64,000 nucleotides of DNA, from IMG/VR virus record IMGVR_UViG_3300035145_003993, positions 62,001-126,000 of that record; one strand, written 5' to 3'. A model generated the notes under the pieces. It ran no database searches, was not told where the DNA came from, and saw only the letters and a list, made by a program, of their open reading frames with translations. This document shows, one piece after another, positions 1 through 64,000 of this stretch. The position numbers were made by a program, and so were the translations under genes. The first letter of the stretch is position 1; each line of letters opens with the position of its first letter.

Positions 1-3000
1 AAAGAATTGCCTAATGTTGTATACTTTCTTAAGATAAAATTTCAGTGTAATGCTACTTGGGGGATTATTTATGTTCGAACTGACTTCATCGTTATAAAAA
101 TAAGCGTTTAAATCTTGCGCGTTATATATACCACCATCACCACTCGTATTATTGTTATAATAGATACCAGTTGAAGAAGAATACAAAATTCCACCTTCAT
201 TGAATGGTAAAAGACCATAATCTCGGCCATCAACGTGTCTCTCTGAATTTAAAGAATGAGGATTTACGTATGTAGGTATTCTTCCTGCTGGAAGTGTATT
301 TAATTGAACACTATTTTGAGTAGCTGTATACGGGTTAAGTCTACACATACTATTAATATCATTAGGATTAGGCTTAAAAGAAACAGTAAACACTTTATAG
401 TTGGTCCTGAAAACTCCTTGTGCATCTAAAGTATTAAAATTAACTTTTAATGTTAACGGTGTATTTGGACCGTATAAGCTATACCATAATTCTGATTCAG
501 GCAAACAAACATGAGAATTTCCATATCTATTAGGAAGAAAACCAGATAAATTATTTCCTGTTAAAGGGTCCCGGTCTCTGCCTATTTTGTTTGGATCATC
601 CCAATGATCATTTATTTTTTTTCCATTTCTCCACTCTATTTCTCCAAGATAATTTTCATCTCGGATTAAGTCTATTCCTCCATCATATTTTAATCCATAC
701 AACATTGTGTTTTGATCATAATTTGATTTTGAATAATTCTTTGCATAACCAGAGTAGTTGCACTGCAGGGTAACAAAATTTACATTAACGACATTATTTA
801 TATTACTCGGGAATATAGAAACTGATTGTGGCTTATTACCATTATCAAATGTATCGTCAACATTATTCATATAAACATCGTAACTTGTAGGCTCGCTACT
901 TAAAGTCTGTGAAGAATTTTCTAAAACAAATGCTCTAACAGCTTGCGCTGTAACTAGATTATTATGTTTGTTGTCAGCAGCAATTTCTTCATCTAAACTT
1001 TGCAACACGTTAACTTCTGTTACAGAATTATTCGGGTCGTCATTATCAGCATTTGCATCGTTTGTAACACTACCTAAGACTTTGTAGTTATTCATTGTCT
1101 TAAGTTTGTCATTTGTAATTGTATCATTGGCGATATTACCGCCAACAATTGATGTTGCTGCGATTGAACCGGTTGCTGTGCCTTGAGCATCAACACCACC
1201 AGTAACTGCTCCATTTTCTATGTTTAAAGTCTGTACTTTACCAGCTTCAGCTGTGTTTGCTTCTGTATATCTTAAAACATCACCTGTTGCTCCAGTCGGA
1301 AGAGAAAATGCTGCTTCTTGCCCTTCAACATTGTAAGGTGAAGAAATAATCCAACCAGAGAATTCTGATCCTCGGCCGCTTACAGGATTACTCCAGATCT
1401 TTTTCCAAGTAATATCAATGTAAGGAATATCAGAAGTATTAAATTGAATGACTTTTTGATTAACTAGGAATTCTGATGTATTTGAACTGTTTGTGGTGCC
1501 AATTAATTTTTTGTAGATACTACCTTGTGAATTAATTGTTACTTTTTTAATTGTGCCACTAGCTAGAAAATAAATTCTAGTAGAATCGTTGTGTGACAAG
1601 TTATCCCAAGCATTAATTTGATTATTTATCGGCAAATTCAGAGTAACTTGTTGTTCTGAATTTGTAAATACGTAATAATCTTTGAATTTGAAAAATCTTT
1701 CCTCTAATGCAATTACTTGGCCCCAATTATAAGTATTATTTGTATTAACTGGTCTAACAAGTTGAGTGTAGCTATGAAGTCTTTTTTTCTTTTCGTCTTT
1801 TGCTCTCCACGAGCCATTATGGTAAACAAATATTAACTTACTAGTTTCTTGCAAGTCAGTCCAAGAATATGTGCATGTTTTAGAGGTAGAAAGTACTATA
1901 TTAACTTTTGCAGAACCTAAATTACTATCATTAACATTATTAACATGTGTAACTGGAATAATTTCTATTGTTTTAAGTTCATCAGCCGTATTTGGTAGAG
2001 TAAACGTATATTCTATAGTATCATTATTTCTAGAACTAAAAATGTAAGTATAATCTGATTCTAGCGTTATATTATTTCTAACACTAGTGCCCGCACCAGT
2101 GCCAGACACACCAATCCAATCATGTTTTCTTGCAACTCTAGAAAAAGGTATTGTATTAACTTTGTCACTATTACTACTATCTAAAACCAAAACTTTATCA
2201 TCAAGAGCAAGTTCTTCCTCAGTTAATACTGGCGCTGAACTGAAGTCTGGGGTTACAGTTAAATCACTTAAGAAATTTGAATACGAAACTCTTTTAAGCT
2301 CATTACTATCATTAGAATCTGAAATAAGGACGAAGTCACCTGGATCAGGCTTAAAAATGCTTACACCGTCAACAACTTTAACTTTAATAGTTTGCATTGA
2401 AATTACAGATTTGTCAAGATGTCTGGCTAAAACAGAATCATCTTTGTATTTAGCTTGCCATGGATTGGTTCTTGCACTATCGTAAGTAAACGATATATCT
2501 GAGTCGTCAAAAGTCAAAAGCACGTGTTCTTTAATTTTTTGTGCAGTTACATTCTTTTTTGCACCTGGGTTTTCTGAAACGTCTAGCATGACAAATTGGT
2601 CTGTCGAAGCAATGTCTCCACTTAAAGCTGTTGATGGCCATGTAAAGTCTGCTGCAGCTGAAGCAGTAATGCCTCCATTGTCATTTAGCGCTGCTACGAG
2701 GTTTGAAATACTTACGTCTAAGTTGTCTTCATTATCAATATAAACAAATCTATCAGGATTTGCAATTAGTTGACCGGGATTTGCAGGATCATCGATTTGA
2801 TCAGGCTTGACATTGATATTTAAAGTATTACCAGTAAGTGTTAAACCAGCGCCTCCTTGGATTTCACCTGCACCAGAAAACTTAACAAACGTGATATCAT
2901 CTGTGTTTACTGTGTCACTATTTGAATCGCTCGTGCAGATAAATCCGTTACCTTTATTTGTATCACCATGTTCTACATAAATAAAACTACCACTTGCTTG

Positions 3001-4911
3001 GAAACCTGATGCAAAATCTGATGTTCTTTCAAAAGACCAAGGACTACCTACACTGCCTTTAGAAATAAGCTCATAAATTCCGTTATGAATTGCACTCGTT
3101 TGATTTTTAACTAAAATTCTAGAGCCAATAATAATATTATTAGGGTCAGATTCGTCTCTTTCAACAAGACTATTTACAGGATATCCGTCGATAGAACCGA
3201 GTTCACCATTAAGATTTGCTATAAGTGTTGATACATTTAATGTTGCATCCAAATTTTCTGTTGTTGCAACAATACAAGTATCTAAAACAGATGCAACTGA
3301 TTGAATTGTATTGTCAACGTATTGTTTAGTTGCTGCATCTGTATTCTCAATAGGCGCTGCAAGACCTCTTATGTTCTTGCTACCCATAGAAATACCAACT
3401 ACATCGGTACCGCCAACATTTATCGTGAGTTTATTTAAAGAATCAGAGGTGTCGCTTACAACATATCCACTAAGATCTGGAGATGCAGGTAAGTCTGCAT
3501 TTGTCAAAAATGATTGAGAATCAACCCACCCTTTCGTTGCAAAAATAGCTTGACCTGCAGTTTTTTCTGTATCTGTTAAAAGTGTTGAATCAAATGTGTA
3601 TGTAAAACTATTACTAGCACTTAGCGTTCCTGTAAAGAAAGATGAAGATGCAACTGATGCAATGTTAATTTCTTTATCAGCAGAGGATGCTAAACTTAAA
3701 GTCGGAATAGTAAATTCAGGGTCAGTTGCAGAGGCAAAATTAACTTTTAAATTATTTTTACTTAATTCAATTCCTTCACCTTCAGCAACACTGTCAGGCA
3801 AAAGTTGAATTGATTGGTTATCAAACAAATTAAAAGTGTTAAGATCAAGATGCGCACCTAAATGTGGGTCTGAGTCTTCAATTATAGCTGTTAGACCCGT
3901 AGAATTAAAGTCATTCCAAACAAGAGGACTTGTACCTAAAATAGAACCTGTTGTTGTTGACGAAGAAAAGAAAATCTTTCCTGCATTATCTGTTCCTTCA
4001 ATAACTGATACAGATAGCCCAGAGAAATCAATATCACCACTTAAGTCATCTGCTCTTGTTAAAACAAATTCTGTAGAACCATCTCCTGCAGCTGTTACAA
4101 TATAGATGCCGTTTTGAGTTTTGTCTGTTTGATCTTTGACTAATAATCTATCTTCAACTTGAAAAGCATTTACACCATCAATTAATAATGCACCTGGATT
4201 ATTAGCTGTAAGTGTAAAAGATAAACCATCATATGCTGCATCTAAGTTTTCTGTTGTTGCAACTTTTACAGGTGATTTAACAAGTAATAAATTATCATAT
4301 TTAGTATTACCATCTATTGTTAATGAAGGTGATGAAGAAACAGCAAATCTACTATCTTTTACGCTTAAAGATAACTGATTTCCACTTTGAGAAACTAATC
4401 TAATGCCTTGACCACTTTGTTTTGCGCTTCCTACATAAAGATTTCTAACAGCATCAACTGAGTTTCCTAAATCATATGTAACATCACTTGCAGGAACATA
4501 GTGACCATTACTATCAATATACCAACGATCTGCTTCATTGGTTTTAAATATTAACTTGTTATTTGTAGAATCGCTAGCGTCATAATTTGCTATAACTGCT
4601 TGTTGTTGTGTTGTTACATCTTCAGAATTAGTTGGACCTGCAAATATTCTATCAACTTCTGCATTAGAACTACCTGTATCAGATGCAGATATTGTGTATT
4701 GCGCACCTTCGCCTTCATCAGCAGCACTTGGTCCTTCAATTGTTATACCTGTGCCTGCTTTAAGCAATTGATTCCCTACTAAGTTTTTAAGTTCATTTGA
4801 CTTGAAATTACCAAAAGAACCACTTACTGCATTAACCTCTAACCACCTTCTATCAGATAAGCCTAACTTTCCTTCTTCATCTGCTCTAGGAACTAAGTTC
4901 TTTGTTGCCAT
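1..4911 (-). CDS. Giant virion structural/tail-fibre-like protein (>=1637 aa, runs off the left edge; absent from the supplied ORF track)
   Basis: ATG at 4911 with AGGAG SD; frame open in every line checked down to base 1. Starts MATKNLVPRADEEGKLGLSDRRW. Carries two copies of the fibre module V(K/V)ATTENLD...R(L/I)LVK(D/N)Q...NGIY (about 4260-3950 and 3310-2830). Confidence 0.8.
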   Translation of the reverse strand, partial: MATKNLVPRADEEGKLGLSDRRWLEVNAVSGSFGNFKSNELKNLVGNQLLKAGTGITIEGPSAADEGEGAQYTISASDTGSSNAEVDRIFAGPTNSEDVTTQQQAVIANYDASDSTNNKLIFKTNEADRWYIDSNGHYVPASDVTYDLGNSVDAVRNLYVGSAKQSGQGIRLVSQSGNQLSLSVKDSRFAVSSSPSLTIDGNTKYDNLLLVKSPVKVATTENLDAAYDGLSFTLTANNPGALLIDGVNAFQVEDRLLVKDQTDKTQNGIYIVTAAGDGSTEFVLTRADDLSGDIDFSGLSVSVIEGTDNAGKIFFSSSTTTGSILGTSPLVWNDFNSTGLTAIIEDSDPHLGAHLDLNTFNLFDNQSIQLLPDSVAEGEGIELSKNNLKVNFASATDPEFTIPTLSLASSADKEINIASVASSSFFTGTLSASNSFTYTFDSTLLTDTEKTAGQAIFATKGWVDSQSFLTNADLPASPDLSGYVVSDTSDSLNKLTINVGGTDVVGISMGSKNIRGLAAPIENTDAATKQYVDNTIQSVASVLDTCIVATTENLDATLNVSTLIANLNGELGSIDGYPVNSLVERDESDPNNIIIGSRILVKNQTSAIHNGIYELISKGSVGSPWSFERTSDFASGFQASGSFIYVEHGDTNKGNGFICTSDSNSDTVNTDDITFVKFSGAGEIQGGAGLTLTGNTLNINVKPDQIDDPANPGQLIANPDRFVYIDNEDNLDVSISNLVAALNDNGGITASAAADFTWPSTALSGDIASTDQFVMLDVSENPGAKKNVTAQKIKEHVLLTFDDSDISFTYDSARTNPWQAKYKDDSVLARHLDKSVISMQTIKVKVVDGVSIFKPDPGDFVLISDSNDSNELKRVSYSNFLSDLTVTPDFSSAPVLTEEELALDDKVLVLDSSNSDKVNTIPFSRVARKHDWIGVSGTGAGTSVRNNITLESDYTYIFSSRNNDTIEYTFTLPNTADELKTIEIIPVTHVNNVNDSNLGSAKVNIVLSTSKTCTYSWTDLQETSKLIFVYHNGSWRAKDEKKKRLHSYTQLVRPVNTNNTYNWGQVIALEERFFKFKDYYVFTNSEQQVTLNLPINNQINAWDNLSHNDSTRIYFLASGTIKKVTINSQGSIYKKLIGTTNSSNTSEFLVNQKVIQFNTSDIPYIDITWKKIWSNPVSGRGSEFSGWIISSPYNVEGQEAAFSLPTGATGDVLRYTEANTAEAGKVQTLNIENGAVTGGVDAQGTATGSIAATSIVGGNIANDTITNDKLKTMNNYKVLGSVTNDANADNDDPNNSVTEVNVLQSLDEEIAADNKHNNLVTAQAVRAFVLENSSQTLSSEPTSYDVYMNNVDDTFDNGNKPQSVSIFPSNINNVVNVNFVTLQCNYSGYAKNYSKSNYDQNTMLYGLKYDGGIDLIRDENYLGEIEWRNGKKINDHWDDPNKIGRDRDPLTGNNLSGFLPNRYGNSHVCLPESELWYSLYGPNTPLTLKVNFNTLDAQGVFRTNYKVFTVSFKPNPNDINSMCRLNPYTATQNSVQLNTLPAGRIPTYVNPHSLNSERHVDGRDYGLLPFNEGGILYSSSTGIYYNNNTSGDGGIYNAQDLNAYFYNDEVSSNINNPPSSITLKFYLKKVYNIRQFF

Positions 4912-5001
4912 TTTAATTTGACTCCTAATAATTTATTTCTAATCTAATTATGCAATCAATTTTGTTTAATCTTATATTGATTAATTAATTATTATGTATT
5001 G

Positions 5002-8000
5002 TTAAGTTCCTTCAACATATTCCTCAAAGAAAGATTCACCAGTAATTTCTTCGAGTCGTCTTATCATTTTCTCCATGTTTACTTTTACTTTTTTACCTGT
5101 CTTTTTATTTTCAGACCAATAAACCCAATCACCTTCTTCATTGTGAGGAGATATCTGTGTAACATTTCCTGCTTCATCTTGAACAAACATTTCTGCAGAG
5201 CCACTAACATCTTTTGAATAAATATGTGCATGATTTCCTCTAACAGATGGATCAGAAGCAGTTACTTTTGTTGCAATAGGACCAGCGTTAACAATTTCTG
5301 TGGTTGATGATGCACTATCACCAATAATGTCAATTGCAACTGTTTCAACATTTCCTGAAAGAACTGATAGTTGTAGATTTCCGTGAGTTTGTGCAGGTGC
5401 TCTAACTTTAATTCTGCCGTATACGTCATATACTGATGAGTAGTAACCTTGGAAGTATATGTCTCCAACAATATCACCAGGATCTGTATACATTTTTTGT
5501 AATTTTATTTGTGGGCCAATTCCACTAGTATTACTGGTGTTTGACTGAATTGTAAATGTTGGGTCGTACGCATTCTGCGAAGAACCCATGCTAAGAGTCA
5601 ATCCTGAGTCGGCGATATGTTGCAAAGTTACATCTTGATCATTCCCAAAATAAATTCTAGAAGAATCTCCAAGATATAGATTTGCCCATTCTCCAGATGT
5701 CGAACCTAGATTATATGTATCTGCTGTTGAAGGTACAACGTTAGAAGATACACTTGTTAAATCTACACTACTAGGAGTCCAATGTAGACCGTTTGCCGCT
5801 GTGTATGTCAAGACATCATTGTCAGATGGATTTTCTGTAGAAGTGTCTAAAACATTCAACTCAGCTGCAGTTGACTTAACTAATGTTCCACCTAAAGAAA
5901 GACCCGAGTCTGTAGCGTTATGTAATGGAATATCTACTAATAAATGACCACTGATATTTCCTTCAATAGACAAGCCTTCAGTCGATGCGTTTCCTGCAAA
6001 TAATCCTCCTGTGGCTGTGTAAAAATATAATCCTGCAGATTCTATATTGTTTGTAGGACTTACAATTTTAGATCTGACTGCTGTATATTCATGTAAAGTA
6101 GACACTGAATTTTTAGCAGTAGAAGTTATTGTTCCAATTATATCATTTCCTGCAGGAGAAGATGTTTCAGAAAGAAATTCTATTTCACCTCCAGTTGCGA
6201 TGCCTGTGTTGGCATTTTTTATTGTAAGACGAGGAGTCAATGCTGGATCTAAAGACATGTCTAAAATCAATCCTGCATCTGGATCATGTTCTAAATAAAC
6301 ATCTTGATCATTCCCGAAATAAATTCTAGAAGAATCACCTAAGTATAAATCTGACCATTCAGCAGCTGTAGAACCTAGTGATCTCGTATTCGAACCATCA
6401 GGTAAAACGTTAGATGAAATGTTTGTTAAGTCTGTGCTACCTCCAGATACTGATGCAAATGTTAATACGCCTGAGCCATTTGTTTGTAATACTTGTCCAG
6501 AAGTTCCGTCTGACGTTGGAAACGAGTAAGCATTATTAAATGTAATAGTGCCAGTTTCATCAATTTTAAGTCTGTTAGAAGTTGTACCTCCTGTGCCTGT
6601 ATTAAATTCTAAAGTTCCGCCATATGTTGAACCATCAACTGTTGCACTAGATCTAATAATAGCACTTTCTAAGAAAGATGTACCATTATGTCCGTACATT
6701 ACAAATTTACCGAGTTCATCTGCTGCAACAACTGCTGTAGGCGTAGCAGGTGTTCCTCTTGCTTTTTGTAATAAAACATCCGGACCATCTGCAGAAGTAT
6801 GATATTGGTCTATTCTCATTGAACCTTCGTATTGTACGTCTCCTACAAGATGTAGTGTTCTTGCAGGAGAACTAGTTCCAATACCTATACGATCATTTGA
6901 TGTATCTATAGTTAACAAGTTTGTAGATAATACACTAGAACCATCACTATTAGCAACCAATATAGCGTTATTAGTTAAAGTAGAAGGCATTGAGTAACCA
7001 TCACTAACCAAAAAAGTTCCTGATGCGTCTGGTAGAGTTAAAGTTCTGTTTGATGCAAGAGAGCTTTGACCTTGAATTTGTATGTAGTTTGTTCCGTGTT
7101 TTTCACCTGTTCCATCTTCATGTATTCTTAAGGGGTTATCATAATGAAAACCAACAGAGTTAACGTCAATCCACATACGTGCATTTTCTGGATGAGCTCC
7201 AGTTCCTCCAGATGCATCTGACGCGCCTTTGTCTGGGAGTTCCAGGTAAAAACCAACTCTTCTATTTGCAGCACCTGCTTGATCATCAATTGCCCCAAAC
7301 CATTGTTCATACCATAATTGGCCTTGCCCGTACTGTCTCGTGTTAGAAGAATACCAGTTGGCAAACTTTACCTTTACAGTATCTTCATTATAAGCAAAAA
7401 ATTGTGATCCTGATCCTCCGAGAGATAGTCTGTTAGTTACAGAAATATTTTGTGATGTTAACAAACCATTACTATCAGCACCACCTGTATTGTTCCAAGT
7501 TAGATTTGAACTTAAAGCCACACTAGAACTGTCACTATTAGATGTCAAGACAGCGTTATTAGTAAGTGTTGTAGGTAATTGATAGTTACTCTGTGTAGAC
7601 TGATTTGATGCATTTCCAATAAAAAACTTTCCTTCATTTAAGTTAGGAGTAGCATTTGTTCTTCCTGCACCACCAACTAAAACTTCACCATTGCTTGCAT
7701 CAGACTTGACAATTTTACCAATGTTTTGAATTAAATTGCTTCCAGTAGGAGGAGTATTCTGAAATTCTCCTGCAGTTGTAGAACTTACATAAAGAGTATC
7801 TCCTTCACTATACTCAGCATTAGTATCAATCCCTTTAAATAGCCCACTATAAACAACATACCCTTCAGCTTCTGCTGCAATGTCACTTTGCACAAATCCA
7901 AAAGCAGGCATTGTAGCAGAAGAATTAGATTGAGCCAAAGAAACTTCTGGTTTGTTTCCACTATGACCAGAAATATAGACTAATTGTCCTTTAGTTAATG

Positions 8001-8265
8001 CTGTTGTCGTAGAAGGATTTTTAACTGGGAATGATAAAGCTTTTGGTAAAGAATCACCTTGTAAAAGAGCAATATCACCATCTTCATCAGGAAAATTAAT
8101 TGTTCTATCATCTGTAGGGTCTGTAACTGTTAGTTGTAATTCGAAATCGTCAGCTGTGTCGCCTTCAAACGCTAATCCACCTGAACCTATTACTATTCTA
8201 TCTGTTGGTTTTAGAACTTTCTTTGATCCGTTATTATAATATACAAACTTTTCTATATCAGCCAT
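5002..8265 (-). CDS. Tail-fibre-like virion protein, 1087 aa, with internal duplications
   Basis: G/S/T-rich mosaic. Modules TDPTDDRTINFPD, RIGIGTSSP and FPTSDGTSGQVLQTNGSGVL; duplicated LYLGDSSRIYFGNDQDV block; C-terminal SAEMFVQDEAGNVTQISPH. Confidence 0.8.
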   Translation of the reverse strand: MADIEKFVYYNNGSKKVLKPTDRIVIGSGGLAFEGDTADDFELQLTVTDPTDDRTINFPDEDGDIALLQGDSLPKALSFPVKNPSTTTALTKGQLVYISGHSGNKPEVSLAQSNSSATMPAFGFVQSDIAAEAEGYVVYSGLFKGIDTNAEYSEGDTLYVSSTTAGEFQNTPPTGSNLIQNIGKIVKSDASNGEVLVGGAGRTNATPNLNEGKFFIGNASNQSTQSNYQLPTTLTNNAVLTSNSDSSSVALSSNLTWNNTGGADSNGLLTSQNISVTNRLSLGGSGSQFFAYNEDTVKVKFANWYSSNTRQYGQGQLWYEQWFGAIDDQAGAANRRVGFYLELPDKGASDASGGTGAHPENARMWIDVNSVGFHYDNPLRIHEDGTGEKHGTNYIQIQGQSSLASNRTLTLPDASGTFLVSDGYSMPSTLTNNAILVANSDGSSVLSTNLLTIDTSNDRIGIGTSSPARTLHLVGDVQYEGSMRIDQYHTSADGPDVLLQKARGTPATPTAVVAADELGKFVMYGHNGTSFLESAIIRSSATVDGSTYGGTLEFNTGTGGTTSNRLKIDETGTITFNNAYSFPTSDGTSGQVLQTNGSGVLTFASVSGGSTDLTNISSNVLPDGSNTRSLGSTAAEWSDLYLGDSSRIYFGNDQDVYLEHDPDAGLILDMSLDPALTPRLTIKNANTGIATGGEIEFLSETSSPAGNDIIGTITSTAKNSVSTLHEYTAVRSKIVSPTNNIESAGLYFYTATGGLFAGNASTEGLSIEGNISGHLLVDIPLHNATDSGLSLGGTLVKSTAAELNVLDTSTENPSDNDVLTYTAANGLHWTPSSVDLTSVSSNVVPSTADTYNLGSTSGEWANLYLGDSSRIYFGNDQDVTLQHIADSGLTLSMGSSQNAYDPTFTIQSNTSNTSGIGPQIKLQKMYTDPGDIVGDIYFQGYYSSVYDVYGRIKVRAPAQTHGNLQLSVLSGNVETVAIDIIGDSASSTTEIVNAGPIATKVTASDPSVRGNHAHIYSKDVSGSAEMFVQDEAGNVTQISPHNEEGDWVYWSENKKTGKKVKVNMEKMIRRLEEITGESFFEEYVEGT

Positions 8266-8279
8266 TTTTTAACCTTTTC

Positions 8280-8813
8280 TTAATTGTTTAGTGCATCTAA
8301 TTCTGCTTGACATTCTGCCATTTCAGCATCAATGTCTCTTGGCATAACATTACCTTCAGAGTCAAACTCAAAATATTTGTCTACTGCACTGTCTCTATTT
8401 GTCATTGTGTATTGTGATGTTTGTAAAGTACTTCCATCAAGCATTAAGTTTAAATCTAAACCAAAAAGACCTGTGTCACCATCTAATATATTAGTAGGAA
8501 CTAAATTGTCGTTATCATCTATATCTAAAGACCAAAGACTTGAATCACTTTTCTCTGCGTAAAGTTTTCCTTTGATAACAACGTCACCGCCAAATACTGC
8601 AACTGAGTTAGGAATACTATGCTCAACGCCGCATTTAGAACCATGAACATATAGAAATGTTTCTTCTCCTAAACCTGTGAGCATTGTTTCAGGGATCCCG
8701 CCTACGTTATCTAATGCATTATTATCTGGGTATATAATTAGCTTAGGGCTTGACGAGCCAGATCCAATAATCTTATTTGTTCTTATCTGTCCACTTAAAA
8801 AGTCTTTTGCCAT
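8280..8813 (-). CDS. Hypothetical virion-associated protein
   Basis: 177-aa ORF co-oriented in the structural operon; contains a fibre-like VFGGDVVIKG motif. Confidence 0.55.
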   Translation of the reverse strand: MAKDFLSGQIRTNKIIGSGSSSPKLIIYPDNNALDNVGGIPETMLTGLGEETFLYVHGSKCGVEHSIPNSVAVFGGDVVIKGKLYAEKSDSSLWSLDIDDNDNLVPTNILDGDTGLFGLDLNLMLDGSTLQTSQYTMTNRDSAVDKYFEFDSEGNVMPRDIDAEMAECQAELDALNN

Positions 8814-8815
8814 TT

Positions 8816-9034
8816 TTATCTCTCAATCACAATATAATGAATATTCATTTCAACGTCTTCACTTTTAGTTATTACTAAATAAGTATTTGTTAGTTCAGAT
8901 ATATAAATATTAACATTCGTATTAGATGTTATTTTAACAATAGGGCTTTGTGAATATGTTTCAACAAAATTAATTGTTATTTCTTCTTCACCTAATGCGC
9001 TATTTACTATTCCTTTTTCATAATTTGTAGACAT
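8816..9034 (-). CDS. Small beta-rich protein, H-type-lectin-like; paralogue of 9037-9363
   Basis: INFVETYSQSPIVKIT..NVNIYISELTNT aligns with the next gene. Confidence 0.5.
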   Translation of the reverse strand: MSTNYEKGIVNSALGEEEITINFVETYSQSPIVKITSNTNVNIYISELTNTYLVITKSEDVEMNIHYIVIER

Positions 9035-9036
9035 TT

Positions 9037-9363
9037 TTAACTCGCATCATACACTTGAACGTGAACTTTTCCTGTGAAGTTGTTTGAGCTTTCTATTACT
9101 AAACCTGTTGTTGTTAAGCTCGTAATAAATATATTAACATTTTCTGCTTCAGGTGTCAAACCAATTACAGGAATTTCTGTGTAAGTCTTTGTAAAGTTAT
9201 AAGTTTCTTGGTAAGAGTCAACAAAATCTACAATTGCAACTTCTGCATCAACTCCTAACAAATCATCAGCAATATCTGTTTCTAGATACTGTTTATAAAC
9301 AGGTTTAATTCTTATAAGAGGATAACTTTTTCTTAATCTATTTGCGTCATATATCTTAGGCAT
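9037..9363 (-). CDS. Small beta-rich protein, H-type-lectin-like
   Basis: YNFTKTYTEIPVIGLT..ENVNIFITSLTTTG. Confidence 0.5.
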   Translation of the reverse strand: MPKIYDANRLRKSYPLIRIKPVYKQYLETDIADDLLGVDAEVAIVDFVDSYQETYNFTKTYTEIPVIGLTPEAENVNIFITSLTTTGLVIESSNNFTGKVHVQVYDAS

Positions 9364-9373
9364 AAACTATTCC

Positions 9374-10714
9374 TTAAAGTTTTTCTGCGACTATATTAGC
9401 TAACTCTGACCTATAGCCTCGAGTAAAATTAACATGACCTGTTAAACTTTCATCCTTTAACTTTTCGGTCACAATTGTTAAACCATTAGAAAATTTATTA
9501 ACATAAGGTAAATCAACTTGCTCTATATCACCTAAAAGTATTACTTTAGAATTTCTTCCAGTTCTTGTAATTACTGTTTTAAGCTCATGAACAGTAGCAT
9601 TTTGTGCTTCGTCTACAATTATTATAGAATCATTAAAACTTCTACCACGAATATGTGATAATGGTGCTACGTCTATTTGTCCTTTTTCCATCATCATTTC
9701 AAAATAAGTCAAGTCTCCAAATTGATTTCTAAAATTGTCAACAATAGGTGCAAGCCACGGTGACATTTTTTCGTTTAAGTCACCAGGCAAAAAACCAATA
9801 TCTTTCCCTACAGTTTGTATAGGTCTAGTAAAAATAATTCTCTTTTTAGTATTTTTTTCAATAAACTTAAGTGCTGTCATTAAAGCTAGATAAGTTTTGC
9901 CGCTGCCAGGTATTCCTGTAAGTGTTACAAGTGGAATTTCTTCATTTAATAATAATTCTAATGCAAAAATCTGTTCTTTATTTTTAGGCTCAATACCACT
10001 TTGTTTTTGTAGCTCTTGTTTTGTTTCTAATATAACTAAGTTTTTAGTATTTCTCATCATCAAACAAGATTGATTACTTCCGTTGTTAGCCTTTAAAATA
10101 ACAAATTCATTTTCACTTATATTTAGGTTATAACCGTTGTCAATAAGATCTTCTTTTATTTTTAAATGATTACCAGAATATGCTCTGTTAATAATATCTG
10201 AATCGACTAATAGTTCAACGTGTCCTTGGTATAAATTGTCTGCCTCAACAAATTCATAATCTGCGTAGTAATCATTTGCTTCTATACCAACAGCGTCACT
10301 TTTAACTCTAAGATTGATGTCTTTAGTTATAACAATAACTTTGTTTTCTTCTTCATTTTTATTAATGACAAAATAATTTGCATTAGAAATTATGATATTA
10401 TCATTAGTGTTTTTATCTAATCCTTCTAAACCTTCCCATGAAGATAAAGAACTTACTTTTAGATTTATATTATGTTTTTCAATAAAAACTCCAGTATTTA
10501 AACTGCCTTTTTCTCTTAACTCATCTAGAAATCTGTTGTAAAATCTTGCATTTTCCCCTAATAAACCTTCTCTTGTTTTAAACCGATCCATTTCTTCTAG
10601 GACAACCATAGGAATAACAATATCATTCCCATGCATGTTAAACAATGCATGCTTATCATAAAGAAGTACACTTGTATCAACAATAAAAGTTTTTCTGTTC
10701 TGTTTTTTGTCCAT
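9374..10714 (-). CDS. phoH: PIN domain-PhoH family ATPase (PhoH2/YlaK type)
   Basis: N-terminal PIN motif FIVDTSVLL...VLEEMD...ITKDINLRVK; Walker A GIPGSGKT; IGFLPG; RGRSF; IVDEAQN; GDIEQ. Confidence 0.92.
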   Translation of the reverse strand: MDKKQNRKTFIVDTSVLLYDKHALFNMHGNDIVIPMVVLEEMDRFKTREGLLGENARFYNRFLDELREKGSLNTGVFIEKHNINLKVSSLSSWEGLEGLDKNTNDNIIISNANYFVINKNEEENKVIVITKDINLRVKSDAVGIEANDYYADYEFVEADNLYQGHVELLVDSDIINRAYSGNHLKIKEDLIDNGYNLNISENEFVILKANNGSNQSCLMMRNTKNLVILETKQELQKQSGIEPKNKEQIFALELLLNEEIPLVTLTGIPGSGKTYLALMTALKFIEKNTKKRIIFTRPIQTVGKDIGFLPGDLNEKMSPWLAPIVDNFRNQFGDLTYFEMMMEKGQIDVAPLSHIRGRSFNDSIIIVDEAQNATVHELKTVITRTGRNSKVILLGDIEQVDLPYVNKFSNGLTIVTEKLKDESLTGHVNFTRGYRSELANIVAEKL

Positions 10715-10781
10715 AATCTGATAAAATCTTTCTTTATAATCTATAATAATTATTAAATTTATTAGAAAGGTTTATTAAATT

Positions 10782-11045
10782 ATGAATAATTCGAAAAATA
10801 ATCTAGACAATATTACATGCTATAATGCACATAAAATTAAAAATAAGTCTTGTCAAAATAAATCGTGTAGATATTGGCACGATTTAAATAAACAAGATAG
10901 TAATTGTATTCTTAACAAAGTAAATTCTGATGAAGATTTTACTTTACAAGAAATAGGTGATCTATTTGGAATAACTAGAATGAGAGTCTGTCAAATAGAA
11001 AAAAATGTTTTAGAAAAAATTAAAAAAAATTTAGTCTTTGTTTAG
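10782..11045 (+). CDS. Stand-alone sigma-70 region-4 HTH protein with Cys-rich N-terminus
   Basis: FTLQEIGDLFGITRMRVCQIEKNVLEKIK matches the sigma70 r4.2 HTH; N-terminal C/H cluster (CYNAH, CQNKSCRYW, NCIL). Confidence 0.75.
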   Translation: MNNSKNNLDNITCYNAHKIKNKSCQNKSCRYWHDLNKQDSNCILNKVNSDEDFTLQEIGDLFGITRMRVCQIEKNVLEKIKKNLVFV

Positions 11046-11249
11046 AGTAAACTTTACAAAGTCGCCTAAAAATCCTTTTAAGTGCCTTAAACTTTTTCTT
11101 AGCCTAACTCCTGCTGCTTTATTACCTTTATTTGCCTTTTGAGCATCTAGTTCAATTGAATCAACTAAAAGCCTAAGATGCCCATAATGATCTTCTACAG
11201 AGTCTAAAACAATATCTTGAACTTCTTCTGTTAATACTTCTTCTGTCAT
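11031..11249 (-). CDS. Histone H1-like Hc1-family nucleoprotein
   Basis: DAQKANKGNKAAGVRLRKSLRHLK resembles the Hc1 signature GNKAAG.R.RK. Confidence 0.65.
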   Translation of the reverse strand: MTEEVLTEEVQDIVLDSVEDHYGHLRLLVDSIELDAQKANKGNKAAGVRLRKSLRHLKGFLGDFVKFTLNKD

Positions 11250-11260
11250 ATTAATTCTCC

Positions 11261-11482
11261 TTAAATAATTAAATTTTCTTTTTTATTTTCATTAGCTTCT
11301 TCATTAGGATTTAATAAAAAATGAATTTTTCTCATTAGGTCAGTATTTTCTAATTCAAGAGATAAAATAGATATAATTTTAATAATTTCACTATCATTTA
11401 CACCAAAATTAATTATTTCTTTTACTATATTTCTACTTTTTTCAATTGATTTTATATCATCTGCATTTTTAGCTTTAAGCAT
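11261..11482 (-). CDS. Hypothetical protein
   Basis: 73-aa ORF in a tight operon. Confidence 0.5.
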   Translation of the reverse strand: MLKAKNADDIKSIEKSRNIVKEIINFGVNDSEIIKIISILSLELENTDLMRKIHFLLNPNEEANENKKENLII

Positions 11483-11949
11483 TATAAATACCTTTGAAAT
11501 ACTTCTTTTTTGAGTTTAAAATTACCATTATTAAATTCTAATAGATTAATTACTATATTACTATCAATTTCATTTTTGTTTAATATTATATTACCTTTTT
11601 CTTTACTTTCAATAAGGTATTCAGCTAATTCCCAATCTGAAATGTGACATTGATTTTTTTCAAGTAAGTCAACTAAATTATTAAAATTATTTGATATTAA
11701 ATTAAACTTAATATCATCTATTGTTGTTACTAATGCAGATAAACTTTCATTTCCCCATTTAATTTCGCTTTTTAAAACTTCTGTAACTCTGTGTATAATA
11801 TTACAATTTTCACACATTACATATTTTTCTTCACACTTATCTTTTATCAACTTTGAAAAAACAGGAAATTTATGATAGACAGGTTTTGTTTTGTTTTTAA
11901 AAATTGATAAAGTACATTGACATTCAATTAAGTGTTTAACATAATTCAT
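11482..11949 (-). CDS. Hypothetical protein with putative Zn ribbon
   Basis: ECQC...CENCNIIH cysteine pairs; overlaps its neighbours. Confidence 0.55.
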   Translation of the reverse strand: MNYVKHLIECQCTLSIFKNKTKPVYHKFPVFSKLIKDKCEEKYVMCENCNIIHRVTEVLKSEIKWGNESLSALVTTIDDIKFNLISNNFNNLVDLLEKNQCHISDWELAEYLIESKEKGNIILNKNEIDSNIVINLLEFNNGNFKLKKEVFQRYL

Positions 11950-13150
11950 TAGAATCCTCTTTATTTTGAAGAATAATATATCCTATAGAACTCAAGGTTT
12001 CAGCTAATTTATTTCCCAATATTTTAACTGACTCAATACATTTGTATGAATATAAATAATTATCTATTTCTTTTAATCCAAATATTGCTATATTATTATA
12101 ACATACTATTAAATATTTAACTTCAGATAACATTTCTATGTTAGACATAGGAATTAATATTTCAACTATATTCGTGTTAATCCTAGCCTTTCTCTTGAAC
12201 AAATATTTTTTTAGGCTACTATCATTACAATCTTTAAGTTTTTCATTAATAATTTCATTAATTTCATTATTTGGATTAAAAATTTCTATATTATGCCACT
12301 GGGCTTTTAACATTCCTATACTAGATTTTTCTACTGAATTTTTGTACATACTATCACCTAATTCAGCACTAACTAATTGACAATTTAATACTTTAGATAA
12401 ATCTTCTAACTTAAAAGGATCTTCATTATCAAATTTAACTATATAAGGTAAAATATGAACTTTATTTCTTAAAATAATATTTTTAATTGCTTTTACACAA
12501 TTATCTGTCATTCCTCTACAAAATATAATTAAAGGCAAATTATTATCTTTTGCTTTGTCAATCAAAGGAATAAGTTCAGATTCTCTTTCAATAAAGACAT
12601 CTAAAACAGATATCAAATAACTTTGAGTTTTAGACTTTGATTTACTAAAATATATATTTGAAAAATCTTTATGAATACTAACATTAAAAATAGGATTTTT
12701 TCTTTTTTTCACTAAAACTTCAGAAGAATTTGTAGGATTACAAATTATAGTTGCATTTGGTCCAGAAAATTCTAAAATATTTTTTATCAAATCAGAGTTT
12801 TTTTTGACTGTTAATTGATTAAAGTATTTTGTTATGTTATCTAAACTTTTTTCTACGTTTTTTTCGTTTTCAAAAATACTTTTATTTTTTAAAATTAAAT
12901 TTACAATATAACAAGATAAAAGATAAGAACTACCAGGATATATTTTTTCTGATTTGTGGAAATAATTTAAAAGTATATCTGCATATGGAGTTTCTCTGAA
13001 TTGTTCTGAAGAACATATGTATTTGAAAAAATTGAATTTTGACAAATATACTCTATTACTCGAGACAATTCTCAACCTAGAATTTTTAAATTTTTCATTT
13101 AATTTTGATAAACTTAAAACTGTGTTTAATAATGTACTATTCTTATTCAT
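11936..13150 (-). CDS. Highly diverged GroEL/chaperonin-like protein
   Basis: ELIPLIDKAKDNNLPLIIFCRG and KLEDLSKVLNCQLVSAELGD resemble the GroEL apical domain; the GDGTTT ATP motif appears replaced by PGSSYL. Confidence 0.6.
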   Translation of the reverse strand: MNKNSTLLNTVLSLSKLNEKFKNSRLRIVSSNRVYLSKFNFFKYICSSEQFRETPYADILLNYFHKSEKIYPGSSYLLSCYIVNLILKNKSIFENEKNVEKSLDNITKYFNQLTVKKNSDLIKNILEFSGPNATIICNPTNSSEVLVKKRKNPIFNVSIHKDFSNIYFSKSKSKTQSYLISVLDVFIERESELIPLIDKAKDNNLPLIIFCRGMTDNCVKAIKNIILRNKVHILPYIVKFDNEDPFKLEDLSKVLNCQLVSAELGDSMYKNSVEKSSIGMLKAQWHNIEIFNPNNEINEIINEKLKDCNDSSLKKYLFKRKARINTNIVEILIPMSNIEMLSEVKYLIVCYNNIAIFGLKEIDNYLYSYKCIESVKILGNKLAETLSSIGYIILQNKEDSNELC

Positions 13151-13243
13151 AGATTAAATTATAAAAATATTTTATTTAATGTTAATTTTAACCCAATATA
13201 AAACTTTTTGTAAATATAATGGAAACTTATTTTTCATTTTGAT

Positions 13244-14878
13244 CTACATTTCTATATAACTTTCAATAAAATTTTTAGGAAGATGATGTTTATTTTTATT
13301 ATAAACTCTTTCCCAATCTCTATCAAGTATATATGTTATTGCTTCATCATTTTCTGATCTGATACTTCTTCCTACACTTTGTATAACTGTTCTTGTAGTT
13401 TGAAGATCATACCACCAATTCCATTTTTTAATTTTTTTACCTACAACTTTATCACCTAAATATGGAAACGGTATTTTACAAATTATTTGAAATTTAGATA
13501 ATTCTCCTTTTAAATTAACTCCTTCAGCCATTGAAGGAGAAATTAATATAGTAGGTTCTTTTGATTTAATGTGATTATCTAAAACTTTATCTCTATTTTC
13601 TCCGTAAGCAATTAATAGTCTTTTAGATCTTATAGATCTTTTTAAGAATTCAGCAATTTTTGTATTGTGTGTATGAATAATACCTTTTTCTTTAGGATGA
13701 TTTTTAATTATTTCTTTAACCATTGATAACATATTAGGTAAAGTTTTATCAATATTTTTCATAGACATGCTTCCCGCGGGAGAGTATACTATCGGACTTT
13801 TTTTAGGATCAAAAGGAGAGTCTTCTTTTACAGAAATAGTTTTATCAGATGGTAATCCTAACGTTAAAGAAAATCCTTCATGTGATAATATCGTTGCTGA
13901 CATGAATATTACAAAATCGGCATATTTTAGTAAATAATCATGAGCATATTCTGCAACTTCAATAGGTTTAAAAATAAATTTTTTATATGAATCATTTGAT
14001 TTTTCAATATCAAAAACCCAATTGTCTTTGTTGTATAAATTTATAAAGTTTAATATTTTTTTCTCGTGAGATACGAGCATATCAAGTCTTTTAGTTATTT
14101 TTGAAAATTCTTCTAGTTTTTGTGTTGTTAAACCAAATCTTTCCATTTGACTTGTGATATTTTTTATTTTACTAGATATTTTTGGATAATATACGTTTTT
14201 AATCCATAAAAAAGTTTGATACTGAGTTTTTAATGTTTTATCTAACTTTATTTTTAAAATCTTTTCAGCGAAATATTCAGAAATTGATATTTCTACAAAT
14301 CTAGATAATTCGTTTTCTAAATTATGAGCTTCATCTATTATAAGAACTCTTTTATTTGGAATTTTTTGACTAAATGATTTTTCTGTAAGGAAATAACTAA
14401 AATTTGTTATTCCTAAAGATTTCTCCATAAAATCTTTTTTCATTTTTTTATAACAACAATCATAACTACAACTACTATATTTTTTTGGAATACTTTTTGA
14501 TCTAAGACCAGTTTGTATATCTTTACAAGAAGTATTTTTATCTATAGAACATTTATAGTTTGAAGAAGAATATAAAGAGACTAAACCTGTTGATTTTGAA
14601 AAATCATCTTCGTATTGTTTTTGAAGTATTTTTTGAGTTGTTAAAAAATATGCTCCATTGTCATATTCTCTTTCGTATTCTGAATTGTTGATTAATGATT
14701 GAGCAATAGTTAGTCCTATTGCAGACTTTCCTACACCTGTCCCGCAATCAATAATTGCGTATTTTTTATTATTCTTGAATTCTTCTAGAACTTTGTTTAT
14801 TACGTTTTCTTGTTGTTTTCTTGGAGATTTATAAGGGAAAAATTTATCCCAATCATTTATATTAATAATATTATTCAA
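13244..14878 (-). CDS. DinG/XPD-like SF2 helicase
   Basis: Motif I GTGVGKS; IIDEAHN; MSAT; EGVNL; QSVGRSIRSEND; Cys cluster (YKC..C..CSYDCCY) at the Fe-S position. Confidence 0.88.
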   Translation of the reverse strand: MNNIININDWDKFFPYKSPRKQQENVINKVLEEFKNNKKYAIIDCGTGVGKSAIGLTIAQSLINNSEYEREYDNGAYFLTTQKILQKQYEDDFSKSTGLVSLYSSSNYKCSIDKNTSCKDIQTGLRSKSIPKKYSSCSYDCCYKKMKKDFMEKSLGITNFSYFLTEKSFSQKIPNKRVLIIDEAHNLENELSRFVEISISEYFAEKILKIKLDKTLKTQYQTFLWIKNVYYPKISSKIKNITSQMERFGLTTQKLEEFSKITKRLDMLVSHEKKILNFINLYNKDNWVFDIEKSNDSYKKFIFKPIEVAEYAHDYLLKYADFVIFMSATILSHEGFSLTLGLPSDKTISVKEDSPFDPKKSPIVYSPAGSMSMKNIDKTLPNMLSMVKEIIKNHPKEKGIIHTHNTKIAEFLKRSIRSKRLLIAYGENRDKVLDNHIKSKEPTILISPSMAEGVNLKGELSKFQIICKIPFPYLGDKVVGKKIKKWNWWYDLQTTRTVIQSVGRSIRSENDEAITYILDRDWERVYNKNKHHLPKNFIESYIEM

Positions 14879-14931
14879 AGTTATTCCTTAAACTTTAGAG
14901 TTAAAACAATATTATTATATTAAAATAAATT

Positions 14932-15393
14932 TTATAAGTTTTTAAATAATATATTTTTTATAATAATATTAGCTTCGTCAGGAGAATCACAATAAATTAC
15001 TTCATTTTCTTTGTCATTAAAGTATAATGTAACAATATCTTTACCTTTTTCTGTATCAATACCAATTTCAGCATGAATTAAGTTTTTAAAATTTAAAACG
15101 TCACTAGCTGTATTTATTCCAGAATTATCTCCTGACAAGTTATCAGAATTAGATGACCTAAGATTTCTTCCAGGTGCTATATAATTCTCTTTTAATATAT
15201 AATCAGAATATAAGTTTAATGATATTTCTTTTATATGACTCTTTTTAAAGTATCTTTTATTAGAGTTATAGTATAAATTGCTTATAAGTGATTTTACATC
15301 TTTTAAAGAACTTTTTTCATTTATATTTTCTAAAATATAATTTGATTCAGCTCTTGATAACATAATGTAACAATTATCGTATTTTAAATACAT
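14932..15393 (-). CDS. Hypothetical protein
   Basis: 153-aa ORF, no recognised motif. Confidence 0.5.
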   Translation of the reverse strand: MYLKYDNCYIMLSRAESNYILENINEKSSLKDVKSLISNLYYNSNKRYFKKSHIKEISLNLYSDYILKENYIAPGRNLRSSNSDNLSGDNSGINTASDVLNFKNLIHAEIGIDTEKGKDIVTLYFNDKENEVIYCDSPDEANIIIKNILFKNL

Positions 15394-15395
15394 AT

Positions 15396-15653
15396 TTATT
15401 TCTCTTTTTTAACATCTTCTTCATCAAATATTTCAACAGCAGCTGAAATGTATTTATCTAATGCTGCTTGTCCTAAAACGTAACCAATAGTTAAACATGA
15501 TGATGAAACTACCATACCTAGTAAAAGTGTAGTTTCATAAATATCTAAAGTTCCTATATGAGTTATTAGATAACCCATTAAAAATTTTGTTGTAAGCTCT
15601 GAAATAATGTAGGCTAAAAATTTTTTACTTCTAATTGGATGTTTATCTATCAC
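15396..15653 (-). CDS. Two-TM membrane protein (holin-like)
   Basis: SKKFLAY start, two hydrophobic segments, charged C-terminal tail. Confidence 0.45.
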   Translation of the reverse strand: MIDKHPIRSKKFLAYIISELTTKFLMGYLITHIGTLDIYETTLLLGMVVSSSCLTIGYVLGQAALDKYISAAVEIFDEEDVKKEK

Positions 15654-15830
15654 TTTAATGTCCTTTTTAATTTTTTATAAATTATAAATATATTAAGTTT
15701 TACACAATATATAAGAAAGTTCTATTTAAATTAAATATTTTGATATTTATATTACGTGACAATATTTTTGTGATTTATAATATTTAAATTAAACTAATAA
15801 AGAAAAACTAAAAAAAGAAAAGTAATCAAA

Positions 15831-16694
15831 ATGTCGATAAGATTAGATGAAAATACTGTTGAAGCTAATATTGCAATTGTTTTAACTGATATTATCGGAT
15901 CGACTAAGTTTGTTCAAAAAAATGGATCATATACAGCAGCAAAATGGTTTGGAGCACACGATAAAGCTGTTATGAATTTTATTGCAAGACATAACGGACA
16001 GCTTATAGATGCTTCTGATGGACATTTAATGATGTTTTCTACAGTTGTTGATGCAATTGGTTTTTCATTTGAATATAAAAAATATTTAAGAAAGAAAAAA
16101 TTCCCTTTCAGGAGTCGCGTTGGTATACACTGGGACAAGATGTTAATCGTAAAGTCTGAAGCACATATTGTAAGAGCTGGAGGAAAGCGAATAAATCTAG
16201 AAGGTATAGGCAAAAACATTGCAGCACGTACTATGTCAATATGTGGTGAAGAACAAATCCTTATGTCAAGCCAAGCTTATATGCAATACAAAAAATTTGG
16301 TCATAGGAGTAACTACATACCTCAAAAAGCACTATCAGCCTTAGTCGGACTCTATTCCTTTAAAGGGGTTTCAGAACCTGAAGCTATTTACGCGATTGGT
16401 TTGATTGAGGCACAGCTTCAACCACCACCTGACGGTGAAAAAGCAAAAAGAATTGGTGGAGCTAGAAAAATAAGAACGAGACTAAGAAACAAAAACCTGA
16501 AAGAATTAGTTTGGTGGATAACATTAAAAATTTTTTGGATTTCTTTGGTTTTTATTTTTGTTTTTTTGATAAAAACAGCAGATAATTTCCATACTAATAG
16601 TATGTTTTATACTCTAACTGGCATCGATTTAAATTATTATATTGGATGGATTATTCCATTGTTTAACCAAATAGTTGAGTTGTTAAAAACTTAA
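15831..16694 (+). CDS. Class III nucleotide (adenylate/guanylate-type) cyclase with C-terminal TM segment
   Basis: VLTDIIGST; LIDASDGHLMMF; RVGIH; NIAART...QILMS; hydrophobic C-terminus. Confidence 0.85.
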   Translation: MSIRLDENTVEANIAIVLTDIIGSTKFVQKNGSYTAAKWFGAHDKAVMNFIARHNGQLIDASDGHLMMFSTVVDAIGFSFEYKKYLRKKKFPFRSRVGIHWDKMLIVKSEAHIVRAGGKRINLEGIGKNIAARTMSICGEEQILMSSQAYMQYKKFGHRSNYIPQKALSALVGLYSFKGVSEPEAIYAIGLIEAQLQPPPDGEKAKRIGGARKIRTRLRNKNLKELVWWITLKIFWISLVFIFVFLIKTADNFHTNSMFYTLTGIDLNYYIGWIIPLFNQIVELLKT

Positions 16695-17162
16695 TATTGA
16701 ATACCAAGGCGTTGGTCTACCGAAAACTATCGAGCCATTATATTCTTCATTTATAGCTGTACAGTTCAAAATAGATTTGATTCTAAGCTCAACAGTTGTC
16801 TGAGAGGTAGTAATAAGCACACATCTCGCAAAAGATTCAGATTTGTATCTATGTGTATTATCATTCCATGTTGCTGTACTAAGTTGGCAATCTTTACCAA
16901 GCCACACTGAGTTTGTAACGTCATACCATTGAAAGACCATATAACCTCCCGTATACGTTGTGCGTTTATCTATAAAAGCACTTGCTGTAAGTAATACAGA
17001 TAAACCGCTACTAATAACTAGTTGACCGTTTGAATTAGTTATACCTGTATGAGTAGCGCTAGTACATGGGATTCGTGTATTTACGTTTAAATCGGCTGGA
17101 ACACCAAGTGTGCTTTGTGTCTTATTAACATCAGGATTTGCTAAAAAAGGGGCATATGTCAT
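16683..17162 (-). CDS. Hypothetical beta-rich (C1q/TNF-like) protein
   Basis: Alternating aromatic/hydrophobic strands, TVELRI motif; co-oriented with three similar small genes. Confidence 0.4.
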   Translation of the reverse strand: MTYAPFLANPDVNKTQSTLGVPADLNVNTRIPCTSATHTGITNSNGQLVISSGLSVLLTASAFIDKRTTYTGGYMVFQWYDVTNSVWLGKDCQLSTATWNDNTHRYKSESFARCVLITTSQTTVELRIKSILNCTAINEEYNGSIVFGRPTPWYSILSF

Positions 17163-17171
17163 CTTTAACTC

Positions 17172-17573
17172 CTATAGTACAACACAAATAGAACTATTTA
17201 ATGTGTGATTCTCATCATTAAACTCATAATAGTGAATAGCTAGTTCATCGTTTGTATATTTAGCACACCCTACTGAACCACCAGAAATACTATTTGAATA
17301 CCCGTCAGATGTATCAAAACCAAAACCTCCTGTAGGTGTCGGGCAGTGACCTGCATTAGACAACAAGTTTGGAGATCCTCCTCCTGTATCATAAGTGTAA
17401 AGGTCACTGAAAGCTAAACCATTTTCAACAAACATTTTAGTAGTATGAAATGCGCCTGCACTTGTTCGAACTTCATCAATAGTTAGTTTATTTAGTTGAC
17501 CTACTACTCCTGTATCTTGACCAGAGTTAATAATTCCTACTGCAAACATTCCTCTTGGTAATCTATAACTCAT
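17172..17573 (-). CDS. Hypothetical protein (possible virion accessory)
   Basis: 133-aa G/S/T-rich ORF with SD. Confidence 0.45.
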   Translation of the reverse strand: MSYRLPRGMFAVGIINSGQDTGVVGQLNKLTIDEVRTSAGAFHTTKMFVENGLAFSDLYTYDTGGGSPNLLSNAGHCPTPTGGFGFDTSDGYSNSISGGSVGCAKYTNDELAIHYYEFNDENHTLNSSICVVL

Positions 17574-18013
17574 GTTCGTACTCCATAAATAACTAAGTCT
17601 GAATTTCCGATTGTCGTGGTTGAAAAATATGAGTCTGTCACCCTTAATTCAACATCAACTCCACCTTCTAGGGTAATTGCACTCGTATACATATCTGTGT
17701 TGAAAACATACGATCCATTAATATTACTATCCCAATCATTATGAGTAATGTACGGAAAGTCTGTATTTAATACATTATCTACATGCCATTTTATTTCAAT
17801 AGATCTATTAACATCATCAGGTTCAACTGACGCGTAACAAATCCACTCACCAGCAGGCAGACTAACCACACCGTTAGACACAGAAACTCCATGTCCACTT
17901 GTTCCTGTTGATATACTATAATTAATAGTATCACCTACAGACACAGATGCAGAATTTGCTTCAAGGTAAACGAGATATGTGCCTAGAGTTGCTTTTTTGT
18001 TGTTAAAACTCAT
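17570..18013 (-). CDS. Hypothetical beta-rich (C1q/TNF-like) protein
   Basis: VVSLPAGEW...VELRV; ATGA overlap with the next gene. Confidence 0.45.
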   Translation of the reverse strand: MSFNNKKATLGTYLVYLEANSASVSVGDTINYSISTGTSGHGVSVSNGVVSLPAGEWICYASVEPDDVNRSIEIKWHVDNVLNTDFPYITHNDWDSNINGSYVFNTDMYTSAITLEGGVDVELRVTDSYFSTTTIGNSDLVIYGVRT

Positions 18014-18022
18014 AATTCACTC

Positions 18023-18349
18023 CTAAACAATAAACCAATTTGCCCCATTACTTTGTAATGTAAGTGACTCGTAACGATTTATAATACTAACTGATGATTT
18101 GTTATCTATTAACTCTGTCCCACCAGAAATTCCTCCGTCACGGACGAGTCTTATTGTATAACCATTCGCATTGCTTTTAATATTATATTGATAACCATTA
18201 CCACACGTAACTGCTGAAGGGAGAAAAATGTCAATGTTTGCGCTTGCCGTTACTATATACGTCTCTCCATCACCTCTGTGATTAGTGATTGTATAATTAC
18301 TGCTTGGCGCAATACTGTTTGTATAAAAATTAGATTTTATATAAGTCAT
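18023..18349 (-). CDS. Small tail-fibre-domain-like protein
   Basis: IDIFLPSAVTCGNGYQYNIK...ESLTLQSNGANWFIV is typical of phage fibre modules. Confidence 0.55.
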   Translation of the reverse strand: MTYIKSNFYTNSIAPSSNYTITNHRGDGETYIVTASANIDIFLPSAVTCGNGYQYNIKSNANGYTIRLVRDGGISGGTELIDNKSSVSIINRYESLTLQSNGANWFIV

Positions 18350-18494
18350 ACTTTTCCCTTAACACATTATATATCGTTATATATCTATATATAAAACTAG
18401 AAAGAGAAAATCATGCAAAAAAATAATAAAAAGAAAAACACAAAATCAGACGACGCTTTACGACCATTTATATATTTCATTTGGGAGAAGAAGA

Positions 18495-18965
18495 ATGTCT
18501 AATAAAGAAGAAAAGACTCAAAAACAATTTACACAAACAGAAAAAGCAAAACGAGGTTGGTGGTTTAGCGTCGTTTTTATGATTCTTGTTATATGTTTAA
18601 TAATGTTCCTTGCTTTTATTCCTTTACAACAGGACAATCGAGATATCATTGTGGGTATGATTGGTATGATTACAGGAGCAATATCTTCAATGCTTTCAAT
18701 TGCTGCAGGACGAGACCCATCTGAAGTAGAGGAACTAAAGGATAAACTATCATCAGCAAATGCTGACCGTGCAGCTTTGATTGGACGTTTAAGAGATTCA
18801 CAAATTCAGATGCAGCTACTTAGAGAGCAAATATTTGAATTACAAAGTGCTGTAATTGACAAGTTGTCTTTGTTTAAAGGACAACATCCAATCAAAACTA
18901 AAAATATAAATCAAGTTGTTTTACATGATGAAGTTGAAGAGTGGCTTCCAAAATTAGAAAAATAA
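18495..18965 (+). CDS. Two-TM + coiled-coil membrane protein
   Basis: Hydrophobic segments at about aa 22-44 and 51-71, followed by a heptad-rich helix. Confidence 0.6.
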   Translation: MSNKEEKTQKQFTQTEKAKRGWWFSVVFMILVICLIMFLAFIPLQQDNRDIIVGMIGMITGAISSMLSIAAGRDPSEVEELKDKLSSANADRAALIGRLRDSQIQMQLLREQIFELQSAVIDKLSLFKGQHPIKTKNINQVVLHDEVEEWLPKLEK

Positions 18966-18982
18966 ATTTTTTTATATTTTAT

Positions 18983-19288
18983 TTAATTACACCACCAGTC
19001 ATCAAAAGAACCAAAATCTATTTGCTCATATAGACTATCAGGTATGCTTCCAACACAATCGTAACTAAACCATTCTCCTTCAAGTCTATACTTTCTTAAC
19101 TTCTCGTGTAATATTTTTTCTTTCCACCCAATATTTTTAAACTCTGCTATTAATTTCAGTCTATTAGGATTACCCGTTTGAAGCTGTTTTAATCTTTTTT
19201 GTGGGTCTTTAGATCTACCTATTTTTATCATTCCAGTTTTGTCTGATTGAATTAGATATAAACTGTCTTTGTTCATTTTAACACTCAT
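18983..19288 (-). CDS. T5orf172/GIY-YIG-like domain protein
   Basis: LYLIQ...IKIGRSKDPQKRLKQLQTGNP...EKILHEKL..YRLEGEWF. Confidence 0.85.
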   Translation of the reverse strand: MSVKMNKDSLYLIQSDKTGMIKIGRSKDPQKRLKQLQTGNPNRLKLIAEFKNIGWKEKILHEKLRKYRLEGEWFSYDCVGSIPDSLYEQIDFGSFDDWWCN

Positions 19289-19322
19289 AATTATAATTAT
19301 ATTTTATTAATAAAGGAATTAT

Positions 19323-20606
19323 ATGATTATTGTAACAGAAAATAAAAAAAATCACTATATGATTAAAAATTTTTTAATTGATTTTAAATCTTATCAAAAT
19401 ATAAATGAGAGTAGTAATGATAAAACTCATAAGTTCCACAAGGCATTTAATGATATGCCTGGACAAGACAATCCTGTTGGTTTTTATCCAAAAGTAAAAG
19501 ATAAAGAAAATGAGATAATCACAGACAAAGATATCACTAGGATTGCAACAGATGAGGAAATAGAATTTGTTGCTAATAAAAATAAAAAATATAAAAAATT
19601 TTTAAACAAATTTATCAATACAGCAAAAGTTTTACCATTTATGGCAGCTGTCTTATTATATAATTCAACACATATAGGATCTCCACAACATTATAAAGCT
19701 GTCGAGTTAATAAATGATGCAAATGAAAACGTTCAAGAAGAAGTTGATTTTAATGAAAAAAAATTATCATTGACAAAAAACGAAAAAGATATATTTATAG
19801 CTATAAAAAATAATCAATATGCATTTGATGGAGTTACTCAACAAAATGAAACTTCTTTGTATAATTTTGAAGGTTTTGCTTCAGAACCTTATAAAGATGC
19901 TGGAGGAATGTCGATAGGTTACGGAACTCAGCTTTTTTCAAAATGGAAAAATCCAAATAACTCAGGTTGGCAAAAAGTATTTTTTGAAAATATTCTAGGT
20001 AATCAAAAAACAAATAATCCAAAAACAGTTATAAGAAATGATATTGAAACAAAATTATCTGATATTACTAGTATTACTAAAAATGAAGCACGTAAAGCTA
20101 TAAATAAAATTCTTAAAAATAGAATAAAGTCTTTAGATTCTTACATTTTAGAACTACCAGGCACAGTACAGTTGGCTTATCTTGATATGACGATTAATAT
20201 GGGAGAAAATTTTAATATGCCAAAGTTTAAATCTCAATTGAAATACACATCAGATTTAATCAAAGAAGGAGAATTTGAAGTAGCAATTCAGGCTTTATCC
20301 GCTTCAATGAATCAAGCAGAGTTTAAAGTTGACCCTAATTATTTATCAATTATGCATTCTGATGATGAAAGTTATGATCCTTCAAAAGAAATTTATAGAT
20401 CTGCTTGGGCTACACAAAGTAAAAAAGCTTATTTAGCTAGTTCTGAAGAAGGAGAAATTCATAGGAGACCAAGATTCCTTTTAAGTTTAATGCAAGAAGG
20501 AGTTGACTTATTAAGAAGTAAATTAAATACTAAAAAAGAAAATACTAAAAAAGATGTTAACGAATCATATAGTATTAAAAGATTATACAAACATTTATTT
20601 GTATAA
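19323..20606 (+). CDS. Protein with a phage lysozyme-like (GH24/pesticin-type) muramidase domain
   Basis: LYNFEGFASEPYKDAGGMSIGYGT has the E-x8-D..T/SIGYG lysozyme signature; LAYLDMTINMG. Confidence 0.7.
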   Translation: MIIVTENKKNHYMIKNFLIDFKSYQNINESSNDKTHKFHKAFNDMPGQDNPVGFYPKVKDKENEIITDKDITRIATDEEIEFVANKNKKYKKFLNKFINTAKVLPFMAAVLLYNSTHIGSPQHYKAVELINDANENVQEEVDFNEKKLSLTKNEKDIFIAIKNNQYAFDGVTQQNETSLYNFEGFASEPYKDAGGMSIGYGTQLFSKWKNPNNSGWQKVFFENILGNQKTNNPKTVIRNDIETKLSDITSITKNEARKAINKILKNRIKSLDSYILELPGTVQLAYLDMTINMGENFNMPKFKSQLKYTSDLIKEGEFEVAIQALSASMNQAEFKVDPNYLSIMHSDDESYDPSKEIYRSAWATQSKKAYLASSEEGEIHRRPRFLLSLMQEGVDLLRSKLNTKKENTKKDVNESYSIKRLYKHLFV

Positions 20607-20617
20607 GAAAGAAAAAA

Positions 20618-21370
20618 ATGAAAAAATCACTATTATTGTTCACTTTATTTTTGACAAACTTTGCTTTTGGTCAAGTTAACATAGAATCTATTAGAAATAA
20701 TGATAAACAAAAACCTCTTTGGGGAGAAGTTAAAGGTGGTTTAGAACTCCAAAGAGGAAATGTAGATATTACTTCTTTTGATTTAGATATCTTAGTTCAT
20801 TATAAAAAAAAGAAACATCATATCTTTTTACAATCAAAAAACTCTCAAGGGCAACAGGATGATAAAAAGTTTAAAAATAATTCTTTTATACATCTTAGAT
20901 GGACTTGGATGACCTGGGATATAATAGGTTTAGAACTTTTTACACAACTTCAACAAGATGAATTTAAATCACTCAAAATAAGACAATTAAATGGCGGTGG
21001 CTTTAGAGCTGAAGTATTAAAAAGAAAAGATTTTTCTTTAAGTTTAGGAACAGGAGTAATGTTAGATTACGAAGAAGTAGCTGAAAAAGAAAAAAGTTCT
21101 TTTTTTCGTAGTACTTCTTACTTAACCCTTATAAAATATTTTGATAAAAAGAAAAATAATTTAACGCTGTTTACACTTTACTATCAACCTTTATTTATCA
21201 ATGTAAACGATTATAGGATTAATCTAGAAGCAAACGTCCGTACAATTTTAATATCTTCTTGGAATATCTTTGTGGACAATTCAATTAATTATCTTTATGA
21301 TACAAAACCGCCTGAAGGTATTAATACAAATGATTTAATCATAAAAACTAATATTACATACACTTGGTAA
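20618..21370 (+). CDS. DUF481-like outer-membrane beta-barrel protein
   Basis: Signal peptide; amphipathic strands; GGLELQRGNVD; FTQLQQDEF; C-terminal TNITYTW ends in an aromatic residue (BAM signal). Confidence 0.75.
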   Translation: MKKSLLLFTLFLTNFAFGQVNIESIRNNDKQKPLWGEVKGGLELQRGNVDITSFDLDILVHYKKKKHHIFLQSKNSQGQQDDKKFKNNSFIHLRWTWMTWDIIGLELFTQLQQDEFKSLKIRQLNGGGFRAEVLKRKDFSLSLGTGVMLDYEEVAEKEKSSFFRSTSYLTLIKYFDKKKNNLTLFTLYYQPLFINVNDYRINLEANVRTILISSWNIFVDNSINYLYDTKPPEGINTNDLIIKTNITYTW

Positions 21371-21373
21371 ATT

Positions 21374-21625
21374 TTAATTATTTTCTATATACTCGAATAT
21401 CTCTTCACAACTATTTATTTTTTTTATTTCTTCTAAACTTATATCACCACAACTTTTAACATAATGAATCGCTCCACGATGTAAACCTAAGCAATCTGTT
21501 ACAATATTTTTAATTTGATCACAGAGTGTAATTTTGTTACTTATATCTTCTTTATTATCAACTTCAGAACATGAAAGCGTAAAAGTAAAGAAAAACGCAA
21601 AACATATAATTATTTTTTTTAACAT
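21374..21625 (-). CDS. Putative lipoprotein
   Basis: MLKK-hydrophobic-TLSC lipobox; further Cys residues. Confidence 0.55.
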   Translation of the reverse strand: MLKKIIICFAFFFTFTLSCSEVDNKEDISNKITLCDQIKNIVTDCLGLHRGAIHYVKSCGDISLEEIKKINSCEEIFEYIENN

Positions 21626-21659
21626 TGTAAACTTCCTGTCAAATCCATATGATCTATAT

Positions 21660-21800
21660 ATGGACTATAAAATAACAAGTAAAGAACTTACATGCATAAA
21701 CATACTTATTAAAGTATTAGAAGAAGCAATAAATAGAAATTGCTTTACTGAAAAAGAAGTAAATAATATACTAAAAACAATCGATACATTAACTAAATGA
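21660..21800 (+). CDS. Small hypothetical protein (likely start 21660)
   Basis: MDYKITSKELTCINILIKVLEEAINRNCFTEKE. The track's upstream extension overlaps an antisense gene. Confidence 0.45.
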   Translation: MDYKITSKELTCINILIKVLEEAINRNCFTEKEVNNILKTIDTLTK

Positions 21801-21809
21801 TATATAATT

Positions 21810-22790
21810 TTAAATATTTACATCAAAATCTAAAATTCTTATCGACTCGGGAGAAGCATTTTCAATATTACTTAAAACAATTCCAATATTATCTTCATGT
21901 AAATCTGACGTTGTAATATAACCTAAAATTTTTTTAAAGAAAATTATATCTTTTCCAAAATCTACTTCACTAAAATCTTTAACCAAAGATAATTTAGACA
22001 TTTGTTCATAAATTGTTTGGTTACTTATATTAGGAAAAATTGAATCTAATTTTCCTGTTCTTTTTATTTTAGACACTTTTTCTTTAATCTCTTCCCCAAA
22101 TTCAGGAAATAGTTTTGTAAAAGATAAATAATCCCGGTGTAAATCATAATCACTTAAATCTAATTTTGATTTTTTTAATTTTCTTCTTTCAAAATGTACT
22201 AAACTCATCAACGTTTTTGTAATAAACTCTTTAAAATTTTTAGAGTCTTTTTTAAATTTATTATTTTCTCCTTCTAAACAATTCCAAAAAGTTGGAAAAA
22301 TTTTCTTTAATAAATTTAAATCTTGTATTTTATCTAATTGAACAACTTTTTCGCTAATTACCCACCAAGGATTTGAGTTAATTTTGTCCCAAGAATATAT
22401 TTGTACAAATCCTTCTTGAGCACCTGATCCATGTTTTCTATTAATTTGTATATCTAATTCTTTTTTATTATTTATTGCACCTGAAATGTTCATTGCAATT
22501 TTTAAAACCCATGGACTATTATTTAAAGAATAACCTTCTCTACTTAATCCTTGCCCTATTAAATTAATATTGTCTTTGTATAAAGTATTTTCTAACTTTT
22601 GATAAATCAAAGAAGTCTTGTCACGATAATAGTCATAATCATCTTCAGAGACAGATTCTTTAAATTTTAATATGACATTTTGCAGCATATCAGAATATTT
22701 TTTTATCTCTTTATCATCTGAAGATTTGAGGCTTTCATTTAAAAACTTGTTCCAGTCTTCGATTAATAAATTCCATTCTTTATTATTCAT
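21810..22790 (-). CDS. Protein-kinase-like-fold enzyme with N-terminal WNKFLNE leader
   Basis: GQGLSREGY (Gly loop), VLKIA (VAIK Lys), DLHEDNIG (catalytic loop), RILDFD (DFG-like). Confidence 0.75.
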   Translation of the reverse strand: MNNKEWNLLIEDWNKFLNESLKSSDDKEIKKYSDMLQNVILKFKESVSEDDYDYYRDKTSLIYQKLENTLYKDNINLIGQGLSREGYSLNNSPWVLKIAMNISGAINNKKELDIQINRKHGSGAQEGFVQIYSWDKINSNPWWVISEKVVQLDKIQDLNLLKKIFPTFWNCLEGENNKFKKDSKNFKEFITKTLMSLVHFERRKLKKSKLDLSDYDLHRDYLSFTKLFPEFGEEIKEKVSKIKRTGKLDSIFPNISNQTIYEQMSKLSLVKDFSEVDFGKDIIFFKKILGYITTSDLHEDNIGIVLSNIENASPESIRILDFDVNI

Positions 22791-22883
22791 AATTTTCTTT
22801 CTGATTTTTGAAATATTATATTATATATTTTACAATATAATTAAAAGAAAATTAAAATAACTTAAACGTAGTAATTTTAAATT

Positions 22884-23237
22884 TTAACCGTCAAATTCAT
22901 CATCGTCAGGAAAAGGATTCCCTTCAGTATCAAGTCCTATATTAAAGAGCATGTTTTCATTATATCTATTAAGAAAATCATTGATTTCTTCATTTGAAAT
23001 ATTTCTTCCCGTCAATTGTCTTCCAAATCTTCTTAAAAATTCTCGATTGTTATTTGCTCTTTCTTCATCTGATCGTTTAATATCTTCAATTTGGCTTTCA
23101 ACGTCTGAAAGAGCTAAACTTGTTGGATCTTGTCCATCATCTGGTAGAGGTGCAAAAATATCATCATCATCATTATAATTGTTTTCTGCAATAACTTTTC
23201 TTATAATACTTCTTAACTTACTCTCTGTTATTTTCAT
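22884..23237 (-). CDS. Hypothetical protein with MKITESKLRSIIRKVIAE leader
   Basis: SD AGGAG; leader shared with 24883-25380 and 25490-25951. Confidence 0.65.
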   Translation of the reverse strand: MKITESKLRSIIRKVIAENNYNDDDDIFAPLPDDGQDPTSLALSDVESQIEDIKRSDEERANNNREFLRRFGRQLTGRNISNEEINDFLNRYNENMLFNIGLDTEGNPFPDDDEFDG

Positions 23238-23371
23238 ATAAACTCCTATTAAGTCTTATTTTATATATTATTATTTATATATATTATTGTTTAAATAAAT
23301 ATCATATAAATTATGAATATAGATTAAGGTCATCCAGAAAATAGACACCTTATTCGAGAAATAATTTACTT

Positions 23372-23917
23372 TTATACTTCAATAAAGTCAATAAACGACG
23401 ATTCACGTAATTTTTTCAATACAATCAACTCGCCAACTTTATAATAACACTTAGATAAAGAACTATCAATATCTCCTGAAAGTTGATGATACTCAATATC
23501 AGGCCTCATCATATACTTATCCCACACACTTTTAGCATCATCAGACACTTTACCACGATCACTCATCAAACAAACACCCTCCTCCGACGCCTTTTCAATC
23601 AATATTTCATAAAGTAAAGGCCCAAAACCTTTAGTCACAGGAAAAGTCTCAAATATAAAAAAGTTTCCTGATGATCTTTCACTCAATTCTCTTTCAAAAT
23701 CAATCGCTCCACTCACCACATCATCCTTAACATCATACTCAACTCGACCATAGTCTCCATCCAGATCGTATACAATCTTAACCTTACTCCCGTTTCGAGA
23801 TATTTCTTCAAGATTGTTAACAATCCTTAATATACTCTCTACACTCGCTACTTCAAAGCTCTCACTTAAAGAAACACGCCATCCTTCAACTAACTCTCGA
23901 TACTCTTTTCGATTCAT
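23372..23917 (-). CDS. GNAT-like acetyltransferase-fold protein with leader
   Basis: KGFGPLLYEILIE...LMSDRGKVSDDAKSVWDKY fits GNAT motif A plus S-x-x-A-x-x-W; coding strand is very C-poor. Confidence 0.6.
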   Translation of the reverse strand: MNRKEYRELVEGWRVSLSESFEVASVESILRIVNNLEEISRNGSKVKIVYDLDGDYGRVEYDVKDDVVSGAIDFERELSERSSGNFFIFETFPVTKGFGPLLYEILIEKASEEGVCLMSDRGKVSDDAKSVWDKYMMRPDIEYHQLSGDIDSSLSKCYYKVGELIVLKKLRESSFIDFIEV

Positions 23918-23957
23918 AAGTTAAATCCTGTTTGATTTTTTTACTCTGTCTATATAT

Positions 23958-23999
23958 TTAAAAAATAAAATTTTGAATATAATTTTCTAATAACTTCAT
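23958..23999 (-). CDS. 13-aa mini-ORF MKLLENYIQNFIF (leader-like remnant)
   Basis: AAAGGA SD upstream; resembles KILLESYILN of the adjacent gene. Confidence 0.3.
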   Translation of the reverse strand: MKLLENYIQNFIF

Positions 24000-24040
24000 A
24001 TAAAATTCCTTTAATTATATAGTAAATATTTATTAAAATT

Positions 24041-24886
24041 CTAAGTTAAACTATTTAAACAAACAACGTTGTTTTGAAAAAGACCAATTATTTTTTTCCA
24101 CACTTCTAAAGAATCACTGTGAAAATTTTGATAAAATTCATTAAAATCTTCATAATCTTCCATTTTATCTCTAAATATATTTTCATCAACTTGATTAATA
24201 TGTCTGTTTATAATAGTAAAAGCTCCTAAACTTGGAATAAAATCCATACCACCAACGCCTTCAGTAAAACCATAATGTTTTAAAAATATCAAAGCATCGT
24301 TCTGATATATTGTTGACAGTTCACGATATCCATTTACATCTTTTAACATTGAATACTTATTTATAATATCTTTAGTAGATCTTGACATTTTATAATCTTT
24401 ATAATCATACCACCCTACGAAATCGACAATTCTATGCCAAATATCATGTACCATCCAATCTAAATTATCTTGAACTAAATTAACTTTCCCTTTATCAAGG
24501 AAATTTCCAACATTAATACAGATAAATACGGGTAATTCATCTTCAAATTCTCCACCAACACTGTCAATATCTTTCTTAGGAATAAATGACTTAATATGAT
24601 CAATTATGTTTTCATTCTTTTCGAAAATATAACATTGTTTGTGTATAAATTCAAATTGTTCATCACTCAAATATACTCTTTTTGAACCATCATATTGATC
24701 AAACATATTCGAAAATAATTTCTGATCACAGTTTATACCTATTAGCCACGCATTAAGATCAAAATTTTCTTGAGAAACTTTTTCTTTCGATAGATTTTTG
24801 TTTAACTGAAATTTGCTAAAACGTCCTTTTTCAAGTAAAAGGTTTAAAATATAACTTTCTAACAATATTTTTTCTTTTTTATTCAT
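24041..24886 (-). CDS. Hypothetical protein with LLESYILNLLLE leader
   Basis: 281 aa; contains WMVHDIWH (HD-like, possibly metal-binding). Confidence 0.6.
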   Translation of the reverse strand: MNKKEKILLESYILNLLLEKGRFSKFQLNKNLSKEKVSQENFDLNAWLIGINCDQKLFSNMFDQYDGSKRVYLSDEQFEFIHKQCYIFEKNENIIDHIKSFIPKKDIDSVGGEFEDELPVFICINVGNFLDKGKVNLVQDNLDWMVHDIWHRIVDFVGWYDYKDYKMSRSTKDIINKYSMLKDVNGYRELSTIYQNDALIFLKHYGFTEGVGGMDFIPSLGAFTIINRHINQVDENIFRDKMEDYEDFNEFYQNFHSDSLEVWKKIIGLFQNNVVCLNSLT

Positions 24887-25380
24887 TTGTCAATTCTATT
24901 TCCAAATTTATTATATTTGTTACCAAAAAAAGCTTTTCTAAATGAATCAATTTTTTTCTTATTTTCAAGATCAATTATTTTTTTTGAACTTTCTCTTGCA
25001 TCATATAACGATTTTGTTTTTAAATCAAAACCTTCAAGATAACTTATTGCGTCATTCACACATTCTTTAAATTCTATAGGATTCTCACTTTTTGTATGTT
25101 CTTCATATAGAAAATTTATAAATTTATGAAAATGTCCAGGGTCATTATAAACTTCTTTTGTCAAATTACTTAGGTCTTCACCATTAATTTTTACAAAGAC
25201 ACCAGTGTTAGGTGACATATTAATATTAAAGTATTGATCATCTTTTATAGGAAAGTTATTTTTTAATTCTCTTTCCATTTCTTCGAAAAATTTTTCTTTT
25301 GTATTATATTTTGTTATAGAACTAGATTCTTTAATTATTTGTCTTATAAGACTTCTTAATTTGTTCTCTGTTATTCTCAC
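24883..25380 (-). CDS. Hypothetical protein with MRITENKLRSLIRQIIKE leader
   Basis: GTG start with AGGAG SD. Confidence 0.65.
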   Translation of the reverse strand: MRITENKLRSLIRQIIKESSSITKYNTKEKFFEEMERELKNNFPIKDDQYFNINMSPNTGVFVKINGEDLSNLTKEVYNDPGHFHKFINFLYEEHTKSENPIEFKECVNDAISYLEGFDLKTKSLYDARESSKKIIDLENKKKIDSFRKAFFGNKYNKFGNRIDK

Positions 25381-25489
25381 GTTAACTCCTAAATAACTTT
25401 ATTTATAAATCTATATATTATCTTATATTATAAATTAAAGTCTATTCGTGATAAACGTAAGACAATCTTTTTACTTAATACTGAATTTT

Positions 25490-25951
25490 TTAACTCATTA
25501 ATTTTTTAAACTCAACTAAAACTTCTTTAATGTTTTCACTCATTTTTACAATGTCATATAAAAATATATTATTATGATCAATTTCAACTCTTACTACAGC
25601 ATAATAATCAGGTTCTGGGAATTTAAGTTGATATGGTTCTGCTTTCACCAATAAATATCCACACTCGCCCATATTATCTCGACTCCAAATTGCATTATGT
25701 CTAACAAATTCATTTGTAAACAAAGCAGCCGTATATGCATCATGTCCTAAATCCAATCCTAAATCCAATCGATCAGAAATCTTGTGTCCAATAGTAACTA
25801 ATTCGTCTCTAAGCGTATCTTCATCTAATTTCTTTACAAACAAATCAGTAAAAATTTCTTTTTCATCACGATCATGTAGGTTTTCTTCACCATATGACTC
25901 TTTAATTACTTGACGAATAATATTTCTTAATCTACTCTCTGTTATTTTCAT
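25490..25951 (-). CDS. Hypothetical protein with MKITESRLRNIIRQVIKE leader
   Basis: AGGAG SD; last minus-strand gene before the divergence point. Confidence 0.65.
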   Translation of the reverse strand: MKITESRLRNIIRQVIKESYGEENLHDRDEKEIFTDLFVKKLDEDTLRDELVTIGHKISDRLDLGLDLGHDAYTAALFTNEFVRHNAIWSRDNMGECGYLLVKAEPYQLKFPEPDYYAVVRVEIDHNNIFLYDIVKMSENIKEVLVEFKKLMS

Positions 25952-26040
25952 TTTTTTCTCCTAATGAAATCTTATAACTTATAATATATATCTTTTATAA
26001 TATAAAAAAAATTTAATTTATATAAACGTTGTGACTCAAG

Positions 26041-26460
26041 AGCCACTCCTTCTACATCAAAACTCAAACAAAACAGTCATAACACACTTCAAACATTCTT
26101 AAAACTTCAAATATATACACTTTTAAAAATTTCATATAAACCTCTTCAATTCTTATTTAAAATTTGGATCCAAATTTATCTCTGTTAAATCTTTTAATCC
26201 ACTTCAATTAAAACACACATCAACTCAATCAAGTCTTTACTCACACAATTCTCAAATCAAATCACACATACCTCACACCTCCTTCAGCAAACTCAAAAAC
26301 TTTTCAAAATTTTTCTCCGGAAATTTTTCCCGAAAAACCACTTTTTACTTTTTACACTTCGCCACATTTTTTGCCCACATACACACACATATAACACGTC
26401 TTATCTAATACACACTTCTCTCACATTTACACTTTCTCACACTTTCTTTTATATGTGGTA
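26041..26460. other. Non-coding G-depleted (CA/CT-rich) tract
   Basis: 16 G in 420 nt on the + strand (manual count); no ORF >=60 aa. Confidence 0.8.
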
Positions 26461-26543
26461 CAAGGTATTCACTTATACTACATCTCTCGAGTAAAAAATT
26501 TTCTCGGAAAAAAATTGGCTAGTCGGTTAGCGCTTTTTTCGCG

Positions 26544-26638
26544 GTTACACTTCAGAGAGTTAACGCTGGGGCCTCCCCCAGGGGGGCCTCAGAAGCGCCC
26601 AGTTACACCCCGGGGCATAGAGGGGCATCAAGTGTAAC
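26544..26638. repeat. GC-rich palindrome flanked by GTGTAAC boxes in both orientations
   Basis: GGCCTCCCCCAGGGGGGCC hairpin at 26570-26588; GTTACAC at 26544 and 26602; GTGTAAC at 26632. Confidence 0.75.
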
Positions 26639-26689
26639 TCGAGCGATTGAAATACACAAGCTTTCGAGGCATGACCAAATTGATCGGTC

Positions 26690-27005
26690 AAGTGTAACTC
26701 ATCCCTGAAAATGGTATAATAAACCATAAGGGGGGAACAGGAACAACGGATTCCTAAAGGTTAAAATAAAAAAAACCTCAAGCCTTAAAAAACTTTTTGA
26801 AAACTAGGAATAAAAACTTCAGGCATTAATAAGTGTAACCCTATAATAATAGGTTTATAATAAACCATAAGGAACAACGGTTCCAATAAGGACAAATTAA
26901 AAAAATCCTTCAAGTTTAAAAAACTCTTTGAAAATTAGGAAATAAAAACCCAGCATTAATAAGTGTAACTTTTAAATATATAATTTATTATAAACCATAA
27001 GGTAT
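26690..27005 (+). repeat. Tandem about 130-140-bp imperfect repeat, each unit carrying a promoter
   Basis: GTGTAA at 26692, 26833 and 26963. Shared AACAACGG(A)TTCC, TTAAAAAACTyTTTGAAAAyTAGGAA and GCATTAATAAGTGTAAC segments. Confidence 0.9.
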
Positions 27006-27067
27006 AAAGGCCTTATTAAATAATCTTTAACTTACCTACAACCCTATTATAAAAGGATTAAATTAAA

Positions 27068-27679
27068 ATGGAAAACTCAACACTAATGCAACAATTGTTT
27101 CAAGATTACATTCAAAACGGTGGTCAACCTAAAATTACCAGTTTCCGTTTGCATCTTGAAAAGCTAATGAAAACAGAAATCAAGCCCCTTTGCGGAGGTT
27201 CAAGAAGACTTGCCCCAGGAGCTCATGATTGGAGAAACGAATTAAAAGATCGATTTGGAGGTCGAGGTAATAAATGGATGAAAGTTTCCATTGAGGAAAT
27301 TAATCCATCTCTCGATAAATTTGATGCTGAAGGTTATGATACAGAAGATTACCGATCTCATATCGAACGAGCCGGTTTCGCTTGGATTCGATATTATGGA
27401 CCAAAGCTTAATAATGGAATTAAGGTCGCGGCATTTACTGTTCATACATTTGATGCAACAATTTATCAGCCTCAAACTCAGCACTATATACCGGTTGATC
27501 GTTTGGATGAAACAATTGAACCATTAAATGGAACTCCATTCAGCCTAAAGCTTGAAGAAGCTGGATCGATCGTTCAAAATGATACTGATGATGAAGTTAC
27601 TCCTTTAGATGAGGAATCCGCGAACTTAAACGATGAAATCCTAAGTCAAATCCAAGATTTGGAACTAGAGGACCTCTAA
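27068..27679 (+). CDS. Early protein, paralogous family A (copy 1)
   Basis: FRLHLEK..KPLCG..WR..L..RF.GRG.KW..AWIRYYGP..LNGTPFSLKLE, acidic tail; AAAGGA SD. Confidence 0.85.
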   Translation: MENSTLMQQLFQDYIQNGGQPKITSFRLHLEKLMKTEIKPLCGGSRRLAPGAHDWRNELKDRFGGRGNKWMKVSIEEINPSLDKFDAEGYDTEDYRSHIERAGFAWIRYYGPKLNNGIKVAAFTVHTFDATIYQPQTQHYIPVDRLDETIEPLNGTPFSLKLEEAGSIVQNDTDDEVTPLDEESANLNDEILSQIQDLELEDL

Positions 27680-27935
27680 GATCACCGGGATAATATAAAC
27701 TCCCATGATGCCCGTATCGTTTGATTGAAGTCATAAATAAATCTGAACTGATAGTTTGGATGGTCAAACGATAAAACTTTACTTTGATTATTTGCTTATA
27801 ATATAAGTGTAATGATAAATGAATCGTTCAACATTTAAAATGATTGTTCGATCGATTAAGAACTTTTAGTGTAATTGATCGTTTGATTAATTATAATTTA
27901 TAATCTCAACTCATTCATTTAAGGAATCGTCGTTA

Positions 27936-28190
27936 ATGGAAGAATACTCAACCCCTCTATGTCTTATTACATCGTTCTTTTTGTCAATCTTCGCTTACAC
28001 TTCGTCTCAGTCAAACGAATTACCTATCCAGCATTTAGAGTTCGATGAAATGATCATTGAACCGAGTGAATCGATGAAACGATCAATACAGATAATCGAA
28101 TTCGACGATCATGTCATCGTTTCTAGGTCAATCGCTTTAGCTGACAAAAACGAAGATGACGATGAAGACGACGAAGATTATGGATGCTAA
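27936..28190 (+). CDS. Small secreted/membrane protein with acidic tail
   Basis: Hydrophobic N-terminus, repeated IQ..EFD motif; downstream of promoter 27869. Confidence 0.6.
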   Translation: MEEYSTPLCLITSFFLSIFAYTSSQSNELPIQHLEFDEMIIEPSESMKRSIQIIEFDDHVIVSRSIALADKNEDDDEDDEDYGC

Positions 28191-28336
28191 TATCTAGTCA
28201 ATCGTTATAAAAGTAATGCTTCAAGATTCAAACGACCAGCTTCATCACATTTTCTCTCAAGTGTAACTCATCGTTTTATGAAGTATAATATATCATAAGG
28301 TCCAACAAATTAATCAACCACCCAAAAGGATTTAAT

Positions 28337-28498
28337 ATGTACAAAGTAATTAATCAAGAACTAGAAAAGTTTGTTAAATCATTTAAAACTCGTCAAGAGG
28401 CTGAAGTTTATATCGCTCGACAAGGGAACAAGACTTACGAACTACTTGATCGTCAATACCCAGTTTATATCATCGCATCTTCATCACCTTCTAAATAA
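28337..28498 (+). CDS. 53-aa hypothetical early protein (not in the track)
   Basis: MYKVINQELEKFVKSFKTRQEAE...; AAAGGA SD after promoter 28261. Confidence 0.65.
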   Translation: MYKVINQELEKFVKSFKTRQEAEVYIARQGNKTYELLDRQYPVYIIASSSPSK

Positions 28499-28508
28499 GG
28501 ATAATGTC

Positions 28509-28766
28509 ATGGATTTTAATCAAGATACACTCAATGATCGTTTATATAAAGAACATCCAGAACTCAGCTCGAATTGGTCGTTTATGGATTGGGACGATGA
28601 CAAAGCAACGATAACATATCAATTCGATGATGGATCTGATGATGAGGTCTTCATTTATAAAGACGGATCGATTCATATTTCAGAAAAAACGATATACGAA
28701 ATGAATAAGATCTTAATGAATCAAGTTACATATCGATATTTCAATCATTCTGTATCATATCACTAG
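28509..28766 (+). CDS. Hypothetical early protein (start MDFNQD)
   Basis: AAGGA SD at 28497; C-terminal part of track ORF 28371-28766. Confidence 0.6.
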   Translation: MDFNQDTLNDRLYKEHPELSSNWSFMDWDDDKATITYQFDDGSDDEVFIYKDGSIHISEKTIYEMNKILMNQVTYRYFNHSVSYH

Positions 28767-28984
28767 TCTGGCTCATATCTTAAGTGTCTAGGTGTTACAG
28801 CATCCTCGATCGTCGGCTCTAGGTTAGGTGGTATATCCATCTATCCTTCTTAGAAAAGACTCGAAGCCAGATCAAGCTTCAAACGATGAAGTTATTTAAT
28901 CAAGTGTAACTCTCATTCGTATAGAGTATAATAAACCATAAGGCCGGCCTAATCAATCATCTATTCATCCAAAGGATTAACATC

Positions 28985-29251
28985 ATGAAAAAAATTACAA
29001 AAGATCAATTCTACAGACTAATCATGTCCTGTAACCCAGAACTTCATAAACTTCCTCAACACATCCAAGATGACATCTCCGATCTACGTAAAGTCACTAA
29101 GAATGGCAAAGCTCATCTACTTCTTACTCATCCAGAAGGCCAAGATAATTACTTCCTTGATTACGTCGAAGTAGATATGCTATGTGAAGAAGAAATTGAT
29201 GAAACTAGACTACATGCTAAAGAAAATAGAGGACGTCTTGTCGCCATTTAA
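28985..29251 (+). CDS. Hypothetical early protein
   Basis: Promoter 28904, AAAGGA SD. Confidence 0.7.
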   Translation: MKKITKDQFYRLIMSCNPELHKLPQHIQDDISDLRKVTKNGKAHLLLTHPEGQDNYFLDYVEVDMLCEEEIDETRLHAKENRGRLVAI

Positions 29252-29442
29252 TAAGTTTAATTAAACTTAAGATCCTACAAGTTACTAGTATATCTTATAT
29301 CTACTTTAATATTACCTTTTGAGTACTTCAAGATTCAAACGGCCAGTTTCATCACATAAGTGTAACTCTTAAATCCGAATGGTATAATATATCATAAGGT
29401 CCAATAAATCAATCAACCAATTAATCTACAAAGGATTTAAAT

Positions 29443-29637
29443 ATGAAAGTTCGAAAAAGAGCATCTCAAACAAATAATATCTCAGTTTGGGCAGAAGCTA
29501 ATAAAAAAGGTGGTTTCATTATTTACATGGGGATCAAAGGAACAGACGCTAAATCGATCGTTGGGGCCGCGGCATACAAAGAAACTCTCGAATATAATTT
29601 AAGAAAAGCTAAGTTCAAGCACGGAATCAAACTTTAA
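29443..29637 (+). CDS. Hypothetical early protein (basic)
   Basis: Promoter 29360, AAAGGA SD. Confidence 0.7.
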   Translation: MKVRKRASQTNNISVWAEANKKGGFIIYMGIKGTDAKSIVGAAAYKETLEYNLRKAKFKHGIKL

Positions 29638-29815
29638 GATAACAGATCGTTCGGTATACTTCTAACTTTAACCTCATCTTTAAAATGTCTAGATAAAACA
29701 TCGCTCGGCTTCATCACAAATTTCTCTTAAGTGTAACTCTTAAATCTGAATGGTATAATATATCATAAGGTCCAATTAATCAAACAAACCAATCAAATCA
29801 AAAAGGATTTAAAAC

Positions 29816-30454
29816 ATGAATAACTCAAACCTACAAACCTCTGAACAGGAGAACAGCATGTCTACAATTCAAAAACTTTTCCAAGAATATCTCGAATCAG
29901 GCGGTCAACCAAAACTTACAAGCTTCAGATTTCATATCGAAAAACTAATGAAGACCGATATAAAACCTTTATGCGGTCGATCTGGAAAGTCTTCATCAGG
30001 TAATGATTGGAGAAAAGATCTTATGAATCGATTTAAAGGTCGCGGATCAAAATGGGTCTTTGTAAGTCTCGAAGAAATTAAAGATACTCTCGATCGTTTT
30101 GACCAAGAAGGAATTGATACAGAAGATTACAGATCTTGGACTGAAAAGAAACAAAAAGCTTGGATTAGATTTTATGGTCCAAGGCTCGATAATGGAATCA
30201 AAGTCGCGGCATTTACAGTTCATACCCTAGATTCAACAATCTATCAGCCTCATACATTACATTATATTCCAATCGATCGTCTAGATGAAACAATTACTCC
30301 ATTAAACGGGACTCCCTTCAGTCTCAAGCTTGAAGTTGATGATGTCCAACAGGAAAATGATACTGAATCAAACGAAGAAATTATCGAATATATCTCTAAA
30401 TTTGATGAAGATCTCTTACAAGGACTCGAAGATTTACAGAACGATGATCTATAA
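29816..30454 (+). CDS. Early protein, paralogous family A (copy 2)
   Basis: Co-linear with 27068-27679, with long identical stretches (GIKVAAFTVHT, PLNGTPFSLKLE). Confidence 0.88.
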   Translation: MNNSNLQTSEQENSMSTIQKLFQEYLESGGQPKLTSFRFHIEKLMKTDIKPLCGRSGKSSSGNDWRKDLMNRFKGRGSKWVFVSLEEIKDTLDRFDQEGIDTEDYRSWTEKKQKAWIRFYGPRLDNGIKVAAFTVHTLDSTIYQPHTLHYIPIDRLDETITPLNGTPFSLKLEVDDVQQENDTESNEEIIEYISKFDEDLLQGLEDLQNDDL

Positions 30455-30660
30455 ATCTAATTAAATCTTAATCCAGATCTTAGAAATCATTCCTCGTTAG
30501 ATGCTTCAATACTACAAGTAATCGCTGCATCACACTCAAGATGTATATTTTGTCGATTGATGAAATATACAAGACAAACATACGATTAAATCAGTTTATA
30601 ACTTTTTTGAATTGTTATATGAACAATCATATTTCTCATAAAGTAAAGTCTGGAGCCAAA

Positions 30661-30825
30661 ATGGATATTGTATCGTTATCATTTCTTACTAAATCTATTG
30701 TACCAGTGTGTCTAATGATGATTCCTATCATGACAATTTCTGGAACAGGGCCCGTAAGGTCTCTAATGACGGGTCTATCGATCTACTTTGGATTTATTAT
30801 CCTTAACTCTTTACACGTAATTTAA
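30661..30825 (+). CDS. Small membrane protein (likely start 30661)
   Basis: GGAG SD before MDIVSL; two hydrophobic segments. Confidence 0.4.
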   Translation: MDIVSLSFLTKSIVPVCLMMIPIMTISGTGPVRSLMTGLSIYFGFIILNSLHVI

Positions 30826-30871
30826 ACTAAACGATCTACACTACAACATTATAATATTACAAGGAAAAAAC

Positions 30872-31102
30872 ATGTCTGAGACACCTTTAAAGTTTATTAA
30901 ATGCGCTACGATGAATTCTGGATCACCTGTCACTATTTCTTTTCAATCAGTTTCGCATGTCGTTAAAAACAAGTCTGCGCACGATGAAAATAGAAGTACA
31001 ACTTGGATAAACTTCCATTCAGGTAAATCAATTCATGTAGACACTCCGTACGAAAAAGCTGAGTTATTATTTACTAGATTTTTAAATGAGACTTCAATTT
31101 AA
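30872..31102 (+). CDS. Small protein, family B (FlbD-like pattern)
   Basis: VSH..NK..HD..TWINFHSGKSIHV; paralogue of 31820-32047. Confidence 0.7.
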   Translation: MSETPLKFIKCATMNSGSPVTISFQSVSHVVKNKSAHDENRSTTWINFHSGKSIHVDTPYEKAELLFTRFLNETSI

Positions 31103-31251
31103 TTAACTTATCTAAATCAATCTGTGAAAGTGCCTTGCCCAGTTTATAACTCGCATCATCAAAAATGAAAGTGTAACTATTATTTATTTTGAGTATAATA
31201 TATCATAATCCAATTCAAATCAACCACTAACTAAAATAAAAAAGGATTAAA

Positions 31252-31416
31252 ATGAGTTCCAAACAAAAACAACAATTCCTAGATTCAATTAATGAACTTG
31301 TAAAACGATCAAACGAAGAGTATAAGAAAGGAAATATAAAAGAAGCCAAGCGTTTATCAAGGGACGCAAATCAATTAAACCTTCACTTTAAATCTATGCT
31401 TAATGAAATGATCTAA
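31252..31416 (+). CDS. 54-aa helical hypothetical protein
   Basis: Promoter 31171, AAAGGA SD; MSSKQKQQFLDS... Confidence 0.6.
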   Translation: MSSKQKQQFLDSINELVKRSNEEYKKGNIKEAKRLSRDANQLNLHFKSMLNEMI

Positions 31417-31544
31417 TGACAAAACCCAATAAGAAATTAAAAGAATTAAACCACGAGATTCAATCTGAAAGAAGATTGAAAGGTTTAACTGGTAGGCTTG
31501 AAGATTTAATTAGACAAAGAAATCTTCTTCTTGCAAAGAAATAG
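31416..31544 (+). CDS. 42-aa basic peptide
   Basis: TAATG coupling with the upstream ORF. Confidence 0.45.
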   Translation: MTKPNKKLKELNHEIQSERRLKGLTGRLEDLIRQRNLLLAKK

Positions 31545-31662
31545 ATTTTATATTAATGAAAGTTTTAAAATATTATTTTTGTGTAATTAATTAAAACCAT
31601 TGTTATAATATACCATAATCCAATTCAAATCAAACAACCACCAAAAAAAAGGATTTAAAATT

Positions 31663-31815
31663 ATGCCTCTATTATTATTATCTGCACTTATTATTTACGG
31701 ATTAATTTCTTTTGCAGTTGGTTTAATAATACTACATCCTGTTCCAACATTGTTCGCAACAGCTTTATTCATTACTTTTAACTTTATCAATACTTTAATC
31801 CTTAGAAAGGTCTAA
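31663..31815 (+). CDS. 50-aa membrane peptide
   Basis: Promoter 31581, AAAGGA SD; entirely hydrophobic. Confidence 0.55.
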   Translation: MPLLLLSALIIYGLISFAVGLIILHPVPTLFATALFITFNFINTLILRKV

Positions 31816-31819
31816 TCTT

Positions 31820-32047
31820 ATGACAACAACAGCACTCAGAACTTACACAACAGTTAATTCATCATCAGAAATCACAGTCGCTCTAAATTCAGTATCTCAT
31901 ATTATTGAAAATAAAAACCCTCATGATGATACTTCATTAGATCAAAGAACATCGTGGATTCATTTCCATTCAGGAAAGTCAGTTCATGTAAGTGAATCAT
32001 TCGAAAACGTCAATGATGACTTAGTAGAGTTTTATAAAACTCGCTAA
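31820..32047 (+). CDS. Small protein, family B (copy 2)
   Basis: VSHII.NK.PHD..TSWIHFHSGKSVHV. Confidence 0.7.
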   Translation: MTTTALRTYTTVNSSSEITVALNSVSHIIENKNPHDDTSLDQRTSWIHFHSGKSVHVSESFENVNDDLVEFYKTR

Positions 32048-32059
32048 CAAGGAATATTA

Positions 32060-32239
32060 ATGGTAAGAAAATTATTTGATGCTTCTCTCTTTTTTATAAT
32101 GTTTGCTTTAGCTTTTTTAGCTTTTATTAATCTTCTAGAGCAATATCCAACCTTTACGTATTCTGTAATTGCTATTTTTACTCTTGCAGAAGCTTATGAT
32201 CGATCTCTTCCAAAATACAAACAATACTTGAAACGTTAA
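32060..32239 (+). CDS. 59-aa membrane peptide
   Basis: AAGGA SD; two TM-like segments. Confidence 0.5.
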   Translation: MVRKLFDASLFFIMFALAFLAFINLLEQYPTFTYSVIAIFTLAEAYDRSLPKYKQYLKR

Positions 32240-32247
32240 GGAATAAA

Positions 32248-32538
32248 ATGACTGTATCTAATAGAATTAAAATCGAATGGGAATTTGATATATCAGTAAA
32301 TGAAGAATTACAAAATCGTCTAAACTTATCTGAAGGGCAGATATATGAAATGCTTGAAGACGAAGACGAAGAATCAAGACTACATAGTTTATGTTGTGGA
32401 GAAACAGGAACTCCAGAATGGATAGATCTAGATCTTTTCTTTGAAGACCCTCGAAGTATAAGTGAAGATGAAATTACAGAAACTTTATCTGATGATTATG
32501 GTTGGCTGATTAAATCATGGGAATGGCAATATGTGTAA
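32248..32538 (+). CDS. Acidic hypothetical protein
   Basis: IKIEWEFD...LSDDYGWLI; the stop codon lies in the next promoter's -35 box. Confidence 0.7.
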   Translation: MTVSNRIKIEWEFDISVNEELQNRLNLSEGQIYEMLEDEDEESRLHSLCCGETGTPEWIDLDLFFEDPRSISEDEITETLSDDYGWLIKSWEWQYV

Positions 32539-32656
32539 CCTTAATTAATTTAGCGTATAATGTCTCATAAGGGGAATTTAGAATGAAACTTATTTTTATG
32601 TTACTACTACTTTATATTATCTTCCATGCCAACACACCAAGAAAAAGGAAATAACA

Positions 32657-32896
32657 ATGAATATAATTAAATACTTGAAAGAATTCTTCTACGCATTTTC
32701 AGCAGGTTGCGTTTTATTTTCTTTTGTATCACTCATCATTTTAATTATCCTCGCTCCATTTGGATTATGTATTTATCTCGGAGATACTTTAGGATATCAC
32801 AGCGTAATTTCATTTAGTTCTGCTATTATGTGTTATGCAATATACTGGATAATCATCAGACACTTTAACTTAATTGATATCAAAGGTTTACAATGA
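32657..32896 (+). CDS. Membrane protein
   Basis: Two TM segments; AAAGGA SD. Confidence 0.6.
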   Translation: MNIIKYLKEFFYAFSAGCVLFSFVSLIILIILAPFGLCIYLGDTLGYHSVISFSSAIMCYAIYWIIIRHFNLIDIKGLQ

Positions 32897-33168
32897 ATGA
32901 TAATGAAAAGATCTCTTTTACAACAGGAGCTAATGGAGAAATCCTTGTATGGGAAACTCCAAAGGGTGAAGCAGCAAAAATTGAACGCAATCTTGCGGAA
33001 AGAATTGATTATTACGTCGCATTTCAGCCTCTCAAAGAAAACAATCTCGTCTTCATTCCCAAAAGAAAAACTGTTGAATCAATTATACAAGCTTGGGATC
33101 AATTCCAATCTCACTTAGCTATTCAATCTGATTCTTATATTTTATTCAACCCAAATGAAGATGTATAA
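32893..33168 (+). CDS. Hypothetical protein
   Basis: ATGA overlap with the upstream gene. Confidence 0.6.
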   Translation: MNDNEKISFTTGANGEILVWETPKGEAAKIERNLAERIDYYVAFQPLKENNLVFIPKRKTVESIIQAWDQFQSHLAIQSDSYILFNPNEDV

Positions 33169-33177
33169 TACTCTTAA

Positions 33178-33297
33178 CTACTTTTCCGTAGATCTTGTCG
33201 CTGTTTTTTATATCTTGAATAATGCTTGATATTTCAACACTTAGTATCATCACAAAAGTGTAACTTTAATTTTTTTTGAGTATAATACACCATAAGG
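33178..33297 (+). repeat. About 120-bp promoter-cassette direct repeat, copy 1 (copy 2 at 34310-34427)
   Basis: Shared CTACTyTTCCGTAGATCTTrTCGCTGTTTTTT...ATCACAA(AA)GTGTAACTTTAATTTTTTTTGAGTATAATA.A.CATAAGG. Confidence 0.9.
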
Positions 33298-33348
33298 CAA
33301 TTACCTTTAAAATTAATTACTCCCCCACCAAAAAAAGGAAAATACAGC

Positions 33349-33750
33349 ATGATTACTGATTATATTATTGCTTCAGTTATGATTAACAATGTTCCCCCAT
33401 CAGCTTATGAACAAGGCTTCGATGATTTTTTACAGGATATGGATGATCCAGTTCTTTTCTCACACTTTGTAAATAAATACAATGTTACTGAAGGCATAAT
33501 AATTAAAACTCATGAAAATAATTCCGGTTATAATGTACCCTGTATTACAGCCTATGTTGATTATAATACTTGGAATACTTGGTCTGAGGATATGAAAGAA
33601 TTTTGGAATATGATGTTCCACCCCGAAATTCAGAAAAAAGAAAAAAATGAATGGGGAATTGATTGTATACTACCAAAGCTATCAGATGAAGAAATTGATA
33701 ACATCATTATTCCGCTAGAAAAACTCAAATCAAGATTTCCTAATGTGTAA
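33349..33750 (+). CDS. Hypothetical early protein
   Basis: Promoter 33258; ends in GTG TAA, the next -35 box. Confidence 0.7.
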   Translation: MITDYIIASVMINNVPPSAYEQGFDDFLQDMDDPVLFSHFVNKYNVTEGIIIKTHENNSGYNVPCITAYVDYNTWNTWSEDMKEFWNMMFHPEIQKKEKNEWGIDCILPKLSDEEIDNIIIPLEKLKSRFPNV

Positions 33751-33822
33751 TTTAAATTAACCCTGTTTTATAATAAATCATAATCCAATAAAAACCATCA
33801 TTTAATTCAAAAGGATAAAAAC

Positions 33823-34227
33823 ATGGAAAACAAAATCAATCTATCAAATGAAATCCGCTATGTTGTTGATTATAGATCTTGTCCAAGTGGCTTAGGCTCA
33901 ATCTTCTTAGATGAAGTTGGAGGGAATAAACAGATCCTCATTACTGATCAAGATACTGGTCCTAAGGATATGTCTGAAGCTAAAGAAACATTCAATCCGG
34001 ACTCGATGCCTGATTTCGTTGATCACATCCCGCTTGACTCCCAGTTCTGGGATATCATTAACCAATGCCTCGGAGCTATCCTCGTATCACATCATGTTAA
34101 ATACGTTATCGATTCAGAACTAGCTTATGATTGTCCAGATCTTACTGATCCCGATGGTGGTGATAATAAAACAATCTTTACAATTCAAAATTGGCTAAAA
34201 GCTCGTGATATCAAAGGTATTTTATAA
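33823..34227 (+). CDS. Hypothetical early protein (family shared with the C-terminus of 40714-41337)
   Basis: ILITD..PDFVDHIPLD..Q.L..IL. Confidence 0.7.
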   Translation: MENKINLSNEIRYVVDYRSCPSGLGSIFLDEVGGNKQILITDQDTGPKDMSEAKETFNPDSMPDFVDHIPLDSQFWDIINQCLGAILVSHHVKYVIDSELAYDCPDLTDPDGGDNKTIFTIQNWLKARDIKGIL

Positions 34228-34309
34228 ATTAGATTCGAATATGTAAAAAACATACTTCAGGTATATTACCCTATCTAATCGTAATAATCACTAAAACAGA
34301 CGATTTTAT

Positions 34310-34427
34310 CTACTCTTCCGTAGATCTTATCGCTGTTTTTTTGTATCTAAAAAATGCTCAGTATTATATCACACTGTTTCATCACAAGTGTAACTTTAAT
34401 TTTTTTTGAGTATAATATATCATAAGG
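34310..34427 (+). repeat. About 120-bp promoter-cassette direct repeat, copy 2
   Basis: See 33178-33297. Confidence 0.9.
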
Positions 34428-34464
34428 TAATTCAATCAACCATTCAATCAAAAAGGAAACAAAC

Positions 34465-34755
34465 ATGACTTCAATAAGAACAACTCAAATCGGTGATACT
34501 CTCGAAATCAAAAAGATTACACAAATATCTGGTCATCATAAAGATTATCTGTTCTTAACTAATCATTCAGATAATCCTAATTGTCCATATCCAAAAACAA
34601 CAAACATCTCTCGTATAGTTCACCCGGGAACAAAGGTTGCAGTTATCGCTAAAGGCAGACCACAAGATAAATACAACGAAAGCTTTATTACTGTAGTTCA
34701 TAATAATTTAATTTTCGATATTCGTTCATCAGATCTAAGAAGATTCTGTAAGTAA
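34465..34755 (+). CDS. Hypothetical early protein (SH3/KOW-like)
   Basis: IGDTLEIK..GTKVAVI; promoter 34388. Confidence 0.65.
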   Translation: MTSIRTTQIGDTLEIKKITQISGHHKDYLFLTNHSDNPNCPYPKTTNISRIVHPGTKVAVIAKGRPQDKYNESFITVVHNNLIFDIRSSDLRRFCK

Positions 34756-34826
34756 CTCTTAAGGTGTGTAACTCTGCTCTCTCTCCTATTATAATATATT
34801 ATACCAACAATACAAAGGATTCTACA

Positions 34827-35195
34827 ATGAATAATCAAATCTCCCTCCAACAATGGAATGAACTCATGTCTCTCGTCAAAACAAGCGCTGCAACTGAAAA
34901 ACAAATCAAAGGTGCTATCTACTCCGGAACAGATGAACTTAAGAACGGCAACCAACGACACTACTGCTACGATAACCTCGATCGGTATGATGTCCCCGGT
35001 CTAGATCTTACAATCAAAAAAGATTCAGACGTTGGAACTCTCACAGTCTACAACGGCTCAGAACAAGCAAGAGCTCCTATTACATTTGAACAAGGCCTCT
35101 TCATCGCTACTAACTTCTTCAAATACGAAGGATACGATATGTCAGAACAAATCGTTTGTGATTGGGTTATGGATGGCAATAAGAGTGTCTTTTAA
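34827..35195 (+). CDS. Hypothetical early protein (start MNNQIS)
   Basis: AAAGGA SD after promoter 34766. Confidence 0.65.
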   Translation: MNNQISLQQWNELMSLVKTSAATEKQIKGAIYSGTDELKNGNQRHYCYDNLDRYDVPGLDLTIKKDSDVGTLTVYNGSEQARAPITFEQGLFIATNFFKYEGYDMSEQIVCDWVMDGNKSVF

Positions 35196-35209
35196 GAAAT
35201 TAAACAAAA

Positions 35210-35359
35210 ATGAATTTCGAAAAAGAAAAGCAAGCATTAAGAACCCTATACGCTTCTAAGAAGCAATGGTTTCAGTCGACTCCGACATACGGATGTTGGA
35301 TTTATCCGGACATTTATTACATTAAATTAAAAGATCTAGAGAATAAATACTCTAATTGA
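35210..35359 (+). CDS. 49-aa hypothetical peptide
   Basis: MNFEKEKQALRTLYASKKQW...; weak SD. Confidence 0.35.
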   Translation: MNFEKEKQALRTLYASKKQWFQSTPTYGCWIYPDIYYIKLKDLENKYSN

Positions 35360-35567
35360 TAATGATTGTCAAAATCAGTACGAGTCTCGAGCTAAGAGTC
35401 GAGTTCTTTGGCAGTTTATTAAAAAAGAATTATCTGTTTAGCTCTGTTAATGATTTTAAATTAAGTTAATAGGTTTTATCGTATAAGTAAAAAAGATTAA
35501 AACAGGTGTATTTAAGTCCATTTGAGACTATAATAAATATATAATGTTTTATAGAGGAAAAGAGAAG

Positions 35568-35828
35568 ATGAAAAGATTGTTATTTTTGGTGTTGATTTTG
35601 TTTAGTGTGTGTTGTAGTGAAGAGGCATTGGGAGAAGACGAGTTGAGGGTTGAGTGTAAGAGACCGGGAGGAAGGGTGGAGGTATATCGAGTGAAGATAA
35701 AGAGTTTGTTTGATTTGACTCGGTCGAGGAGTGCCTTTTGGCATTTTGTGGGTGTGAGGAAGAGTGATGGAAAGAGAGTGGAGGTTGTATCGAACGAGTG
35801 TTATGTAGAGAGGGAGTTGAAGAGATGA
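35568..35828 (+). CDS. Putative lipoprotein in a C-depleted tract
   Basis: MKRLLFLVLILFSVCC signal/lipobox. Confidence 0.6.
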   Translation: MKRLLFLVLILFSVCCSEEALGEDELRVECKRPGGRVEVYRVKIKSLFDLTRSRSAFWHFVGVRKSDGKRVEVVSNECYVERELKR

Positions 35829-36151
35829 GTGTTATATTGGAGATAAGGGATTTAGAAAGAGGAAGACGTTTATTTAAGATGCAGCATGAAAGTGTTGATT
35901 GTAGTTTTGTTGAGTGGAAGAGGGAAGAGACTTTAGCAAGGGAGTTGGGATATGAAGATTCATTAGAAGAGATTCATAGTGATTGGGAGCTTGATGCAGG
36001 AATGATGATATCGATGTTGAAGAGATATAGGGATAGGGGAGTTGAGAGAGTAGATTGGAAGTGTAAAGGTGAGGGATTATCTATTGGAGAGATTATAGAG
36101 GATTTAACGTATGAGTTAGAATGTAGTTGGGATTCTTGGATTGATGATTAA
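35825..36151 (+). CDS. Hypothetical acidic protein in a C-depleted tract
   Basis: ATGA overlap; G-ending codons dominate. Confidence 0.55.
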   Translation: MSVILEIRDLERGRRLFKMQHESVDCSFVEWKREETLARELGYEDSLEEIHSDWELDAGMMISMLKRYRDRGVERVDWKCKGEGLSIGEIIEDLTYELECSWDSWIDD

Positions 36152-36361
36152 AGAGATGTTTGGATATTCTATTGTATAAGAGATATATTATGTGTAGAGT
36201 TAGATTTTTACAATAGAGGTTATAAAAAGATTTTTTATTATAGTCTGAATAGATTAGAGATTTAATTTTGTGTTATATGATTTGAGTGTAATTAAAATAA
36301 AAAGTGATTATAATGAATTATAAGGTTTAATAAACAGCCCAACCAAAAAAGGAAGCTTAAA

Positions 36362-36583
36362 ATGGTCGAAAACAATGAGGAAAATAGATTAAGACTTGTA
36401 AACGAGTTAATGGAAAATATTGATTATGATCTGCTCTGGCATTTTGCTAAAGAAAAAATGTTAGATGATTATAAAACTAATGATGACTGCTTCCAAGAAG
36501 ATTGGTATCATAAAATTGTTTTGGATCTTGGAGAACAAGAATTAAATAAAAATATAAGTGATCGAGAATTCAATGAACAATAA
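36362..36583 (+). CDS. Hypothetical early protein (homologous to the N-terminus of 40714-41337)
   Basis: NEENRLRLVNELM...NDDCFQEDW. Confidence 0.7.
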   Translation: MVENNEENRLRLVNELMENIDYDLLWHFAKEKMLDDYKTNDDCFQEDWYHKIVLDLGEQELNKNISDREFNEQ

Positions 36584-36782
36584 TCTTCATACAAGTTTGT
36601 TAAGTTTAGATAAAGACAATAGTGATTTTAACTATAGAGATAGTAATACTTCTATTGAGTATTCAAAGAAAGTTCTTGGTCTAAGATATTTTATTTTTAA
36701 TCCTGTTTCAAATGATAGAAAGGACAAATTATGTTTCATTTCTCAGAGCAATGGAGAATCCCAACAGAACAGCAAGCTTTAA
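36573..36782 (+). CDS. Hypothetical protein
   Basis: Overlapping ORF in the operon. Confidence 0.4.
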   Translation: MNNNLHTSLLSLDKDNSDFNYRDSNTSIEYSKKVLGLRYFIFNPVSNDRKDKLCFISQSNGESQQNSKL

Positions 36783-37024
36783 TTAATCCTGCTTCTGAGT
36801 TTGTTGGAGAAACGAAGATTTTTAGAAAGCCTTCATTTAAAGATTTAATTGATAAGGGTGTTAAGATAAGAAGGACTAGATGGTGTCGTGGTGTAGCTAA
36901 TATTGAAAACTATGCTAATTCCTTAGAAGATGTAAGTGGTTGTAATGAATATCGAGCATATCATTATTTTGATAGTGAATATAAGATATGGTGTACTGAA
37001 TGGTATGAACTTTCTCATCCGTAA
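36731..37024 (+). CDS. Hypothetical protein
   Basis: AAAGGA SD. Confidence 0.55.
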   Translation: MFHFSEQWRIPTEQQALINPASEFVGETKIFRKPSFKDLIDKGVKIRRTRWCRGVANIENYANSLEDVSGCNEYRAYHYFDSEYKIWCTEWYELSHP

Positions 37025-37033
37025 AGGATAAAG

Positions 37034-37330
37034 ATGAAACATATAAAAAGATTAAAGAAAATTCAGATTATTGATAAATGGTTATCTATGATTGGTGGTG
37101 AAAGAGAAGTTGAAGGTGAATTGATATGTTATAGTAATCATACAGGAAACTTTAAGCTTTATAATGACGGAAGTTTATATTATTATGATCTTTTGCTAGC
37201 AGAAATAATTGATGGAGTACATACAGTATATGATCATACAGCATCTGGTGGAAGTTTTATTTCGAAATCTACAAGTTATCATGTTAACTACTTAAAAGAA
37301 TTTGCGTTAAACGTAGTAAGTTATAATTAA
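37034..37330 (+). CDS. Hypothetical protein
   Basis: AAAGGA SD; SKSTSYHVN motif. Confidence 0.6.
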   Translation: MKHIKRLKKIQIIDKWLSMIGGEREVEGELICYSNHTGNFKLYNDGSLYYYDLLLAEIIDGVHTVYDHTASGGSFISKSTSYHVNYLKEFALNVVSYN

Positions 37331-37431
37331 GAGTTTATATTATTTGAGTGTAATTAAAATAAATTATAGGTATAATAAACCATAAGGTTCAATTAATCAA
37401 ACAAACATTCATTCAAAAAAGGAAATAAAAA

Positions 37432-37884
37432 ATGGATCCAGCAATTACAAGACTTAATGAAAAAATCTGTGAAGAGTATGAAATAAGGATTACCTGTGAC
37501 CAAAGTCATATTATTGATAGATATGAAGAAGGTGAAATAGAAGAAGTTTCATTTATTGAAGGTTTCTATAACAGTAAAAGAGAATCAACCGTTGAAAATA
37601 TCGGATTAAATGTTAAAGAAATTGTTGAACATGTTCTTAAGTCATATACACAATTTAATTCATTCGAAGAGTATTTTAATGATAACTTCAACTATTCAGA
37701 TGATTATTTTATTGTACGTAGGCAAGTTAATAAAGACCGAAATGAACCAACTATAGGTGATGTCGAAATGTGGAAAATTGGTGAAGAAGATTTGTATGCG
37801 CAATATACGCATATAAAGCTTACAATTAATTCAGCACTATTAAGTGTCGATATGATTAGATCTTTAATTGAAATGGAAGGTTAA
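37432..37884 (+). CDS. Early protein family C (copy 1)
   Basis: Paralogue of 43016-43495 (YEEGE.EE, FNY.DD, E.WK.GE..LY). Confidence 0.8.
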   Translation: MDPAITRLNEKICEEYEIRITCDQSHIIDRYEEGEIEEVSFIEGFYNSKRESTVENIGLNVKEIVEHVLKSYTQFNSFEEYFNDNFNYSDDYFIVRRQVNKDRNEPTIGDVEMWKIGEEDLYAQYTHIKLTINSALLSVDMIRSLIEMEG

Positions 37885-37909
37885 GTAATCATTTAAAAGG
37901 ATATAAAAA

Positions 37910-38176
37910 ATGAATTCCGATCTAATCGAAATCACAACAACTAGACAACATAAAAACGGTACTCGAATGTTTAAGTGCAATCGAACTGGAGCATTATATG
38001 GAAGTTATACTTCAGGTTACGCAAGAAGAAAAGTTAAACCAAATTCCACGTTTTATCAACTCAACAAGAAAGTTTTTTACAGTGCGGAAAAGAAAGCTGT
38101 AGTACGTGTTATGATAAAATCAGAAGCTGATCGACTCGAGCTTATTAACCAACGCAGTTTAAAATTTAGAAGATAG
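37910..38176 (+). CDS. Basic hypothetical protein
   Basis: NGTRMF..GALY...G..RR; weakly similar to 50975-51361. Confidence 0.65.
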   Translation: MNSDLIEITTTRQHKNGTRMFKCNRTGALYGSYTSGYARRKVKPNSTFYQLNKKVFYSAEKKAVVRVMIKSEADRLELINQRSLKFRR

Positions 38177-38186
38177 GAAAATAATA

Positions 38187-38447
38187 GTGAGTGACAAGCA
38201 TAGATTCGAAGAGATTATTGGTAAAATTAAAGTGCTACTTGATGAAGCTTTAGAGCTCGTACCTGAAGGTATTTCTAAATCTCGAGCTAAGTCTTATTGG
38301 TATGCTCATATGGTTGTAAATATAGACGAAGACCATGAATATATGAGTGGTAGTATGTGTTCTATGCAAGATACATTGGAAGAATTCGATGAAATCGATG
38401 AAGTAGATGAAGAAGAAGAAAATGAACCAAGATATTGGATGTCGTAG
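38187..38447 (+). CDS. Early protein family D (intact copy)
   Basis: LDEALELVPEG..RAKSYWY..HEYMSGSMCSM. Confidence 0.75.
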   Translation: MSDKHRFEEIIGKIKVLLDEALELVPEGISKSRAKSYWYAHMVVNIDEDHEYMSGSMCSMQDTLEEFDEIDEVDEEEENEPRYWMS

Positions 38448-38566
38448 GAGGAAGAAGACGATTACATTGCTACTAATCCTTTTCACACAAGGTCAGGAGT
38501 TTAGAGATTTACTACTATTGAAGAGAAAAGGATTAAATCAACTATTGTCATTTGGAGATGTGAAAA

Positions 38567-38779
38567 ATACTATATACAGTTTGGGTAGGTGGAATAGAGG
38601 TTAATGATGACTACTTCGATAACATTCACGAAGCTCGCTTATTAGCAAGAGAATATGTTAATGAAGGTTACACAGACGTTTTTATAGAAGCAAGAAAATG
38701 GTCTGAGATTTTTCAAGATGATTTAAACAAAATTAAAAGAAACAGAAATAAAAAGGAAAAACAAGATGCCAATGCCTAG
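38567..38779 (+). pseudogene. Family E reading frame lacking an in-frame start
   Basis: YTVWVGGIEVNDDYF...EYVNEGYTDVFI is homologous to 42776-42967. The upstream ATG is followed by TGA, and the upstream GTG is out of frame by one A in an A5 run. Confidence 0.5.
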
Positions 38780-38969
38780 AGAATATACTATTTTGATGAG
38801 AGATTTAGTTGAAGACGAAATGTTAGATGCTAAAGAAGTTCTGTTCAATCTTTTAAACTGGTTGCCTGAAGATGATGTATATGAGTTCAGTCAAGATGAA
38901 TATGATGTTGCAATAAACTCAGCATATAAATCAAAGTATGATTCTTTGGATGTAAGTAATGAGGAATAA
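38766..38969 (+). CDS. Acidic hypothetical protein
   Basis: AAAGGA SD. Confidence 0.6.
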   Translation: MPMPREYTILMRDLVEDEMLDAKEVLFNLLNWLPEDDVYEFSQDEYDVAINSAYKSKYDSLDVSNEE

Positions 38970-39164
38970 ATGGAGAACAAATATCCTTTTAAAACTGGTG
39001 ATATTATTAATTTTAGAAGCAATTATTATGGTTTAATAGTTAGTGCAAAATACCGTAATAGTTATATTTGGCTTGAAGTTTTAAATACCAACTCTGATGT
39101 TAGACAGCTTAACTTAACTTTTTTAGAAAATCATAGTTACGCTTATAAAGTTATTAACGTATAA
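38970..39164 (+). CDS. SH3/KOW-like small protein
   Basis: FKTGDIINF..YGLIV. Confidence 0.55.
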   Translation: MENKYPFKTGDIINFRSNYYGLIVSAKYRNSYIWLEVLNTNSDVRQLNLTFLENHSYAYKVINV

Positions 39165-39230
39165 GTTAGATTAATTGTTTGTTATAATATATTATAAAAT
39201 AACAGCAATCATTCTCTCAAAAGGAAAAAA

Positions 39231-39509
39231 ATGCTTAAAAACGTTTCTTATAAAAACAAGTTTTCTTTAACTTTTTTTATCATGGCAAAGTTAATTTCAC
39301 TACCTACAGCTTTTTCAATAGTTAATGGCGACTTAGATAAAGCTTTTATTCTATTATCAGTCTATAGTTTTTTAATATTTATAACAATTGTTTTATCAAT
39401 AATTCCTGATAAGAAGAAAGAAATAAAAATCCCAGATGGAGAATTCTATTCAGACGGTATGGTATTAAAAATAGTTAACGGAAAGATTCAAGATTTTAAA
39501 AATTTGTAA
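39231..39509 (+). CDS. Membrane protein
   Basis: Two TM segments; AAAGGA SD. Confidence 0.6.
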   Translation: MLKNVSYKNKFSLTFFIMAKLISLPTAFSIVNGDLDKAFILLSVYSFLIFITIVLSIIPDKKKEIKIPDGEFYSDGMVLKIVNGKIQDFKNL

Positions 39510-39582
39510 GTGCAATTTAAATAAATTATAAGTATAATATACCATAAGGCATTAACAATCAATCATTCAAAAGGAAAAAAAC

Positions 39583-40035
39583 ATGTCTAACTTAAATTAT
39601 AAACCAGCACATAATGTAACTCGAATCAGAAGAATAACTTGTATGAGTCACGATATTGAAGGTATATGTCATTTTGAAGTGGATGGTGCTGATTACTCTT
39701 CAGATATTAAATTTTTTGAAATGGCATATATAGCTCAACGTAAACAGTTGTTTAAAGATATGGGATGGGGCAAATGGACTAAAATGGGAGACTTGGGGTT
39801 TCAAAACTATCTTCTTGTAAAAGAAAAAAATAATTATAGTTTAAGTTATTATGAAAACAAATTTACATACAGAGTATCAGCTCAAATAAAATGTTGTGGT
39901 AAATGGTTAGGATTAGGAAAGTTTACTAATACTTGTAATAAATGTGGTGCAGATTATAATGGTAGTGGACAGCTCTTAGCTCCTCGACATTATTGGGGAG
40001 AAGATACAGGCGAGCACTGGACTGATTGTATTTAA
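39583..40035 (+). CDS. Hypothetical protein with C-terminal Zn ribbon
   Basis: KCCG...TCNKCGADYNGSGQLL.P..WGE. Confidence 0.7.
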   Translation: MSNLNYKPAHNVTRIRRITCMSHDIEGICHFEVDGADYSSDIKFFEMAYIAQRKQLFKDMGWGKWTKMGDLGFQNYLLVKEKNNYSLSYYENKFTYRVSAQIKCCGKWLGLGKFTNTCNKCGADYNGSGQLLAPRHYWGEDTGEHWTDCI

Positions 40036-40062
40036 TTTAAACAAGAGAATTATAGAATTATT

Positions 40063-40416
40063 ATGTTAATATATCAAGAAAAAATGTTAAAAGAAAATTT
40101 GCCTTGGAAAAATAGCGAAGAAGTTTTAAGATTTAATATTGAAACATTTAATAAATACTTTTTGAAGGTAGGAAAATCTGATCGATATGGATCAGAAACT
40201 GCCCTAATAAGATTAGACGAAAGTTTGTCATCAATGAGAGAATTAGGAAGTCAATTTTTATTTCTCATTATTCTAAAGTTAATTAACATTGAAATTAAAA
40301 ACTTACAGTCAAGAAAAAATCAAAATTATTCAGATAAACAAATGACAAACAAAGCAATTGCTAACATGATTTTCCATTCAGATATGTTTAATCAAGCTAT
40401 TAGTATAAGGAATTAA
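40063..40416 (+). CDS. Hypothetical protein
   Basis: 117-aa ORF in the operon. Confidence 0.5.
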   Translation: MLIYQEKMLKENLPWKNSEEVLRFNIETFNKYFLKVGKSDRYGSETALIRLDESLSSMRELGSQFLFLIILKLINIEIKNLQSRKNQNYSDKQMTNKAIANMIFHSDMFNQAISIRN

Positions 40417-40420
40417 AATA

Positions 40421-40612
40421 ATGTATGAAGTTGTAAGAAATAATAAAGTAATTAGTAAGCATAAATCAAGAAAATTAGCTGAAAAGTCTATGCATAGAGC
40501 AATGAAAAAAGAATCAGAATTACTTTCACAAAAAAACAACATGTATTCTTTTATTGGTTGGAATGATAAAACTACTTATACAACAGGATTTTATTGTGTA
40601 AGACAAAGATAA
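40421..40612 (+). CDS. Early protein family F (copy 1)
   Basis: Near-duplicate of 42408-42596. Confidence 0.75.
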   Translation: MYEVVRNNKVISKHKSRKLAEKSMHRAMKKESELLSQKNNMYSFIGWNDKTTYTTGFYCVRQR

Positions 40613-40713
40613 TAGTTTAACAAATGTGTATTTGTAATAAATTATTATTATAATAAAACATAAGGTAATTCATTTAAAAAAACTTTCAACCACTCAGTCA
40701 AAAAGGATATAAT

Positions 40714-41337
40714 ATGGCTCTTTCAAGAGATAAATATGTTAACAACACAGAAGAAAATCGAAATAAACTAATTGACAAGATCTTATGTGATGCAAAATTA
40801 GATAAGGTTTTAAATATAGCTTATCAAGGTCTAATAGAACGTTATATTGATAATGATCAAGCATTCATTGAAGATTACTATGAAATATTTCCAGACGAAG
40901 ATCCTGAACTAAATGGTGTTCAAGAAGAAGAAAAAAATAAAATTATTTATTATCATGGACATCACAGCAATCCGTGTGTAGTAGGAGAAATACACATACC
41001 TACTCTTATAAAAATGACTGATGGTTCACATCATACAGATATTGAAGTTATCATGATAACACATGACATTATATGTGAAGATTATAATGACAACCTTAGC
41101 GACATTACCAAAGTCTGGGATAGCCAAACGCAATCTGAAGTTTATAACAGTCGATATGATACTGACCCAGATACATGTATTCATATCCCCTTAAACATAG
41201 GAGAACACACATCCTTATCCAGTCAAGTCCTCAAGCAAATTTTATTAAAGAAAAACGTAGAGCTTGTCAAGATTCAATATGACGTCAACGGTCACTACAC
41301 TCTTGACGAGTTCCTAACAGAATGTTTAGGTGTATAA
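40714..41337 (+). CDS. Two-domain fusion protein (36362-like + 33823-like)
   Basis: See findings; promoter 40626. Confidence 0.7.
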   Translation: MALSRDKYVNNTEENRNKLIDKILCDAKLDKVLNIAYQGLIERYIDNDQAFIEDYYEIFPDEDPELNGVQEEEKNKIIYYHGHHSNPCVVGEIHIPTLIKMTDGSHHTDIEVIMITHDIICEDYNDNLSDITKVWDSQTQSEVYNSRYDTDPDTCIHIPLNIGEHTSLSSQVLKQILLKKNVELVKIQYDVNGHYTLDEFLTECLGV

Positions 41338-41340
41338 GAA

Positions 41341-41547
41341 ATGAAATACTATGCTTACATACCATCAGACTGTGGTCAAGAACCGATTGGTACAAATGGT
41401 AGAATACTATTTAAAAGTAACACGAATGAAGATGCAATTAAACATGTAGAGAAAACTCTTGGTAATAGATATATGATTTTCAGTTATACTAATCTTTATA
41501 ATAAAAGGAAAAAATATAAACTTGTAATGGCTAGTCATTATATTTAA
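41341..41547 (+). CDS. Small protein family G (cf. 48988-49185)
   Basis: YYAY..F..AIK..LG..Y.IF. Confidence 0.55.
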   Translation: MKYYAYIPSDCGQEPIGTNGRILFKSNTNEDAIKHVEKTLGNRYMIFSYTNLYNKRKKYKLVMASHYI

Positions 41548-41592
41548 TTACTTCTCTAATTACTTCTAATTAAATCTTCAAGAGAAAATTTT

Positions 41593-41919
41593 ATGAAATT
41601 ACTAAATCCAGACGCAAAAATCGAAATCATTTGGGAGTTAGGTCATTATACTAGAGACAATGATTATATACCACCGAAAGATAATTTGTTTGATATATGT
41701 ATTGACATGGATAATGATCTAGGCATTGAACATGAAAATCTTTCTGATGATGTTCTATATGATTTATTAATAGATTATTTAAAACTCCCTAGAACTGTTG
41801 TTCTAAGTGGTTTAGAATCAGGGCATCCACGTATCGATGATTATCTCTACATTTATGATACTTACCTATCAAATATATCTAATGGCTTTGCTCCAAAATC
41901 TTTTAAAGAAATTAAATAA
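41593..41919 (+). CDS. Acidic hypothetical protein
   Basis: KIEIIWE pattern, like 32248 and 59149. Confidence 0.55.
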   Translation: MKLLNPDAKIEIIWELGHYTRDNDYIPPKDNLFDICIDMDNDLGIEHENLSDDVLYDLLIDYLKLPRTVVLSGLESGHPRIDDYLYIYDTYLSNISNGFAPKSFKEIK

Positions 41920-41932
41920 CAAAGGAAATTAT

Positions 41933-42310
41933 ATGAAAACTTTAGTTGTAAAATTTAATACTAGCGATAATCCTTGGATTCAAAAAATCGAAGAAGCAGA
42001 ATTCTCTAGAGAAAAAATTGAGTCCATTGCAAAAAGTTTAATTGTTGAATGTACAGGAAGAGATTATACATCTTCCTTTCAATATGGTAAACATGTCTCT
42101 TTTGTTATAGAAAAAGTTTGGGATAGTACATGTGGATCTATTATTCCTTTTTATAAAGCTTTACTTATAGTGTTAAGAGAAATGTATAATCCTGATGATG
42201 GTTGGAATGGAGGAGCAACAGCAGCAATAAGATGTATTGAAACACGTTTAGCTTATGCTTCACCAGGGTTTATTGAAGCTAAAAGATATAATGAATTATA
42301 TGGAAGTTAA
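41933..42310 (+). CDS. Hypothetical protein (start MKTLVV)
   Basis: AAAGGA SD. Confidence 0.6.
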   Translation: MKTLVVKFNTSDNPWIQKIEEAEFSREKIESIAKSLIVECTGRDYTSSFQYGKHVSFVIEKVWDSTCGSIIPFYKALLIVLREMYNPDDGWNGGATAAIRCIETRLAYASPGFIEAKRYNELYGS

Positions 42311-42407
42311 AATGATCAAGGTTTAATTAAGTGTAATTTAAATCAATTTGGTATTATAATAAACCATAAGGTAATTCAATCAACCATCCAACTAAAAAGG
42401 AAACATA

Positions 42408-42596
42408 ATGTTTGAAGTAGTAAGAAACGAAATAGTTATTAGCCGTCATAAAACAAGATCAGCAGCTGAAAAGAAAATGAATCAATTAATGAAGAAAGAG
42501 TCATCAGAACAGTCTGCTAAAAACAGTTTATATGCTTTCATTGGATGGGAATATAGAATACCAACAACTGGTGTTTATTGTGTAAGAGAAAGATAG
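42408..42596 (+). CDS. Early protein family F (copy 2)
   Basis: MFEVVRNEIVISRHKTR..TGVYCVRER. Confidence 0.75.
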   Translation: MFEVVRNEIVISRHKTRSAAEKKMNQLMKKESSEQSAKNSLYAFIGWEYRIPTTGVYCVRER

Positions 42597-42605
42597 GAGT
42601 AACTA

Positions 42606-42776
42606 ATGAACTTTATAAGGTTTGAAGTAACAGGTATGTTGAGAGATGGTAGCAGATTTGAGAAAATGGTGTTCAGCTCCTTTAAAACAGCATCAATGAT
42701 CAATCTATACTCTGGTTCTGTTTGGGGGATTACTGAAGATGGTAAGCGTAAATTGTTAAGAAGGGTATATAACTAA
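42606..42776 (+). CDS. 56-aa conserved phage-type protein (not in the track)
   Basis: AGGAG SD; FEVTG..DGSRF..MINLYSGSVWG..GKRKLLRRVYN. Confidence 0.65.
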   Translation: MNFIRFEVTGMLRDGSRFEKMVFSSFKTASMINLYSGSVWGITEDGKRKLLRRVYN

Positions 42777-42967
42777 TGATGAACTATACCGTGTGGGCTG
42801 GAGGAACAGAAGTTTGTGATGAATATCTCAACAGTTTGGAAGCTGCACAAAGAATTGCAGACGAGTATCGTAAAAAAGGATATGATGACGTTATTATAAT
42901 GTGGCAACCAGAAGAAATTACCGTGGATGATCTTGTAAGTGTAATTAAGAATCATCACCAATTATAA
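42776..42967 (+). CDS. Early protein family E (intact copy)
   Basis: YTVWAGGTEVCDEYL..EY..KGYDDV. Confidence 0.7.
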   Translation: MMNYTVWAGGTEVCDEYLNSLEAAQRIADEYRKKGYDDVIIMWQPEEITVDDLVSVIKNHHQL

Positions 42968-43015
42968 TAAATCACAAATCATATTCACTCAATCATTCAA
43001 AAAGGATTTAATTAT

Positions 43016-43495
43016 ATGAATCAATCAGCAATCAAAGAACTTAATGAGTTAATAAACGAAGAGTACTCAATTGAAATCAATCTATCACAATCTGTAATTT
43101 TGTGTGGTTATGACGAAGGCGAACTTGAGGAATCGTTTTACTACCCGTCAATCTACGACATTAAGCTTCACGCAAAACCAGAAAACATCAAAGAAGAATT
43201 AAGAAGTTCTTTAAACGTCTTAATGAAAGAAATTGTAGATTACGGAACACTTGAAAAATATTATCAGGAATGTTTTAATTATACAGATGATAGTATTGTT
43301 TCATTGAGACTAGTTAATGAAAATAGAACAAAACCCTCTGAAGAAGAAGTTGAATTATGGAAATCTGGAGAGTATAGTTTATATCATGAGTATACATACT
43401 TTGAGACTAAAATAAATGGCACAACAATTGGTGCAGAGTTAATCAGCAAGTTAATTGAAAGTGAGGAGTATGATGTCGAACAAGTTACGGTTTGA
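43016..43495 (+). CDS. Early protein family C (copy 2)
   Basis: Paralogue of 37432-37884. Confidence 0.8.
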   Translation: MNQSAIKELNELINEEYSIEINLSQSVILCGYDEGELEESFYYPSIYDIKLHAKPENIKEELRSSLNVLMKEIVDYGTLEKYYQECFNYTDDSIVSLRLVNENRTKPSEEEVELWKSGEYSLYHEYTYFETKINGTTIGAELISKLIESEEYDVEQVTV

Positions 43496-43705
43496 AAAAA
43501 TTAAAGATCAGATTAAAGAGTTAATTGATGAAGCAATTGATCTTGTACCTGAAGGTGGTGTTAAGGAACGTGCTCGATCTTACTGGTATCACACATCATT
43601 ATGGCATTAGACAATGATCACGGTTATATGGGTGGAAGTATGTGTACTATGGAGGATACTGCTAACGAGTTTGATGAAGACAATGAGGATGAATATGATC
43701 GATAA
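43473..43705 (+). pseudogene. Family D copy with a 1-nt frameshift near 43590
   Basis: MSNKLRFEKIK..LVPEG..RARSYWY in one frame; HIIMALDNDHGYMGGSMCTMEDT..EFDE continues in another. Together they match 38187-38447. Confidence 0.75.
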
Positions 43706-43934
43706 AGAAACAGCAAAAAAGATCTCAGAAATTTCTTTAGTTCTTGGTAAAAGTAAAAAATTTAATATAGATTTAGAAATAAAAATAATTAATTATCTTG
43801 AAGGCGTTCAAGTTAACTGGTTTGGATCTGGTCATAGTTTTATGTGGAGATCTACTAATTGGAATCCAAATGAACTAGAACATTATTCTGGTAATAATGA
43901 GTGTAATATATATAAGTGGAAGTATATCATGTAA
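43695..43934 (+). CDS. Hypothetical protein (start MIDKET)
   Basis: C-terminal part of track ORF 43614-43934; GAGGA SD. Confidence 0.5.
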   Translation: MIDKETAKKISEISLVLGKSKKFNIDLEIKIINYLEGVQVNWFGSGHSFMWRSTNWNPNELEHYSGNNECNIYKWKYIM

Positions 43935-44143
43935 TGTCTGAAAGATATGTTTTATTGTTTTTAAGTTTTTGGTTTTCGACATTTTTCTTTTCAATGTCTA
44001 TTACAGATAGTTTATTATGTTTTGAATGTTTATCCTTAATTGATAAGTTTTTAGCAACTTTATTGTGTATTCTTTGTAGTTTCGAATTATCGAAAAAAAT
44101 AATTCTAAAATTATTAGAAAAAGAAAAAACATCTGAAAAGTGA
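43934..44143 (+). CDS. Membrane protein
   Basis: TAATG coupling; two TM segments. Confidence 0.5.
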   Translation: MSERYVLLFLSFWFSTFFFSMSITDSLLCFECLSLIDKFLATLLCILCSFELSKKIILKLLEKEKTSEK

Positions 44144-44161
44144 TTTAAGAAAGAAGTTTAA

Positions 44162-44434
44162 ATGAATCCTGAATATGATAGAGGTGATATCCTAATAAAA
44201 AGAATTTCTAATGGGTGGTTAGTTGTTCAAGGAAGCGAGTATGATGAGGACCGTACTCAAATATTTGTGTATGAGGATAAAGAAAATCCTAACTATATAG
44301 CTGAATCATTGTATAATTTGTTATGCGATCAATTTGAATGTTATATGCAATCAAAAAATACTGCAGGCATTAATATGAGATTTTCACATAAATCATTAAG
44401 TGAAGAAGAAGAAGAGAAAGATAAAGATATTTAA
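44162..44434 (+). CDS. Hypothetical protein
   Basis: IKRISNGWLV motif, common in small phage proteins. Confidence 0.6.
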   Translation: MNPEYDRGDILIKRISNGWLVVQGSEYDEDRTQIFVYEDKENPNYIAESLYNLLCDQFECYMQSKNTAGINMRFSHKSLSEEEEEKDKDI

Positions 44435-44526
44435 TTTTTAATGTGTATATTCATTTATTAATTGGTATAATATACCATAAGGAATAAAACAAATTAATTA
44501 ACTTTTCTTTTAAATGGAGTTTTATT

Positions 44527-44694
44527 ATGGCAGCTAACGTATTCTTTTCTATTATTTTATTTATTTTAATTCTTTCTTTTTTTCAAATGTTTTTCTATTT
44601 ATTGGCAGTTTATCCTCAAGTTGCTTTTTCAATTGTAACATTTATCGTATTATTTAGTTTATACTATGATCTCTATCTTGTAAGAAAGAGTTAA
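44527..44694 (+). CDS. 55-aa membrane peptide
   Basis: Promoter 44443, GGAG SD; hydrophobic. Confidence 0.5.
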   Translation: MAANVFFSIILFILILSFFQMFFYLLAVYPQVAFSIVTFIVLFSLYYDLYLVRKS

Positions 44695-44706
44695 ATAACA
44701 AAGTTT

Positions 44707-44943
44707 ATGAAAAAAAATAAAATCAAATTATCTTTTTCATCAAAAGAAAAAAGTATTTTAAAAGACTTAAGATCTTTAAAAGGGCACATTTATAGATTAC
44801 CTTCTTTTTTCAAATATAAAAACGAAAGATATATTTTCTGTGTTCAATCTAGCGGAAAACACTATATTGAGAAAATGGCGAAAGAAGGATCTTATTGGGA
44901 AATTCTATGGCTAAAAAATGAGAATATATATCTTTTGAAATAA
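44707..44943 (+). CDS. Basic hypothetical protein
   Basis: 78-aa ORF. Confidence 0.5.
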   Translation: MKKNKIKLSFSSKEKSILKDLRSLKGHIYRLPSFFKYKNERYIFCVQSSGKHYIEKMAKEGSYWEILWLKNENIYLLK

Positions 44944-45036
44944 GAAATTTTATGTGTATAATTTATTTAATTAATGTATAATAAAACATAAGGTTTATAA
45001 TTAAAAATTTCAATCATTCATTCATTAGGAAAAAAA

Positions 45037-46215
45037 ATGGATATTTCAAACTATCAATCAGAATATAATAATCTTGTAACTTTTGTTGATCTTATTGTTA
45101 ATAAAGGTAAAATAAAAAACAATAAAGATAAAAAAGAAAAATGGGCTTCGTTTAAAAAAGAAAACGAATCTGAAATTAGGGATCTCCTTAATATTCCTAA
45201 TGAATTAAAAGATAATCCTTGTAATCTTGTCAGTTTCGATATTGATGAAGAAAAAAACTTATTATTATTAAACTATACTTCACAAGCTCATAATGTTCTC
45301 CATGTTTATAAAAATGGATGGTCAAATGAACTTAAACTTTGTAGAGGGTTAGTTTTTTCTATTAAAAATAAAATTAAGTTAGTAAGTAGAGGATTTGAAA
45401 AATTCTTTAACGCTAACGAAACTAAAAAATCTCTTCAAGAAGAATTAACAAGAACTTACGATAAAGATCAATTATTCGATGCTTATGAAAAAATAGATGG
45501 TCACATGATAGAGTTTTTTGAACACGAAAATAAAATGTGTGCTACTACTCGAGGAAAATTTAATACTATATCTTCAAAAGAATCATTAAGTTTAATTTCG
45601 TATGAAGAATGGAATCAATGTAAAGATTATTTATTATCTAAGTATAATATAAACTTAATGACTATTGTAGCAGAATTAGTTACTCCATTTTCAAAAGTCT
45701 TAGTTGATTATTTCAATGATGAATGTGTTTACATATTAGCATCATACGACAATAAAGGAAATAAAATCAGTTATGACCTTTTAAAAGAAATATCAAGTTT
45801 TATTAATAAATCTAAATTACCAGAAAAGAGAAGATACACACTTTCAGAAATGTTTAAAGAAGTTACAAGAAGAGATATTAATAACCATGAAGGATGGGTT
45901 CTTAATCTCGATGGTGTCTTACTTAAATTCAAGTATAACAATTATATTGGAATGATGGTTAGTAATAAGATGTGTTATAAATATCTTATGCAAACTATGA
46001 TTAATAAAACAACTAATAAAATGGTTTCTACTTTAGACAAAGAATCTATAAAAGAAGTTGAATTACTTCTTAATAATATTGATCTTAAGATTACTGAATG
46101 TAAAACTATTTCTACTTATAAACCTTTATATGAATTATGGTCTGATGAGGAAGGAAGCTTAAACTACTTCAGATTGGTCTGTCGGAAATTTTACAAAAAC
46201 CTAATTAATGTGTAA
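45037..46215 (+). CDS. RNA ligase, T4 Rnl1-like
   Basis: LLLNY..CRGLVF..VSRGFEKFFN; motif I YEKIDG; AEL; motif IV EGWV; motif V LKFK. Confidence 0.88.
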   Translation: MDISNYQSEYNNLVTFVDLIVNKGKIKNNKDKKEKWASFKKENESEIRDLLNIPNELKDNPCNLVSFDIDEEKNLLLLNYTSQAHNVLHVYKNGWSNELKLCRGLVFSIKNKIKLVSRGFEKFFNANETKKSLQEELTRTYDKDQLFDAYEKIDGHMIEFFEHENKMCATTRGKFNTISSKESLSLISYEEWNQCKDYLLSKYNINLMTIVAELVTPFSKVLVDYFNDECVYILASYDNKGNKISYDLLKEISSFINKSKLPEKRRYTLSEMFKEVTRRDINNHEGWVLNLDGVLLKFKYNNYIGMMVSNKMCYKYLMQTMINKTTNKMVSTLDKESIKEVELLLNNIDLKITECKTISTYKPLYELWSDEEGSLNYFRLVCRKFYKNLINV

Positions 46216-46294
46216 TTTACTATTTATAAAGTTATAATAAAACATAATCTATATCCTTAATAAAAAATCAACTTTCTTTTAAAGGAAAATAAAA

Positions 46295-46990
46295 ATGAAT
46301 AAAGGCTTTCAATATGAAAAAACGATTTTATCGTTAATGAAAACAAACGGCTACGTTTCTGAAGAATTCTTGACTCAAGAATCAGCAGGAAGTGATAGTA
46401 CAAAACCTGATCTTGTTTTGAATTTAAACGGAAAAGATCTTAATATTGAACTTAAAGAAAGCATCAAATCACAAGCTGGTGGAACAAGTATTAGATATAC
46501 AAATGGTTTGTTTGAATTGGTAAAAGACATTGATGGTATAGATAAACAAGATATCTACGACTTACTTTGTAATAATAAAAATCACTTTGATAACATATTA
46601 GATTTTCATCAAGCTAATAATATACCTTTTTCAACTAGTAAGAAAAAATGGTTGGAATCTGTTGAAAGAGGTCTCTTAAAAAAGACAAATTTCAAAATCG
46701 ATTGTAAACCATCTTTTATAGAAAATCATTATACTAATAAAAATACTTATTACATCAATATAGGTAAAAAAGGTCTTTATTATATGAAAGAAGATATTGC
46801 AAATCTTGGAGTTCCAAGATTTAAAGCTAAAATTGACTTAGAAATAAGATTAACTAGAAACGGGTCTAAGTTAAACTCTAAAGGCGAAAGAGTATGTTCT
46901 TCATCATTAAGAATTCAATCAAGAATTAAAAAACTAGAAAAAAGCCCGTTTAGTCTTGAAAATATCGATTCAATGTTAAGATTTAAATAA
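46295..46990 (+). CDS. PD-(D/E)xK restriction-endonuclease-like protein
   Basis: KPDLVL...NIELK; YYINIGKKGLY. Confidence 0.7.
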   Translation: MNKGFQYEKTILSLMKTNGYVSEEFLTQESAGSDSTKPDLVLNLNGKDLNIELKESIKSQAGGTSIRYTNGLFELVKDIDGIDKQDIYDLLCNNKNHFDNILDFHQANNIPFSTSKKKWLESVERGLLKKTNFKIDCKPSFIENHYTNKNTYYINIGKKGLYYMKEDIANLGVPRFKAKIDLEIRLTRNGSKLNSKGERVCSSSLRIQSRIKKLEKSPFSLENIDSMLRFK

Positions 46991-47076
46991 ATGTTCAAAA
47001 AGTTTAAAGTGCATCTTTTCTTTTTAAATAATATAATAAATCATAATTTCAATCCTATCATTTAAAGGAATTTCTT

Positions 47077-47814
47077 ATGAATGACAATAATTTAAAATCA
47101 AATCTCATTTCAGCATTAACTGAATATTTTAATGAAAACAAACAAGGATATACTAGTTTTCGATTTCATATTGATTCAATTTTAAAAGAACACATTAAGC
47201 CATTAACTTCTAGATCTATGAACTCTTCTAAGTCAAAAAACAGTGGTTGGAGACAAGATCTTATGGATAGATTTAAAGGAAGAGGTTCTAAATGGGTTTT
47301 TGTTTCTCTTAAAGAAATTGAACCAACTTTAAAGAAATTAGAAGATCAAGGAATTAATTGTCAAGATTATAGAAAAAACATTGAGCGATTAAATAAAGCT
47401 TGGATTAGATTTATGGGTCCAAGAATTATTAATGGAACACCTCATGCATCTTTTGAAGTTCGAACTCAAGGCTCAACAATTTATCACCCTCATCAATTAC
47501 ATTATATTTCTTTAGAAAACATTAAAGTTGATTCTGAAGAGTCTTATATCACATTAATGAAATCTACACCAAAAGCTTTAAAATTAGAAGAAGATTTTAA
47601 ATCTAATCCTAAATCTTTAGAAGAAACAAAAGAAAAAGTTAAAAAAATGAGAAATAAAAAAGAAAAGAAAATTTCTCAAAAAGAAAATGTTGTTGTAGAC
47701 AATGAAAATGTAGAAATAAACCTATCTGATATTCCTAGTAGTAATAATCCCGATGATTGGGAAGCTTTCCTTTCTGCTGAAGGATTAGTTGATTTTGATG
47801 ATCTAGACTTATAA
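47077..47814 (+). CDS. Early protein family A (copy 3)
   Basis: FRFHID..IKPL..WRQDLMDRFKGRGSKWVFVSL..AWIRFMGP..TPKALKLE. Confidence 0.85.
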   Translation: MNDNNLKSNLISALTEYFNENKQGYTSFRFHIDSILKEHIKPLTSRSMNSSKSKNSGWRQDLMDRFKGRGSKWVFVSLKEIEPTLKKLEDQGINCQDYRKNIERLNKAWIRFMGPRIINGTPHASFEVRTQGSTIYHPHQLHYISLENIKVDSEESYITLMKSTPKALKLEEDFKSNPKSLEETKEKVKKMRNKKEKKISQKENVVVDNENVEINLSDIPSSNNPDDWEAFLSAEGLVDFDDLDL

Positions 47815-48063
47815 AATACTTTATGTATATAACAATCTGCTTCATCACATTTGTTCTTGTGTTTTAATAGAAAATAAATCTCATGAATAGAAACTTTATT
47901 TTAAACTTTATTTTAATTTGTATATTTTTATATCTTTTAGTATATCAAACTTCGATAACTTTAATATTTTTTCTAGGAGCTTTTGTCTATTCTTTTATTG
48001 ATGCTATTATTAAAAAAGACTTGTAGAATATATTTACTAAACAACCTTATATAGAGTTAATAT

Positions 48064-48282
48064 ATGTTTAGTAAAAATGATCTGGTTAAATTATATAATG
48101 GAAATTCTTATGACATCGGTATAATAGTAGGATTAAAATCTTTAAATAGAAATTCTTTTTTTGGTTTAGAAGAAGATTATATACAGGATGGATGGGAAAT
48201 ATATTCTATACTAATCAATAGCAAAATAATAGAATGTGATGTTAATATAAAAAAAAATATAAACTACATTGTTAAAATATAG
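48064..48282 (+). CDS. SH3/KOW-like small protein
   Basis: NDLVKL..IGIIV. Confidence 0.5.
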   Translation: MFSKNDLVKLYNGNSYDIGIIVGLKSLNRNSFFGLEEDYIQDGWEIYSILINSKIIECDVNIKKNINYIVKI

Positions 48283-48314
48283 TTTATATACTAAAAGGAG
48301 TTTAGTTTTACTTT

Positions 48315-48632
48315 ATGATTAAAGAATTGTCTCTAATAGCATTAATGCTAATGACATTATTGTTATTTTTATTATCTTCGTGTCAGTTTGAAAAACCTAA
48401 TAAGAAAGGTCATCCAAGAAAAGATTTATATCAAATATATTGTATTCATCCGACTTTAGGGTATAAAAAATTTATTGTAAGTAAAAATACTTGGAATTAT
48501 CCCATTTATAATAATGGTAATACTTGGATTTTTATTGATATAAACGGAAATAAAGTTGTTTCTTCATTAGGATGTTATACAGATAAATCGATGAAATTTA
48601 AACAAGTAAGTAATAAAAGAAATGAAAAATAA
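48315..48632 (+). CDS. Putative lipoprotein
   Basis: Hydrophobic segment followed by LSSC. Confidence 0.55.
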   Translation: MIKELSLIALMLMTLLLFLLSSCQFEKPNKKGHPRKDLYQIYCIHPTLGYKKFIVSKNTWNYPIYNNGNTWIFIDINGNKVVSSLGCYTDKSMKFKQVSNKRNEK

Positions 48633-48912
48633 TAAAAACTCTAGTCTTATTACAAAGATTAAAGAAAATGATTTAATTTCTTTAAGAAAAGGAATACCAT
48701 CTTATCCTGTTTATTTCAATAGAAATAATGTTTTTTCATTAAATTTTGATAAATTTATATCTTGTGAAGAAATCTTAATTGTTTTAAAAAGTATTTGTTT
48801 AAAAGGAAAACACGCATATAAATGTCTTTTAGATAATGAACTAGTTTACATATCAGATTTAAACAAAGCTCATTTAAAACTTAACGTTAGATTTTGTTTT
48901 ATTAAAGCATAG
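48622..48912 (+). CDS. Hypothetical protein
   Basis: Overlapping ORF in the operon. Confidence 0.45.
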   Translation: MKNNKNSSLITKIKENDLISLRKGIPSYPVYFNRNNVFSLNFDKFISCEEILIVLKSICLKGKHAYKCLLDNELVYISDLNKAHLKLNVRFCFIKA

Positions 48913-48987
48913 AATTTTATTTTTTTATGTGTATTTATTAATTAATAATGGTATGATATATCATCAATCAATAAAAAGGAATTTATT

Positions 48988-49185
48988 ATGAAAAAATTTT
49001 TTGCTTATAAAGGTAATCTAGATTTAGATACAGCAAAGAGAAAAAAAATTGGCAATACAAAATTTCATTTAAATTCATTAGATATTGCAAAAAAAAGATG
49101 TAATAGAATTTGGGGTGAAGGTAATTATAATTTGTATATTTTCGAAAACTTTAATGATAATAAAACTTTTTTAAAAGTAGATTAG
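48988..49185 (+). CDS. Small protein family G
   Basis: Promoter 48929, AAAGGA SD. Confidence 0.6.
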   Translation: MKKFFAYKGNLDLDTAKRKKIGNTKFHLNSLDIAKKRCNRIWGEGNYNLYIFENFNDNKTFLKVD

Positions 49186-49192
49186 AGGTAAT

Positions 49193-49462
49193 ATGAAGAA
49201 TAGTCAAAAACAAGATTTAGCTCTTATGTGGATTGATATCATGGAAGAATATAGCATTTTTCTAGATGGAGATTTGATTATTGGTGACGAATTAAATAAT
49301 TATTTTAATTACAAATATAATAAAGACAAAGACGAGCTAACAGTTAATTTTGAAGTTAATGAAGGTTCTGCTTATTTTAAAGTTTTTAATGCTTCAAGTA
49401 TAAGTAAGTCAAAAGTATCTTTTAATAAAATTGCTTTACTTCACCAACAACAATCAAGTTGA
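49193..49462 (+). CDS. Hypothetical protein
   Basis: GAGG SD. Confidence 0.55.
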   Translation: MKNSQKQDLALMWIDIMEEYSIFLDGDLIIGDELNNYFNYKYNKDKDELTVNFEVNEGSAYFKVFNASSISKSKVSFNKIALLHQQQSS

Positions 49463-49471
49463 TAGTAAAAA

Positions 49472-49753
49472 GTGATAAAAAATATAAAAATTAGAGTTAC
49501 AACAGATTGTTTTGAATGTGATGATCTAAAAGATTTAGATGAAATTAGTTTAACCAATTTTTTTGATTTAAATACAAATATTAATCATCTTAGAGAAATT
49601 TCTTCAATTAAAATAAAAGACAATATCCTAACAGCTGTTAATAATGGAAAATTAGTTTGTATTGAGAATTTAGATATGACTTGGGAAAATTATTTTAAAA
49701 TTCTAGATAGCATATCAGATTTAAAAATAAATAACAATTTAAGTGTAAATTAA
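49472..49753 (+). CDS. Hypothetical protein
   Basis: GTG start; 3' end overlaps the next -35 box. Confidence 0.45.
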   Translation: MIKNIKIRVTTDCFECDDLKDLDEISLTNFFDLNTNINHLREISSIKIKDNILTAVNNGKLVCIENLDMTWENYFKILDSISDLKINNNLSVN

Positions 49754-49922
49754 ATTATTACATAATATAATAATAATATAAAGGATCAATATGGAATGTT
49801 ATTACGATTACATTATAAGAATGTGTATTTGTTACGAAGAAGAAATTATTAATACTTCTTACAAAATTTTTAACTTAGGATTTTATTTGGTTTAAACTTT
49901 ATTTGAAAGGCAAGTAATCTAT

Positions 49923-50213
49923 ATGAAAACTATATTTTGTTTTTCTGTGGTTATTTCTGTGTTATCTGGATGTACAGATGCAGAATTTTCTAAAATAACA
50001 ACAATTGGTCAAAGATCTGAAGCAGTTTGTTTGAGTGGAGGGATTTTATCATTTCATGGTATATCAACAGGAAAAGTTAGTAATGAACAAAATAGTGATG
50101 GATATTATGCAGTTTGGAATGTTATAGAAGCTCCTTATTTTAAACACATAAAAAAAGGTGATATTACACCTCTAACATTATCAAGTGATTGTAACATTGC
50201 TTATATTGATTAA
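49923..50213 (+). CDS. Putative lipoprotein
   Basis: VLSGCTDAE lipobox. Confidence 0.7.
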   Translation: MKTIFCFSVVISVLSGCTDAEFSKITTIGQRSEAVCLSGGILSFHGISTGKVSNEQNSDGYYAVWNVIEAPYFKHIKKGDITPLTLSSDCNIAYID

Positions 50214-50221
50214 AGGAAAAA

Positions 50222-50581
50222 ATGAAAAAGATTTTCTTACTATTAAGTTTTTTAATTGCCTGTGAAGCAGAATCCAAACTATCAGAAGAAGAATACAGAA
50301 GAATTGGTTATAAAGAATTTTTATGTAATAAGATAGACTTTATTGATACTAAAAGTGATAGTAACCCTTATTACAAAATATACTCTGAAGTAGAAGTTAT
50401 TGACAACAAAAAGTCTGGTTTAATATTAAGATGTTTTGATACATATAACTGTATACCAGAAGTTGTTTCTTATCAAGAAGTTATTTGTCAAAAATTATTT
50501 ATTATCGATAATAAAAAACCACTTTATAAAGAGTGGGATAATCATACAATTCTAGTTAATAATATAAAAACTATAAAATAA
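50222..50581 (+). CDS. Putative lipoprotein
   Basis: MKKIFLLLSFLIAC. Confidence 0.65.
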   Translation: MKKIFLLLSFLIACEAESKLSEEEYRRIGYKEFLCNKIDFIDTKSDSNPYYKIYSEVEVIDNKKSGLILRCFDTYNCIPEVVSYQEVICQKLFIIDNKKPLYKEWDNHTILVNNIKTIK

Positions 50582-50630
50582 AATTAAATTTAACGATATA
50601 TAGTAATTCTATAAATAGAAAGGATTATTT

Positions 50631-50765
50631 ATGAGATATTTTTACGTTATACTAACATCAGTTTCTTTAGTTTCTTTATTTACTTTTTTAAATGAAAGCG
50701 AAATAGAAACTCAGCATTATGACATGTCTGAATATGAAATTACAATTACTCCTAGTAAGAATTAA
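50631..50765 (+). CDS. 44-aa membrane-anchored peptide
   Basis: AAAGGA SD; QHYDMSEYEITITPS resembles 27936-28190. Confidence 0.5.
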   Translation: MRYFYVILTSVSLVSLFTFLNESEIETQHYDMSEYEITITPSKN

Positions 50766-50974
50766 AATTTTTATTTTTTATGTGTAAATTTAATCTTAAT
50801 TTAATATAATATACTATAAATAATTTTAAGACACTTTAATTAAATTATTGGTCTTAATAAAACAGTTTTAATAATAAACCTTTATTTTTAAGTCTGTATA
50901 TGTTTAGATTTCTTATAATATTTGATTTCTAAACTGCCCAAAAAATTTTTAACACGTTCTCTGAAAGGAATACA

Positions 50975-51361
50975 ATGGGAAATATTAATTTTGATACTAA
51001 TCGCTTTGTTGAAACTTCTTCTACTACACAAATTTCAAATGGTACAATGATGTTTATGGACACTATGAATCCAGGTGTTTATTACACAGCTAATAGAAAC
51101 GGTAATGTTAATCGAATTATTAAGACAAACGAACAAGTTGTGTCTACAAAAGATAATCAAACTACATTAACAACTTCAAGAAAGCGAACTCGTTATAATA
51201 GAATTAATTATCGTCAACCTAACAATGGATCTTTTATTCCACTACACCGTTTAAATGATCAACTTCGCCGAATTCAACAAGTTGCTGAAAATTATAATTA
51301 TCATGTAACTTATACTTATACTGACAGTCGAAACAATCAGATTCTTGTTACACCTCGATAA
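50975..51361 (+). CDS. Hypothetical protein (N/R/T-rich)
   Basis: Promoter 50782 with a long leader; AAAGGA SD. Confidence 0.65.
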   Translation: MGNINFDTNRFVETSSTTQISNGTMMFMDTMNPGVYYTANRNGNVNRIIKTNEQVVSTKDNQTTLTTSRKRTRYNRINYRQPNNGSFIPLHRLNDQLRRIQQVAENYNYHVTYTYTDSRNNQILVTPR

Positions 51362-51443
51362 AATTTATTATACATAGTTTATTTCTTTGATAAAATAAAA
51401 TTAGAGCTTCTTATGATAAAAAAATATTTTAAGAAGTTCATTT

Positions 51444-51516
51444 GGGCTTTTAGTGTAATGGTTAGCACGTCACTCTCATAAAGTGTTTAGTCTGGGTTCA
51501 AATCCCAGGGAGCCTA
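51444..51516 (+). tRNA. tRNA with CAT anticodon (Ile2 or elongator Met)
   Basis: Acceptor GGGCTTT/GGAGCCT; D stem GTGT/GCAC; loop CTCATAA; T arm CTGGG-TTCAAAT-CCCAG. Confidence 0.85.
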
Positions 51517-51542
51517 TTTATTAAATTTTTTAAGAGTTTAAA

Positions 51543-51908
51543 ATGAAAAATAATATATGGTCTAGAAATAGACATGTACTTAAAAAAATAAAAAACCCTT
51601 CTAAAAGAAAATATGAGATTGAAATAGTAATACCTGAATTGACTTTTGAAGGTGATAAGAAAAAGCCAGATTTTGGTAAGCTTTGTATAAATTTTTGTCC
51701 TAATGACTGTGTTATTGAACTTAAATCTTTAAAAGAATATATCTACGAATTTAGAAATCAACTTTACTCATATGAAAGAATAATAAATGTAATTTTTGAT
51801 GATATTATGGAAATATATAATCCGAAAAGTTTAAGTATAATTTTAAGTACAAATCCAAGAGGTGGTATATCATCAAAATTAAAAGTCGATTCTGAAAATA
51901 ATGTTTAA
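51543..51908 (+). CDS. QueF-like T-fold protein lacking the catalytic Cys
   Basis: PELT...[26 protein letters not shown]; the canonical CPxTGQPDF is replaced by EGDKKKPDF. Confidence 0.8.
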
Positions 51909-51931
51909 AATATATAGATAAAGGAAAACAG

Positions 51932-53230
51932 ATGTTAAATAAAAATAACTTAGACTTTAAGATCAAAAACATAGATTTAGCTTCTTGGGGAAGAAACGAA
52001 GTAATACTTGCAGAAAAAGATATGCCAGGATTAATGTCTTTAAGAGAAAGATATGGAAAAACAAAACCCTTAACAGGAGCAAGAATTACTGGGTGTCTTC
52101 ATATGACAATCCAGACTGCAGTATTAATTGATACACTAATTGAATTAGGTGCTCAAGTTAGATGGATGACTTGCAACATTTTCAGTACACAAGATCACGC
52201 TGCAGCTTATATTGCAAGTAAAGGTATTCCTGTTTTTGCTTGGAAAGGAATGACTGAAGATGAATATGAAGAATGTTTAAATGATGTTTTATGGTTTGAC
52301 GATCAAGGGCCAAATATGATTTTAGACGATGGAGGAGATCTTACTAAATTTATAATAGAAAATCATTCTGATCTAATACCTAACATTAGAGGGGTCTCAG
52401 AAGAAACAACTACAGGGGTACTTCGTCTTAGAGAATTTGAAGAACAATTAAAACTTCCTTTTCCTGCGATTAATGTTAATGATTCTGTTACAAAATCTAA
52501 ATTTGATAATAAGTACGGTTGCAAAGAAAGTTGTGTTGATGCAATTAGAAGAGCAACAGATACAATGATGGCAGGAAAAGTTGCAACAGTTGCTGGTTAT
52601 GGTGATGTTGGAAAAGGATCAGCAGCATCATTAGCAGCTGCTGGATGTAGAGTTATTGTAACTGAAATTGATCCTATTTGTGCTTTACAAGCTGTTATGG
52701 ATGGATTTAAGGTAACTACAATGGAAGAAGCTGTTGTTGAATCTGACATAATCGTAACAGCTACCGGTAACTATAACGTTGTTAATAGTCATCACTTTAA
52801 TCAAATGAAAGACAATGTGATTGTTTGTAATATTGGACACTTCGATAATGAAATTGACGTTAAATGGTTAATAGAAAATGCTGAAGAAACAAATATTAAA
52901 CCTCAAGTTGATCTTTATAATTTAGATGGAAAATCAGTTATATTATTAGCTAAAGGTAGACTTGTTAATTTAGGTTGTGCAACAGGACATCCAAGTTTTG
53001 TAATGTCAGCTTCATTTACAAATCAAGTCCTTGCTCAAATTGAACTTTGGACGAAATCTTCTTTTTACGAGAATAAAGTTTATGTTCTTCCTAAAATCTT
53101 AGATGAAGAAGTTGCTCGACTACATTTAGAAAAAGTTGGTGCAAAACTTGATATATTAAGTGAAAATCAAGCTGATTATATTAATGTAGAAATAGATGGT
53201 CCTTTTAAAAATAAAGATTATAGATATTAA
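51932..53230 (+). CDS. ahcY: S-adenosyl-L-homocysteine hydrolase
   Basis: [13 protein letters not shown]; [12 protein letters not shown]; LDDGGD; EETTTGV; [12 protein letters not shown]; GYGDVGKG; NIGHFD; [18 protein letters not shown]; C-terminal YRY. Confidence 0.97.
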
Positions 53231-53302
53231 ATAAAAAAATTATACAATTATTAATATAGTCATATAATAAAAATAGATTAATTAATTTTAATCTAAAAAC
53301 AA

Positions 53303-53375
53303 GCTGGTGTAGCTCAATTGGCAGAGCAGCTGATTTGTAATCAGCAGGTTAAGGGTTCAAATCCCCTCACCAGCT
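53303..53375 (+). tRNA. tRNA-Thr(TGT)
   Basis: GCTGGTG/CACCAGC; anticodon arm GCTGA-TTTGTAA-TCAGC; GGTTCAAATCC. Confidence 0.95.
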
Positions 53376-53423
53376 TTCCCGTAATTAAACAATTACAGAC
53401 ACAGACACAGAAAGGAGTTTGAT

Positions 53424-53627
53424 ATGGGAGATTCAAATAAAAATGGTTACGAGATTCGTGAGAGTTTGCTTGGACTTGCAGTTGGAATTTTGGATACAAG
53501 AAATGCAACATTACGTGAAAACGAGTATATAAAGCCAGAAGGACAGCAACAAGAAATTCAACCTTACGATGTACAAGAAGTTTTACAAACTGCTGAAACA
53601 TTGTATCAATTCGTCTCCAAGAAGTAA
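53424..53627 (+). CDS. Conserved phage-type hypothetical protein
   Basis: NGYEIRESLL..A..L...EVLQTAE.LYQFVSKK; AAAGGAG SD. Confidence 0.7.
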   Translation: MGDSNKNGYEIRESLLGLAVGILDTRNATLRENEYIKPEGQQQEIQPYDVQEVLQTAETLYQFVSKK

Positions 53628-53636
53628 TGAGTTTTT

Positions 53637-53804
53637 ATGCTGCATAAAGTAGTAAGATTATTATTGAGTTTACATGGAATTTTTCACGTTATTGAAACAG
53701 CGTTAAATCTATATGAAGGTGCTTATCTTAGTGCAGCATTAACTTTATTCTCTTCGATTATCATGTTACTTGGAGCTTATATTGATTATGATCATCACAA
53801 GTAA
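53637..53804 (+). CDS. 55-aa membrane peptide
   Basis: MLHKVVRLLLSLHGIFHVIE...DHHK. Confidence 0.5.
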   Translation: MLHKVVRLLLSLHGIFHVIETALNLYEGAYLSAALTLFSSIIMLLGAYIDYDHHK

Positions 53805-53833
53805 TTATGTCACCATGATCATGGTGTCACTTT

Positions 53834-53905
53834 GGGATATTAGCTCAATGGTAGAGCAGTGGACTTTTAATCCATTGGTTGTAGGTTCGAGTCCTACATG
53901 TCCCA
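53834..53905 (+). tRNA. tRNA-Lys(TTT)
   Basis: GGGATAT/ATGTCCC; GTGGA-CTTTTAA-TCCAT; GTAGG-TTCGAGT-CCTAC. Confidence 0.95.
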
Positions 53906-53909
53906 TTCA

Positions 53910-53942
53910 GCATCCTTAGCTCAGTAGGAAGAGCAGTATACT
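53910..53942 (+). pseudogene. Orphan tRNA 5' half (acceptor strand, D arm, 5' anticodon strand to U33)
   Basis: GCATCCT-TA-GCTC-AGTAGGAA-GAGC-A-GTATA-CT; positions 34-36 coincide with the endonuclease stop codon. Confidence 0.75.
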
Positions 53943-54785
53943 TTACATATCAGAAAGATATTTTTTAACTAGTCTTCTTACATGAGTATGACTTATATCT
54001 AGATCTCTAGCAGCTTTAGAAACCCAACCCCAACACTTTTCAGTGTTTTTAATGTGATTTAATCTTGATTTAAGAAGGCTTTTAGCTTTTTCTTCTTTGA
54101 TTTTTAAATCATTTTTTCTTTTCGCTTTTCTTCTTTCAGACTTGTTTTTTCGCAATTCAAAGTCTATTTTAAAATTATCAAACTTATTCTTTCTTATTCT
54201 TTCAATTAAATTAGATAAAAAAGCATCATCGTAAACTTTTGAGTAATGAATCTCATACAACACCCAACCTTGTTCTTTAATTAAATCGTGCCTTTCTTGA
54301 TAATACTTTTTAAGAGACTTATCTTTATTGTAATGTTGCTCACCATTTACTTCTATTCCAAACATGACTTCAGGTATTGCAATATCAATAGAGAAAAATC
54401 TGTTTTCTAACGGCTGATATTCTTCAATGAAATCTATATTTTTTTTCTTAAGAAATTTCTTTAATTTTTCGCAAGGAATAGAATTAAATTTGTTTTTTGA
54501 ACGCCAAGGATGATTATCTGGATTTTCCTTAAGATACTTTTTTCTACTGTTAGATATTTTTTGTTTAAACTCTTTGGTATATACTCCTTTGTTAAAACAT
54601 TCTCGAGAGCAGTATTTTCTAACTGAGTTGGTTCTTGTATTTTTTATTGAAGTATTACAAGTCTTACAGAAAGAATCTTCAATGACTTTTTTATTTCCAC
54701 ACCATCTTTTATGATTGCCTGCTTCTTTTTTAGGTATCTCTTTTTCACATTTTTTACAATACATATTTATCCTTGGCTTGAACAT
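53943..54785 (-). CDS. Free-standing Vsr/DUF559-like (homing-type) endonuclease with N-terminal Zn-finger motifs
   Basis: CKKC..H..WC; CKTC..KYCSREC; SIDIAIP..GIEVNGEQHY..ERHD..QGWVLYEIHY. Confidence 0.8.
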   Translation of the reverse strand: MFKPRINMYCKKCEKEIPKKEAGNHKRWCGNKKVIEDSFCKTCNTSIKNTRTNSVRKYCSRECFNKGVYTKEFKQKISNSRKKYLKENPDNHPWRSKNKFNSIPCEKLKKFLKKKNIDFIEEYQPLENRFFSIDIAIPEVMFGIEVNGEQHYNKDKSLKKYYQERHDLIKEQGWVLYEIHYSKVYDDAFLSNLIERIRKNKFDNFKIDFELRKNKSERRKAKRKNDLKIKEEKAKSLLKSRLNHIKNTEKCWGWVSKAARDLDISHTHVRRLVKKYLSDM

Positions 54786-54861
54786 ATAATAAATATGATT
54801 AGATCAATGCTAATGCAAAATTAATTTAACAATAAATAAAAAAATAATAATATAATCGTAT

Positions 54862-54948
54862 GCCTTCTGCATCCCCACTGGTCTTCTAAGCCGGCCTCAT
54901 CAATCTAGGGGAATTGGAGAGTGTGAGGTTCGAATCCTCCAGGAGGTG
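54862..54948 (+). ncRNA. D-armless tRNA-like element with an Arg(TCT)-type anticodon loop and a possible 8/4 fold
   Basis: GCCTTCTG/CAGGAGGT 8-bp stem; CTGGT-CTTCTAA-GCCGG; long variable arm; GAGG-TTCGAAT-CCTC T arm; only 8 nt where the D arm should be. Confidence 0.55.
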
Positions 54949-54950
54949 CT

Positions 54951-54988
54951 TAAGCCCAAGAGTTCTGGTTCGAGTCCAGATAGGCGTA
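54951..54988 (+). pseudogene. Orphan tRNA 3' half B
   Basis: TAA-GCCCA-AGAGT-TCTGG-TTCGAGT-CCAGA-TAGGCGT-A. Confidence 0.7.
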
Positions 54989-55019
54989 TTGGTCGTAGGT
55001 TCAAATCCTACCGGGTGTA
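54985..55019 (+). pseudogene. Orphan tRNA 3' half C
   Basis: CGTAT-TGGTC-GTAGG-TTCAAAT-CCTAC-CGGGTGT-A. Confidence 0.7.
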
Positions 55020-55167
55020 CTACAAATACTTATATTCACGCAATCATATAAAAATTGGTGGCCTGATTTATTTAAATAGAAATTAAAATATTTTAAGTGT
55101 AATTCAAAATAAATTTTGATATAAATCTTATATACTTTAAAATAATTCAAAATAAATAGGATAAAAA

Positions 55168-55557
55168 ATGAAATTTTTAATTGACGAAGACGTATTATTT
55201 TCAACATCACCTCAAGAATTAAATGTAATTAAAAATAATCTAAGAAAAATTTTTTTAGAAATTCATGAAATAAAAAAGTGGAAATGGGAATTTTCTAAAG
55301 AAACAATTCAAGTTTGTATTAGAGATGGAAAATCATATCAAGACAATTCGGAACATTCAAAACCTACACTTTGGATTGCTTTAATTTGGGCTAATAGGAA
55401 AGGATCAACAAGATCTCCTGAAGAAGATAGAGAAATTTTTATTTCGAAAAGTACTATGTCTAAACCTTATTCTGAACAGAATGTATATACGTATCATTCT
55501 TATTCTGATTTGTTACAAAAATATAATTCAGGTAATTTAAATTTAATTATCAGATAA
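55168..55557 (+). CDS. Hypothetical protein
   Basis: Promoter 55097, AGGA SD. Confidence 0.6.
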   Translation: MKFLIDEDVLFSTSPQELNVIKNNLRKIFLEIHEIKKWKWEFSKETIQVCIRDGKSYQDNSEHSKPTLWIALIWANRKGSTRSPEEDREIFISKSTMSKPYSEQNVYTYHSYSDLLQKYNSGNLNLIIR

Positions 55558-55587
55558 ATATTTATCATATAAACAAGGAATATATTT

Positions 55588-55842
55588 ATGATAAATGAAG
55601 AACTAAATAAATCTGATCTTAGAAAAATAAAATCTTTAATTAGACAAGAAATTAAGGATTTCGAAAAAGAAACCTTAGAAAAAAAAGTAAAATATATAAT
55701 TAAAAAAGATTTTAAAAATATTGAAAATATAGATAAAGATTTTGATAAAAAAGTAGAAGAAATTACAAAAGACGTTATGCAAGCTTTTCATGATCTTCTT
55801 TACAAAGAAAAATATATTTTAAAAACAAAAGTTAAAAAATAA
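55588..55842 (+). CDS. Helical hypothetical protein with an INEE..IKSLIRQEI leader-like start
   Basis: AAGGA SD; resembles the ITE..LRSLIRQ leaders. Confidence 0.6.
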   Translation: MINEELNKSDLRKIKSLIRQEIKDFEKETLEKKVKYIIKKDFKNIENIDKDFDKKVEEITKDVMQAFHDLLYKEKYILKTKVKK

Positions 55843-56001
55843 AAAAGTGTAATTAGATATAATTCATATTATAATGACACATAATTTAACTCTGTTTATA
55901 ATTTATTAATTGATACATTGAAATCTATTAATTAAAATAAAAATCATTAACAGATCTTATTTAGATGTTATTTTGATTTTAAAAGTTAAAAGGAGTTTTT
56001 A

Positions 56002-56181
56002 ATGTCTAAAAGTAAAAAAACAGAAGAAAAATTATATAAATGCCTACATTGTAAAAAAAAATTAGTTTCTTTTCATTTTCATGTTTGTAGCAAATCCCAT
56101 CAAGAATATTTTGGTTGCAAATTTTGTGATGACTGGTGTATAAAGTGTAAAAAAGATTGGAATGACTGTAATGAAACTTAA
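56002..56181 (+). CDS. 59-aa Cys/His-rich Zn-finger protein (not in the track)
   Basis: AAAGGAG SD; CLHC..HVC..H..CKFCDDWCIKC. Confidence 0.6.
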   Translation: MSKSKKTEEKLYKCLHCKKKLVSFHFHVCSKSHQEYFGCKFCDDWCIKCKKDWNDCNET

Positions 56182-56404
56182 TAAGATATTTTTTGACGGA
56201 AAAGGCTACTTAAGAAAATGTATAGAATTAGAAGAATATCTTGATGATGAATTATTTAAAATTTGTTCAAGATTTAATTTTATTCCAATTGATAGTATAT
56301 CATTTGAGAAATATCAACCACAAACTTATTGTGATATTGTAATAAATGGATATCACATTGAATCTGTAAGTATAGAGCATCTTTATACACAAATACCACA
56401 ATAA
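56162..56404 (+). CDS. Hypothetical protein
   Basis: 80-aa ORF. Confidence 0.5.
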   Translation: MTVMKLNKIFFDGKGYLRKCIELEEYLDDELFKICSRFNFIPIDSISFEKYQPQTYCDIVINGYHIESVSIEHLYTQIPQ

Positions 56405-56430
56405 ACTCTTAAATAGTAAAGATTTTAAAA

Positions 56431-56670
56431 ATGAAAAATTCAGAAATTAAAAAGTTCTTCAAGAATATTAAAAACTTAAATTTAAGTAATATTGAAAAAA
56501 ACAAAATGATGGAAATGATGCAAGTTAGAGGTATAAATAAAATAAATAAAAAAATGTCTTATAGTAATTTAAAAAGTATCTTAAACAAAAAGAATGGAAA
56601 AATTACTAATTTAGTTTTAGGACCTGAATGGTCGAAATTAATTTTTGTAGATATAAACATAGAAATATAA
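56431..56670 (+). CDS. Basic hypothetical protein
   Basis: 79-aa ORF. Confidence 0.45.
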   Translation: MKNSEIKKFFKNIKNLNLSNIEKNKMMEMMQVRGINKINKKMSYSNLKSILNKKNGKITNLVLGPEWSKLIFVDINIEI

Positions 56671-56673
56671 AAT

Positions 56674-56934
56674 ATGGATAATAAAGAAATAATAGAAGTC
56701 TTAAAAGAAGATATTCATAATAATGCTTTTGTAATTTTTTGTGTTAGTGAAGATGGATCTGTAACAATGATTACAACAGGTGATATAAGTAAAATACAAA
56801 AAGATATATGCTCTAATATGATAATTGTATCAGGTGATCACTCAATAATTTTATCTTCTGTTCTTTTCTTAGAAAGAACATTCGAAAATATCATGTATAA
56901 ATTTAAAGTATTTTTCGAAAGAATTTTCAAATGA
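56674..56934 (+). CDS. Hypothetical protein
   Basis: 86-aa ORF. Confidence 0.5.
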   Translation: MDNKEIIEVLKEDIHNNAFVIFCVSEDGSVTMITTGDISKIQKDICSNMIIVSGDHSIILSSVLFLERTFENIMYKFKVFFERIFK

Positions 56935-57024
56935 AATACTTTAAAAGTGTAATTTTGTAATATAAGTTGTATAATATATCATACCAAAAAACAATAACCT
57001 TAATTATATTATTAGGAAATAAAT

Positions 57025-57591
57025 ATGGGTAATAAAGCTTTTAAAAGATACATTAGAGAAAGGTATCAAGGAAGAGGTAATTCTTGGGTAAGAATTGAAA
57101 AAGATAGTGAAACATATGAAAAAATTATTAATCATCTAAAAGATTTAAATTTAAACTTAGAAAACTGTGATTATATAAAACATATAACAAGAGAAGGTTT
57201 TGCTTGGATACGATTTTCAAAACCTGAAGGGACGCAAGAAGAACCTATTTCAAGATTTGAAGTTAGATATAAATCTTCAAAAATTGATCAACCAGAATCT
57301 TTTCTTTTAATCGATGATAATACAGCAAAGAATTTTAAACTATTAGGCAATACTCCTTTAAAGCTTCAACTAGAAATTGATCCTAAGAATAGAAAACAAA
57401 AAGATAATCTTGTAAATAGTATTAAAAATCTTAAAAAGAAATCTTCAAATAATATTAATCAAGATAATTTTGAATCTTATGAAGAAGTTAAAATTATTAA
57501 GGAAAGGCCTTTAACTAAACCTTCTAATAGAGAACTTGAAGAATGGTATGAATTCTTAAAGATAAATAATCTATATGAAGAAAATGTGTAA
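57025..57591 (+). CDS. Early protein family A (copy 4, N-terminally shorter)
   Basis: RERYQGRGNSWVRI..FAWIRFSKP..FEVR..KIDQP..LGNTPLKLQLE; ends in the next -35 box. Confidence 0.8.
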   Translation: MGNKAFKRYIRERYQGRGNSWVRIEKDSETYEKIINHLKDLNLNLENCDYIKHITREGFAWIRFSKPEGTQEEPISRFEVRYKSSKIDQPESFLLIDDNTAKNFKLLGNTPLKLQLEIDPKNRKQKDNLVNSIKNLKKKSSNNINQDNFESYEEVKIIKERPLTKPSNRELEEWYEFLKINNLYEENV

Positions 57592-57774
57592 CAAATAAAA
57601 ATTTAAAGTATAATCATTCATGATAGATTTAATTTTAATATCTTTTTTCGTTTTAGTCTTTAGTTTTCTTCACAGTTTTTATAACAACAGAAAAAGATCA
57701 GACTTTTATTTTATTTTTGTTTTAACAGAAATATCAATTATATACAGTTACTTATACTATATTGGGAGGATTTA

Positions 57775-58110
57775 ATGAGAATTAAATGGATTGAAGTTAA
57801 AAATGGAGATGCTGTTTATTTCAAAGAAAAAACAGGTTCTGGTTCTGTAGTAAAAACTAAAAATCATGGTAGATATTTTATGCCAGCAAAAATTGGAATG
57901 AGAATTAAAGGAGAAATTAATCCAATCGAAAAGCACGAAAGGTTTATTTTTCAAAATTCAAAAGTTCAAATGGTAGATGGATCTTCTCGCATAGTTAAAT
58001 GTTTTTTAATTAGAGTTTCTGATAATTCAAACTTAGCTATCAGTGAACAGCAACTAATGCAATATTTTTATAAAAAAGATGAAAGTAGTTTAAGTGGATA
58101 TGATTGTTAA
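57775..58110 (+). CDS. Hypothetical protein
   Basis: GGGAGG SD. Confidence 0.6.
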   Translation: MRIKWIEVKNGDAVYFKEKTGSGSVVKTKNHGRYFMPAKIGMRIKGEINPIEKHERFIFQNSKVQMVDGSSRIVKCFLIRVSDNSNLAISEQQLMQYFYKKDESSLSGYDC

Positions 58111-58327
58111 TAGTAGACCAAAAAAATCAAAAATAGAAATTGATTTAAAAGGACCAAATGGTAATGCTTTTATATTACTTGGATTAGTTGAATCTTTAGG
58201 GAAACAATTAAGTTTTCCAAAAGAAGTTATTAGTGATATAAAAAAAGTTATGATGATGGGATCGTATGAAGATTTAATTAAAACTTTTGATATTTGGTTT
58301 GGTGATCATGTCATACTCTATAGATGA
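58094..58327 (+). CDS. Conserved phage-type hypothetical protein
   Basis: IDLKGPNGNAFILLG..MM.GSYEDLI..F. Confidence 0.65.
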   Translation: MDMIVNSRPKKSKIEIDLKGPNGNAFILLGLVESLGKQLSFPKEVISDIKKVMMMGSYEDLIKTFDIWFGDHVILYR

Positions 58328-58580
58328 TATTAAATTAGGTGATATGCTTTGGGTTGAGTTAAAAGGTCCAGACCAGAACTATGGTTATGGTGAAGTTATT
58401 AATATTTGGAAAGATTCAGACACAGGATATGAATTTTTTGATTTTCATTGTTTAATTAACGGAGGACAAAGGTCTGGTAGGATTGATTTAATAATAGAAA
58501 AACCGACTGCTAGAATGACATCTAAACTTTTGCAATCAAGAAAAGAATTTAACGAGATTATGAAAGAAAAAAATAGATAA
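58308..58580 (+). CDS. SH3/KOW-like hypothetical protein
   Basis: IKLGDMLWVE..GYGEV. Confidence 0.55.
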   Translation: MSYSIDDIKLGDMLWVELKGPDQNYGYGEVINIWKDSDTGYEFFDFHCLINGGQRSGRIDLIIEKPTARMTSKLLQSRKEFNEIMKEKNR

Positions 58581-58595
58581 AGCGTTTAAATAAAA

Positions 58596-58811
58596 ATGAA
58601 TAATATATCTGTTGGTGATTTAATAAAATATAAATCTTATGTATATCCAAAAGGATTAATTTGTCTAGTTGTAAAATTAGATAGAATATATAATATCCCA
58701 ACAAAAAACTATTTCGAGCAATATACTCTTTATTGTTCAAATACTAAACATAAATTTAGAATATGGAATAGTACATGCAAAAATTCATCAAGTCTAGAAA
58801 AGGTAAATTAA
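58596..58811 (+). CDS. SH3/KOW-like small protein
   Basis: ISVGDLIKY..GLICLVV. Confidence 0.5.
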   Translation: MNNISVGDLIKYKSYVYPKGLICLVVKLDRIYNIPTKNYFEQYTLYCSNTKHKFRIWNSTCKNSSSLEKVN

Positions 58812-58812
58812 T

Positions 58813-59097
58813 ATGTCAAATAAATTAAATTGTTCTTCATGTAAAGCTGGAATTCTCTGTCAATGTAAAACTAAACAAAAGAAAAAAAGAGAAAACGTAA
58901 ATCATCCAGATCACTATTTGAGAAACAGTGGTCATGAGGTAATTGATGTAATAGGAGCTTGGAATTTAAATTTTGAATTAGGAAACGCTGTTAAGTATAT
59001 TGCAAGAGCAGGAAAAAAAGATTCTAATAAAGTAATTGAAGATTTAGAAAAATCAATTTGGTATATTAAAAGACAAATAGAAAATATTTCTAAATAA
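58813..59097 (+). CDS. DUF3310 family protein
   Basis: VNHPDHY..EVIDVI..FELGNAVKYIARAGKK..EDLEKSIWYI. Confidence 0.88.
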   Translation: MSNKLNCSSCKAGILCQCKTKQKKKRENVNHPDHYLRNSGHEVIDVIGAWNLNFELGNAVKYIARAGKKDSNKVIEDLEKSIWYIKRQIENISK

Positions 59098-59148
59098 TTT
59101 ATATTTTAATCATTAACGCTATATATAAAAAAAACATTAGGAGTATTA

Positions 59149-59364
59149 ATGATTAAAATTAGAAAAATAGTTTGGGACTTTAGTGATACTGAGTTTGAAG
59201 ATTGTGACTATGAAGAAGCAAGAAAAATTGCTGTTCTTCCTAAAAGTCTTAAAATAAACGAAGACGATCTTGACTCAGATGCGGAAGAAGAAGATATTAT
59301 CTTTTATCTTGAAGAAAATTATAATTTCTCTGTAAAGGAAATAAAAACTGATTTGGACGACTAA
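59149..59364 (+). CDS. Acidic hypothetical protein
   Basis: AGGAG SD; KIVWDF pattern. Confidence 0.6.
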   Translation: MIKIRKIVWDFSDTEFEDCDYEEARKIAVLPKSLKINEDDLDSDAEEEDIIFYLEENYNFSVKEIKTDLDD

Positions 59365-59411
59365 AGTGTAATTAAAAAATTTATCGATTATAATATATTA
59401 TAGGAGATAAA

Positions 59412-59954
59412 ATGAAAGATCAAATAAAATTAAAATTTTCTGGTGTAAAACATAAATGGATTTATTATCACACAGATTCTAAAACTTTTAATTTAATAGT
59501 CAACAAAATTTCAGATAAAGTTCATACTAACGAAATTGATAGTAAATCAGCTATTAATCTTGTAAAATGCTTTAAAAAACAAGAAAAAGTTTTTTTGAAA
59601 TTTATTAAAACTATTGGAAGAAAAAATTTTTCTTGTCTATGCTATTTAATAGACAAAGATAATAATAAAATTCATATTAATCTTGATCCAAAAACACTTC
59701 TTGACTCAAATATATTAAATGGGACTCCTAAATCTCTTAGACTTTATAAAGTTGAAAAGGATAAACATAAATGGAAAAAACCTAATGATGGATTTGATGA
59801 TCCTGTTTCATATCCTCCAGTTGAAGAAGAATTAACAGAATTAGGATATAGTATGTATAAAGATTGGTCTCAAGAAGTTGCATTATCTGGATTAACTTCA
59901 AAGCAATATTATAGAAAACTTTTAGGAATTGACAAATATTATAAGAAGGATTAA
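59412..59954 (+). CDS. Hypothetical protein, possible distant family A member
   Basis: KFSGVKHKW and LNGTPKSLRL echo RFGGRGNKW and LNGTPFSLKL; promoter 59366. Confidence 0.6.
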   Translation: MKDQIKLKFSGVKHKWIYYHTDSKTFNLIVNKISDKVHTNEIDSKSAINLVKCFKKQEKVFLKFIKTIGRKNFSCLCYLIDKDNNKIHINLDPKTLLDSNILNGTPKSLRLYKVEKDKHKWKKPNDGFDDPVSYPPVEEELTELGYSMYKDWSQEVALSGLTSKQYYRKLLGIDKYYKKD

Positions 59955-59956
59955 AT

Positions 59957-60154
59957 ATGGCTACCTGTTTTGATTGTGGAGATAAATACCCTGATAAAAG
60001 AAAGTTTTTAGGTTATAATGTTTGTATTAAATGTGGAGACAAAATCGCATCAGATGAAGTAGTAAGAAAATCAAAATGTATTGCACCTCTTTTTAATAAA
60101 GGTGCCTATCAATATATAGGAAATATTAAAGAAGCTAAACATATTGGTAGATAA
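59957..60154 (+). CDS. DksA/TraR-type C4 zinc-finger protein
   Basis: CFDCGDKYPDKRKFLGYNVCIKC fits CxxCG..I...R......CxxC spacing. Confidence 0.6.
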   Translation: MATCFDCGDKYPDKRKFLGYNVCIKCGDKIASDEVVRKSKCIAPLFNKGAYQYIGNIKEAKHIGR

Positions 60155-60182
60155 TTATTTCTAAATTAATAAAGAGAATTTT

Positions 60183-60659
60183 ATGTCTGAAGTGTGGAAA
60201 AATGGTAAAAGAGAGATCGTAAGCTTTAATGATATCATGTCTATTTTAGAAGATGTATCTAAGTGCAAACAACACAAAATAATTATTGGATCTGATAGCA
60301 TTAAACTTGGACACAATTTTATTTTTACGAAAGCTATTTGTATTTTAAATAAAGATTATTATGATAAAAGATATTTTTATCTAAGAAAAAAAATCCAAGA
60401 TGACTTTTATTTAGATTTATCAAAAAGACTTTTAAAGGAAACATCAGACTCTATTTCATTAGCAATAAATATAAGAGATAAAGTAAATACTGCAAATATA
60501 GAAATTCATGCAGATATAAATCCCGATCAGAATCATATGTCTTCAAAATATAAAAATACTATTACAGGATATATTCAAGGATGTGGATTTAAAGTTAAAA
60601 TTAAACCTAATTCTTTTGTAGCTTCATCTATAGCAGACCAACATACTAGAAAAAAATAA
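60183..60659 (+). CDS. RNase H-like YkuK/DUF458 family protein
   Basis: IIIGSDS; RLLKETSDSI; EIHADIN; GYIQGCGF..IKP.SFVASSIAD. Confidence 0.85.
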   Translation: MSEVWKNGKREIVSFNDIMSILEDVSKCKQHKIIIGSDSIKLGHNFIFTKAICILNKDYYDKRYFYLRKKIQDDFYLDLSKRLLKETSDSISLAINIRDKVNTANIEIHADINPDQNHMSSKYKNTITGYIQGCGFKVKIKPNSFVASSIADQHTRKK

Positions 60660-60661
60660 TA

Positions 60662-60883
60662 ATGTATAGTTTTGTTTTTCATGTTAAAAAAGAAAACAAA
60701 ATTATTGGTCACGATTTTAGCAGCCAAACTAAAAACATAATAAATTATAATATAAAGCCAGGTATATATCTTGCGTTTTCTATTGAAGACAATGAAGAAA
60801 TAGATGATTATCTACTTTACTTTTTATACAATAACAAGATCTTATTAATTAAAAAAAAGATAGCCTTAGAATTAAAAATCTAA
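60662..60883 (+). CDS. Hypothetical protein
   Basis: 73-aa ORF. Confidence 0.45.
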   Translation: MYSFVFHVKKENKIIGHDFSSQTKNIINYNIKPGIYLAFSIEDNEEIDDYLLYFLYNNKILLIKKKIALELKI

Positions 60884-60927
60884 ACTAAATTTGTCCTATT
60901 TATATTATCTAATATAGGAGATTATTT

Positions 60928-61182
60928 ATGCCAAAATTAGTTTTTACTTTTTCTAATGACAATCAATTATTTGACGTGGGAAATAATAATAAAGTTATTG
61001 TTATAGAAAATATTTCAAGCGAGTATACTGAAGAAATTTGTGATATTATTGAAGAAAATAAACTTCCTTATGAAGAAATTAAAAATTTAGTCGAAAGTTT
61101 AGGAGGAACTATTGACATGTTTATTCTTAATCATCTTATAAATTTTTATAAAAAAAATTACTTAAAGGGGTATTCAATTTAA
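60928..61182 (+). CDS. Hypothetical protein
   Basis: AGGAG SD. Confidence 0.55.
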   Translation: MPKLVFTFSNDNQLFDVGNNNKVIVIENISSEYTEEICDIIEENKLPYEEIKNLVESLGGTIDMFILNHLINFYKKNYLKGYSI

Positions 61183-61227
61183 ATTTCGTGTCTAAATTAT
61201 AAAGGTTAAATCAAGAAAGGAAATTTT

Positions 61228-61593
61228 ATGACAATTGACACAATGATAAATTCAATTCTAAAGGAATACGACTATATGTCTTGCTATAATGGAACAAAAA
61301 GAAAATTAAACACTTATACACTAATGCAAGAAGATAATAATCTTATTTTTAAATGTCTTGCAACAGGTCTATCAGAAAATGATATTAAAATCTCTTTTGA
61401 TGATAAAAAACTTTATATAAAATCTTTAAATATCCAAGAAGAAAAAGATTTTGGGACTTCTTTTAATGACTCAGTTTATTTAAGTAAGAGAATTGATCCA
61501 AAAGAAAGTTATGCAAAACTATCAAAAGGAATTTTAACAATTAAAATGCCTTTACTAAACAAAGAAGGAAAACAAGAAATATCTTTTAAATAA
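61228..61593 (+). CDS. Small heat-shock protein (Hsp20/alpha-crystallin)
   Basis: ATGLSENDIKISFDDKKLYI..A.LSKGILTIKMP. Confidence 0.85.
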   Translation: MTIDTMINSILKEYDYMSCYNGTKRKLNTYTLMQEDNNLIFKCLATGLSENDIKISFDDKKLYIKSLNIQEEKDFGTSFNDSVYLSKRIDPKESYAKLSKGILTIKMPLLNKEGKQEISFK

Positions 61594-61629
61594 TAATATC
61601 GATATAAAATTCATATTCTTTTATAATTT

Positions 61630-61659
61630 AAACCAAGTCTTAAAAAGCTTGGTTTTTTT
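61630..61659 (+). terminator. Intrinsic terminator between convergent genes
   Basis: AAACCAAG-10-nt loop-CTTGGTTT followed by a T run. Confidence 0.75.
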
Positions 61660-61663
61660 GTAT

Positions 61664-61897
61664 TTATTTTAAAGATGAATATAAAACTTCATATCCGTCT
61701 GTTATTTCAACACAATCTATGTTATCTTCTAAAGATCCTACATATCCAATATTGTCTAAATACAATTCACAATCAGAAGAATATAATTTAGCTTTATGTT
61801 TATCTAGTAAATTTCTTAAGTCTTTTAAAAAATTATTAATCTTATCTTCAGGACTTGATTTCAAAACTATAGTTTCATTTTTAAAATCTTGTGACAT
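61664..61897 (-). CDS. Hypothetical protein
   Basis: 77-aa ORF ending at the terminator. Confidence 0.55.
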   Translation of the reverse strand: MSQDFKNETIVLKSSPEDKINNFLKDLRNLLDKHKAKLYSSDCELYLDNIGYVGSLEDNIDCVEITDGYEVLYSSLK

Positions 61898-62056
61898 TTA
61901 TACTTTCTTTCTATAAGTACTGGCAAAGTCCAGGGATTGAAAAAGCAATAAAGTAACCAATCGCTAAATATATAGGTGCGTCTTTTTGTTTTAATTTAAG
62001 CATGATATTTTTCCTTAACTTATTTTTATGCTAATTATATCAAGTAAACTCATTTT

Positions 62057-62233
62057 TTATATAAAACTTAAATTTTCTTTTTGAATACTTAAAATATGTT
62101 TATTAACGTATATAGTACACCATTTAAGATTATCTGAGTTTATATAATCACTTTCAGAAAGAATTAAACAGATTTGACCTTTTAACTTTCCTTTTTTTAA
62201 AATTCCAAGTTTATTAAATGCTTTACTATTCAT
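62057..62233 (-). CDS. 58-aa hypothetical protein (not in the track)
   Basis: MNSKAFNKLGILKKGKLKGQICLIL...; no clear SD. Confidence 0.35.
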   Translation of the reverse strand: MNSKAFNKLGILKKGKLKGQICLILSESDYINSDNLKWCTIYVNKHILSIQKENLSFI

Positions 62234-62257
62234 ACATTCTGTTTCGTCAAATTTTCT

Positions 62258-62890
62258 CTATCTTTTATTTCCTATAAATAAAAAAGATATTAATAATATA
62301 AGTAAAGTCCAAATTGCATTTGGATTTTCTCTTTGATTACAACTATTATTATTTATTTCTTGAATATAATATTGATCTTTATCATAATTGTTTAATTCTT
62401 TTTCATTATTATGTGATTCTAAATTGTTTTCATGTAATTTTTCTTTATTAATTTGACAACTTTGGCCCCATAAAGTTATACACTCATCTTCAAAATTTAA
62501 AATTCCATCCCCATCAATATCATCATCACACATATCACCAAGTCCATCACCATCACTGTCTAATTGGTTTTCATTATAATCATATAGACAATTATCACAC
62601 ATGTCACCAACACTGTCACCATCTCTGTCAAACTGATCTGTATTAGAATATCTCATACAATTATCAGAAGAGTCTTCTATTCCATCATCATCATAATCAT
62701 CTGCATGTTGGTATGAGTCTCCTAAGTCTGTATTTGATATTAACACAGATCCTTTTCCGCCTCCACCTCCACCACTTTGCTCAGGTGTTCCACAGTCATT
62801 ATAATTGTTATCGCATTCATAACTTTGGCTATATGATACATTATTAATAAAAATTAAAAAAGTTAAACAGACATAATTTAAATGATTCAT
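62258..62890 (-). CDS. Secreted thrombospondin type-3 repeat protein with MYXO-CTERM-like anchor
   Basis: Signal peptide; DDYDDDGIEDSSDNC, DRDGDSVGDMCDNC and DSDGDGLGDMCD repeats; C-terminal SC...hydrophobic helix...basic end. Confidence 0.85.
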   Translation of the reverse strand: MNHLNYVCLTFLIFINNVSYSQSYECDNNYNDCGTPEQSGGGGGGKGSVLISNTDLGDSYQHADDYDDDGIEDSSDNCMRYSNTDQFDRDGDSVGDMCDNCLYDYNENQLDSDGDGLGDMCDDDIDGDGILNFEDECITLWGQSCQINKEKLHENNLESHNNEKELNNYDKDQYYIQEINNNSCNQRENPNAIWTLLILLISFLFIGNKR

Positions 62891-62891
62891 T

Positions 62892-63719
62892 TTAATATCC
62901 TTTTATCAAGTGAATCCACCCAGGCAAATAAGAACTTCCATTTGAAGTAAATACTGCATTTTCGAATGCTTGTTTTGGATACTTCGTTACACCGTTATAA
63001 TCACCTGTACCATAGCCACATTTAAAACATCCACTCCATTTCCCTGCAGGATCATTGACATAATAGTTTTGACCATCAAATGATTTAACAACTAAAACAT
63101 GTCCTGAAGATGTGAAATAACCATGAACTATTGCGATATAGCCTTGAGACAAAGATATACGCAAATCTTCAGGAGAAGCATTTGTATATGTATTTATTGT
63201 ACTATTAGAAGCATAGTGTCTATAAATATAGTTTAAACCTGATGGTGATTGTGCCATATCTTTACCCCATCTAGAAAATATATCATCTGGATGAATATTA
63301 TATTGAAAGTAACTTAATACCATTGCAATTGAAGTATTTTGACATGTTGCATAAGGATAATGTTTATTGTTATATTGATTGTAATATGGAATAGAATTAT
63401 TATTTGAACTTTCTAATTGCTGTTGAGGTTGTTCTGACCAAAGTTGATGAGGCTTAGAATTTATATTACATAAAGTATATGCATCTCCTTCTTTAACACA
63501 CACACAAGGTCCTTCAACACAATCATATTGTTTTTCTTGAATATTGTATTCTACTGCATAATTTGAGTAAATACATTGATTATCGCATGAAGCTCCAACG
63601 TGTTTTGTTTCTGAATATGATTTATTTCTAAAATCAGTTTCATAACCTTGATAACTAGATAATTCATCTGAACAATTTAAAAGTAAAGATGAAAAAATTA
63701 ATAATAAAATATATTTCAT
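62892..63719 (-). CDS. Lipoprotein with C39-like cysteine peptidase domain
   Basis: LLLNC lipobox; IPYYNQ; TCQNTSIAMVLSY; GHVLVVKSFD; VNDPAG. Confidence 0.85.
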   Translation of the reverse strand: MKYILLLIFSSLLLNCSDELSSYQGYETDFRNKSYSETKHVGASCDNQCIYSNYAVEYNIQEKQYDCVEGPCVCVKEGDAYTLCNINSKPHQLWSEQPQQQLESSNNNSIPYYNQYNNKHYPYATCQNTSIAMVLSYFQYNIHPDDIFSRWGKDMAQSPSGLNYIYRHYASNSTINTYTNASPEDLRISLSQGYIAIVHGYFTSSGHVLVVKSFDGQNYYVNDPAGKWSGCFKCGYGTGDYNGVTKYPKQAFENAVFTSNGSSYLPGWIHLIKGY

Positions 63720-63831
63720 GATATCTCCTATATAACTACAATATAAATATATTCTTTAGTTTATAAACGTATTCTGTTTTACTATGTATACGTCTTGTTT
63801 CGTCAAAATTCTGAGATCTTTTTTCGAATAC

Positions 63832-63853
63832 AAAAAAACCAGCAAAAAGCTGG
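63832..63853 (-). terminator. Probable intrinsic terminator (minus strand)
   Basis: CCAGC-AAAAA-GCTGG hairpin preceded by an A7 run on the + strand. Confidence 0.6.
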
Positions 63854-64000
63854 CTTCTTATTAAGTTGAAATTTTTTTTAAATTGTCTTTTAAAACAACA
63901 TCAATTCCTCCTGACGGGAAAAGTACAAAATATCTTTTTTGATTATTAACTATGTTTTTCTCAATTACTAATCTCTTAAACTCTGAAATGACTATGACTG

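What the first reader, a model, noticed from the sequence alone, without database searches (positions are those of the whole stretch)
15831..16694. Membrane-anchored class III cyclase with altered specificity residues
Seen: both metal Asp (TDIIGST, ASDG) and the N..AR transition-state residues are present. The adenine-specifying Lys position reads Asp (LIDASDG), and the usual Asp/Thr site reads NLEG. Established: substitutions at these sites change base specificity, e.g. in Pycsar cCMP/cUMP cyclases. Inference: the phage makes a non-cAMP signal to manipulate host signalling or defence.
Basis: partly seen in the sequence, partly recalled or inferred. Interest (0 to 1): 0.6.

Follow-up and report, generated by a model that had tools for sequence, protein, structure and literature searches.

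The report
Phage membrane cyclase with obligate partner
A large uncultured aquatic phage carries a real, membrane-anchored nucleotide cyclase with unusual base-selecting residues that is always paired with a small two-helix membrane protein, so phages of very different sizes share a portable two-gene signalling cassette whose product and target are still unknown.

Summary
Window 15831-16694 (+) encodes a 287-aa protein with a complete class III cyclase domain: metal Asp20/Asp63 and transition-state Asn129/Arg133. It has a basic linker and a C-terminal membrane helix. The AF2 model (pLDDT 92) matches the mycobacterial adenylyl cyclases Ma1120 and Rv1900c at Z 22-23.

Asp60 sits where adenylyl cyclases have Lys, and Asn122 where they have Asp.

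- Asp at the Lys site is not a phage adaptation. It is present in 148 of 150 representatives of a divergent subfamily of receptor-type cyclases. Only Asn122 (Glu in most relatives) and Arg120 mark this lineage.
- The link to Pycsar is weak.
- The product cannot be read from sequence.

New here:
- The gene belongs to a virus-only clade, with no relative found in 185,579 species genomes.
- It is half of an obligate two-gene module. A conserved 156-aa protein with two TM helices and a coiled coil (window 18495-18965) follows the cyclase in every related locus, usually with overlapping stop and start codons.
- In the reverse test, 77 of 77 testable loci had the cyclase upstream. In this window a four-gene insertion splits the pair.
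- The cassette occurs in phages from 36 kb to about 250 kb.

Function of the pair is inferred, not shown.

The parts
15831..16694 (+). Cyclase gene, 287 aa (P0001). Key codons: Asp20 15888-15890, Asp60 16008-16010, Asp63 16017-16019, Arg120 16188-16190, Asn122 16194-16196, Asn129 16215-16217, Arg133 16227-16229, Lys178 16362-16364.
   Evidence: ORF. There are 457 homologues. Catalytic residues are invariant. dN/dS is 0.05-0.12.
15855..16418 (+). Class III cyclase homology domain, residues about 9-196.
   Evidence: AF2 pLDDT 92.4. Foldseek TM-score 0.90-0.91 to Ma1120 and Rv1900c. VIA Z 22.8 with rmsd 1.7 over 161 residues. HMMER to Ma1120 gives 3e-6, or 1.5e-8 with a profile. TIGR04510 N-terminal region gives 1.1e-34.
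16419..16496 (+). Conserved basic juxtamembrane linker, residues 197-222, with a QPP..EK.KR.GG motif. It includes a short strand at 205-209.
   Evidence: Q197, P198, P199, K204, R207, G209 and G210 are invariant in the family. P199 and K204 are nearly invariant in the family-plus-relatives alignment, and the PP..SEKAKR stretch is visible in the cellular relatives inspected.
16503..16589 (+). Transmembrane helix, residues about 225-253.
   Evidence: Hydropathy segment 225-253 scores 2.44. AF2 predicts a helix at 223-251. Cellular TIGR04510-type relatives have a TM at the same place.
16590..16691 (+). Short C-terminal tail, residues 254-287, with two predicted helices. Asn256, Gly264 and Asp266 are nearly invariant. 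It stands where the cellular relatives have a long extracytoplasmic sensor region.
18495..18965 (+). Partner gene 'TMcc', 156 aa: a basic N-terminus, two TM helices (the second Gly-rich) and a long conserved coiled coil. This is the ancestral downstream neighbour of the cyclase.
   Evidence: It follows the cyclase on the same strand in all related loci, with gaps of -11 to +19 nt in most. In the reverse test 77 of 80 TMcc loci have a cyclase upstream, and the other 3 lack upstream DNA. Alignment A4 has 61% mean column identity. AF2 predicts helices at 9-41, 49-70 and 75-123. dN/dS is 0.03-0.17.
16683..18349 (-). Insertion of four small minus-strand genes (159, 133, 147 and 108 aa) that splits the cyclase-TMcc pair. 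Its first gene overlaps the cyclase 3' end by 12 nt. It is not part of the module.
   Evidence: ORFs. The insertion is absent from most related loci, present at the same place in L012 and elsewhere in L013. No family hits were found for the two of the four genes that were scanned, the 159- and 147-aa genes with PHROGs and the 159- and 133-aa genes with Pfam; the 108-aa gene was not scanned. GC is 0.358.
15396..15653 (-). Small 85-aa membrane protein with two hydrophobic helices and an acidic tail, transcribed divergently. It is linked to the module only within the window's own clade.
   Evidence: tblastn finds it near the cyclase in all loci of the closer clade, but in only 23 of 77 loci of the wider set.
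15654..15830 (.). AT-rich divergent intergenic region upstream of the cyclase.
   Evidence: Sequence. The promoter scan does not exceed shuffled controls.

Best explanation
The ORF encodes an active class III nucleotidyl cyclase, anchored in the host inner membrane by one C-terminal helix with the catalytic domain in the cytoplasm. It works together with the co-inherited two-TM coiled-coil protein TMcc as a portable two-gene accessory cassette of aquatic phages.

Shown here:
- The fold, the full catalytic residue set and the TM helix.
- Strong purifying selection on both genes.
- A virus-only clade.
- Obligate linkage to TMcc, usually translationally coupled.
- Presence of the cassette in unrelated phage backbones.

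Inferred by homology:
- Two domains form a head-to-tail dimer.
- Asp20 and Asp63 hold two divalent metals.
- Ser24/Thr25, Arg96 and Lys178 hold the triphosphate.
- Asn129 and Arg133 stabilise the transition state.
- An NTP is converted to a 3',5'-cyclic NMP plus pyrophosphate.

Evolutionary reading: the protein looks like the catalytic head plus TM helix of cellular receptor-type cyclases (TIGR04510-like: cyclase domain, TM, TPR) with the external sensor replaced by about 35 residues. Output is therefore either constitutive or controlled through TMcc. The cytoplasmic coiled coil of TMcc lies on the same side of the membrane as the catalytic domain.

Base choice is unresolved. The pocket has Asp60, Arg120 and Asn122 instead of Lys and Asp. 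An acidic residue at the Lys site, and Arg two residues before the second site, resemble guanylate cyclases (Glu ... Arg-x-Cys; this motif is from memory). My rough odds are GTP/cGMP 0.35, ATP/cAMP 0.3, a pyrimidine 0.1, and other or promiscuous 0.25.

The phage record holds no cNMP-binding domain. The receiver is therefore a host protein or TMcc itself.
For: Fold and residues. Conservation and selection. Membrane topology. Subfamily context and loss of the sensor. Virus-only clade: tree support 0.995, none in genome contigs, 31 cyclase loci and 319 TMcc relatives in IMG/VR. Linkage. Cassette in a complete 36.5-kb DTR phage between terminase/ThyX and portal. Cassette in a contig with RNR, a RecD-like helicase and ThyX. 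Here it lies beside helicase and PhoH. No PF00027 in the record. An acidic residue at the Lys site is the main guanine determinant in guanylate cyclases: PMC7384201.
Against: There are no biochemical data. Pfam PF00211 does not hit this protein at all, so it is a divergent member. Most cellular relatives have Pro where the transition-state Asn lies, so the subfamily's chemistry is itself uncharacterised. Asp60 is invariant across a subfamily whose second site varies, so it may serve a structural or metal role rather than base selection. Relatives carry Lys or Arg at position 61, which could be the true Lys equivalent. The beta2-beta3 turn is one residue shorter than in solved cyclases. The complex prediction for cyclase plus TMcc gave no answer. 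No RNA evidence of expression was found. The host is unknown.
Confidence: 0.6

Rival explanations
1. It is an ordinary adenylyl cyclase. Despite the odd pair of residues it makes cAMP, raising host cAMP to switch CRP-type regulation or metabolism in favour of the phage, like an auxiliary metabolic gene. TMcc merely anchors or tunes it.
For: The closest solved structures are adenylyl cyclases. JGI annotates relatives as class 3 adenylate cyclase. Rv1900c, an adenylyl cyclase by its PDB title, has Asn rather than Lys at the site aligned with Asp60. Adenylate cyclase genes have been reported as pelagiphage accessory genes (PMC9599517). No phage-encoded receptor was found.
Against: No basic residue lies at or next to the Lys site in this lineage (Ala61). 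The Lys/Asp pair that contacts adenine N1 and N6 is absent. The obligate and very conserved partner is not explained by simple cAMP overproduction.
Confidence: 0.3
2. It is a phage-borne, Pycsar-like conflict module. The cyclase senses a trigger such as a second infecting phage or membrane stress and makes a cNMP. TMcc is then the membrane effector that depolarises or blocks the membrane, giving superinfection exclusion, abortive infection against rivals, or control of lysis timing.
For: The architecture is a two-gene cyclase plus small TM protein. There are weak PycC hits. The cellular relatives include fusions to STAND NTPases and TPR, as described for 'immune clade 1' cyclases. The cassette moves between unrelated phages and has a higher GC than its neighbours.
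Against: TMcc has no cNMP-binding domain, and there is none in the record, unlike the Pycsar and Pucsar effectors. The cyclase clade shows strong conservation rather than the fast evolution reported for immune cyclases. No sensor domain is evident.
Confidence: 0.2
3. It is a pseudo-enzyme or works by other chemistry. The domain is kept as a nucleotide-binding or scaffolding module and makes no cyclic mononucleotide, or it makes something else such as a different nucleotide product.
For: There is no Pfam hit. Most of the subfamily lacks the catalytic Asn. No member has been characterised, and no papers were found for TIGR04510.
Against: In the phage clade every catalytic residue is retained and invariant, including Asn129, which the cellular relatives mostly lack. 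Such retention is unusual for pseudo-enzymes.
Confidence: 0.07

Closest known systems
Mycobacterial class III adenylyl cyclases Ma1120 (PDB 4wp3, 5d15) and Rv1900c/LipJ (PDB 1ybt, 1ybu)
   Same: The catalytic fold matches (Z 22-23, rmsd 1.4-2.0 over 156-171 residues). The metal Asp pair, the Arg of the transition-state pair and the compact domain without long inserts are shared. Rv1900c also lacks the Lys, with Asn at the site aligned to Asp60.
   Different: Identity is 22-24%. The base pair is Asp/Asn instead of Lys/Asp or Asn/Asp. The beta2-beta3 turn is one residue shorter. The phage protein has a C-terminal TM anchor and no N-terminal regulatory domain. It is virus-encoded and has an obligate partner gene.
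TIGR04510 'putative peptide modification system cyclase' and related cellular proteins built as cyclase domain, TM, then TPR, PEGA or STAND
   Same: This is the best family match (1.1e-34 over model positions 7-204). The D-x-[ST]-D-G and E/N-x-E-G...A-R motifs are shared, with the same conserved PP..EK.KR linker and a TM helix at the same place. It is the next sister group in the tree.
   Different: The score is 120 bits against a cut-off of 400, because only the first quarter of the model is present. The phage protein has no extracytoplasmic TPR region. The phage clade has Asn129 where most cellular members have Pro, and this lineage has Asn122 instead of Glu. The family itself has not been characterised experimentally.
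Pycsar and Pucsar antiphage systems (PycC or PucC cyclase plus a cNMP-binding TM or TIR effector)
   Same: A class III-type cyclase is encoded next to a small membrane protein, with non-canonical base selection. There are weak PADLOC PycC matches.
   Different: It is encoded by phages, not hosts. The partner has no cNMP-binding domain. The sequence is much closer to TIGR04510-type domains. None of the 50 best structural matches listed is described as a Pycsar cyclase. The cyclase itself is membrane-anchored.
Adenylate cyclase of pelagiphage curli (T8SS) clusters (PMC9599517)
   Same: It is a marine phage accessory gene annotated as adenylate cyclase and shared between small and large phages.
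   Different: No CsgG or FecR was found in this record, and no CsgG in five other module-bearing records. The neighbours differ. Homology between the two cyclases could not be tested because those sequences were not to hand.
Guanylate cyclases (RhGC, Cya2, sGC)
   Same: There is an acidic residue at the Lys site. Arg lies two residues before the second specificity site (the R-x-C motif is from memory). Fold matches reach Z 20-21.6.
   Different: Asp stands in place of Glu, and Asn in place of Cys, Ser or Gly. There is no N-terminal coiled-coil transducer. Identity is 14-20%.

Membership tests
Class III nucleotidyl cyclase (cyclase homology domain) | The cyclase homology domain fold | tested here: met
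   AF2 pLDDT is 92.4. Foldseek E is 1e-13 with TM-score 0.90. VIA Z is 22.8 to Ma1120 and Rv1900c.
Class III nucleotidyl cyclase (cyclase homology domain) | Two metal-binding Asp (strand beta-1 and the beta2-beta3 turn) | tested here: met
   Asp20 and Asp63 align with the metal Asp of Ma1120 and Rv1900c. Both are invariant.
Class III nucleotidyl cyclase (cyclase homology domain) | Transition-state Asn and Arg on helix alpha-4 | tested here: met
   Asn129 and Arg133 align with the His/Arg of Rv1900c. They are invariant in the close family. Asn is present in 52 of 58 phage sequences.
Class III nucleotidyl cyclase (cyclase homology domain) | A score above the Pfam PF00211 gathering threshold | tested here: not met
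   This protein has no Pfam hit at E up to 1. Clade members P0125 and P0126 do pass, at 32.1 and 29.7 bits against 21.9.
Class III nucleotidyl cyclase (cyclase homology domain) | Head-to-tail dimer with shared active sites, and cNMP synthesis | not testable with these tools
Adenylyl cyclase (ATP-specific class III) | Lys on beta-2 and Asp or Thr on beta-5 contacting adenine N1 and N6 | tested here: not met
   Asp60 and Asn122 occupy these positions. The role of the pair is taken from PMC7384201.
Guanylyl cyclase (GTP-specific class III) | Glu at the Lys site and Cys, Ser, Gly or similar at the second site | tested here: not met
   The site is acidic but Asp rather than Glu, and the second site is Asn. 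This is a resemblance only.
TIGR04510 mod_pep_cyc | A full-length match above the curated cut-off (400 bits), covering the cyclase domain, TM and TPR region | tested here: not met
   The score is 120.2 bits, and only model positions 7-204 of 814 are matched.
Pycsar / Pucsar | An adjacent effector with a cNMP-binding domain (TM or TIR type) | tested here: not met
   The partner TMcc has no such domain. PF00027 is absent from the 211-kb record. The effectors are described.
Pycsar / Pucsar | The cyclase belongs to the PycC clade | tested here: inconclusive
   PADLOC PycC models give partial matches at E 2.4e-6 and weaker. These are far below the TIGR04510 match. No joint tree with PycC sequences was built.
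Pelagiphage curli-cluster adenylate cyclase | Co-location with CsgG, CsgF and FecR | tested here: not met
   No CsgG or FecR was found in the own record. No CsgG was found in five other records that carry the module.

The most novel reading that the evidence does not exclude
A virus-exclusive two-component cyclic-nucleotide module. The phage cyclase makes a non-cAMP nucleotide, most plausibly cGMP, at the inner membrane. Its co-encoded two-TM coiled-coil partner is a new kind of receiver or regulator that lacks any known cNMP-binding domain. The phage would use the pair to control the host membrane, lysis timing or exclusion of rival phages, or to feed decoy signal into host cyclic-nucleotide immunity.
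Probability: 0.2. Interest if true: 0.85.

Novelty: new variant of a known kind. Interest (0 to 1): 0.62.

Why it matters
Cyclic nucleotides are now known as central currency in bacterial anti-phage immunity (Pycsar, Pucsar, CBASS, Panoptes). Phages are so far known mainly to destroy or sponge these signals. A widespread, strongly conserved phage-encoded cyclase would show that phages also write such signals. This one is stripped of its sensor, tied to the membrane and always paired with one small membrane protein.

The pair is compact at about 1.35 kb. It is found from 36-kb to about 250-kb phages in seawater, estuary and wetland samples, and it is easy to test in a laboratory host. It also gives a handle on a large cellular cyclase subfamily (TIGR04510-like) that has not been characterised and whose Asp-for-Lys pocket has no assigned specificity.

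Tried and rejected
1. Complex prediction on cyclase plus TMcc returned no answer (score 0.00). This is not evidence for or against binding.
2. The promoter and terminator scan of 15300-19400 did not exceed shuffled controls in this AT-rich DNA.
3. tblastn of the cyclase, two clade relatives and TMcc against 50,697 GenBank phage records found no true homologue. It gave only a 25-28% match in a faecal phage contig and a weak TM match in a Vibrio phage. Megablast of the locus found nothing.
4. The genome-contig scan found no cellular relative. It relies on two exact peptide patterns, so distant relatives would be missed.
5. Public runs: only DNA metagenomes hold the locus and there is no RNA run, so expression is untested.
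6. Pfam, PHROGs, PADLOC and the ESM Atlas gave no function for TMcc. Its AF2 model (pLDDT 68.8) was judged too weak for a fold search.
7. Literature:
   - The DUF2652 'cyclase-like' paper (PMC4886424) concerns another family.
   - There are no papers on TIGR04510.
   - No paper on phage class III cyclases was found, apart from the curli-linked pelagiphage AC. That one was rejected as the same system on context.
   - A text search of the Pycsar structure paper PMC11224242 gave nothing usable.
8. The idea that the 85-aa membrane gene is a third obligate member was rejected. It is found in only 23 of 77 wider loci.
9. A phage-encoded phosphodiesterase or receptor was sought and not found. There is no Lactamase_B_2 or cNMP_binding domain. 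The one Metallophos hit lies in a 1062-aa frame elsewhere in the record.
10. Residue-level structural superposition was not possible, because model coordinates are not exposed. The Asp60 = Lys equivalence therefore rests on two HMMER alignments and the strand register.

Full report
**What is there**

Window 15831-16694 (+) is an intact ORF of 287 codons. The window is part of a 211-kb IMG/VR virus record estimated 84% complete. GC is about 23-35%. The neighbours are phage genes:
- a PIN-PhoH fusion at 9374-10714;
- a DinG-like helicase at 13244-14878 (PHROG 1e-109);
- a 1637-aa protein with head-decoration repeats;
- an RNA-ligase/tail-fibre attachment protein;
- three tRNAs.

The helicase's best cultured relatives are jumbo phages at about 30% identity. 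This is therefore an uncultured large phage of a group with no isolate in the GenBank phage set searched. The only public runs holding the locus are wetland, estuary and seawater DNA metagenomes.

**Checking the observation**

- Pfam finds nothing.
- NCBIfam TIGR04510 matches residues 15-207 at 1.1e-34, and the LipJ cyclase model matches at 1e-7.
- phmmer finds the solved adenylyl cyclases Ma1120 (3e-6) and Rv1900c (7e-4). A family profile improves both.

An AF2 model built on 56 sequences has pLDDT 92.4. It superposes on Ma1120 and Rv1900c with Foldseek TM-score 0.90-0.91. VIA gives Z 22-23 at rmsd 1.4-2.0 over nearly the whole target. Guanylate cyclases follow at Z 20-21.6.

In the HMMER alignments:
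- Asp20 and Asp63 fall on the two metal Asp.
- Asp60 falls on the substrate Lys of Ma1120. This is the residue changed to Glu in the 'KDA to EGY' mutant 5d0g. In Rv1900c the aligned residue is Asn.
- Asn122 falls on the substrate Asp of Rv1900c.
- Asn129 and Arg133 fall on Rv1900c's His/Arg pair.

Strand beta-2 of the model ends at residue 60, which fits that register. The following turn is one residue shorter than in the solved enzymes.

A Lys/Arg-rich linker leads to a hydrophobic helix at 225-253.

**The gene is real and constrained**

The word search returned 457 homologues of 280-300 aa from marine metagenomes. In 21 sequences down to 62% identity, every catalytic residue plus Asp60, Arg120, Asn122 and Glu124 is invariant. 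dN/dS against five relatives is 0.05-0.12.

**Where the unusual residues come from**

An exhaustive profile search of 1.84 billion cluster representatives gave 2274 hits. After the phage-type proteins come 800-1400 aa cellular proteins in which the same domain is N-terminal. It is followed by a TM helix at about residue 225-255 and then TPR, PEGA or STAND-NTPase regions. Some carry an ECF-sigma or kinase instead. One is named 'putative peptide modification system cyclase'.

Across the 150 best representatives:
- position 60 is Asp in 148;
- position 122 is Glu in 134;
- position 124 is Glu in most;
- position 129 is mostly Pro;
- Arg133 and Lys178 are kept.

Asp-for-Lys is therefore an old trait of a whole divergent subfamily, not a phage invention.

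The phage clade stands out by keeping the catalytic Asn129. Among 58 distinct phage sequences, 41 have Glu122, 16 (the window's lineage) have Asn122, and one has Ser.

The two types co-vary with neighbouring pocket residues:
- The window lineage has Thr19, Ala/Asn61 and Arg120-Ile-Asn122.
- The others have Leu19, Glu58, Arg61 and Glu122.
- Cellular relatives have Lys61.

This leaves a caveat. In relatives a basic residue next to Asp60 might act as the Lys equivalent. In that case the window lineage has lost both members of a Lys/Glu pair.

Literature read here says that adenine is read by Lys and Asp/Thr. Guanine is read mainly by a Glu at the Lys site, with the second residue giving shape (PMC7384201). 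From memory, guanylate cyclases also have Arg two residues before the second site (R-x-C). The window lineage has Arg120-x-Asn122. I therefore lean slightly to GTP, but the product cannot be decided from sequence.

**Relation to Pycsar**

PADLOC PycC models give only partial hits at 2e-6 or worse. A 2026 preprint describes two immunity clades of cNMP cyclases. One holds Pycsar and Pucsar. The other is fused to STAND NTPases. It attributes pyrimidine choice in Pycsar to pocket residues other than the Lys/Asp pair. The cellular relatives found here resemble the STAND/TPR-fused kind, but I did not test membership.

**The main new finding: an obligate partner**

In relatives the cyclase is followed on the same strand by a 156-166 aa gene. 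tblastn over 40 loci finds this gene next to the cyclase wherever the cyclase is 40-92% identical. The spacing is -11 to +19 nt in most loci, and often a 4-nt overlap.

It is the gene at window 18495-18965. In the window, four unrelated minus-strand genes (16683-18349) are inserted between the two. Nine other loci have insertions of 1.2-3.9 kb in the same place.

The reverse test is clean. IMG/VR holds 319 relatives of the partner. Of the best 80 loci, 77 have a cyclase-domain ORF directly upstream on the same strand. The other three have fewer than 300 nt of upstream sequence.

The partner ('TMcc') has these features:
- a basic N-terminus;
- two TM helices, the second Gly-rich;
- a long, very conserved coiled coil.

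By the positive-inside rule the coiled coil is cytoplasmic, on the same side as the catalytic domain. TMcc can be more conserved than the cyclase: 65% against 40% identity in L008. The identities of the two genes are discordant between loci, which suggests recombination between them.

TMcc has no known domain, and its look-alikes are virus-only clusters. A complex prediction gave no answer.

**A mobile, virus-only cassette**

In a FastTree of 201 domains, all short TM-anchored proteins form one clade with support 0.995. The TMcc-linked ones form a subclade, also at 0.995. The 830-900 aa TIGR04510-type proteins are the next sister group.

No relative was found in one genome each of 185,579 species, nor in 50,697 GenBank phage records.

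The cassette sits in very different backbones:
- Here it lies beside helicase, NUDIX and PhoH.
- In a complete 36.5-kb phage with terminal repeats it lies between terminase/ThyX and portal.
- In another contig it lies beside RNR, a RecD-like helicase and ThyX.
- A more distant short cyclase without TMcc lies inside a myovirus baseplate module.

Cyclase and TMcc have a higher GC (0.33) than their neighbours (0.25-0.26).

The record holds no cNMP-binding domain and no Apyc1-type (Lactamase_B_2) domain; its one metallophosphoesterase match lies in a 1062-aa frame far from the module and does not look like a dedicated cNMP phosphodiesterase.

Pelagiphage curli clusters were reported to include an adenylate cyclase (PMC9599517). 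No CsgG or FecR was found in the own record, and no CsgG in five other records that carry the module. This is therefore a different context.

**How it most likely works**

Shown:
- a catalytically complete, membrane-anchored cyclase domain;
- an obligate, usually translationally coupled partner;
- a virus-only, mobile cassette under purifying selection.

Inferred:
- The cyclase dimerises and makes a 3',5'-cNMP at the inner membrane.
- It has lost the external sensor of its cellular cousins. It is therefore constitutive, or governed by or acting through TMcc.
- The signal acts on a host receptor or on TMcc.

Because the cassette works in unrelated phages, its target is more likely the host cell or rival phages than a phage-specific process. 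Rivals are plain cAMP production, a Pycsar-like exclusion or lysis-timing module, and a pseudo-enzyme. They are weighed in their own sections.

**Verdict**

The finding is a new viral variant of class III cyclases with an uncharacterised specificity pocket and an unrecognised obligate partner.

No alternative genetic code was needed.

Noticed in passing
window 16683-18349 (-): Four small genes (159, 133, 147 and 108 aa) with no family hits in the three that were scanned (the 108-aa gene was not) and no detectable similarity to each other. Their GC (0.358) is higher than that of the surrounding genes. They are inserted between the cyclase and its partner, and the first overlaps the cyclase 3' end by 12 nt. 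The same set is at the same place in L012 and after the partner in L013, so it behaves as a mobile block.
   Followed up: partly
window 18983-19288 (-), 19323-20606 (+), 20618-21370 (+): Three genes are conserved downstream of the module in the closer relatives. The first is a T5orf172/MUG113-type gene; in relatives the equivalent gene hits PF10544/PF13455. The second is a 427-aa protein with a sub-threshold lysozyme-like match. The third is a DUF481 protein (Pfam 3e-21). A phage-borne DUF481 gene is unusual. From memory, not a tool result, DUF481 is an outer-membrane beta-barrel family; if so, this hints at a Gram-negative host.
   Followed up: partly
window 9374-10714 (-) and relatives L002, L005: The PhoH-like protein is fused to an N-terminal PIN_4 domain. 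Between it and the helicase, relatives carry a sigma-70 region 4 protein, an Hc1 histone-like protein and a NUDIX hydrolase.
   Followed up: no
L013, L018 versus window (cyclase and partner genes): Identity of the two module genes is discordant between phages. In L018 the cyclase is 75% and the partner 94% identical. In L013 the cyclase is 92% and the partner 61%. This points to recombination between the two genes, perhaps helped by the insertions.
   Followed up: partly
L010 8001-8819 and L011: A more distant short TM-anchored cyclase (272 aa, Pro at the Asn site) lies inside a myovirus baseplate module, between a gp5-like spike gene (Phage_base_V) and gp25. It has no TMcc partner, and its downstream 118-aa gene is soluble and acidic. 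Whether it is carried in the virion is open.
   Followed up: no
window 1-4911 (-) and 5002-8265 (-): Two very large ORFs. The 1637-aa ORF is open at the window edge and has repeated head-decoration-like domains. The 1087-aa ORF has a weak phage cement match.
   Followed up: no
window 51443-53906 (+): Three tRNA genes (Met-CAT, Thr-TGT, Lys-TTT) are clustered around a 432-aa ORF.
   Followed up: no
window about 22000-26000 and 36000-40000: There are strong GC-skew excursions of opposite sign (-0.34 and +0.36) that coincide with blocks of genes on opposite strands. Cumulative skew turns near 33-34 kb.
   Followed up: no
cellular relatives P0132, P0135, P0130: The same divergent cyclase domain occurs in cellular proteins in several arrangements. 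In one it lies between an ECF sigma factor and a Ser/Thr kinase domain. In another it sits before a TM helix and a PEGA domain. In a third it is fused to NACHT/AAA_16 plus TPR. Most of these have Pro in place of the catalytic Asn.
   Followed up: partly

Follow-up and report, generated by a model that had tools for sequence, protein, structure and literature searches.

An array of unrelated proteins with interchangeable N-terminal leaders, candidate capsid-targeting propeptides, in an uncultured marine T4-like myovirus

Introduction

Six adjacent genes of an uncultured marine T4-like ("far-T4") myovirus encode proteins that begin with similar short peptides and continue into dissimilar domains, which raises the question of what the common N-terminus does. 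In case of phage T4, the internal proteins (IPs) carry propeptides of 10-19 residues on diverse cargos and only the capsid-targeting sequence (CTS) is conserved (PMC3012670, PMC9026906, PMC5694885), while Alt has propeptides at both ends (PMC9026906). An earlier note on this DNA had invoked the T4 internal proteins and the gp21 prohead protease as precedent, and had proposed a portable leader on effectors that are packaged and injected with the DNA. Here, the locus is analysed in a window of 64,000 nucleotides (IMGVR_UViG_3300035145_003993, positions 62001-126000); coordinates are those of the window unless the genome is named.

Results and Discussion

Layout of the array

All six ORFs were found on the minus strand between 21810 and 25951, with N-termini exactly as quoted in the earlier note (Table 1). 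Shine-Dalgarno-like sequences precede most of them, and the start of g4 is overlapped by the stop codon of g5. Every leader closes on [I/L]-x-E at residue 18-19, and removal of the leaders leaves cargos of 98-307 aa with pI values of 4.1-7.8. Three leader classes occur in the array, namely class A in g2, g5, and g6 (consensus M[KR]ITExxLRxIIRxVIxE), class B in g1 and g3 (MNxKExxLLxExWxxxLxE), and class C in g4 (LLENYIKxxLLE). The DNA string that had been quoted as common to three leaders is indeed shared by g2, g5, and g6.

Table 1. Features of the array and its upstream region; a slash in a sequence marks the end of the leader
Feature	Position	Strand	Description
g1, 326 aa	21810-22790	-	ORF; class-B leader (residues 1-19) MNNKEWNLLIEDWNKFLNE/S and cargo predicted to be protein-kinase-like
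g1 leader	22734-22790	-	19 codons, L-N-E end
ACGTTTA box	22863-22869	-	79 nt 5' of g1 start, promoter-like cassette
g2, 117 aa	22884-23237	-	class-A leader MKITESKLRSIIRKVIAE/N and acidic cargo, pI 4.1
g2 leader	23184-23237	-	18 codons, I-A-E end
TATAAATA	23272-23279	-	T4 late-promoter consensus, 42 nt 5' of g2
g3, 181 aa	23372-23917	-	class-B leader MNRKEYRELVEGWRVSLSE/S and putatively GNAT-like cargo, GFGPLLYE core
g3 leader	23861-23917	-	19 codons, L-S-E end
Class-C leader remnant	23958-23999	-	mini-ORF MKLLENYIQNFIF and stop, no cargo; Shine-Dalgarno-like site
g4, 281 aa	24041-24886	-	class-C-type leader MNKKEKILLESYILNLLLE/K and cargo with conserved motif WMVHDIWHR
g4 leader	24830-24886	-	19 codons, L-L-E end
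g5, 165 aa	24883-25380	-	GTG start; class-A leader MRITENKLRSLIRQIIKE/S and unknown cargo
g5 leader	25327-25380	-	18 codons, I-K-E end
g5 upstream cassette	25400-25458	-	ACGTTTA 25452-25458 (-78), sigma-70-like TTATCA-16-TATAAT, TATAAATA 25400-25407 (-27)
g6, 153 aa	25490-25951	-	class-A leader MKITESRLRNIIRQVIKE/S and unknown acidic cargo
g6 leader	25898-25951	-	18 codons, I-K-E end
Divergent intergenic region	25952-27067	.	1.1 kb, bounds the array
g6 upstream cassette	26023-26029 (ACGTTTA)		GTGGCTCTTGAGTCAC and ACGTTTA, in the intergenic region
Cassette copy	about 26300-26340		TTTCGGGA..TTTTGAAAAGTTTTTG, in the intergenic region

The leader and its boundary

By itself, the motif (I/L)xE is poor evidence, since it is common in this AT-rich proteome and occurs in 28% of N-termini versus 18% of internal control windows. 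Whole leaders are far above chance expectation. A genome scan with a leader HMM had been suggested in the earlier note, and HMMs trained solely on foreign sequences recovered all six leaders among 272 N-termini: the class-A HMM matches g2, g5, and g6 (E 1e-11 to 6e-13), the class-B HMM g1 and g3 (E about 1e-10; 1.9e-10 for g1), and the class-C HMM g4 (E 0.011). Furthermore, the pattern L..hh..hh.(x)E (h, hydrophobic residue) is 21-fold commoner at N-termini than internally.

The comparison covered leader proteins from about 40 related IMG/VR contigs, 45 of class A and 17 of class B. At positions outside the search pattern, class A has I/L16 in 40, E18 in 35, and one of the small residues S, N, A, or T at P1' in 32 of the 45 proteins; L17 and E19 of class B are present in 16/17 and 14/17, respectively. 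Conservation collapses directly after the Glu, the information content being below 1 bit from residue 20 on, and the same sharp boundary is seen in 143 library matches. In public metagenomes, at least 1010 protein clusters match the class-A profile, with the leader at residue 1 in nearly all and with cargos that are mostly unrelated ORFans. The leader was matched in no cultured phage of a collection of 50,697 records.

Due to the fact that invariant leader residues are written with 2-5 synonymous codons, the codon comparison establishes the peptide as the level on which selection acts. The three classes have one hydrophobic stripe in common (i, i+3, i+4, i+7, i+8), and the leader is predicted to form an amphipathic, positively charged helix with a narrow hydrophobic face. 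A helix of this kind might also address proteins to another compartment, by membrane binding of its amphipathic face or in the manner of an export tag. We regard this as very improbable, since for a signal peptide the helix carries too much charge and its hydrophobic face is too narrow, since it lacks a hydrophobic core, and since neither the acidic cleavage-type end motif nor the similarity to head-module proteins described below would be explained.

A more serious competitor, to which we nevertheless assign a clearly minor share of the probability, is an uncleaved docking or oligomerisation helix for a hub other than the capsid, e.g., one that tethers early host-takeover proteins to RNA polymerase, a chaperone, the nucleoid, or the membrane. 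The amphipathic helix with its narrow stripe would suit such a role, as would some library proteins in which the motif is internal or C-terminal, sometimes in 2-3 copies, and these copies also fit a general interaction helix. They do not exclude processing, however, because of the T4 Alt propeptides at both ends, and a docking helix leaves the common [I/L]-x-Glu end, the small P1' residue, and the loss of conservation at precisely that point unexplained.

Further leader genes are found elsewhere in the genome; those at genome 139.9-141.7 kb form a second cluster, which includes basic proteins (pI 10-11). N-termini resembling class C are borne, too, by a HAD-phosphatase-like protein and by others whose genes are scattered among those for replication and nucleotide metabolism. 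This distribution on enzymes would favour the docking helix and counts against a capsid role, and the same applies to the mostly acidic, not DNA-binding cargos (median pI 4.8 in the library). The three leader classes, the leader genes elsewhere, and the leader-like motifs of the head module are observations absent from the earlier note.

Cargos and exchange of leaders

Among the five class-A and class-B cargos no BLASTP pair was found at E<1e-3, and none of the six proteins has a match in Pfam or PHROG. On a broader scale, 61 cargos of the IMG/VR leader proteins fall into 43 BLAST clusters, and 142 library leader proteins into 104 cargo clusters.

Protein kinases are recognised by a two-lobe fold, a beta3 Lys, a catalytic Asp-x4-Asn, and a DFG-type Asp. 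For the AF2 model of g1 (pLDDT 76; helix at residues 3-21, pLDDT<50 at 17-24), the top Foldseek and VIA matches consist entirely of kinases and aminoglycoside phosphotransferases (E 2e-4, Z 7.3; TM about 0.25), and the Atlas gave a lead to PF27024. K97, D296, N301, and D321 show no variation among 7 homologues. The putative kinase-like nature that the earlier note had assigned to this cargo finds support at the level of fold and motif, and no sequence match in Pfam or PDB. Likewise, the GNAT-like assignment of g3 stands as a lead, given by Atlas structural matches (TM 0.56-0.67) to viral clusters holding PF00583 members, with no Pfam or PDB sequence match of the cargo. The HD-like domain proposed for g4 found no support: neither a Pfam, a PDB profile, a fold nor an Atlas match was obtained, and the model has a low pLDDT of 63.

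Members of the g1 cargo family bear class B, A, or C leaders, all aligned on E19/S, and those of the g3 family bear class B or, in one homologue (L013:8951-9766), class A. The g4 family bears class C, its homologues beginning with MRLLENYIKSxLLE/RGRF. One homologue of the g5 cargo is L018:1006-1458, and proteins resembling g2, matched by eye, occur at another locus in other contigs (P0022 cluster; 116-119 aa, MKITESKLRNIIRSVIAEN...). Since homologous cargos carry differing classes, joined at the Glu, these comparisons support a portable module that is swapped exactly at the terminal Glu, as had been suspected for a leader on unrelated cargos. An ordinary paralogous family, in which one gene was duplicated, its N-terminus kept, and the remainder diverged beyond recognition, could account for tandem genes on one strand and for the DNA similarity of g2, g5, and g6, which extends into the upstream region. 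It is hardly credible in view of the range of cargo sizes, the differing predicted folds (kinase-like, GNAT-like, and other), the number of library cargo clusters, and the non-homologous leader classes on homologous cargos.

Genomic context and upstream cassettes

The 211-kb genome is a continuous record of 211,364 bp, in which the array occupies 83.8-88.0 kb and thus an internal position, so that its placement next to a putative genome end, as assumed in the earlier note, had to be rejected. On sequence comparison it is a hypervariable locus between conserved flanks: the flanks are 65-91% identical between related phages, and array genes match over their first 19-21 residues or nowhere. The 1.1-kb intergenic region also holds three ~130-bp repeat units and a GC-rich element.

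Sigma-70-like promoter cassettes are situated 5' of g1, g5, and g6. For g5 and g6 the ACGTTTA box is placed at -78, and in related contigs it is found between -77 and -81 of leader genes. An imperfect inverted repeat (GTGKCTC..GAGTCAC) precedes it, whose stem shows no compensatory changes, the hairpin being only putative. A second type of upstream cassette, 'TTCGGGAGAAATTTTGAAAACTTTTTG', also occurs at a fixed distance. The sequence TATAAATA was found 5' of only 10 of the 272 genes; g2, g5, and a further two leader genes are among these, as are two head genes (P 0.002), which speaks for a capsid role. Since gp55 late sigma was not found in the genome, the sequence may be no late promoter here. 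The array heads a leftward transcription unit beside small ORFan, presumably early, genes, and together with the sigma-70-like cassettes this gives no pointer to late, head-coupled expression. Both features speak for the docking helix and count against a capsid role.

In T4-type phages, PeSL (promoter-early stem-loop) motifs mediate shuffling in hyperplastic regions (PMC2839356, PMC4122927). The cassettes resemble them in that promoter-like motifs, accompanied by an imperfect inverted repeat, recur at fixed spacing 5' of variable ORFs in a hypervariable region, and differ in that the conserved unit here often reaches into the coding sequence, where it specifies a peptide under selection. A mobile regulatory cassette of promoter, 5'UTR, and first codons, in which the sole role of the peptide is good translation initiation, would agree with the fixed distances of both cassette types, with the shuffling known for PeSL motifs, and with a seawater relative that retains 25899-26044 (g6 leader and upstream DNA), 25458-25898 (g6 cargo) being replaced or <85% alike. 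We consider this a slight chance only, for besides the synonymous codon usage most leader genes lack either cassette (CGTTTA is upstream of 8/62), the same leader peptide is found where upstream DNA and GC content differ considerably, and also inside proteins, and a single hydrophobic pattern and a single end motif are common to three different peptide classes.

Leader-like motifs in the head module

The precedent of T4 gp21 and the internal proteins proved apt. The genome encodes a gp21-type prohead protease (PF03420 Peptidase_S77, E 1.2e-28) and a gp23-type capsid protein (PF07068 Gp23, E 5e-80); portal and TerL are present as well. S77 is found in 7 out of 10 long leader-bearing contigs, the other three being fragments (24-42% complete). 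Adjoining the protease gene, a conserved 141-aa protein has MAKVSRSMLKSIVKECLVE as its start in six phages. This start is in register with class A, a similarity that is statistically weak (hhalign P 0.017, HH probability 2.7%). The 95-aa neighbour of the protein has (K/R)(I/V)TPxxIRRLVxEE, and the capsid protein has VLRE/SST 20 residues ahead of the VRR block. A scaffold-like acidic protein of 505 aa contains 24 [IL]xE sites (z 3.5), and an excess of the motif is also observed in a 286-aa head protein (z 3.7) and the protease (z 3.2). The top internal matches of the class-B and class-C HMMs are these head proteins. An uncleaved docking helix explains neither the leader-like starts of conserved head-module proteins by the protease nor the over-representation of the motif class in scaffold-like proteins.

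Comparison with known systems

The array resembles T4 IPI, IPII, IPIII, and Alt in a short N-terminal propeptide, putative here, on unrelated proteins (10-19 residues in T4, 18-19 here; PMC3012670, PMC9026906), in a hydrophobic-x-Glu end followed by a small residue, in the presence of gp21-type protease and gp23-type capsid genes, and in a locus that is polymorphic between related phages. The T4 CTS (MKTYQEFIAE/A) also has the hydrophobic i/i+3/i+4 pattern, ..FIAE/ corresponding to ..VIAE/ of g2. No homology was detectable between the leader and the T4 ipII/ipIII N-termini (MKTYQEFIAE), 10 residues being too few to establish it, and that homology to the CTS is not demonstrable by sequence comparison counts against a capsid role. 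Further differences are a leader about one heptad longer, three leader classes instead of one, mostly acidic cargos instead of the basic IPII and IPIII, the far larger family, and sigma-70-like upstream promoters.

In the giant phages phiKZ, 201phi2-1, and SPN3US, many head-internal proteins lose N-terminal propeptides after Glu, and the SPN3US paralogues gp53 and gp54 are identical over their first 15 residues and diverged in the remainder (PMC5694885). These ejection and inner-body proteins, which are processed by gp21-related proteases, would be alike in an N-terminal propeptide with a Glu end. However, their motifs are S/A/G-x-E or A-x-E and their propeptides often exceed 100 residues, in contrast to I/L-x-E and the 18-19-residue helix described here, where capsid and protease genes are T4-type. 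In case of the Dar system of phage P1, several unrelated proteins are packed into the head, injected, and guard incoming DNA against restriction (PMC12810830, PMC9024508). Carriage of unrelated proteins in the head and their injection, as proposed here, would be similar, whereas incorporation of the Dar proteins is hierarchical via DarA/Hdf, with no known dependence on one shared short leader.

A proposed role for the leaders

The modular leader, its boundary and swapping, the T4-type protease and capsid genes, and the leader-like motifs of head proteins are established as far as sequences can tell. With these, we hold it to be fairly probable that the leaders are capsid-targeting propeptides, cut off after loading as in the T4 CTS and internal proteins; docking, cleavage, packaging, injection, and an effector role are what we infer by analogy. 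Each cargo, fused to an N-terminal amphipathic helix of 18-19 residues from one of three interchangeable classes, would dock by this helix on the scaffold or the core of a prohead under assembly, where the gp21-type serine protease (Peptidase_S77) would cut after the Glu of the leader. The mature cargo would be retained in the head with the DNA and enter the host on infection, so that a kinase-like enzyme, a GNAT-like protein, and small acidic ORFans may be delivered in this manner. New cargos would be gained by recombination, with the leader and the conserved upstream promoter-like cassettes serving as junctions. Most likely, the leader represents a new and very widespread family of the T4-like CTS form.

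The leader gene array and its phage

The six N-termini listed in the earlier note exactly match those of g1-g6, tandem minus-strand ORFs, most of which are preceded by Shine-Dalgarno-like sequences. Gene g5 has a GTG start, and its stop codon overlaps the start of g4. The placement of the array beside a putative genome end was not upheld, since the locus is far from either end of the IMG/VR record (211,364 bp, linear, approximately 84% complete), of which the window comprises bases 62001-126000. The closest deposited relatives of the capsid protein, found in Flavobacterium phage immuto, Rhodothermus phage RM378, Microcystis phage Mel-JY01, and an uncultured huge phage, share only 33-44% identity, and DNA near-identical to the record is present in wetland, estuary, and seawater metagenomes. 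Due to the T4-type head module, the remote capsid relatives, and the metagenome occurrence, the phage is, judged from its sequence, a distant, environmental T4-like myovirus.

Features of the window and of the whole record (genome), with consensus sequences of the leader classes
Feature	Position	Remarks
Class A leader		M[KR]ITE[SN][KR]LRx[IL]IRx[VI]IxE; g2, g5, g6
Class B leader		MNxKE[WY]xxL[IV]ExWxxxLxE; g1, g3
Class C leader		(M..)LLE[NS]YIxxxLLE; g4
PIN-PhoH fusion protein	window 9374-10714	446 aa
T5orf172/MUG113 small gene	window 18983-19288	GIY-YIG-like
Lysozyme-like gene	window 19323-20606	427-aa protein, weakly matching phage lysozyme (Pfam E 0.003)
DUF481 gene	window 20618-21370	PF04338, E 3e-21; signal-peptide-like N-terminus, outer-membrane beta-barrel type
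Small lipoprotein-like gene	window 21374-21625	adjoins DUF481 gene, opposite strand
g1-g6	window 21810-25951	minus strand
Array boundary, one side	window 25952-27067	1.1-kb divergent intergenic region
Array boundary, other side		DUF481 gene, small lipoprotein-like gene, lysozyme-like gene
Paralogous genes	window 27068-27679 and 29816-30454	plus strand; 203 and 212 aa; first in rightward gene block
Three tRNA genes	window 51443-53906	Met-CAT, Thr-TGT, Lys-TTT
T4-type head module	genome 2.4-14 kb	outside window
Large terminase subunit		head module
Portal protein		head module
Peptidase_S77 (T4 gp21) prohead protease		head module, genome 9084-9686, minus strand; PF03420, E 1.2e-28
gp23-family major capsid protein		head module; PF07068, E 5e-80
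Small head-module proteins beside S77 protease	genome 7320-10548 (L004) and L048-L052	leader-like N-termini
Second leader-gene cluster	genome 138497-143604 (L005)	outside window; both strands
Sigma-like ORF	genome 146881-147633	outside window; 250 aa

The DUF481 and lipoprotein-like genes are kept at the array edge in related contigs. The 427-aa protein, conserved in relatives over its N-terminal half and variable beyond it, also weakly matches an "internal virion lysozyme motif" PHROG (E 0.0035); its gene adjoins the leader array similarly to the T4 genes ipII/ipIII, which adjoin gene e. Both plus-strand paralogues contain ..QQLFQ(D/E)Y(I/L)..GGQPK.., and one gene in related contigs matches both with approximately 50% identity.

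The divergent intergenic region contains three repeat units of approximately 130 bp (TATAATAAACCATAAGG; AGGAACAACGG...AAAACTTTTTGAAAA), GTTACAC/GTGTAAC words repeated in both orientations, and an unusual GC-rich segment at about 26540-26640, a similar piece of which seemingly adjoins the array in contig L013. The stretch 26480-26740 folds better than shuffled sequences (z -3.2), and an Rfam search of the whole region gave nothing above noise. The region may represent a cluster of operators or iterons, a series of promoters, or a small RNA.

Leader classes

The leaders pointed out in the earlier note are convincing as a whole, whereas (I/L)xE near the N-terminus alone is too common in this AT-rich proteome, where it occurs in 28% of N-termini versus 18% of internal control windows. 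HMMs built exclusively from sequences of other contigs were run against the 272 N-termini of this genome. The class-A model recovered g2, g5, and g6 (E 1e-11 to 6e-13), the class-B model g1 and g3 (E about 1e-10), and the class-C model g4 (E 0.011) together with five further N-termini elsewhere in the genome (E 2e-5 to 0.03); none of 1432 internal windows reached E 0.03. The stripe pattern L..hh..hh.(x)E (h, hydrophobic), common to the classes, is 21-fold enriched at N-termini. In an AF2 model of g1, the leader forms a helix at residues 3-21, with a low-confidence break at 17-24. That the leader acts as a membrane signal is considered unlikely.

Outside the array, a class-C-like leader is carried by a HAD-like protein and by members of the second leader-gene cluster, which comprises, among others, a g1 paralogue (MIYNKSVFINLWKEYINE..), a DUF5824 protein, and three very basic small proteins (pI 10-11) that start with M..LLENFIKEIILDE and continue with Lys/Arg runs. 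In this respect, these basic proteins resemble the DNA-binding internal proteins of T4 type more than g1-g6 do.

Exchange of leaders and cargos

The 61 leader-bearing proteins from IMG/VR fall into 43 cargo clusters, and homologous cargos bear different leader classes. In case of the g1 cargo family, class B (g1, P0002), class A (P0003, P0004), and class C (L043:5733-6719, L013:11217-12014) all occur, and in the alignment a single Glu column closes every leader, with homology from the next residue on (S-L-K-S-S-D). In the g3 family, six phages have a class-B leader and L013:8951-9766 has a class-A one; the g4 homologues open with MRLLENYIKSxLLE|RGRF. Pure paralogy was rejected on the grounds of the 43 cargo clusters and the different leader classes on homologous cargos, so that a plain descent of g1-g6 from a common gene is unlikely.

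Seven related contigs share with the window the genes flanking the array, at 65-91% identity; the array genes are alike over the first 19-21 residues only, or not at all. A relative from a seawater DNA run retains 25899-26044 (the g6 leader and upstream DNA) and 25383-25457, and a 435-base stretch less than 85% alike takes the place of the intervening 441 bases; the exchange boundary lies within the Glu18 codon of g6. A class-C leader remnant without cargo, MKLLENYIQNFIF*, is located at 23958-23999. On a contig of the RNA-library run X20, a 93%-identical g2 homologue (window 22884-23237) is followed by 21 other bases and a g6-like leader start (25917-25956), and thus the array gene order differs in a close relative.

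Occurrence in other phages and metagenomes

Degenerate DNA patterns covering the initial 13-14 codons, searched against IMG/VR, yielded 45 distinct class-A and 17 class-B proteins on about 40 contigs. At positions 14-19, which were left out of the class-A pattern, class-A proteins have I/L at residue 16 in 40 of 45, Glu at residue 18 in 35 of 45, and S, N, A, or T at residue 19 in 32 of 45 cases; from residue 20 on, the information content is below 1 bit. Likewise, L17 is present in 16 and E19 in 14 of the 17 class-B proteins. Since invariant leader residues are written with 2-5 synonymous codons (E5 with GAG and GAA, 21 times each), the reading as an RNA element was rejected, and it is the leader peptide that is under selection.

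A profile of 32 class-A N-termini, run against 1.84 billion representative proteins, matched 1010 proteins at E<=0.001. Among the best 150 of these, 143 open with M[KR][ILVM][ST]E at residue 1; their median length is 116 aa, their median cargo pI is 4.8, and 142 cargos form 104 BLAST clusters. A Pfam scan of leader-bearing library proteins found a domain, a zinc ribbon, in one of 123. In a few library proteins, e.g., P0049, P0142, P0018, P0128, and P0086, the class-A motif is present twice or three times, and the internal or C-terminal copies lack a preceding Met; such proteins may be precursors of polyprotein type or multivalent docking proteins. Among 50,697 phage records, cultured or deposited, a tblastn search with the g6 leader gave no real match, the sole lead being a weak one to the uncultured 484-kb phage LR756508. 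A strict DNA scan of IMG/VR for M-x-LLENYIK returned chance-like matches only and gives no measure of the class-C spread beyond this genome and the g4 family.

Cargo proteins

None of g1-g6 has a significant Pfam or PHROG match, and PDB profile searches with the g1, g3, and g4 families gave nothing. An AF2 model of g1 from a seven-homologue alignment (pLDDT 76) has exclusively protein-kinase-like best PDB matches, namely APH(2''), choline kinase, CK2, PINK1, and Rio (Foldseek E 2e-4, VIA Z 7.3), and K97, D296-x4-N301, and D321 are invariant. Fold and motif thus agree with the kinase-like cargo proposed earlier, but due to low TM scores and the silence of Pfam this assignment is likely rather than certain. 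The proposed GNAT-like nature of g3 is retained as a lead only, on the basis of an Atlas structural match to GNAT-containing viral clusters (TM 0.56-0.67). A conserved WMVHDIWHR motif characterizes g4, whose structure model is of low confidence and matched no fold in the PDB, the AFDB clusters, or the Atlas; weak matches to zinc metalloprotease chains (E about 1) were set aside. The remaining genes, g2, g5, and g6, are ORFans, with g2 and g6 acidic.

Regulation and expression

Only four of the 272 genes are preceded by the box ACGTTTA, namely g1, g5, and g6, at a distance of 78-79 nt, and one further gene. Many leader genes in related contigs also have this box, located at -77 to -81 and preceded by GGGTGTCTC..GAGTCAC, and a second upstream cassette, ..TTCGGGAGAAATTTTGAAAACTTTTTG.., precedes other leader genes. 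These cassettes resemble the PeSL cassettes of T4-type phages (PMC2839356, PMC4122927); that the leader is a mere passenger of such a cassette is unlikely. The boxes overlap sigma-70-like -35/-10 pairs, which suggests early transcription of the boxed leader genes by the host polymerase. A sigma-70/terminator scan is uninformative in such AT-rich DNA. The T4 late consensus TATAAATA is present upstream of only 10 of 272 genes, among them four leader genes (g2, g5, and two others) and two head genes, one of which is the scaffold-like gene (hypergeometric P 0.002). Since no homologue of the T4 late sigma factor gp55 or of gp45 was found in this genome, this enrichment is not confidently attributed to a late promoter. 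By eye, the N-terminal ..LLKKKEEIELSRRIKKGD.. of the 250-aa ORF resembles region 2 of the sigma-70 family; should this resemblance hold, the phage may control a promoter class of its own, a point relevant to the timing of leader gene expression.

In two marine metatranscriptome runs, contigs extend over homologues of g1, g2, g3, g5, and g6 and leave uncovered the spacer 26048-26740, which is covered by a DNA run. This suggests transcription of leader genes in nature, although coverage by RNA runs falls short of proof.

Possible relation to head assembly

The S77 protease is encoded in seven of ten long leader-bearing contigs; the other three are fragments of 24-42% completeness. Beside its gene, a 141-aa protein is encoded with the N-terminus MAKVSRSMLKSIVKECLVE|LLAEGL, conserved in six phages, which aligns with class A in register, N-terminus on N-terminus and Glu on Glu, with weak statistics (hhalign P 0.017). 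The product of the following gene, 95 aa in length, contains (K/R)(I/V)TPxxIRRLVxEE close to its N-terminus. In the capsid protein, VLRE|SST is located approximately 20 residues ahead of a conserved VRR...QPM block, in the region where T4 gp23 carries its LTE|A site. A 291-aa head protein has an internal LLENSLKEYIEELILSE. Proteome-wide, the best internal matches of the class-B and class-C HMMs are in head-module proteins. The density of [IL]xE beyond composition is highest in a 505-aa acidic scaffold-like protein (24 sites, z 3.5), a 286-aa protein between portal and protease (z 3.7), and the protease (z 3.2), and it is also high in three leader-bearing proteins. A complex prediction for the protease with residues 1-40 of g6 gave no answer (score 0.01) and counts neither for nor against an association.

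LLEN(S/Y)-type motifs are internal to the 291-aa and 286-aa proteins, and TVRELAI(M/L)AGL(V/I)E is common to the 505-aa and 291-aa proteins. Two small head-module families showed no relation to T4 gp68 and gp67 (hhalign) and are "gp67/68-like" by position only.

The main rival, which we regard as rather improbable, is a leader that serves as a docking helix outside the capsid. Early-type promoters, internal motif copies, and the linkage of class-C leaders to enzymes favour such a helix, whereas the conserved boundary ending in Glu and the similarities to head-module proteins speak against it.

A probable capsid-targeting system and its implications

In T4, internal proteins that are otherwise unrelated reach the prohead core by means of N-terminal propeptides of 10-19 residues (CTS), which gp21 removes, and the injected defence proteins are a highly diverse set among which the CTS alone is conserved (PMC3012670, PMC9026906, PMC5694885). 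Targeting depends on residues 4 and 7 of the CTS, processing on residues 8 and 10 (PMC9026906). The T4 CTS, MKTYQEFIAE|A, is unrelated in sequence to the leader families described here but shares their hydrophobic pattern. Due to this shared pattern and the same architecture in the T4 literature, a CTS-type system is the best explanation of the leaders and a probable one, with packaging, cleavage, and injection as its predictions. Mapped onto the T4 CTS, targeting would depend on L8, I11, I12, and V15, and processing on I16 and E18. Unlike in T4, there are three interchangeable leader classes, mostly acidic cargos, and a very wide metagenome spread. It is tempting to speculate, at chances slightly short of even, that class A, B, and C leaders represent a universal, interchangeable packaging-and-cleavage tag in a large clade of uncultured T4-like phages of marine, estuarine, and wetland origin.

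Phage proteins injected with the DNA are the first to act in infection, in anti-restriction and host takeover, and are normally discoverable only via virion proteomics of cultured phages. If the leader is a capsid-targeting propeptide, a 19-residue tag would mark such proteins directly in metagenomes, and the T4 CTS principle would be ancient and diversified into several families replacing each other on one cargo. The leader occurs on at least 1010 clusters, nearly all ORFans, and the natural junctions, i.e., the Glu codon and the upstream cassettes, show the route of cargo capture. If the tag is truly universal, it would by itself reveal over 1000 protein families that reside inside the head and are injected into the host, among them kinase-like and GNAT-like enzymes as well as numerous small acidic ORFans, perhaps anti-defence factors. 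Capsids could then be loaded with foreign proteins by a second CTS, independent of the first, and the injected-effector repertoire of uncultured phages would become readable from sequence.

What the first reader, a model, noticed from the sequence alone, without database searches (positions are those of the whole stretch)
25952..26690. Divergence junction: G-free tract, A-tract palindromes and a GC-rich hairpin ringed by inverted GTGTAAC boxes (candidate genome terminus/packaging or origin site)
Seen: about 740 nt with no credible ORF and 16 G in 420 nt (26041-26460). Two TTTTCTC(C)GGAAA A-tract motifs lie at 26307-26337 and 26493-26516. The most GC-rich patch of the window is the hairpin at 26570-26588. 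The promoter -35 word appears without a -10 in both orientations (26544, 26602 reverse; 26632 forward). Gene orientation diverges here. Inference: a terminase cut site or start of a terminal repeat, or an origin. The GTGTAAC word may be a protein-binding site in its own right.
Basis: partly seen in the sequence, partly recalled or inferred. Interest (0 to 1): 0.65.

Follow-up and report, generated by a model that had tools for sequence, protein, structure and literature searches.

The report
Early-promoter control region of jumbo phage

Summary
26041-26460 has 16 G in 420 nt; the G-poorest 420-nt window of the 211-kb contig (14 G) starts at 26034. 26517-26690 is the contig's GC-richest patch. 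The contig's only two G6 runs and its only CCCCGGGG lie here or just beside it.

GTGTAAC is the -35-type box of the phage's own promoter family, AAGTGTAAC-N16-TATAAT-N4-CATAAGG. There are 11 strong copies, all rightward, between 26.69 and 34.4 kb. The first three (P1-P3) are tandem and have no ORF. A leftward promoter-like site lies at 25986.

The phage has a T4-type (gp17-like) terminase. A 100%-complete relative assembles as a circle with the homologous site internal. Contigs of about a dozen relatives start at scattered positions in the tract. I found no support for a terminus, but no raw reads were available to test it directly.

The spacer is conserved in three lineages as well as, or better than, the neighbouring gene. 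The complete relative repeats the same genome-wide extremes. The inverted boxes co-vary with P1's own -35 box.

Best reading: a cis-acting DNA module controlling the first early promoter, possibly also an origin. The biochemical role is inferred, not shown.

The parts
25970..25986 (-). Leftward promoter-like site. On the minus strand it reads TATTAT-aagt-TATAAGA. It lies 19-35 nt upstream of the start codon (25951) of the first leftward gene.
   Evidence: It is the only minus-strand match to TAnnAT-N4-YATAAG near here. An RNA-library contig of a ~95% relative covers 25366-25970 and stops there.
25966..26025 (.). Very AT-rich, easily melted segment.
   Evidence: It is the fifth least stable 60-nt duplex of the contig by nearest-neighbour free energy, at the 99.97th percentile.
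26041..26460 (+). G-depleted tract made of C, A and T words (CACAC, CTCAC, ACACTT). The left part (to about 26280) varies between strains.
   Evidence: 16 G in 420 nt, within the genome-wide minimum. There are 6 ACACTT in 26001-26500 against 0.19 per 500 nt genome-wide. G stays at 2.6-5.1% in relatives. The X2 contig is unlike the window left of 26094.
26281..26347 (+). Most conserved non-coding block. It begins CCTTCAGCAAACTCAAAAAC and contains the first motif TTTTTCTCCGGAAATTTTT (26310-26328).
   Evidence: 78-90% identity between lineages whose neighbouring protein is about 60-65% identical. It is single-copy in the contig. Contigs L003 and L004 both begin at its first base.
26376..26393 (.). 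Alternating pyrimidine-purine run (CACATACACACACATATA). Its sequence and length vary in relatives.
   Evidence: Read from the sequence. CA/TA runs occupy the same place in L002, L003, L010 and L012.
26451..26483 (+). Conserved block ending in the invariant GTATnCAnnTATACTACAT.
   Evidence: Invariant columns in nine sequences from three lineages. TATACTACAT is unique in the contig.
26493..26516 (+). Second A-tract motif, AAAAAATTTTCTCGGAAAAAAATT. It is a direct repeat of the first motif, 188 nt downstream.
   Evidence: It is conserved as TTnTCTCCGGAAAAA in relatives, at a spacing of 202 nt in two L002-lineage contigs (by the motif coordinates) and roughly 176 nt in L003 (my reading of the sequence).
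26517..26690 (+). GC-rich island with a cluster of G4-G6 runs on the + strand.
   Evidence: It holds the GC-richest windows and the most stable duplex of the contig. Five of the 38 +strand G>=4 runs start within 200 nt from 26568; the fifth is the G6 at 26730, just beyond this island. The G-runs are invariant across lineages.
26544..26558 (-). Inverted copy 1 of the promoter -35 box plus its upstream flank (minus strand TCTCTGAAGTGTAAC). No -10 follows.
   Evidence: 14 of 15 identical to the reverse complement of promoters at 28253-28267 and 29723-29737. No -10.
26566..26592 (.). GC hairpin or palindrome, CTGGGGCCTCCCCCAGGGGGGCCTCAG.
   Evidence: 12-bp stem, -10 kcal/mol as ssDNA, z -1.5. It contains one of the contig's two G6 runs.
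26602..26638 (.). Inverted pair GTTACAC (26602-26608) and GTGTAAC (26632-26638) flanking the unique CCCCGGGG (26608-26615). Neither box has a -10.
   Evidence: In relatives the pair reads ATATACAC and GTGTATAT, so both arms changed together.
26690..26754 (+). Promoter P1. AAGTGTAAC 26690-26698, TATAAT 26715-26720, CATAAGG 26725-26731, G6 26730-26735, conserved hairpin GGAACAACGGATTCC 26740-26754.
   Evidence: PWM score 50.8 bits. An RNA-library contig of a relative begins exactly at 26740, directly abutting a sequencing adapter. The hairpin has z -3.7.
26831..27002 (+). Promoters P2 (box 26831-26839, -10 26856-26861) and P3 (box 26961-26969, -10 TATTAT 26986-26991). With P1 they form a 131-nt tandem unit without an ORF.
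   Evidence: Tandem repeat 26739-27002, period 131, 82% matches.
27068..27679 (+). First early gene (203 aa, no known family). A paralogue lies at 29816-30454.
   Evidence: No Pfam or PHROG hit. The AF2 model has pLDDT 69, with only weak SH3/Tudor-like similarities of Z <= 4.9.

Best explanation
The stretch is the non-transcribed divergent control region at the head of the early gene block of an uncultured marine phage of the T4 superfamily. The contig is 211 kb and about 84% complete.

Shown. GTGTAAC is the -35-type element of a phage-specific promoter family, AAGTGTAAC-N16-TATAAT-N4-CATAAGG. This equals hexamers GTGTAA and TATAAT with a 17-nt spacer. Eleven near-identical copies, all rightward, precede small unknown genes from 26.69 to 34.4 kb. 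Weaker GTGTAA(T/A) versions serve the other early and middle genes. The first three copies (P1-P3) are tandem, 131-141 nt apart, and ORF-less. A single leftward promoter-like site lies at 25986. The roughly 700 nt between them carry conserved DNA blocks: two direct TTCTCCGGAAA motifs in A/T tracts, an invariant TATACTACAT block, and a GC/G-run island. In that island, inverted copies of P1's own -35 box flank GC palindromes.

Inferred. These blocks act as DNA rather than as protein or RNA. They are probably binding sites that regulate or load RNA polymerase at P1. One model is an operator or looping arrangement in which a -35-box-binding factor, or RNA polymerase sigma region 4 itself, occupies the inverted boxes together with P1's -35. 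The G-free spacer keeps the same G-less, CA-rich make-up as the early mRNA leaders. The module may also double as a replication origin. It is not a fixed packaging end.
For: Promoter family.
- Word enrichment, 12 against 0.5 expected.
- Aligned sites.
- A PWM scan gives 11 strong sites, all + strand, at 26692-34388 and none on the minus strand.
- The -10/start motif occurs 17 times rightward between 26715 and 44977 and once leftward at 25986.
- GTGTAA-N16-TATAAT sites are absent from the structural-gene block and present in the other blocks.

Transcription. In an RNA library of a ~95% relative, contigs cover 25366-25970 and 26740-28292. The second begins directly after an adapter. No listed contig lies between 25971 and 26739.

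Conservation. Three lineages keep the same order of blocks. 26268-26347 is 78-90% identical and 26454-26533 is 62-72% identical, against 45-85% for the first gene. The inverted boxes change together with P1's box (GTTACAC/GTGTAAC against ATATACAC/GTGTATAT), while later promoters in L003 keep AAGTGTAAC. The complete relative repeats the genome-wide extremes at the homologous site.

Not coding and not a known RNA.

Cassette behaviour typical of T4-type early regions. Relatives delete 28887-29349 or replace the gene between 28945 and 29318; both changes lie between the two promoter boxes at 28902 and 29358. Compare the PeSL elements of PMC2839356.
Against: - No experiment or raw-read data show promoter activity, protein binding, or the absence of transcription. 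Contigs cannot prove a gap, and the tool itself warns that a hole proves nothing.
- The factor that would bind the orphan boxes or the TTCTCCGGAAA motifs is unknown.
- The co-variation of the inverted boxes rests on three lineages and could reflect local gene conversion.
- The extreme G-depletion over 420-600 nt is not explained by a simple operator model.
- The host, and so the polymerase specificity, is unresolved. The AdoHcyase gene is closest to Bacteroidota, yet Bacteroidota-type promoters are not enriched and Shine-Dalgarno use is strong.
Confidence: 0.5

Rival explanations
1. It is an origin of replication, alone or together with the promoter role. Repeated boxes and motifs would bind an initiator or architectural proteins. 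The very unstable AT segment or the alternating CA/TA run would melt. Transcription from the adjacent ORF-less promoters would activate or prime the origin, as in T4 oriF/oriG or the lactococcal phage c2 origin (both recalled from memory).
For: - It is a single-copy, conserved, non-coding element at the only divergence point of the genome.
- It holds the fifth least stable 60-mer of the contig about 540 nt from the most stable patch.
- It has repeated oriented words and two direct motifs.
- P1 and P2 drive ORF-less 131-nt units with a conserved hairpin.
Against: - No initiator gene was recognised next to it.
- No leftward promoter would make the G-rich transcript needed for an R-loop across the G-poor tract.
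- By established knowledge, T4-type origins are several, dispensable and poorly conserved, whereas this module is unique and conserved.
- Gene orientation is not symmetric about the site: 35 kb rightward against more than 176 kb leftward.
- No coverage data were available.
Confidence: 0.22
2. It is the physical genome end or packaging site: a terminase cut site or the start of a long terminal repeat carrying the early genes, as in T5, SPO1, T7 or N4 (recalled from memory).
For: - The layout would fit a linear genome that enters early-genes first.
- The architecture resembles known pac sites (repeated boxes on both sides of a GC palindrome, with A-tracts); this resemblance is recalled from memory.
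- Two contigs, L003 and L004, start at the same base of the most conserved block.
- Contigs to the right of the site are about twice as deep as left-flank contigs in two seawater runs (14.5-18.2 against 5.7-7.5, and 10-10.7 against 3.1-4.4).
Against: - The terminase is gp17-like, 40% identical to a Flavobacterium phage relative and 33% to T4-like cyanophages.
- The complete relative closes as a circle with a 141-nt overlap, and the site is internal.
- Ten other contigs start at different positions across more than 800 nt.
- A 14-kb contig carrying the identical first-gene protein runs through the L003/L004 start point, with a leftward gene starting about 227 nt to its left. I could not tell whether L003 and L004 come from independent data.
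- The depth difference is confounded. The dominant strain in X2 has a different left flank within the same contig, and the left-flank genes are a multi-copy family.
Confidence: 0.1
3. The GC-rich island is a gene for a small structured RNA, or the G-free tract is a long unstructured leader transcribed rightward.
For: - GC islands in AT-rich genomes often mark RNA genes.
- The C(UCCG)G loop in both motifs would be a stable tetraloop on the + strand (read from the sequence).
- The tract has the same G-less, CA-rich make-up as the early 5' leaders.
- RNAalifold finds some compensatory pairs.
Against: - There is no Rfam match, even at E <= 10.
- The consensus fold is weak (-29.7 kcal/mol over about 300 columns). 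The compensatory pairs are essentially the inverted -35 boxes.
- Single-sequence folds are no better than shuffles.
- No promoter of the phage's type lies upstream.
- No listed RNA contig covers it, while both flanks are covered.
Confidence: 0.06
4. It is mainly a recombination boundary. Conserved promoter-like and GC stem-loop sequences would serve as crossover points between a strain-variable left flank and the early block, as with the PeSL cassettes of T4-type phages. There would be no dedicated regulatory role.
For: - The left flank differs between strains from 26094 or 26281 leftward.
- Many assemblies break inside the tract.
- Cassette deletion and replacement occur between downstream promoter boxes.
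- PeSLs combine early promoters with G-run/C-run stem-loops.
Against: Block-wise conservation of about 460 nt with invariant motifs unrelated to promoters (TATACTACAT, TTCTCCGGAAA) exceeds what a crossover site needs.
Confidence: 0.12

Closest known systems
PeSL cassettes (promoter-early stem-loop) of the hyperplastic regions of T4-type phages (Arbiol et al. 2010, PMC2839356)
   Same: - Strong, near-identical sigma70-like promoters are repeated in front of small ORFan genes in one orientation.
- A G-run/C-run stem-loop sits next to a promoter.
- Relatives differ by deletion or replacement of a gene lying between two cassettes.
   Different: - The -35 word is GTGTAA(C), and a conserved start region CATAAGG follows the -10.
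- Only P1 carries the large GC island.
- The island sits in a 0.7-kb conserved, G-depleted, single-copy upstream module that PeSLs do not have.
Tandem early promoters A1-A3 at the left end of phage T7 (recalled from memory)
   Same: Three strong host-type promoters about 130 nt apart precede the first early gene, downstream of a repeat-rich non-coding region.
   Different: T7 has fixed ends with a short terminal repeat and a T7-type terminase. Here the terminase is T4-type and no end could be shown.
pac sites of P1 and SPP1, and lambda cosB (recalled from memory)
   Same: Repeated short boxes on both sides of a central GC-rich or palindromic segment, with A-tracts.
   Different: - Those boxes bind a small terminase subunit and lie in or near the terminase genes. 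Here the boxes are copies of the promoter -35 element.
- The site is 75 kb from the terminase gene.
- The terminase family is the headful, pac-less type.
Transcription-coupled phage origins: T4 oriF/oriG and the lactococcal phage c2 ori between divergent early and late genes (recalled from memory)
   Same: A non-coding region at a divergence point, with promoters that make untranslated RNA and an easily melted segment nearby.
   Different: No origin activity, initiator or R-loop-prone transcript could be shown. The conservation and uniqueness are untypical of T4 origins.

Membership tests
Phage genome terminus or packaging (pac/cos/terminal-repeat) site | Read starts or ends pile up, or coverage steps two-fold, at the site in virion DNA | not testable with these tools
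   All 24 runs found are kept as assembled contigs only, and the table of molecule ends was empty.
Phage genome terminus or packaging (pac/cos/terminal-repeat) site | A terminase of a family that makes fixed ends | tested here: not met
   TerL matches phrog_2 and gp17-like terminases. It is 40% identical to that of Flavobacterium phage immuto and about 33% to T4-like cyanophages. That the family is headful is established knowledge, not tested here.
Phage genome terminus or packaging (pac/cos/terminal-repeat) site | Independent assemblies end at the same base, and complete relatives are linear with ends at the site | tested here: not met
   Contig starts of relatives scatter over more than 800 nt; only L003 and L004 coincide. 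The complete relative is a circular assembly with a 141-nt overlap, and the site lies at about 205.6-206.3 kb.
Sigma70-type early promoter cluster / PeSL-like cassettes of T4-type phages | A bipartite -35/-10 promoter with about 17-nt spacing, repeated before small genes | tested here: met
   GTGTAA-17-TATAAT. There are 11 strong and at least 7 weaker copies, all co-oriented with the genes.
Sigma70-type early promoter cluster / PeSL-like cassettes of T4-type phages | A stem-loop rich in G and C runs as part of each cassette | tested here: inconclusive
   It is prominent only upstream of P1 (26566-26592, 26608-26615). The other cassettes carry only short GC palindromes or none that I saw.
Sigma70-type early promoter cluster / PeSL-like cassettes of T4-type phages | Gene gain or loss between relatives occurs between cassettes | tested here: met
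   Contigs of X2 and X3 skip 28887-29349. The X16 contig replaces the stretch between 28945 and 29318. Both changes lie between the boxes at 28902 and 29358.
Sigma70-type early promoter cluster / PeSL-like cassettes of T4-type phages | Promoter activity | tested here: inconclusive
   An RNA-library contig starts at 26740, 20 nt after P1's -10, directly after an adapter. Contigs cannot prove a start.
Replication origin (iterons plus an unwinding element) | Repeated binding sites next to an easily melted element | tested here: inconclusive
   Oriented repeated words and two direct motifs are present. 25966-26025 is the fifth least stable 60-mer of the contig. No initiator is known.
Replication origin (iterons plus an unwinding element) | Initiation of DNA synthesis at the site | not testable with these tools
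   No raw reads or infection time series were available.
Structured non-coding RNA gene | A match to a known family, or a conserved fold with covariation, plus a transcript | tested here: not met
   No Rfam match at E <= 10. The consensus fold is weak, folds are no better than shuffles, and no RNA contig is listed over it.

The most novel reading that the evidence does not exclude
The conserved module may be a previously undescribed kind of single-copy cis element in T4-superfamily giant phages. Its parts are a G-less spacer of 420-600 nt, two TTCTCCGGAAA motifs, and a G-run island with inverted -35 boxes. It could be a unique, sequence-defined replication origin, or a fixed packaging start with a long early-gene terminal repeat. 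Either would be unexpected for a phage with a gp17-type terminase.
Probability: 0.2. Interest if true: 0.7.

Novelty: new variant of a known kind. Interest (0 to 1): 0.45.

Why it matters
The work gives a concrete promoter grammar and the start point of the early programme for an uncultured lineage of marine giant phages. This lineage is detected in many seawater and wetland metagenomes.

It also singles out one conserved, compositionally extreme non-coding module that looks like the genome's master control point. If the module proves to be an origin or a packaging start, it would change the expectation that T4-type phages lack such unique sites. If it is a regulatory module, it offers a defined DNA target for finding the factor that switches early transcription on or off.

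Tried and rejected
Searches for relatives of the region.
- blastn of the region against 50,697 phage records found no match.
- The exact promoter pattern was not found in IMG/VR.
- The invariant 19-mer pattern gave 49 IMG/VR loci, but only the known 239-kb relative was real.
- The 32-nt pattern in metagenome contigs gave one real close relative (L075) and two chance bacterial hits.
- Searches with the flanking proteins in IMG/VR gave one weak locus and nothing.

Read evidence.
- Only contigs were available. The source run's own contig was not shown, and no ends table was produced.

RNA readings.
- Rfam at both gathering and permissive thresholds found only three tRNAs elsewhere.
- The RNAalifold result was weak.

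Other sequence scans.
- The tandem-repeat and consensus promoter/terminator scans added nothing beyond the 131-nt unit. The standard TTGACA-type scan does not detect the phage's own promoters.
- A DnaA-box search found nothing in the region.
- Degenerate AAGTGT half-boxes on the minus strand of the G-poor tract were considered as weak leftward promoters. I rejected this because none has a -10. They may simply be part of the CA-rich words.
- The 18-bp perfect palindrome at 26160-26177 is not conserved in relatives.

Flanking proteins.
- The early and left-flank proteins have no Pfam or PHROG hits.
- The first early protein was folded and searched. Only weak SH3/Tudor-like similarities appeared (Foldseek E >= 0.2, Z <= 4.9), so no function can be assigned.

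Polymerase and host.
- I looked for a virion or phage RNA polymerase that might use hairpin promoters. None was found among the large ORFs tested. The Pfam T7-type search was uninformative because its controls did not ring.
- Host assignment from the AdoHcyase gene points to Bacteroidota at 65-71% identity, but this conflicts with promoter and ribosome-binding-site usage. The host is left open.
Full report
WHAT THE WINDOW IS

The window is bases 62,001-126,000 of a single 211,364-nt viral contig. IMG/VR classes the contig as linear, and CheckV estimates it as 84% complete. GC content is about 28%.

It is a phage of the T4 superfamily:
- The large terminase is gp17-like, 40% identical to that of Flavobacterium phage immuto and about 33% to T4-like cyanophages.
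- The major head protein is gp23-like, and a portal, a gp46-like SbcC nuclease and a GroEL are present.
- The stretch around the site is held, wholly or in part, by runs from wetland and many seawater metagenomes.
- No close relative exists among 50,697 deposited phage genomes.

My simple ORF map shows three gene blocks:
- a leftward block from 0 to 88 kb, which holds the structural genes;
- a rightward block of about 80 small genes from 89 to 123.6 kb;
- a leftward block from 123.6 to 211 kb.

The finding therefore sits at the only major divergence point of the contig. The contig is not closed, since no ORF bridges its two ends.

THE OBSERVATION

Composition
- 26041-26460 has 16 G in 420 nt. 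The G-poorest 420-nt window of the contig (14 G) starts at 26034; the next lowest window elsewhere has 22, and the mean is 53.
- 26517-26690 contains the GC-richest 60-, 100- and 170-nt windows of the contig. It is also the most stable duplex.
- The contig's only two G6 runs are at 26581 and 26730. Its only CCCCGGGG is at 26608.
- About 540 nt to the left of the GC island, 25966-26025 is the fifth least stable 60-mer of the contig.

Motifs and folds
- TTCTC(C)GGAAA occurs on this strand only at 26313 and 26501.
- The GC hairpin forms a 12-bp stem. Neither it nor the A-tract 'palindromes' fold better than shuffles of the same composition. It is the composition and the words that are exceptional, not the predicted structures.

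Coding
- The two short ORFs, of 60 and 55 aa, are not preserved in relatives.

WHAT GTGTAAC IS

AAGTGTAAC occurs 12 times against 0.5 expected. Aligning the copies gives AAGTGTAAC-N16-TATAAT-N4-CATAAGG. This corresponds to hexamers GTGTAA and TATAAT with the canonical 17-nt spacer, often with a G before the -10.

How the sites are distributed:
- A matrix built from these sites finds 11 strong copies (42-60 bits), all on the + strand, from 26692 to 34388.
- It finds seven weaker copies out to 59 kb and none on the minus strand.
- The TATAAT-N4-YATAAG core occurs 17 times rightward between 26715 and 44977, and once leftward at 25986.
- Looser GTGTAA(T/A)-N16-TATAAT sites precede genes in the rightward block and in the 123-211 kb block. 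One precedes the phage's own sigma-factor gene. None is found in the structural block.

Each early gene has its own cassette, followed by a G-free, CA-rich leader and an AAGGA ribosome-binding site. Relatives delete 28887-29349 or replace the gene between 28945 and 29318; both changes lie between the promoter boxes at 28902 and 29358. This is the behaviour described for the promoter-early stem-loop cassettes of T4-type phages (PMC2839356).

P1, P2 and P3 (26692, 26833, 26963) form a 131-nt tandem unit with no ORF. Each of the first two units opens with a conserved hairpin, GGAACAACGG(A)TTCC.

TRANSCRIPT HINTS

Only assembled contigs of the public runs could be laid on the region. In a metatranscriptome holding a ~95% relative:
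- One contig covers 25366-25970.
- Another covers 26740-28292 and begins directly after a sequencing adapter, 20 nt after P1's -10.
- No listed contig covers 25971-26739.

This fits divergent transcription from 25986 and from P1 across a silent spacer. Contigs cannot prove starts or gaps, so I treat it as suggestive only.

RELATIVES

The first early protein (203 aa) has homologues at 53-95% identity. Their contigs gave three lineages of the region:
- the window's own lineage (L013, L075);
- a second lineage (L002 and others), which includes a 239,550-nt contig;
- a third lineage (L003, L004, L005).

All three keep the same order of elements:
1. a G-poor tract;
2. the block CCTTCAGCAAAC...TTTTTCTCCGGAAATTTTT;
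3. a second G-poor stretch ending in an alternating CA/TA run;
4. the invariant GTATnCAnnTATACTACAT;
5. a second TCTCCGGAAAAA motif;
6. the GC island with invariant G-runs and inverted -35 boxes;
7. P1 with TATAATAAACCATAAGG and the GGAAC hairpin.

Measures of conservation:
- Identity between lineages is 78-90% over 26268-26347 and 62-72% over 26454-26533. That equals or exceeds the first gene, at 45-85%.
- G stays at 2.6-5.1% in the tract in every lineage.
- The inverted boxes read GTTACAC/GTGTAAC in the window's lineage and ATATACAC/GTGTATAT in the other two. They match P1's own box, although later promoters in L003 keep AAGTGTAAC. This argues for a constraint on the inverted repeat itself, or for local gene conversion.
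- In the complete relative the homologous site is again the G-poorest window, the GC-richest patch and the only G6 run. It is followed by rightward promoters of the same type.

IS IT A GENOME END?

I found no support for this, but I could not run the decisive test.

Against:
- The terminase family packages by the headful without fixed ends. This is established knowledge for gp17-type enzymes; the homology itself is shown.
- The complete relative is a circular assembly. Its ends overlap by exactly 141 nt, which is probably an assembler k-mer overlap, and the site is internal.
- About a dozen contigs of relatives begin inside the region but at scattered positions over more than 800 nt.
- A 14-kb contig runs through the point where L003 and L004 both start.

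For:
- L003 and L004 start at the same base of the most conserved block. I could not establish that they are independent.
- Contigs to the right of the site are about twice as deep as left-flank contigs in two runs. This is confounded: the dominant strain there has a different left flank within the same contig, and the left-flank genes belong to a multi-copy family.

The frequent contig breaks are better explained by strain variability of the left part of the tract and its microsatellite-like runs. A collapsed long terminal repeat cannot be excluded without raw reads. I give this reading about 0.1.

WHAT IT MOST LIKELY DOES

Shown: the region is the head of the early transcription block, bounded by a leftward promoter-like site and three tandem rightward promoters. 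It carries about 460 nt of conserved, single-copy, non-coding DNA.

Inferred: the conserved blocks act as DNA. The inverted copies of P1's -35 box, the two direct TTCTCCGGAAA motifs and the G-run island are most simply read as binding sites. They could hold RNA polymerase through sigma region 4, or a box-specific factor, next to P1. That would give loading or, by looping with P1's own -35, shut-off of the first early promoter.

An origin function, alone or in addition, is the main rival (about 0.22). The points for it are uniqueness, the position at the divergence point, an unwinding-prone segment and ORF-less promoter-driven units. The points against it are that no initiator and no R-loop-prone transcript could be found, and that the conservation is untypical of T4 origins.

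A structured RNA gene is unlikely.

The extreme G-depletion remains unexplained by any of these readings. It mirrors the composition of the early mRNA leaders on the same strand.

COMPARISON AND NOVELTY

The promoter cluster is a new variant of a known kind: T4-type early-promoter cassettes and the hyperplastic region. It has its own -35 word and start motif. The conserved G-less upstream module with inverted -35 boxes has no counterpart that I could find in the libraries searched or in the literature searches I ran.

Noticed in passing
G000:C1:146881-147633 (-) = L156:1072-1824, outside the window: The phage encodes a 250-aa sigma70-family protein like RpoS/RpoD, with regions 1.2, 2 and 3 and the start of region 4. 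It ends inside the -35-reading helix, and its -10-reading region 2 looks canonical. It has its own GTGTAAT-N16-TATAAT promoter. The complete relative has one too.
   Followed up: partly
window 35544-36151: This is the C-poorest 420-nt window of the whole contig (13 C). It lies in two G-rich ORFs (94 and 117 aa; the first looks lipoprotein-like), about 9.3 kb right of the G-poorest tract. The complete relative has its C-poorest window at a similar distance, about 9 kb. I did not check homology of the genes.
   Followed up: partly
window 28887-29349 and 28945-29318: Relatives in two seawater runs lack this 461-nt stretch, which holds the 88-aa gene at 28985-29251. An RNA-library relative has 384 different letters between 28945 and 29318. 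Both changes lie between the promoter boxes at 28902 and 29358, which looks like cassette shuffling.
   Followed up: partly
window 22884-25951 (-): Three of the leftward genes begin with the same motif, M(K/R)ITE(S/N)(K/R)LR..IR..I.E. They are a paralogous family of unknown function next to the site. This flank differs between strains.
   Followed up: no
window 27068-27679 and 29816-30454: The first early gene is duplicated, with 60% protein identity. It is conserved as the first gene in all relatives, has an acidic C-terminal tail, and matches no known family.
   Followed up: partly
window 28284-44977, 5' leaders after each CATAAGG: The leaders of the early genes are almost G-free and CA-rich (for example TCAATCAACCA) up to an AAGGA ribosome-binding site. 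AAGGA lies upstream of 98 of 264 genes, against 15 in the antisense control.
   Followed up: partly
contig 0-88 kb (structural block), upstream regions: ATAATTAT (TATAATTA) lies upstream of 10 of 75 genes against 0.8 expected, so it is a candidate late-promoter word. T4's TATAAATA is not enriched.
   Followed up: no
window 51443-53906, 51932-53230, 9374-10714, 45037-46215: Three tRNA genes (Met, Thr, Lys) are present. There is an S-adenosylhomocysteine hydrolase gene whose closest bacterial relatives are mostly Bacteroidota (65-71%). There are also a PIN-PhoH fusion and a T4-type RNA ligase. Host clues conflict, because Bacteroidota-type promoters are not enriched.
   Followed up: partly
window 26160-26177: There is a perfect 18-bp palindrome, AAATTTGGATCCAAATTT, inside the G-poor tract. 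It is not conserved in close relatives.
   Followed up: yes
G001 (239,550-nt relative), contig ends: The break of this circular assembly lies only about 0.6 kb from the single convergence point of transcription, which carries a bidirectional terminator-like hairpin, AAAAAAACCAGCTTAAAGCTGGTTTTTTT. This may be chance or an assembly-graph effect.
   Followed up: no
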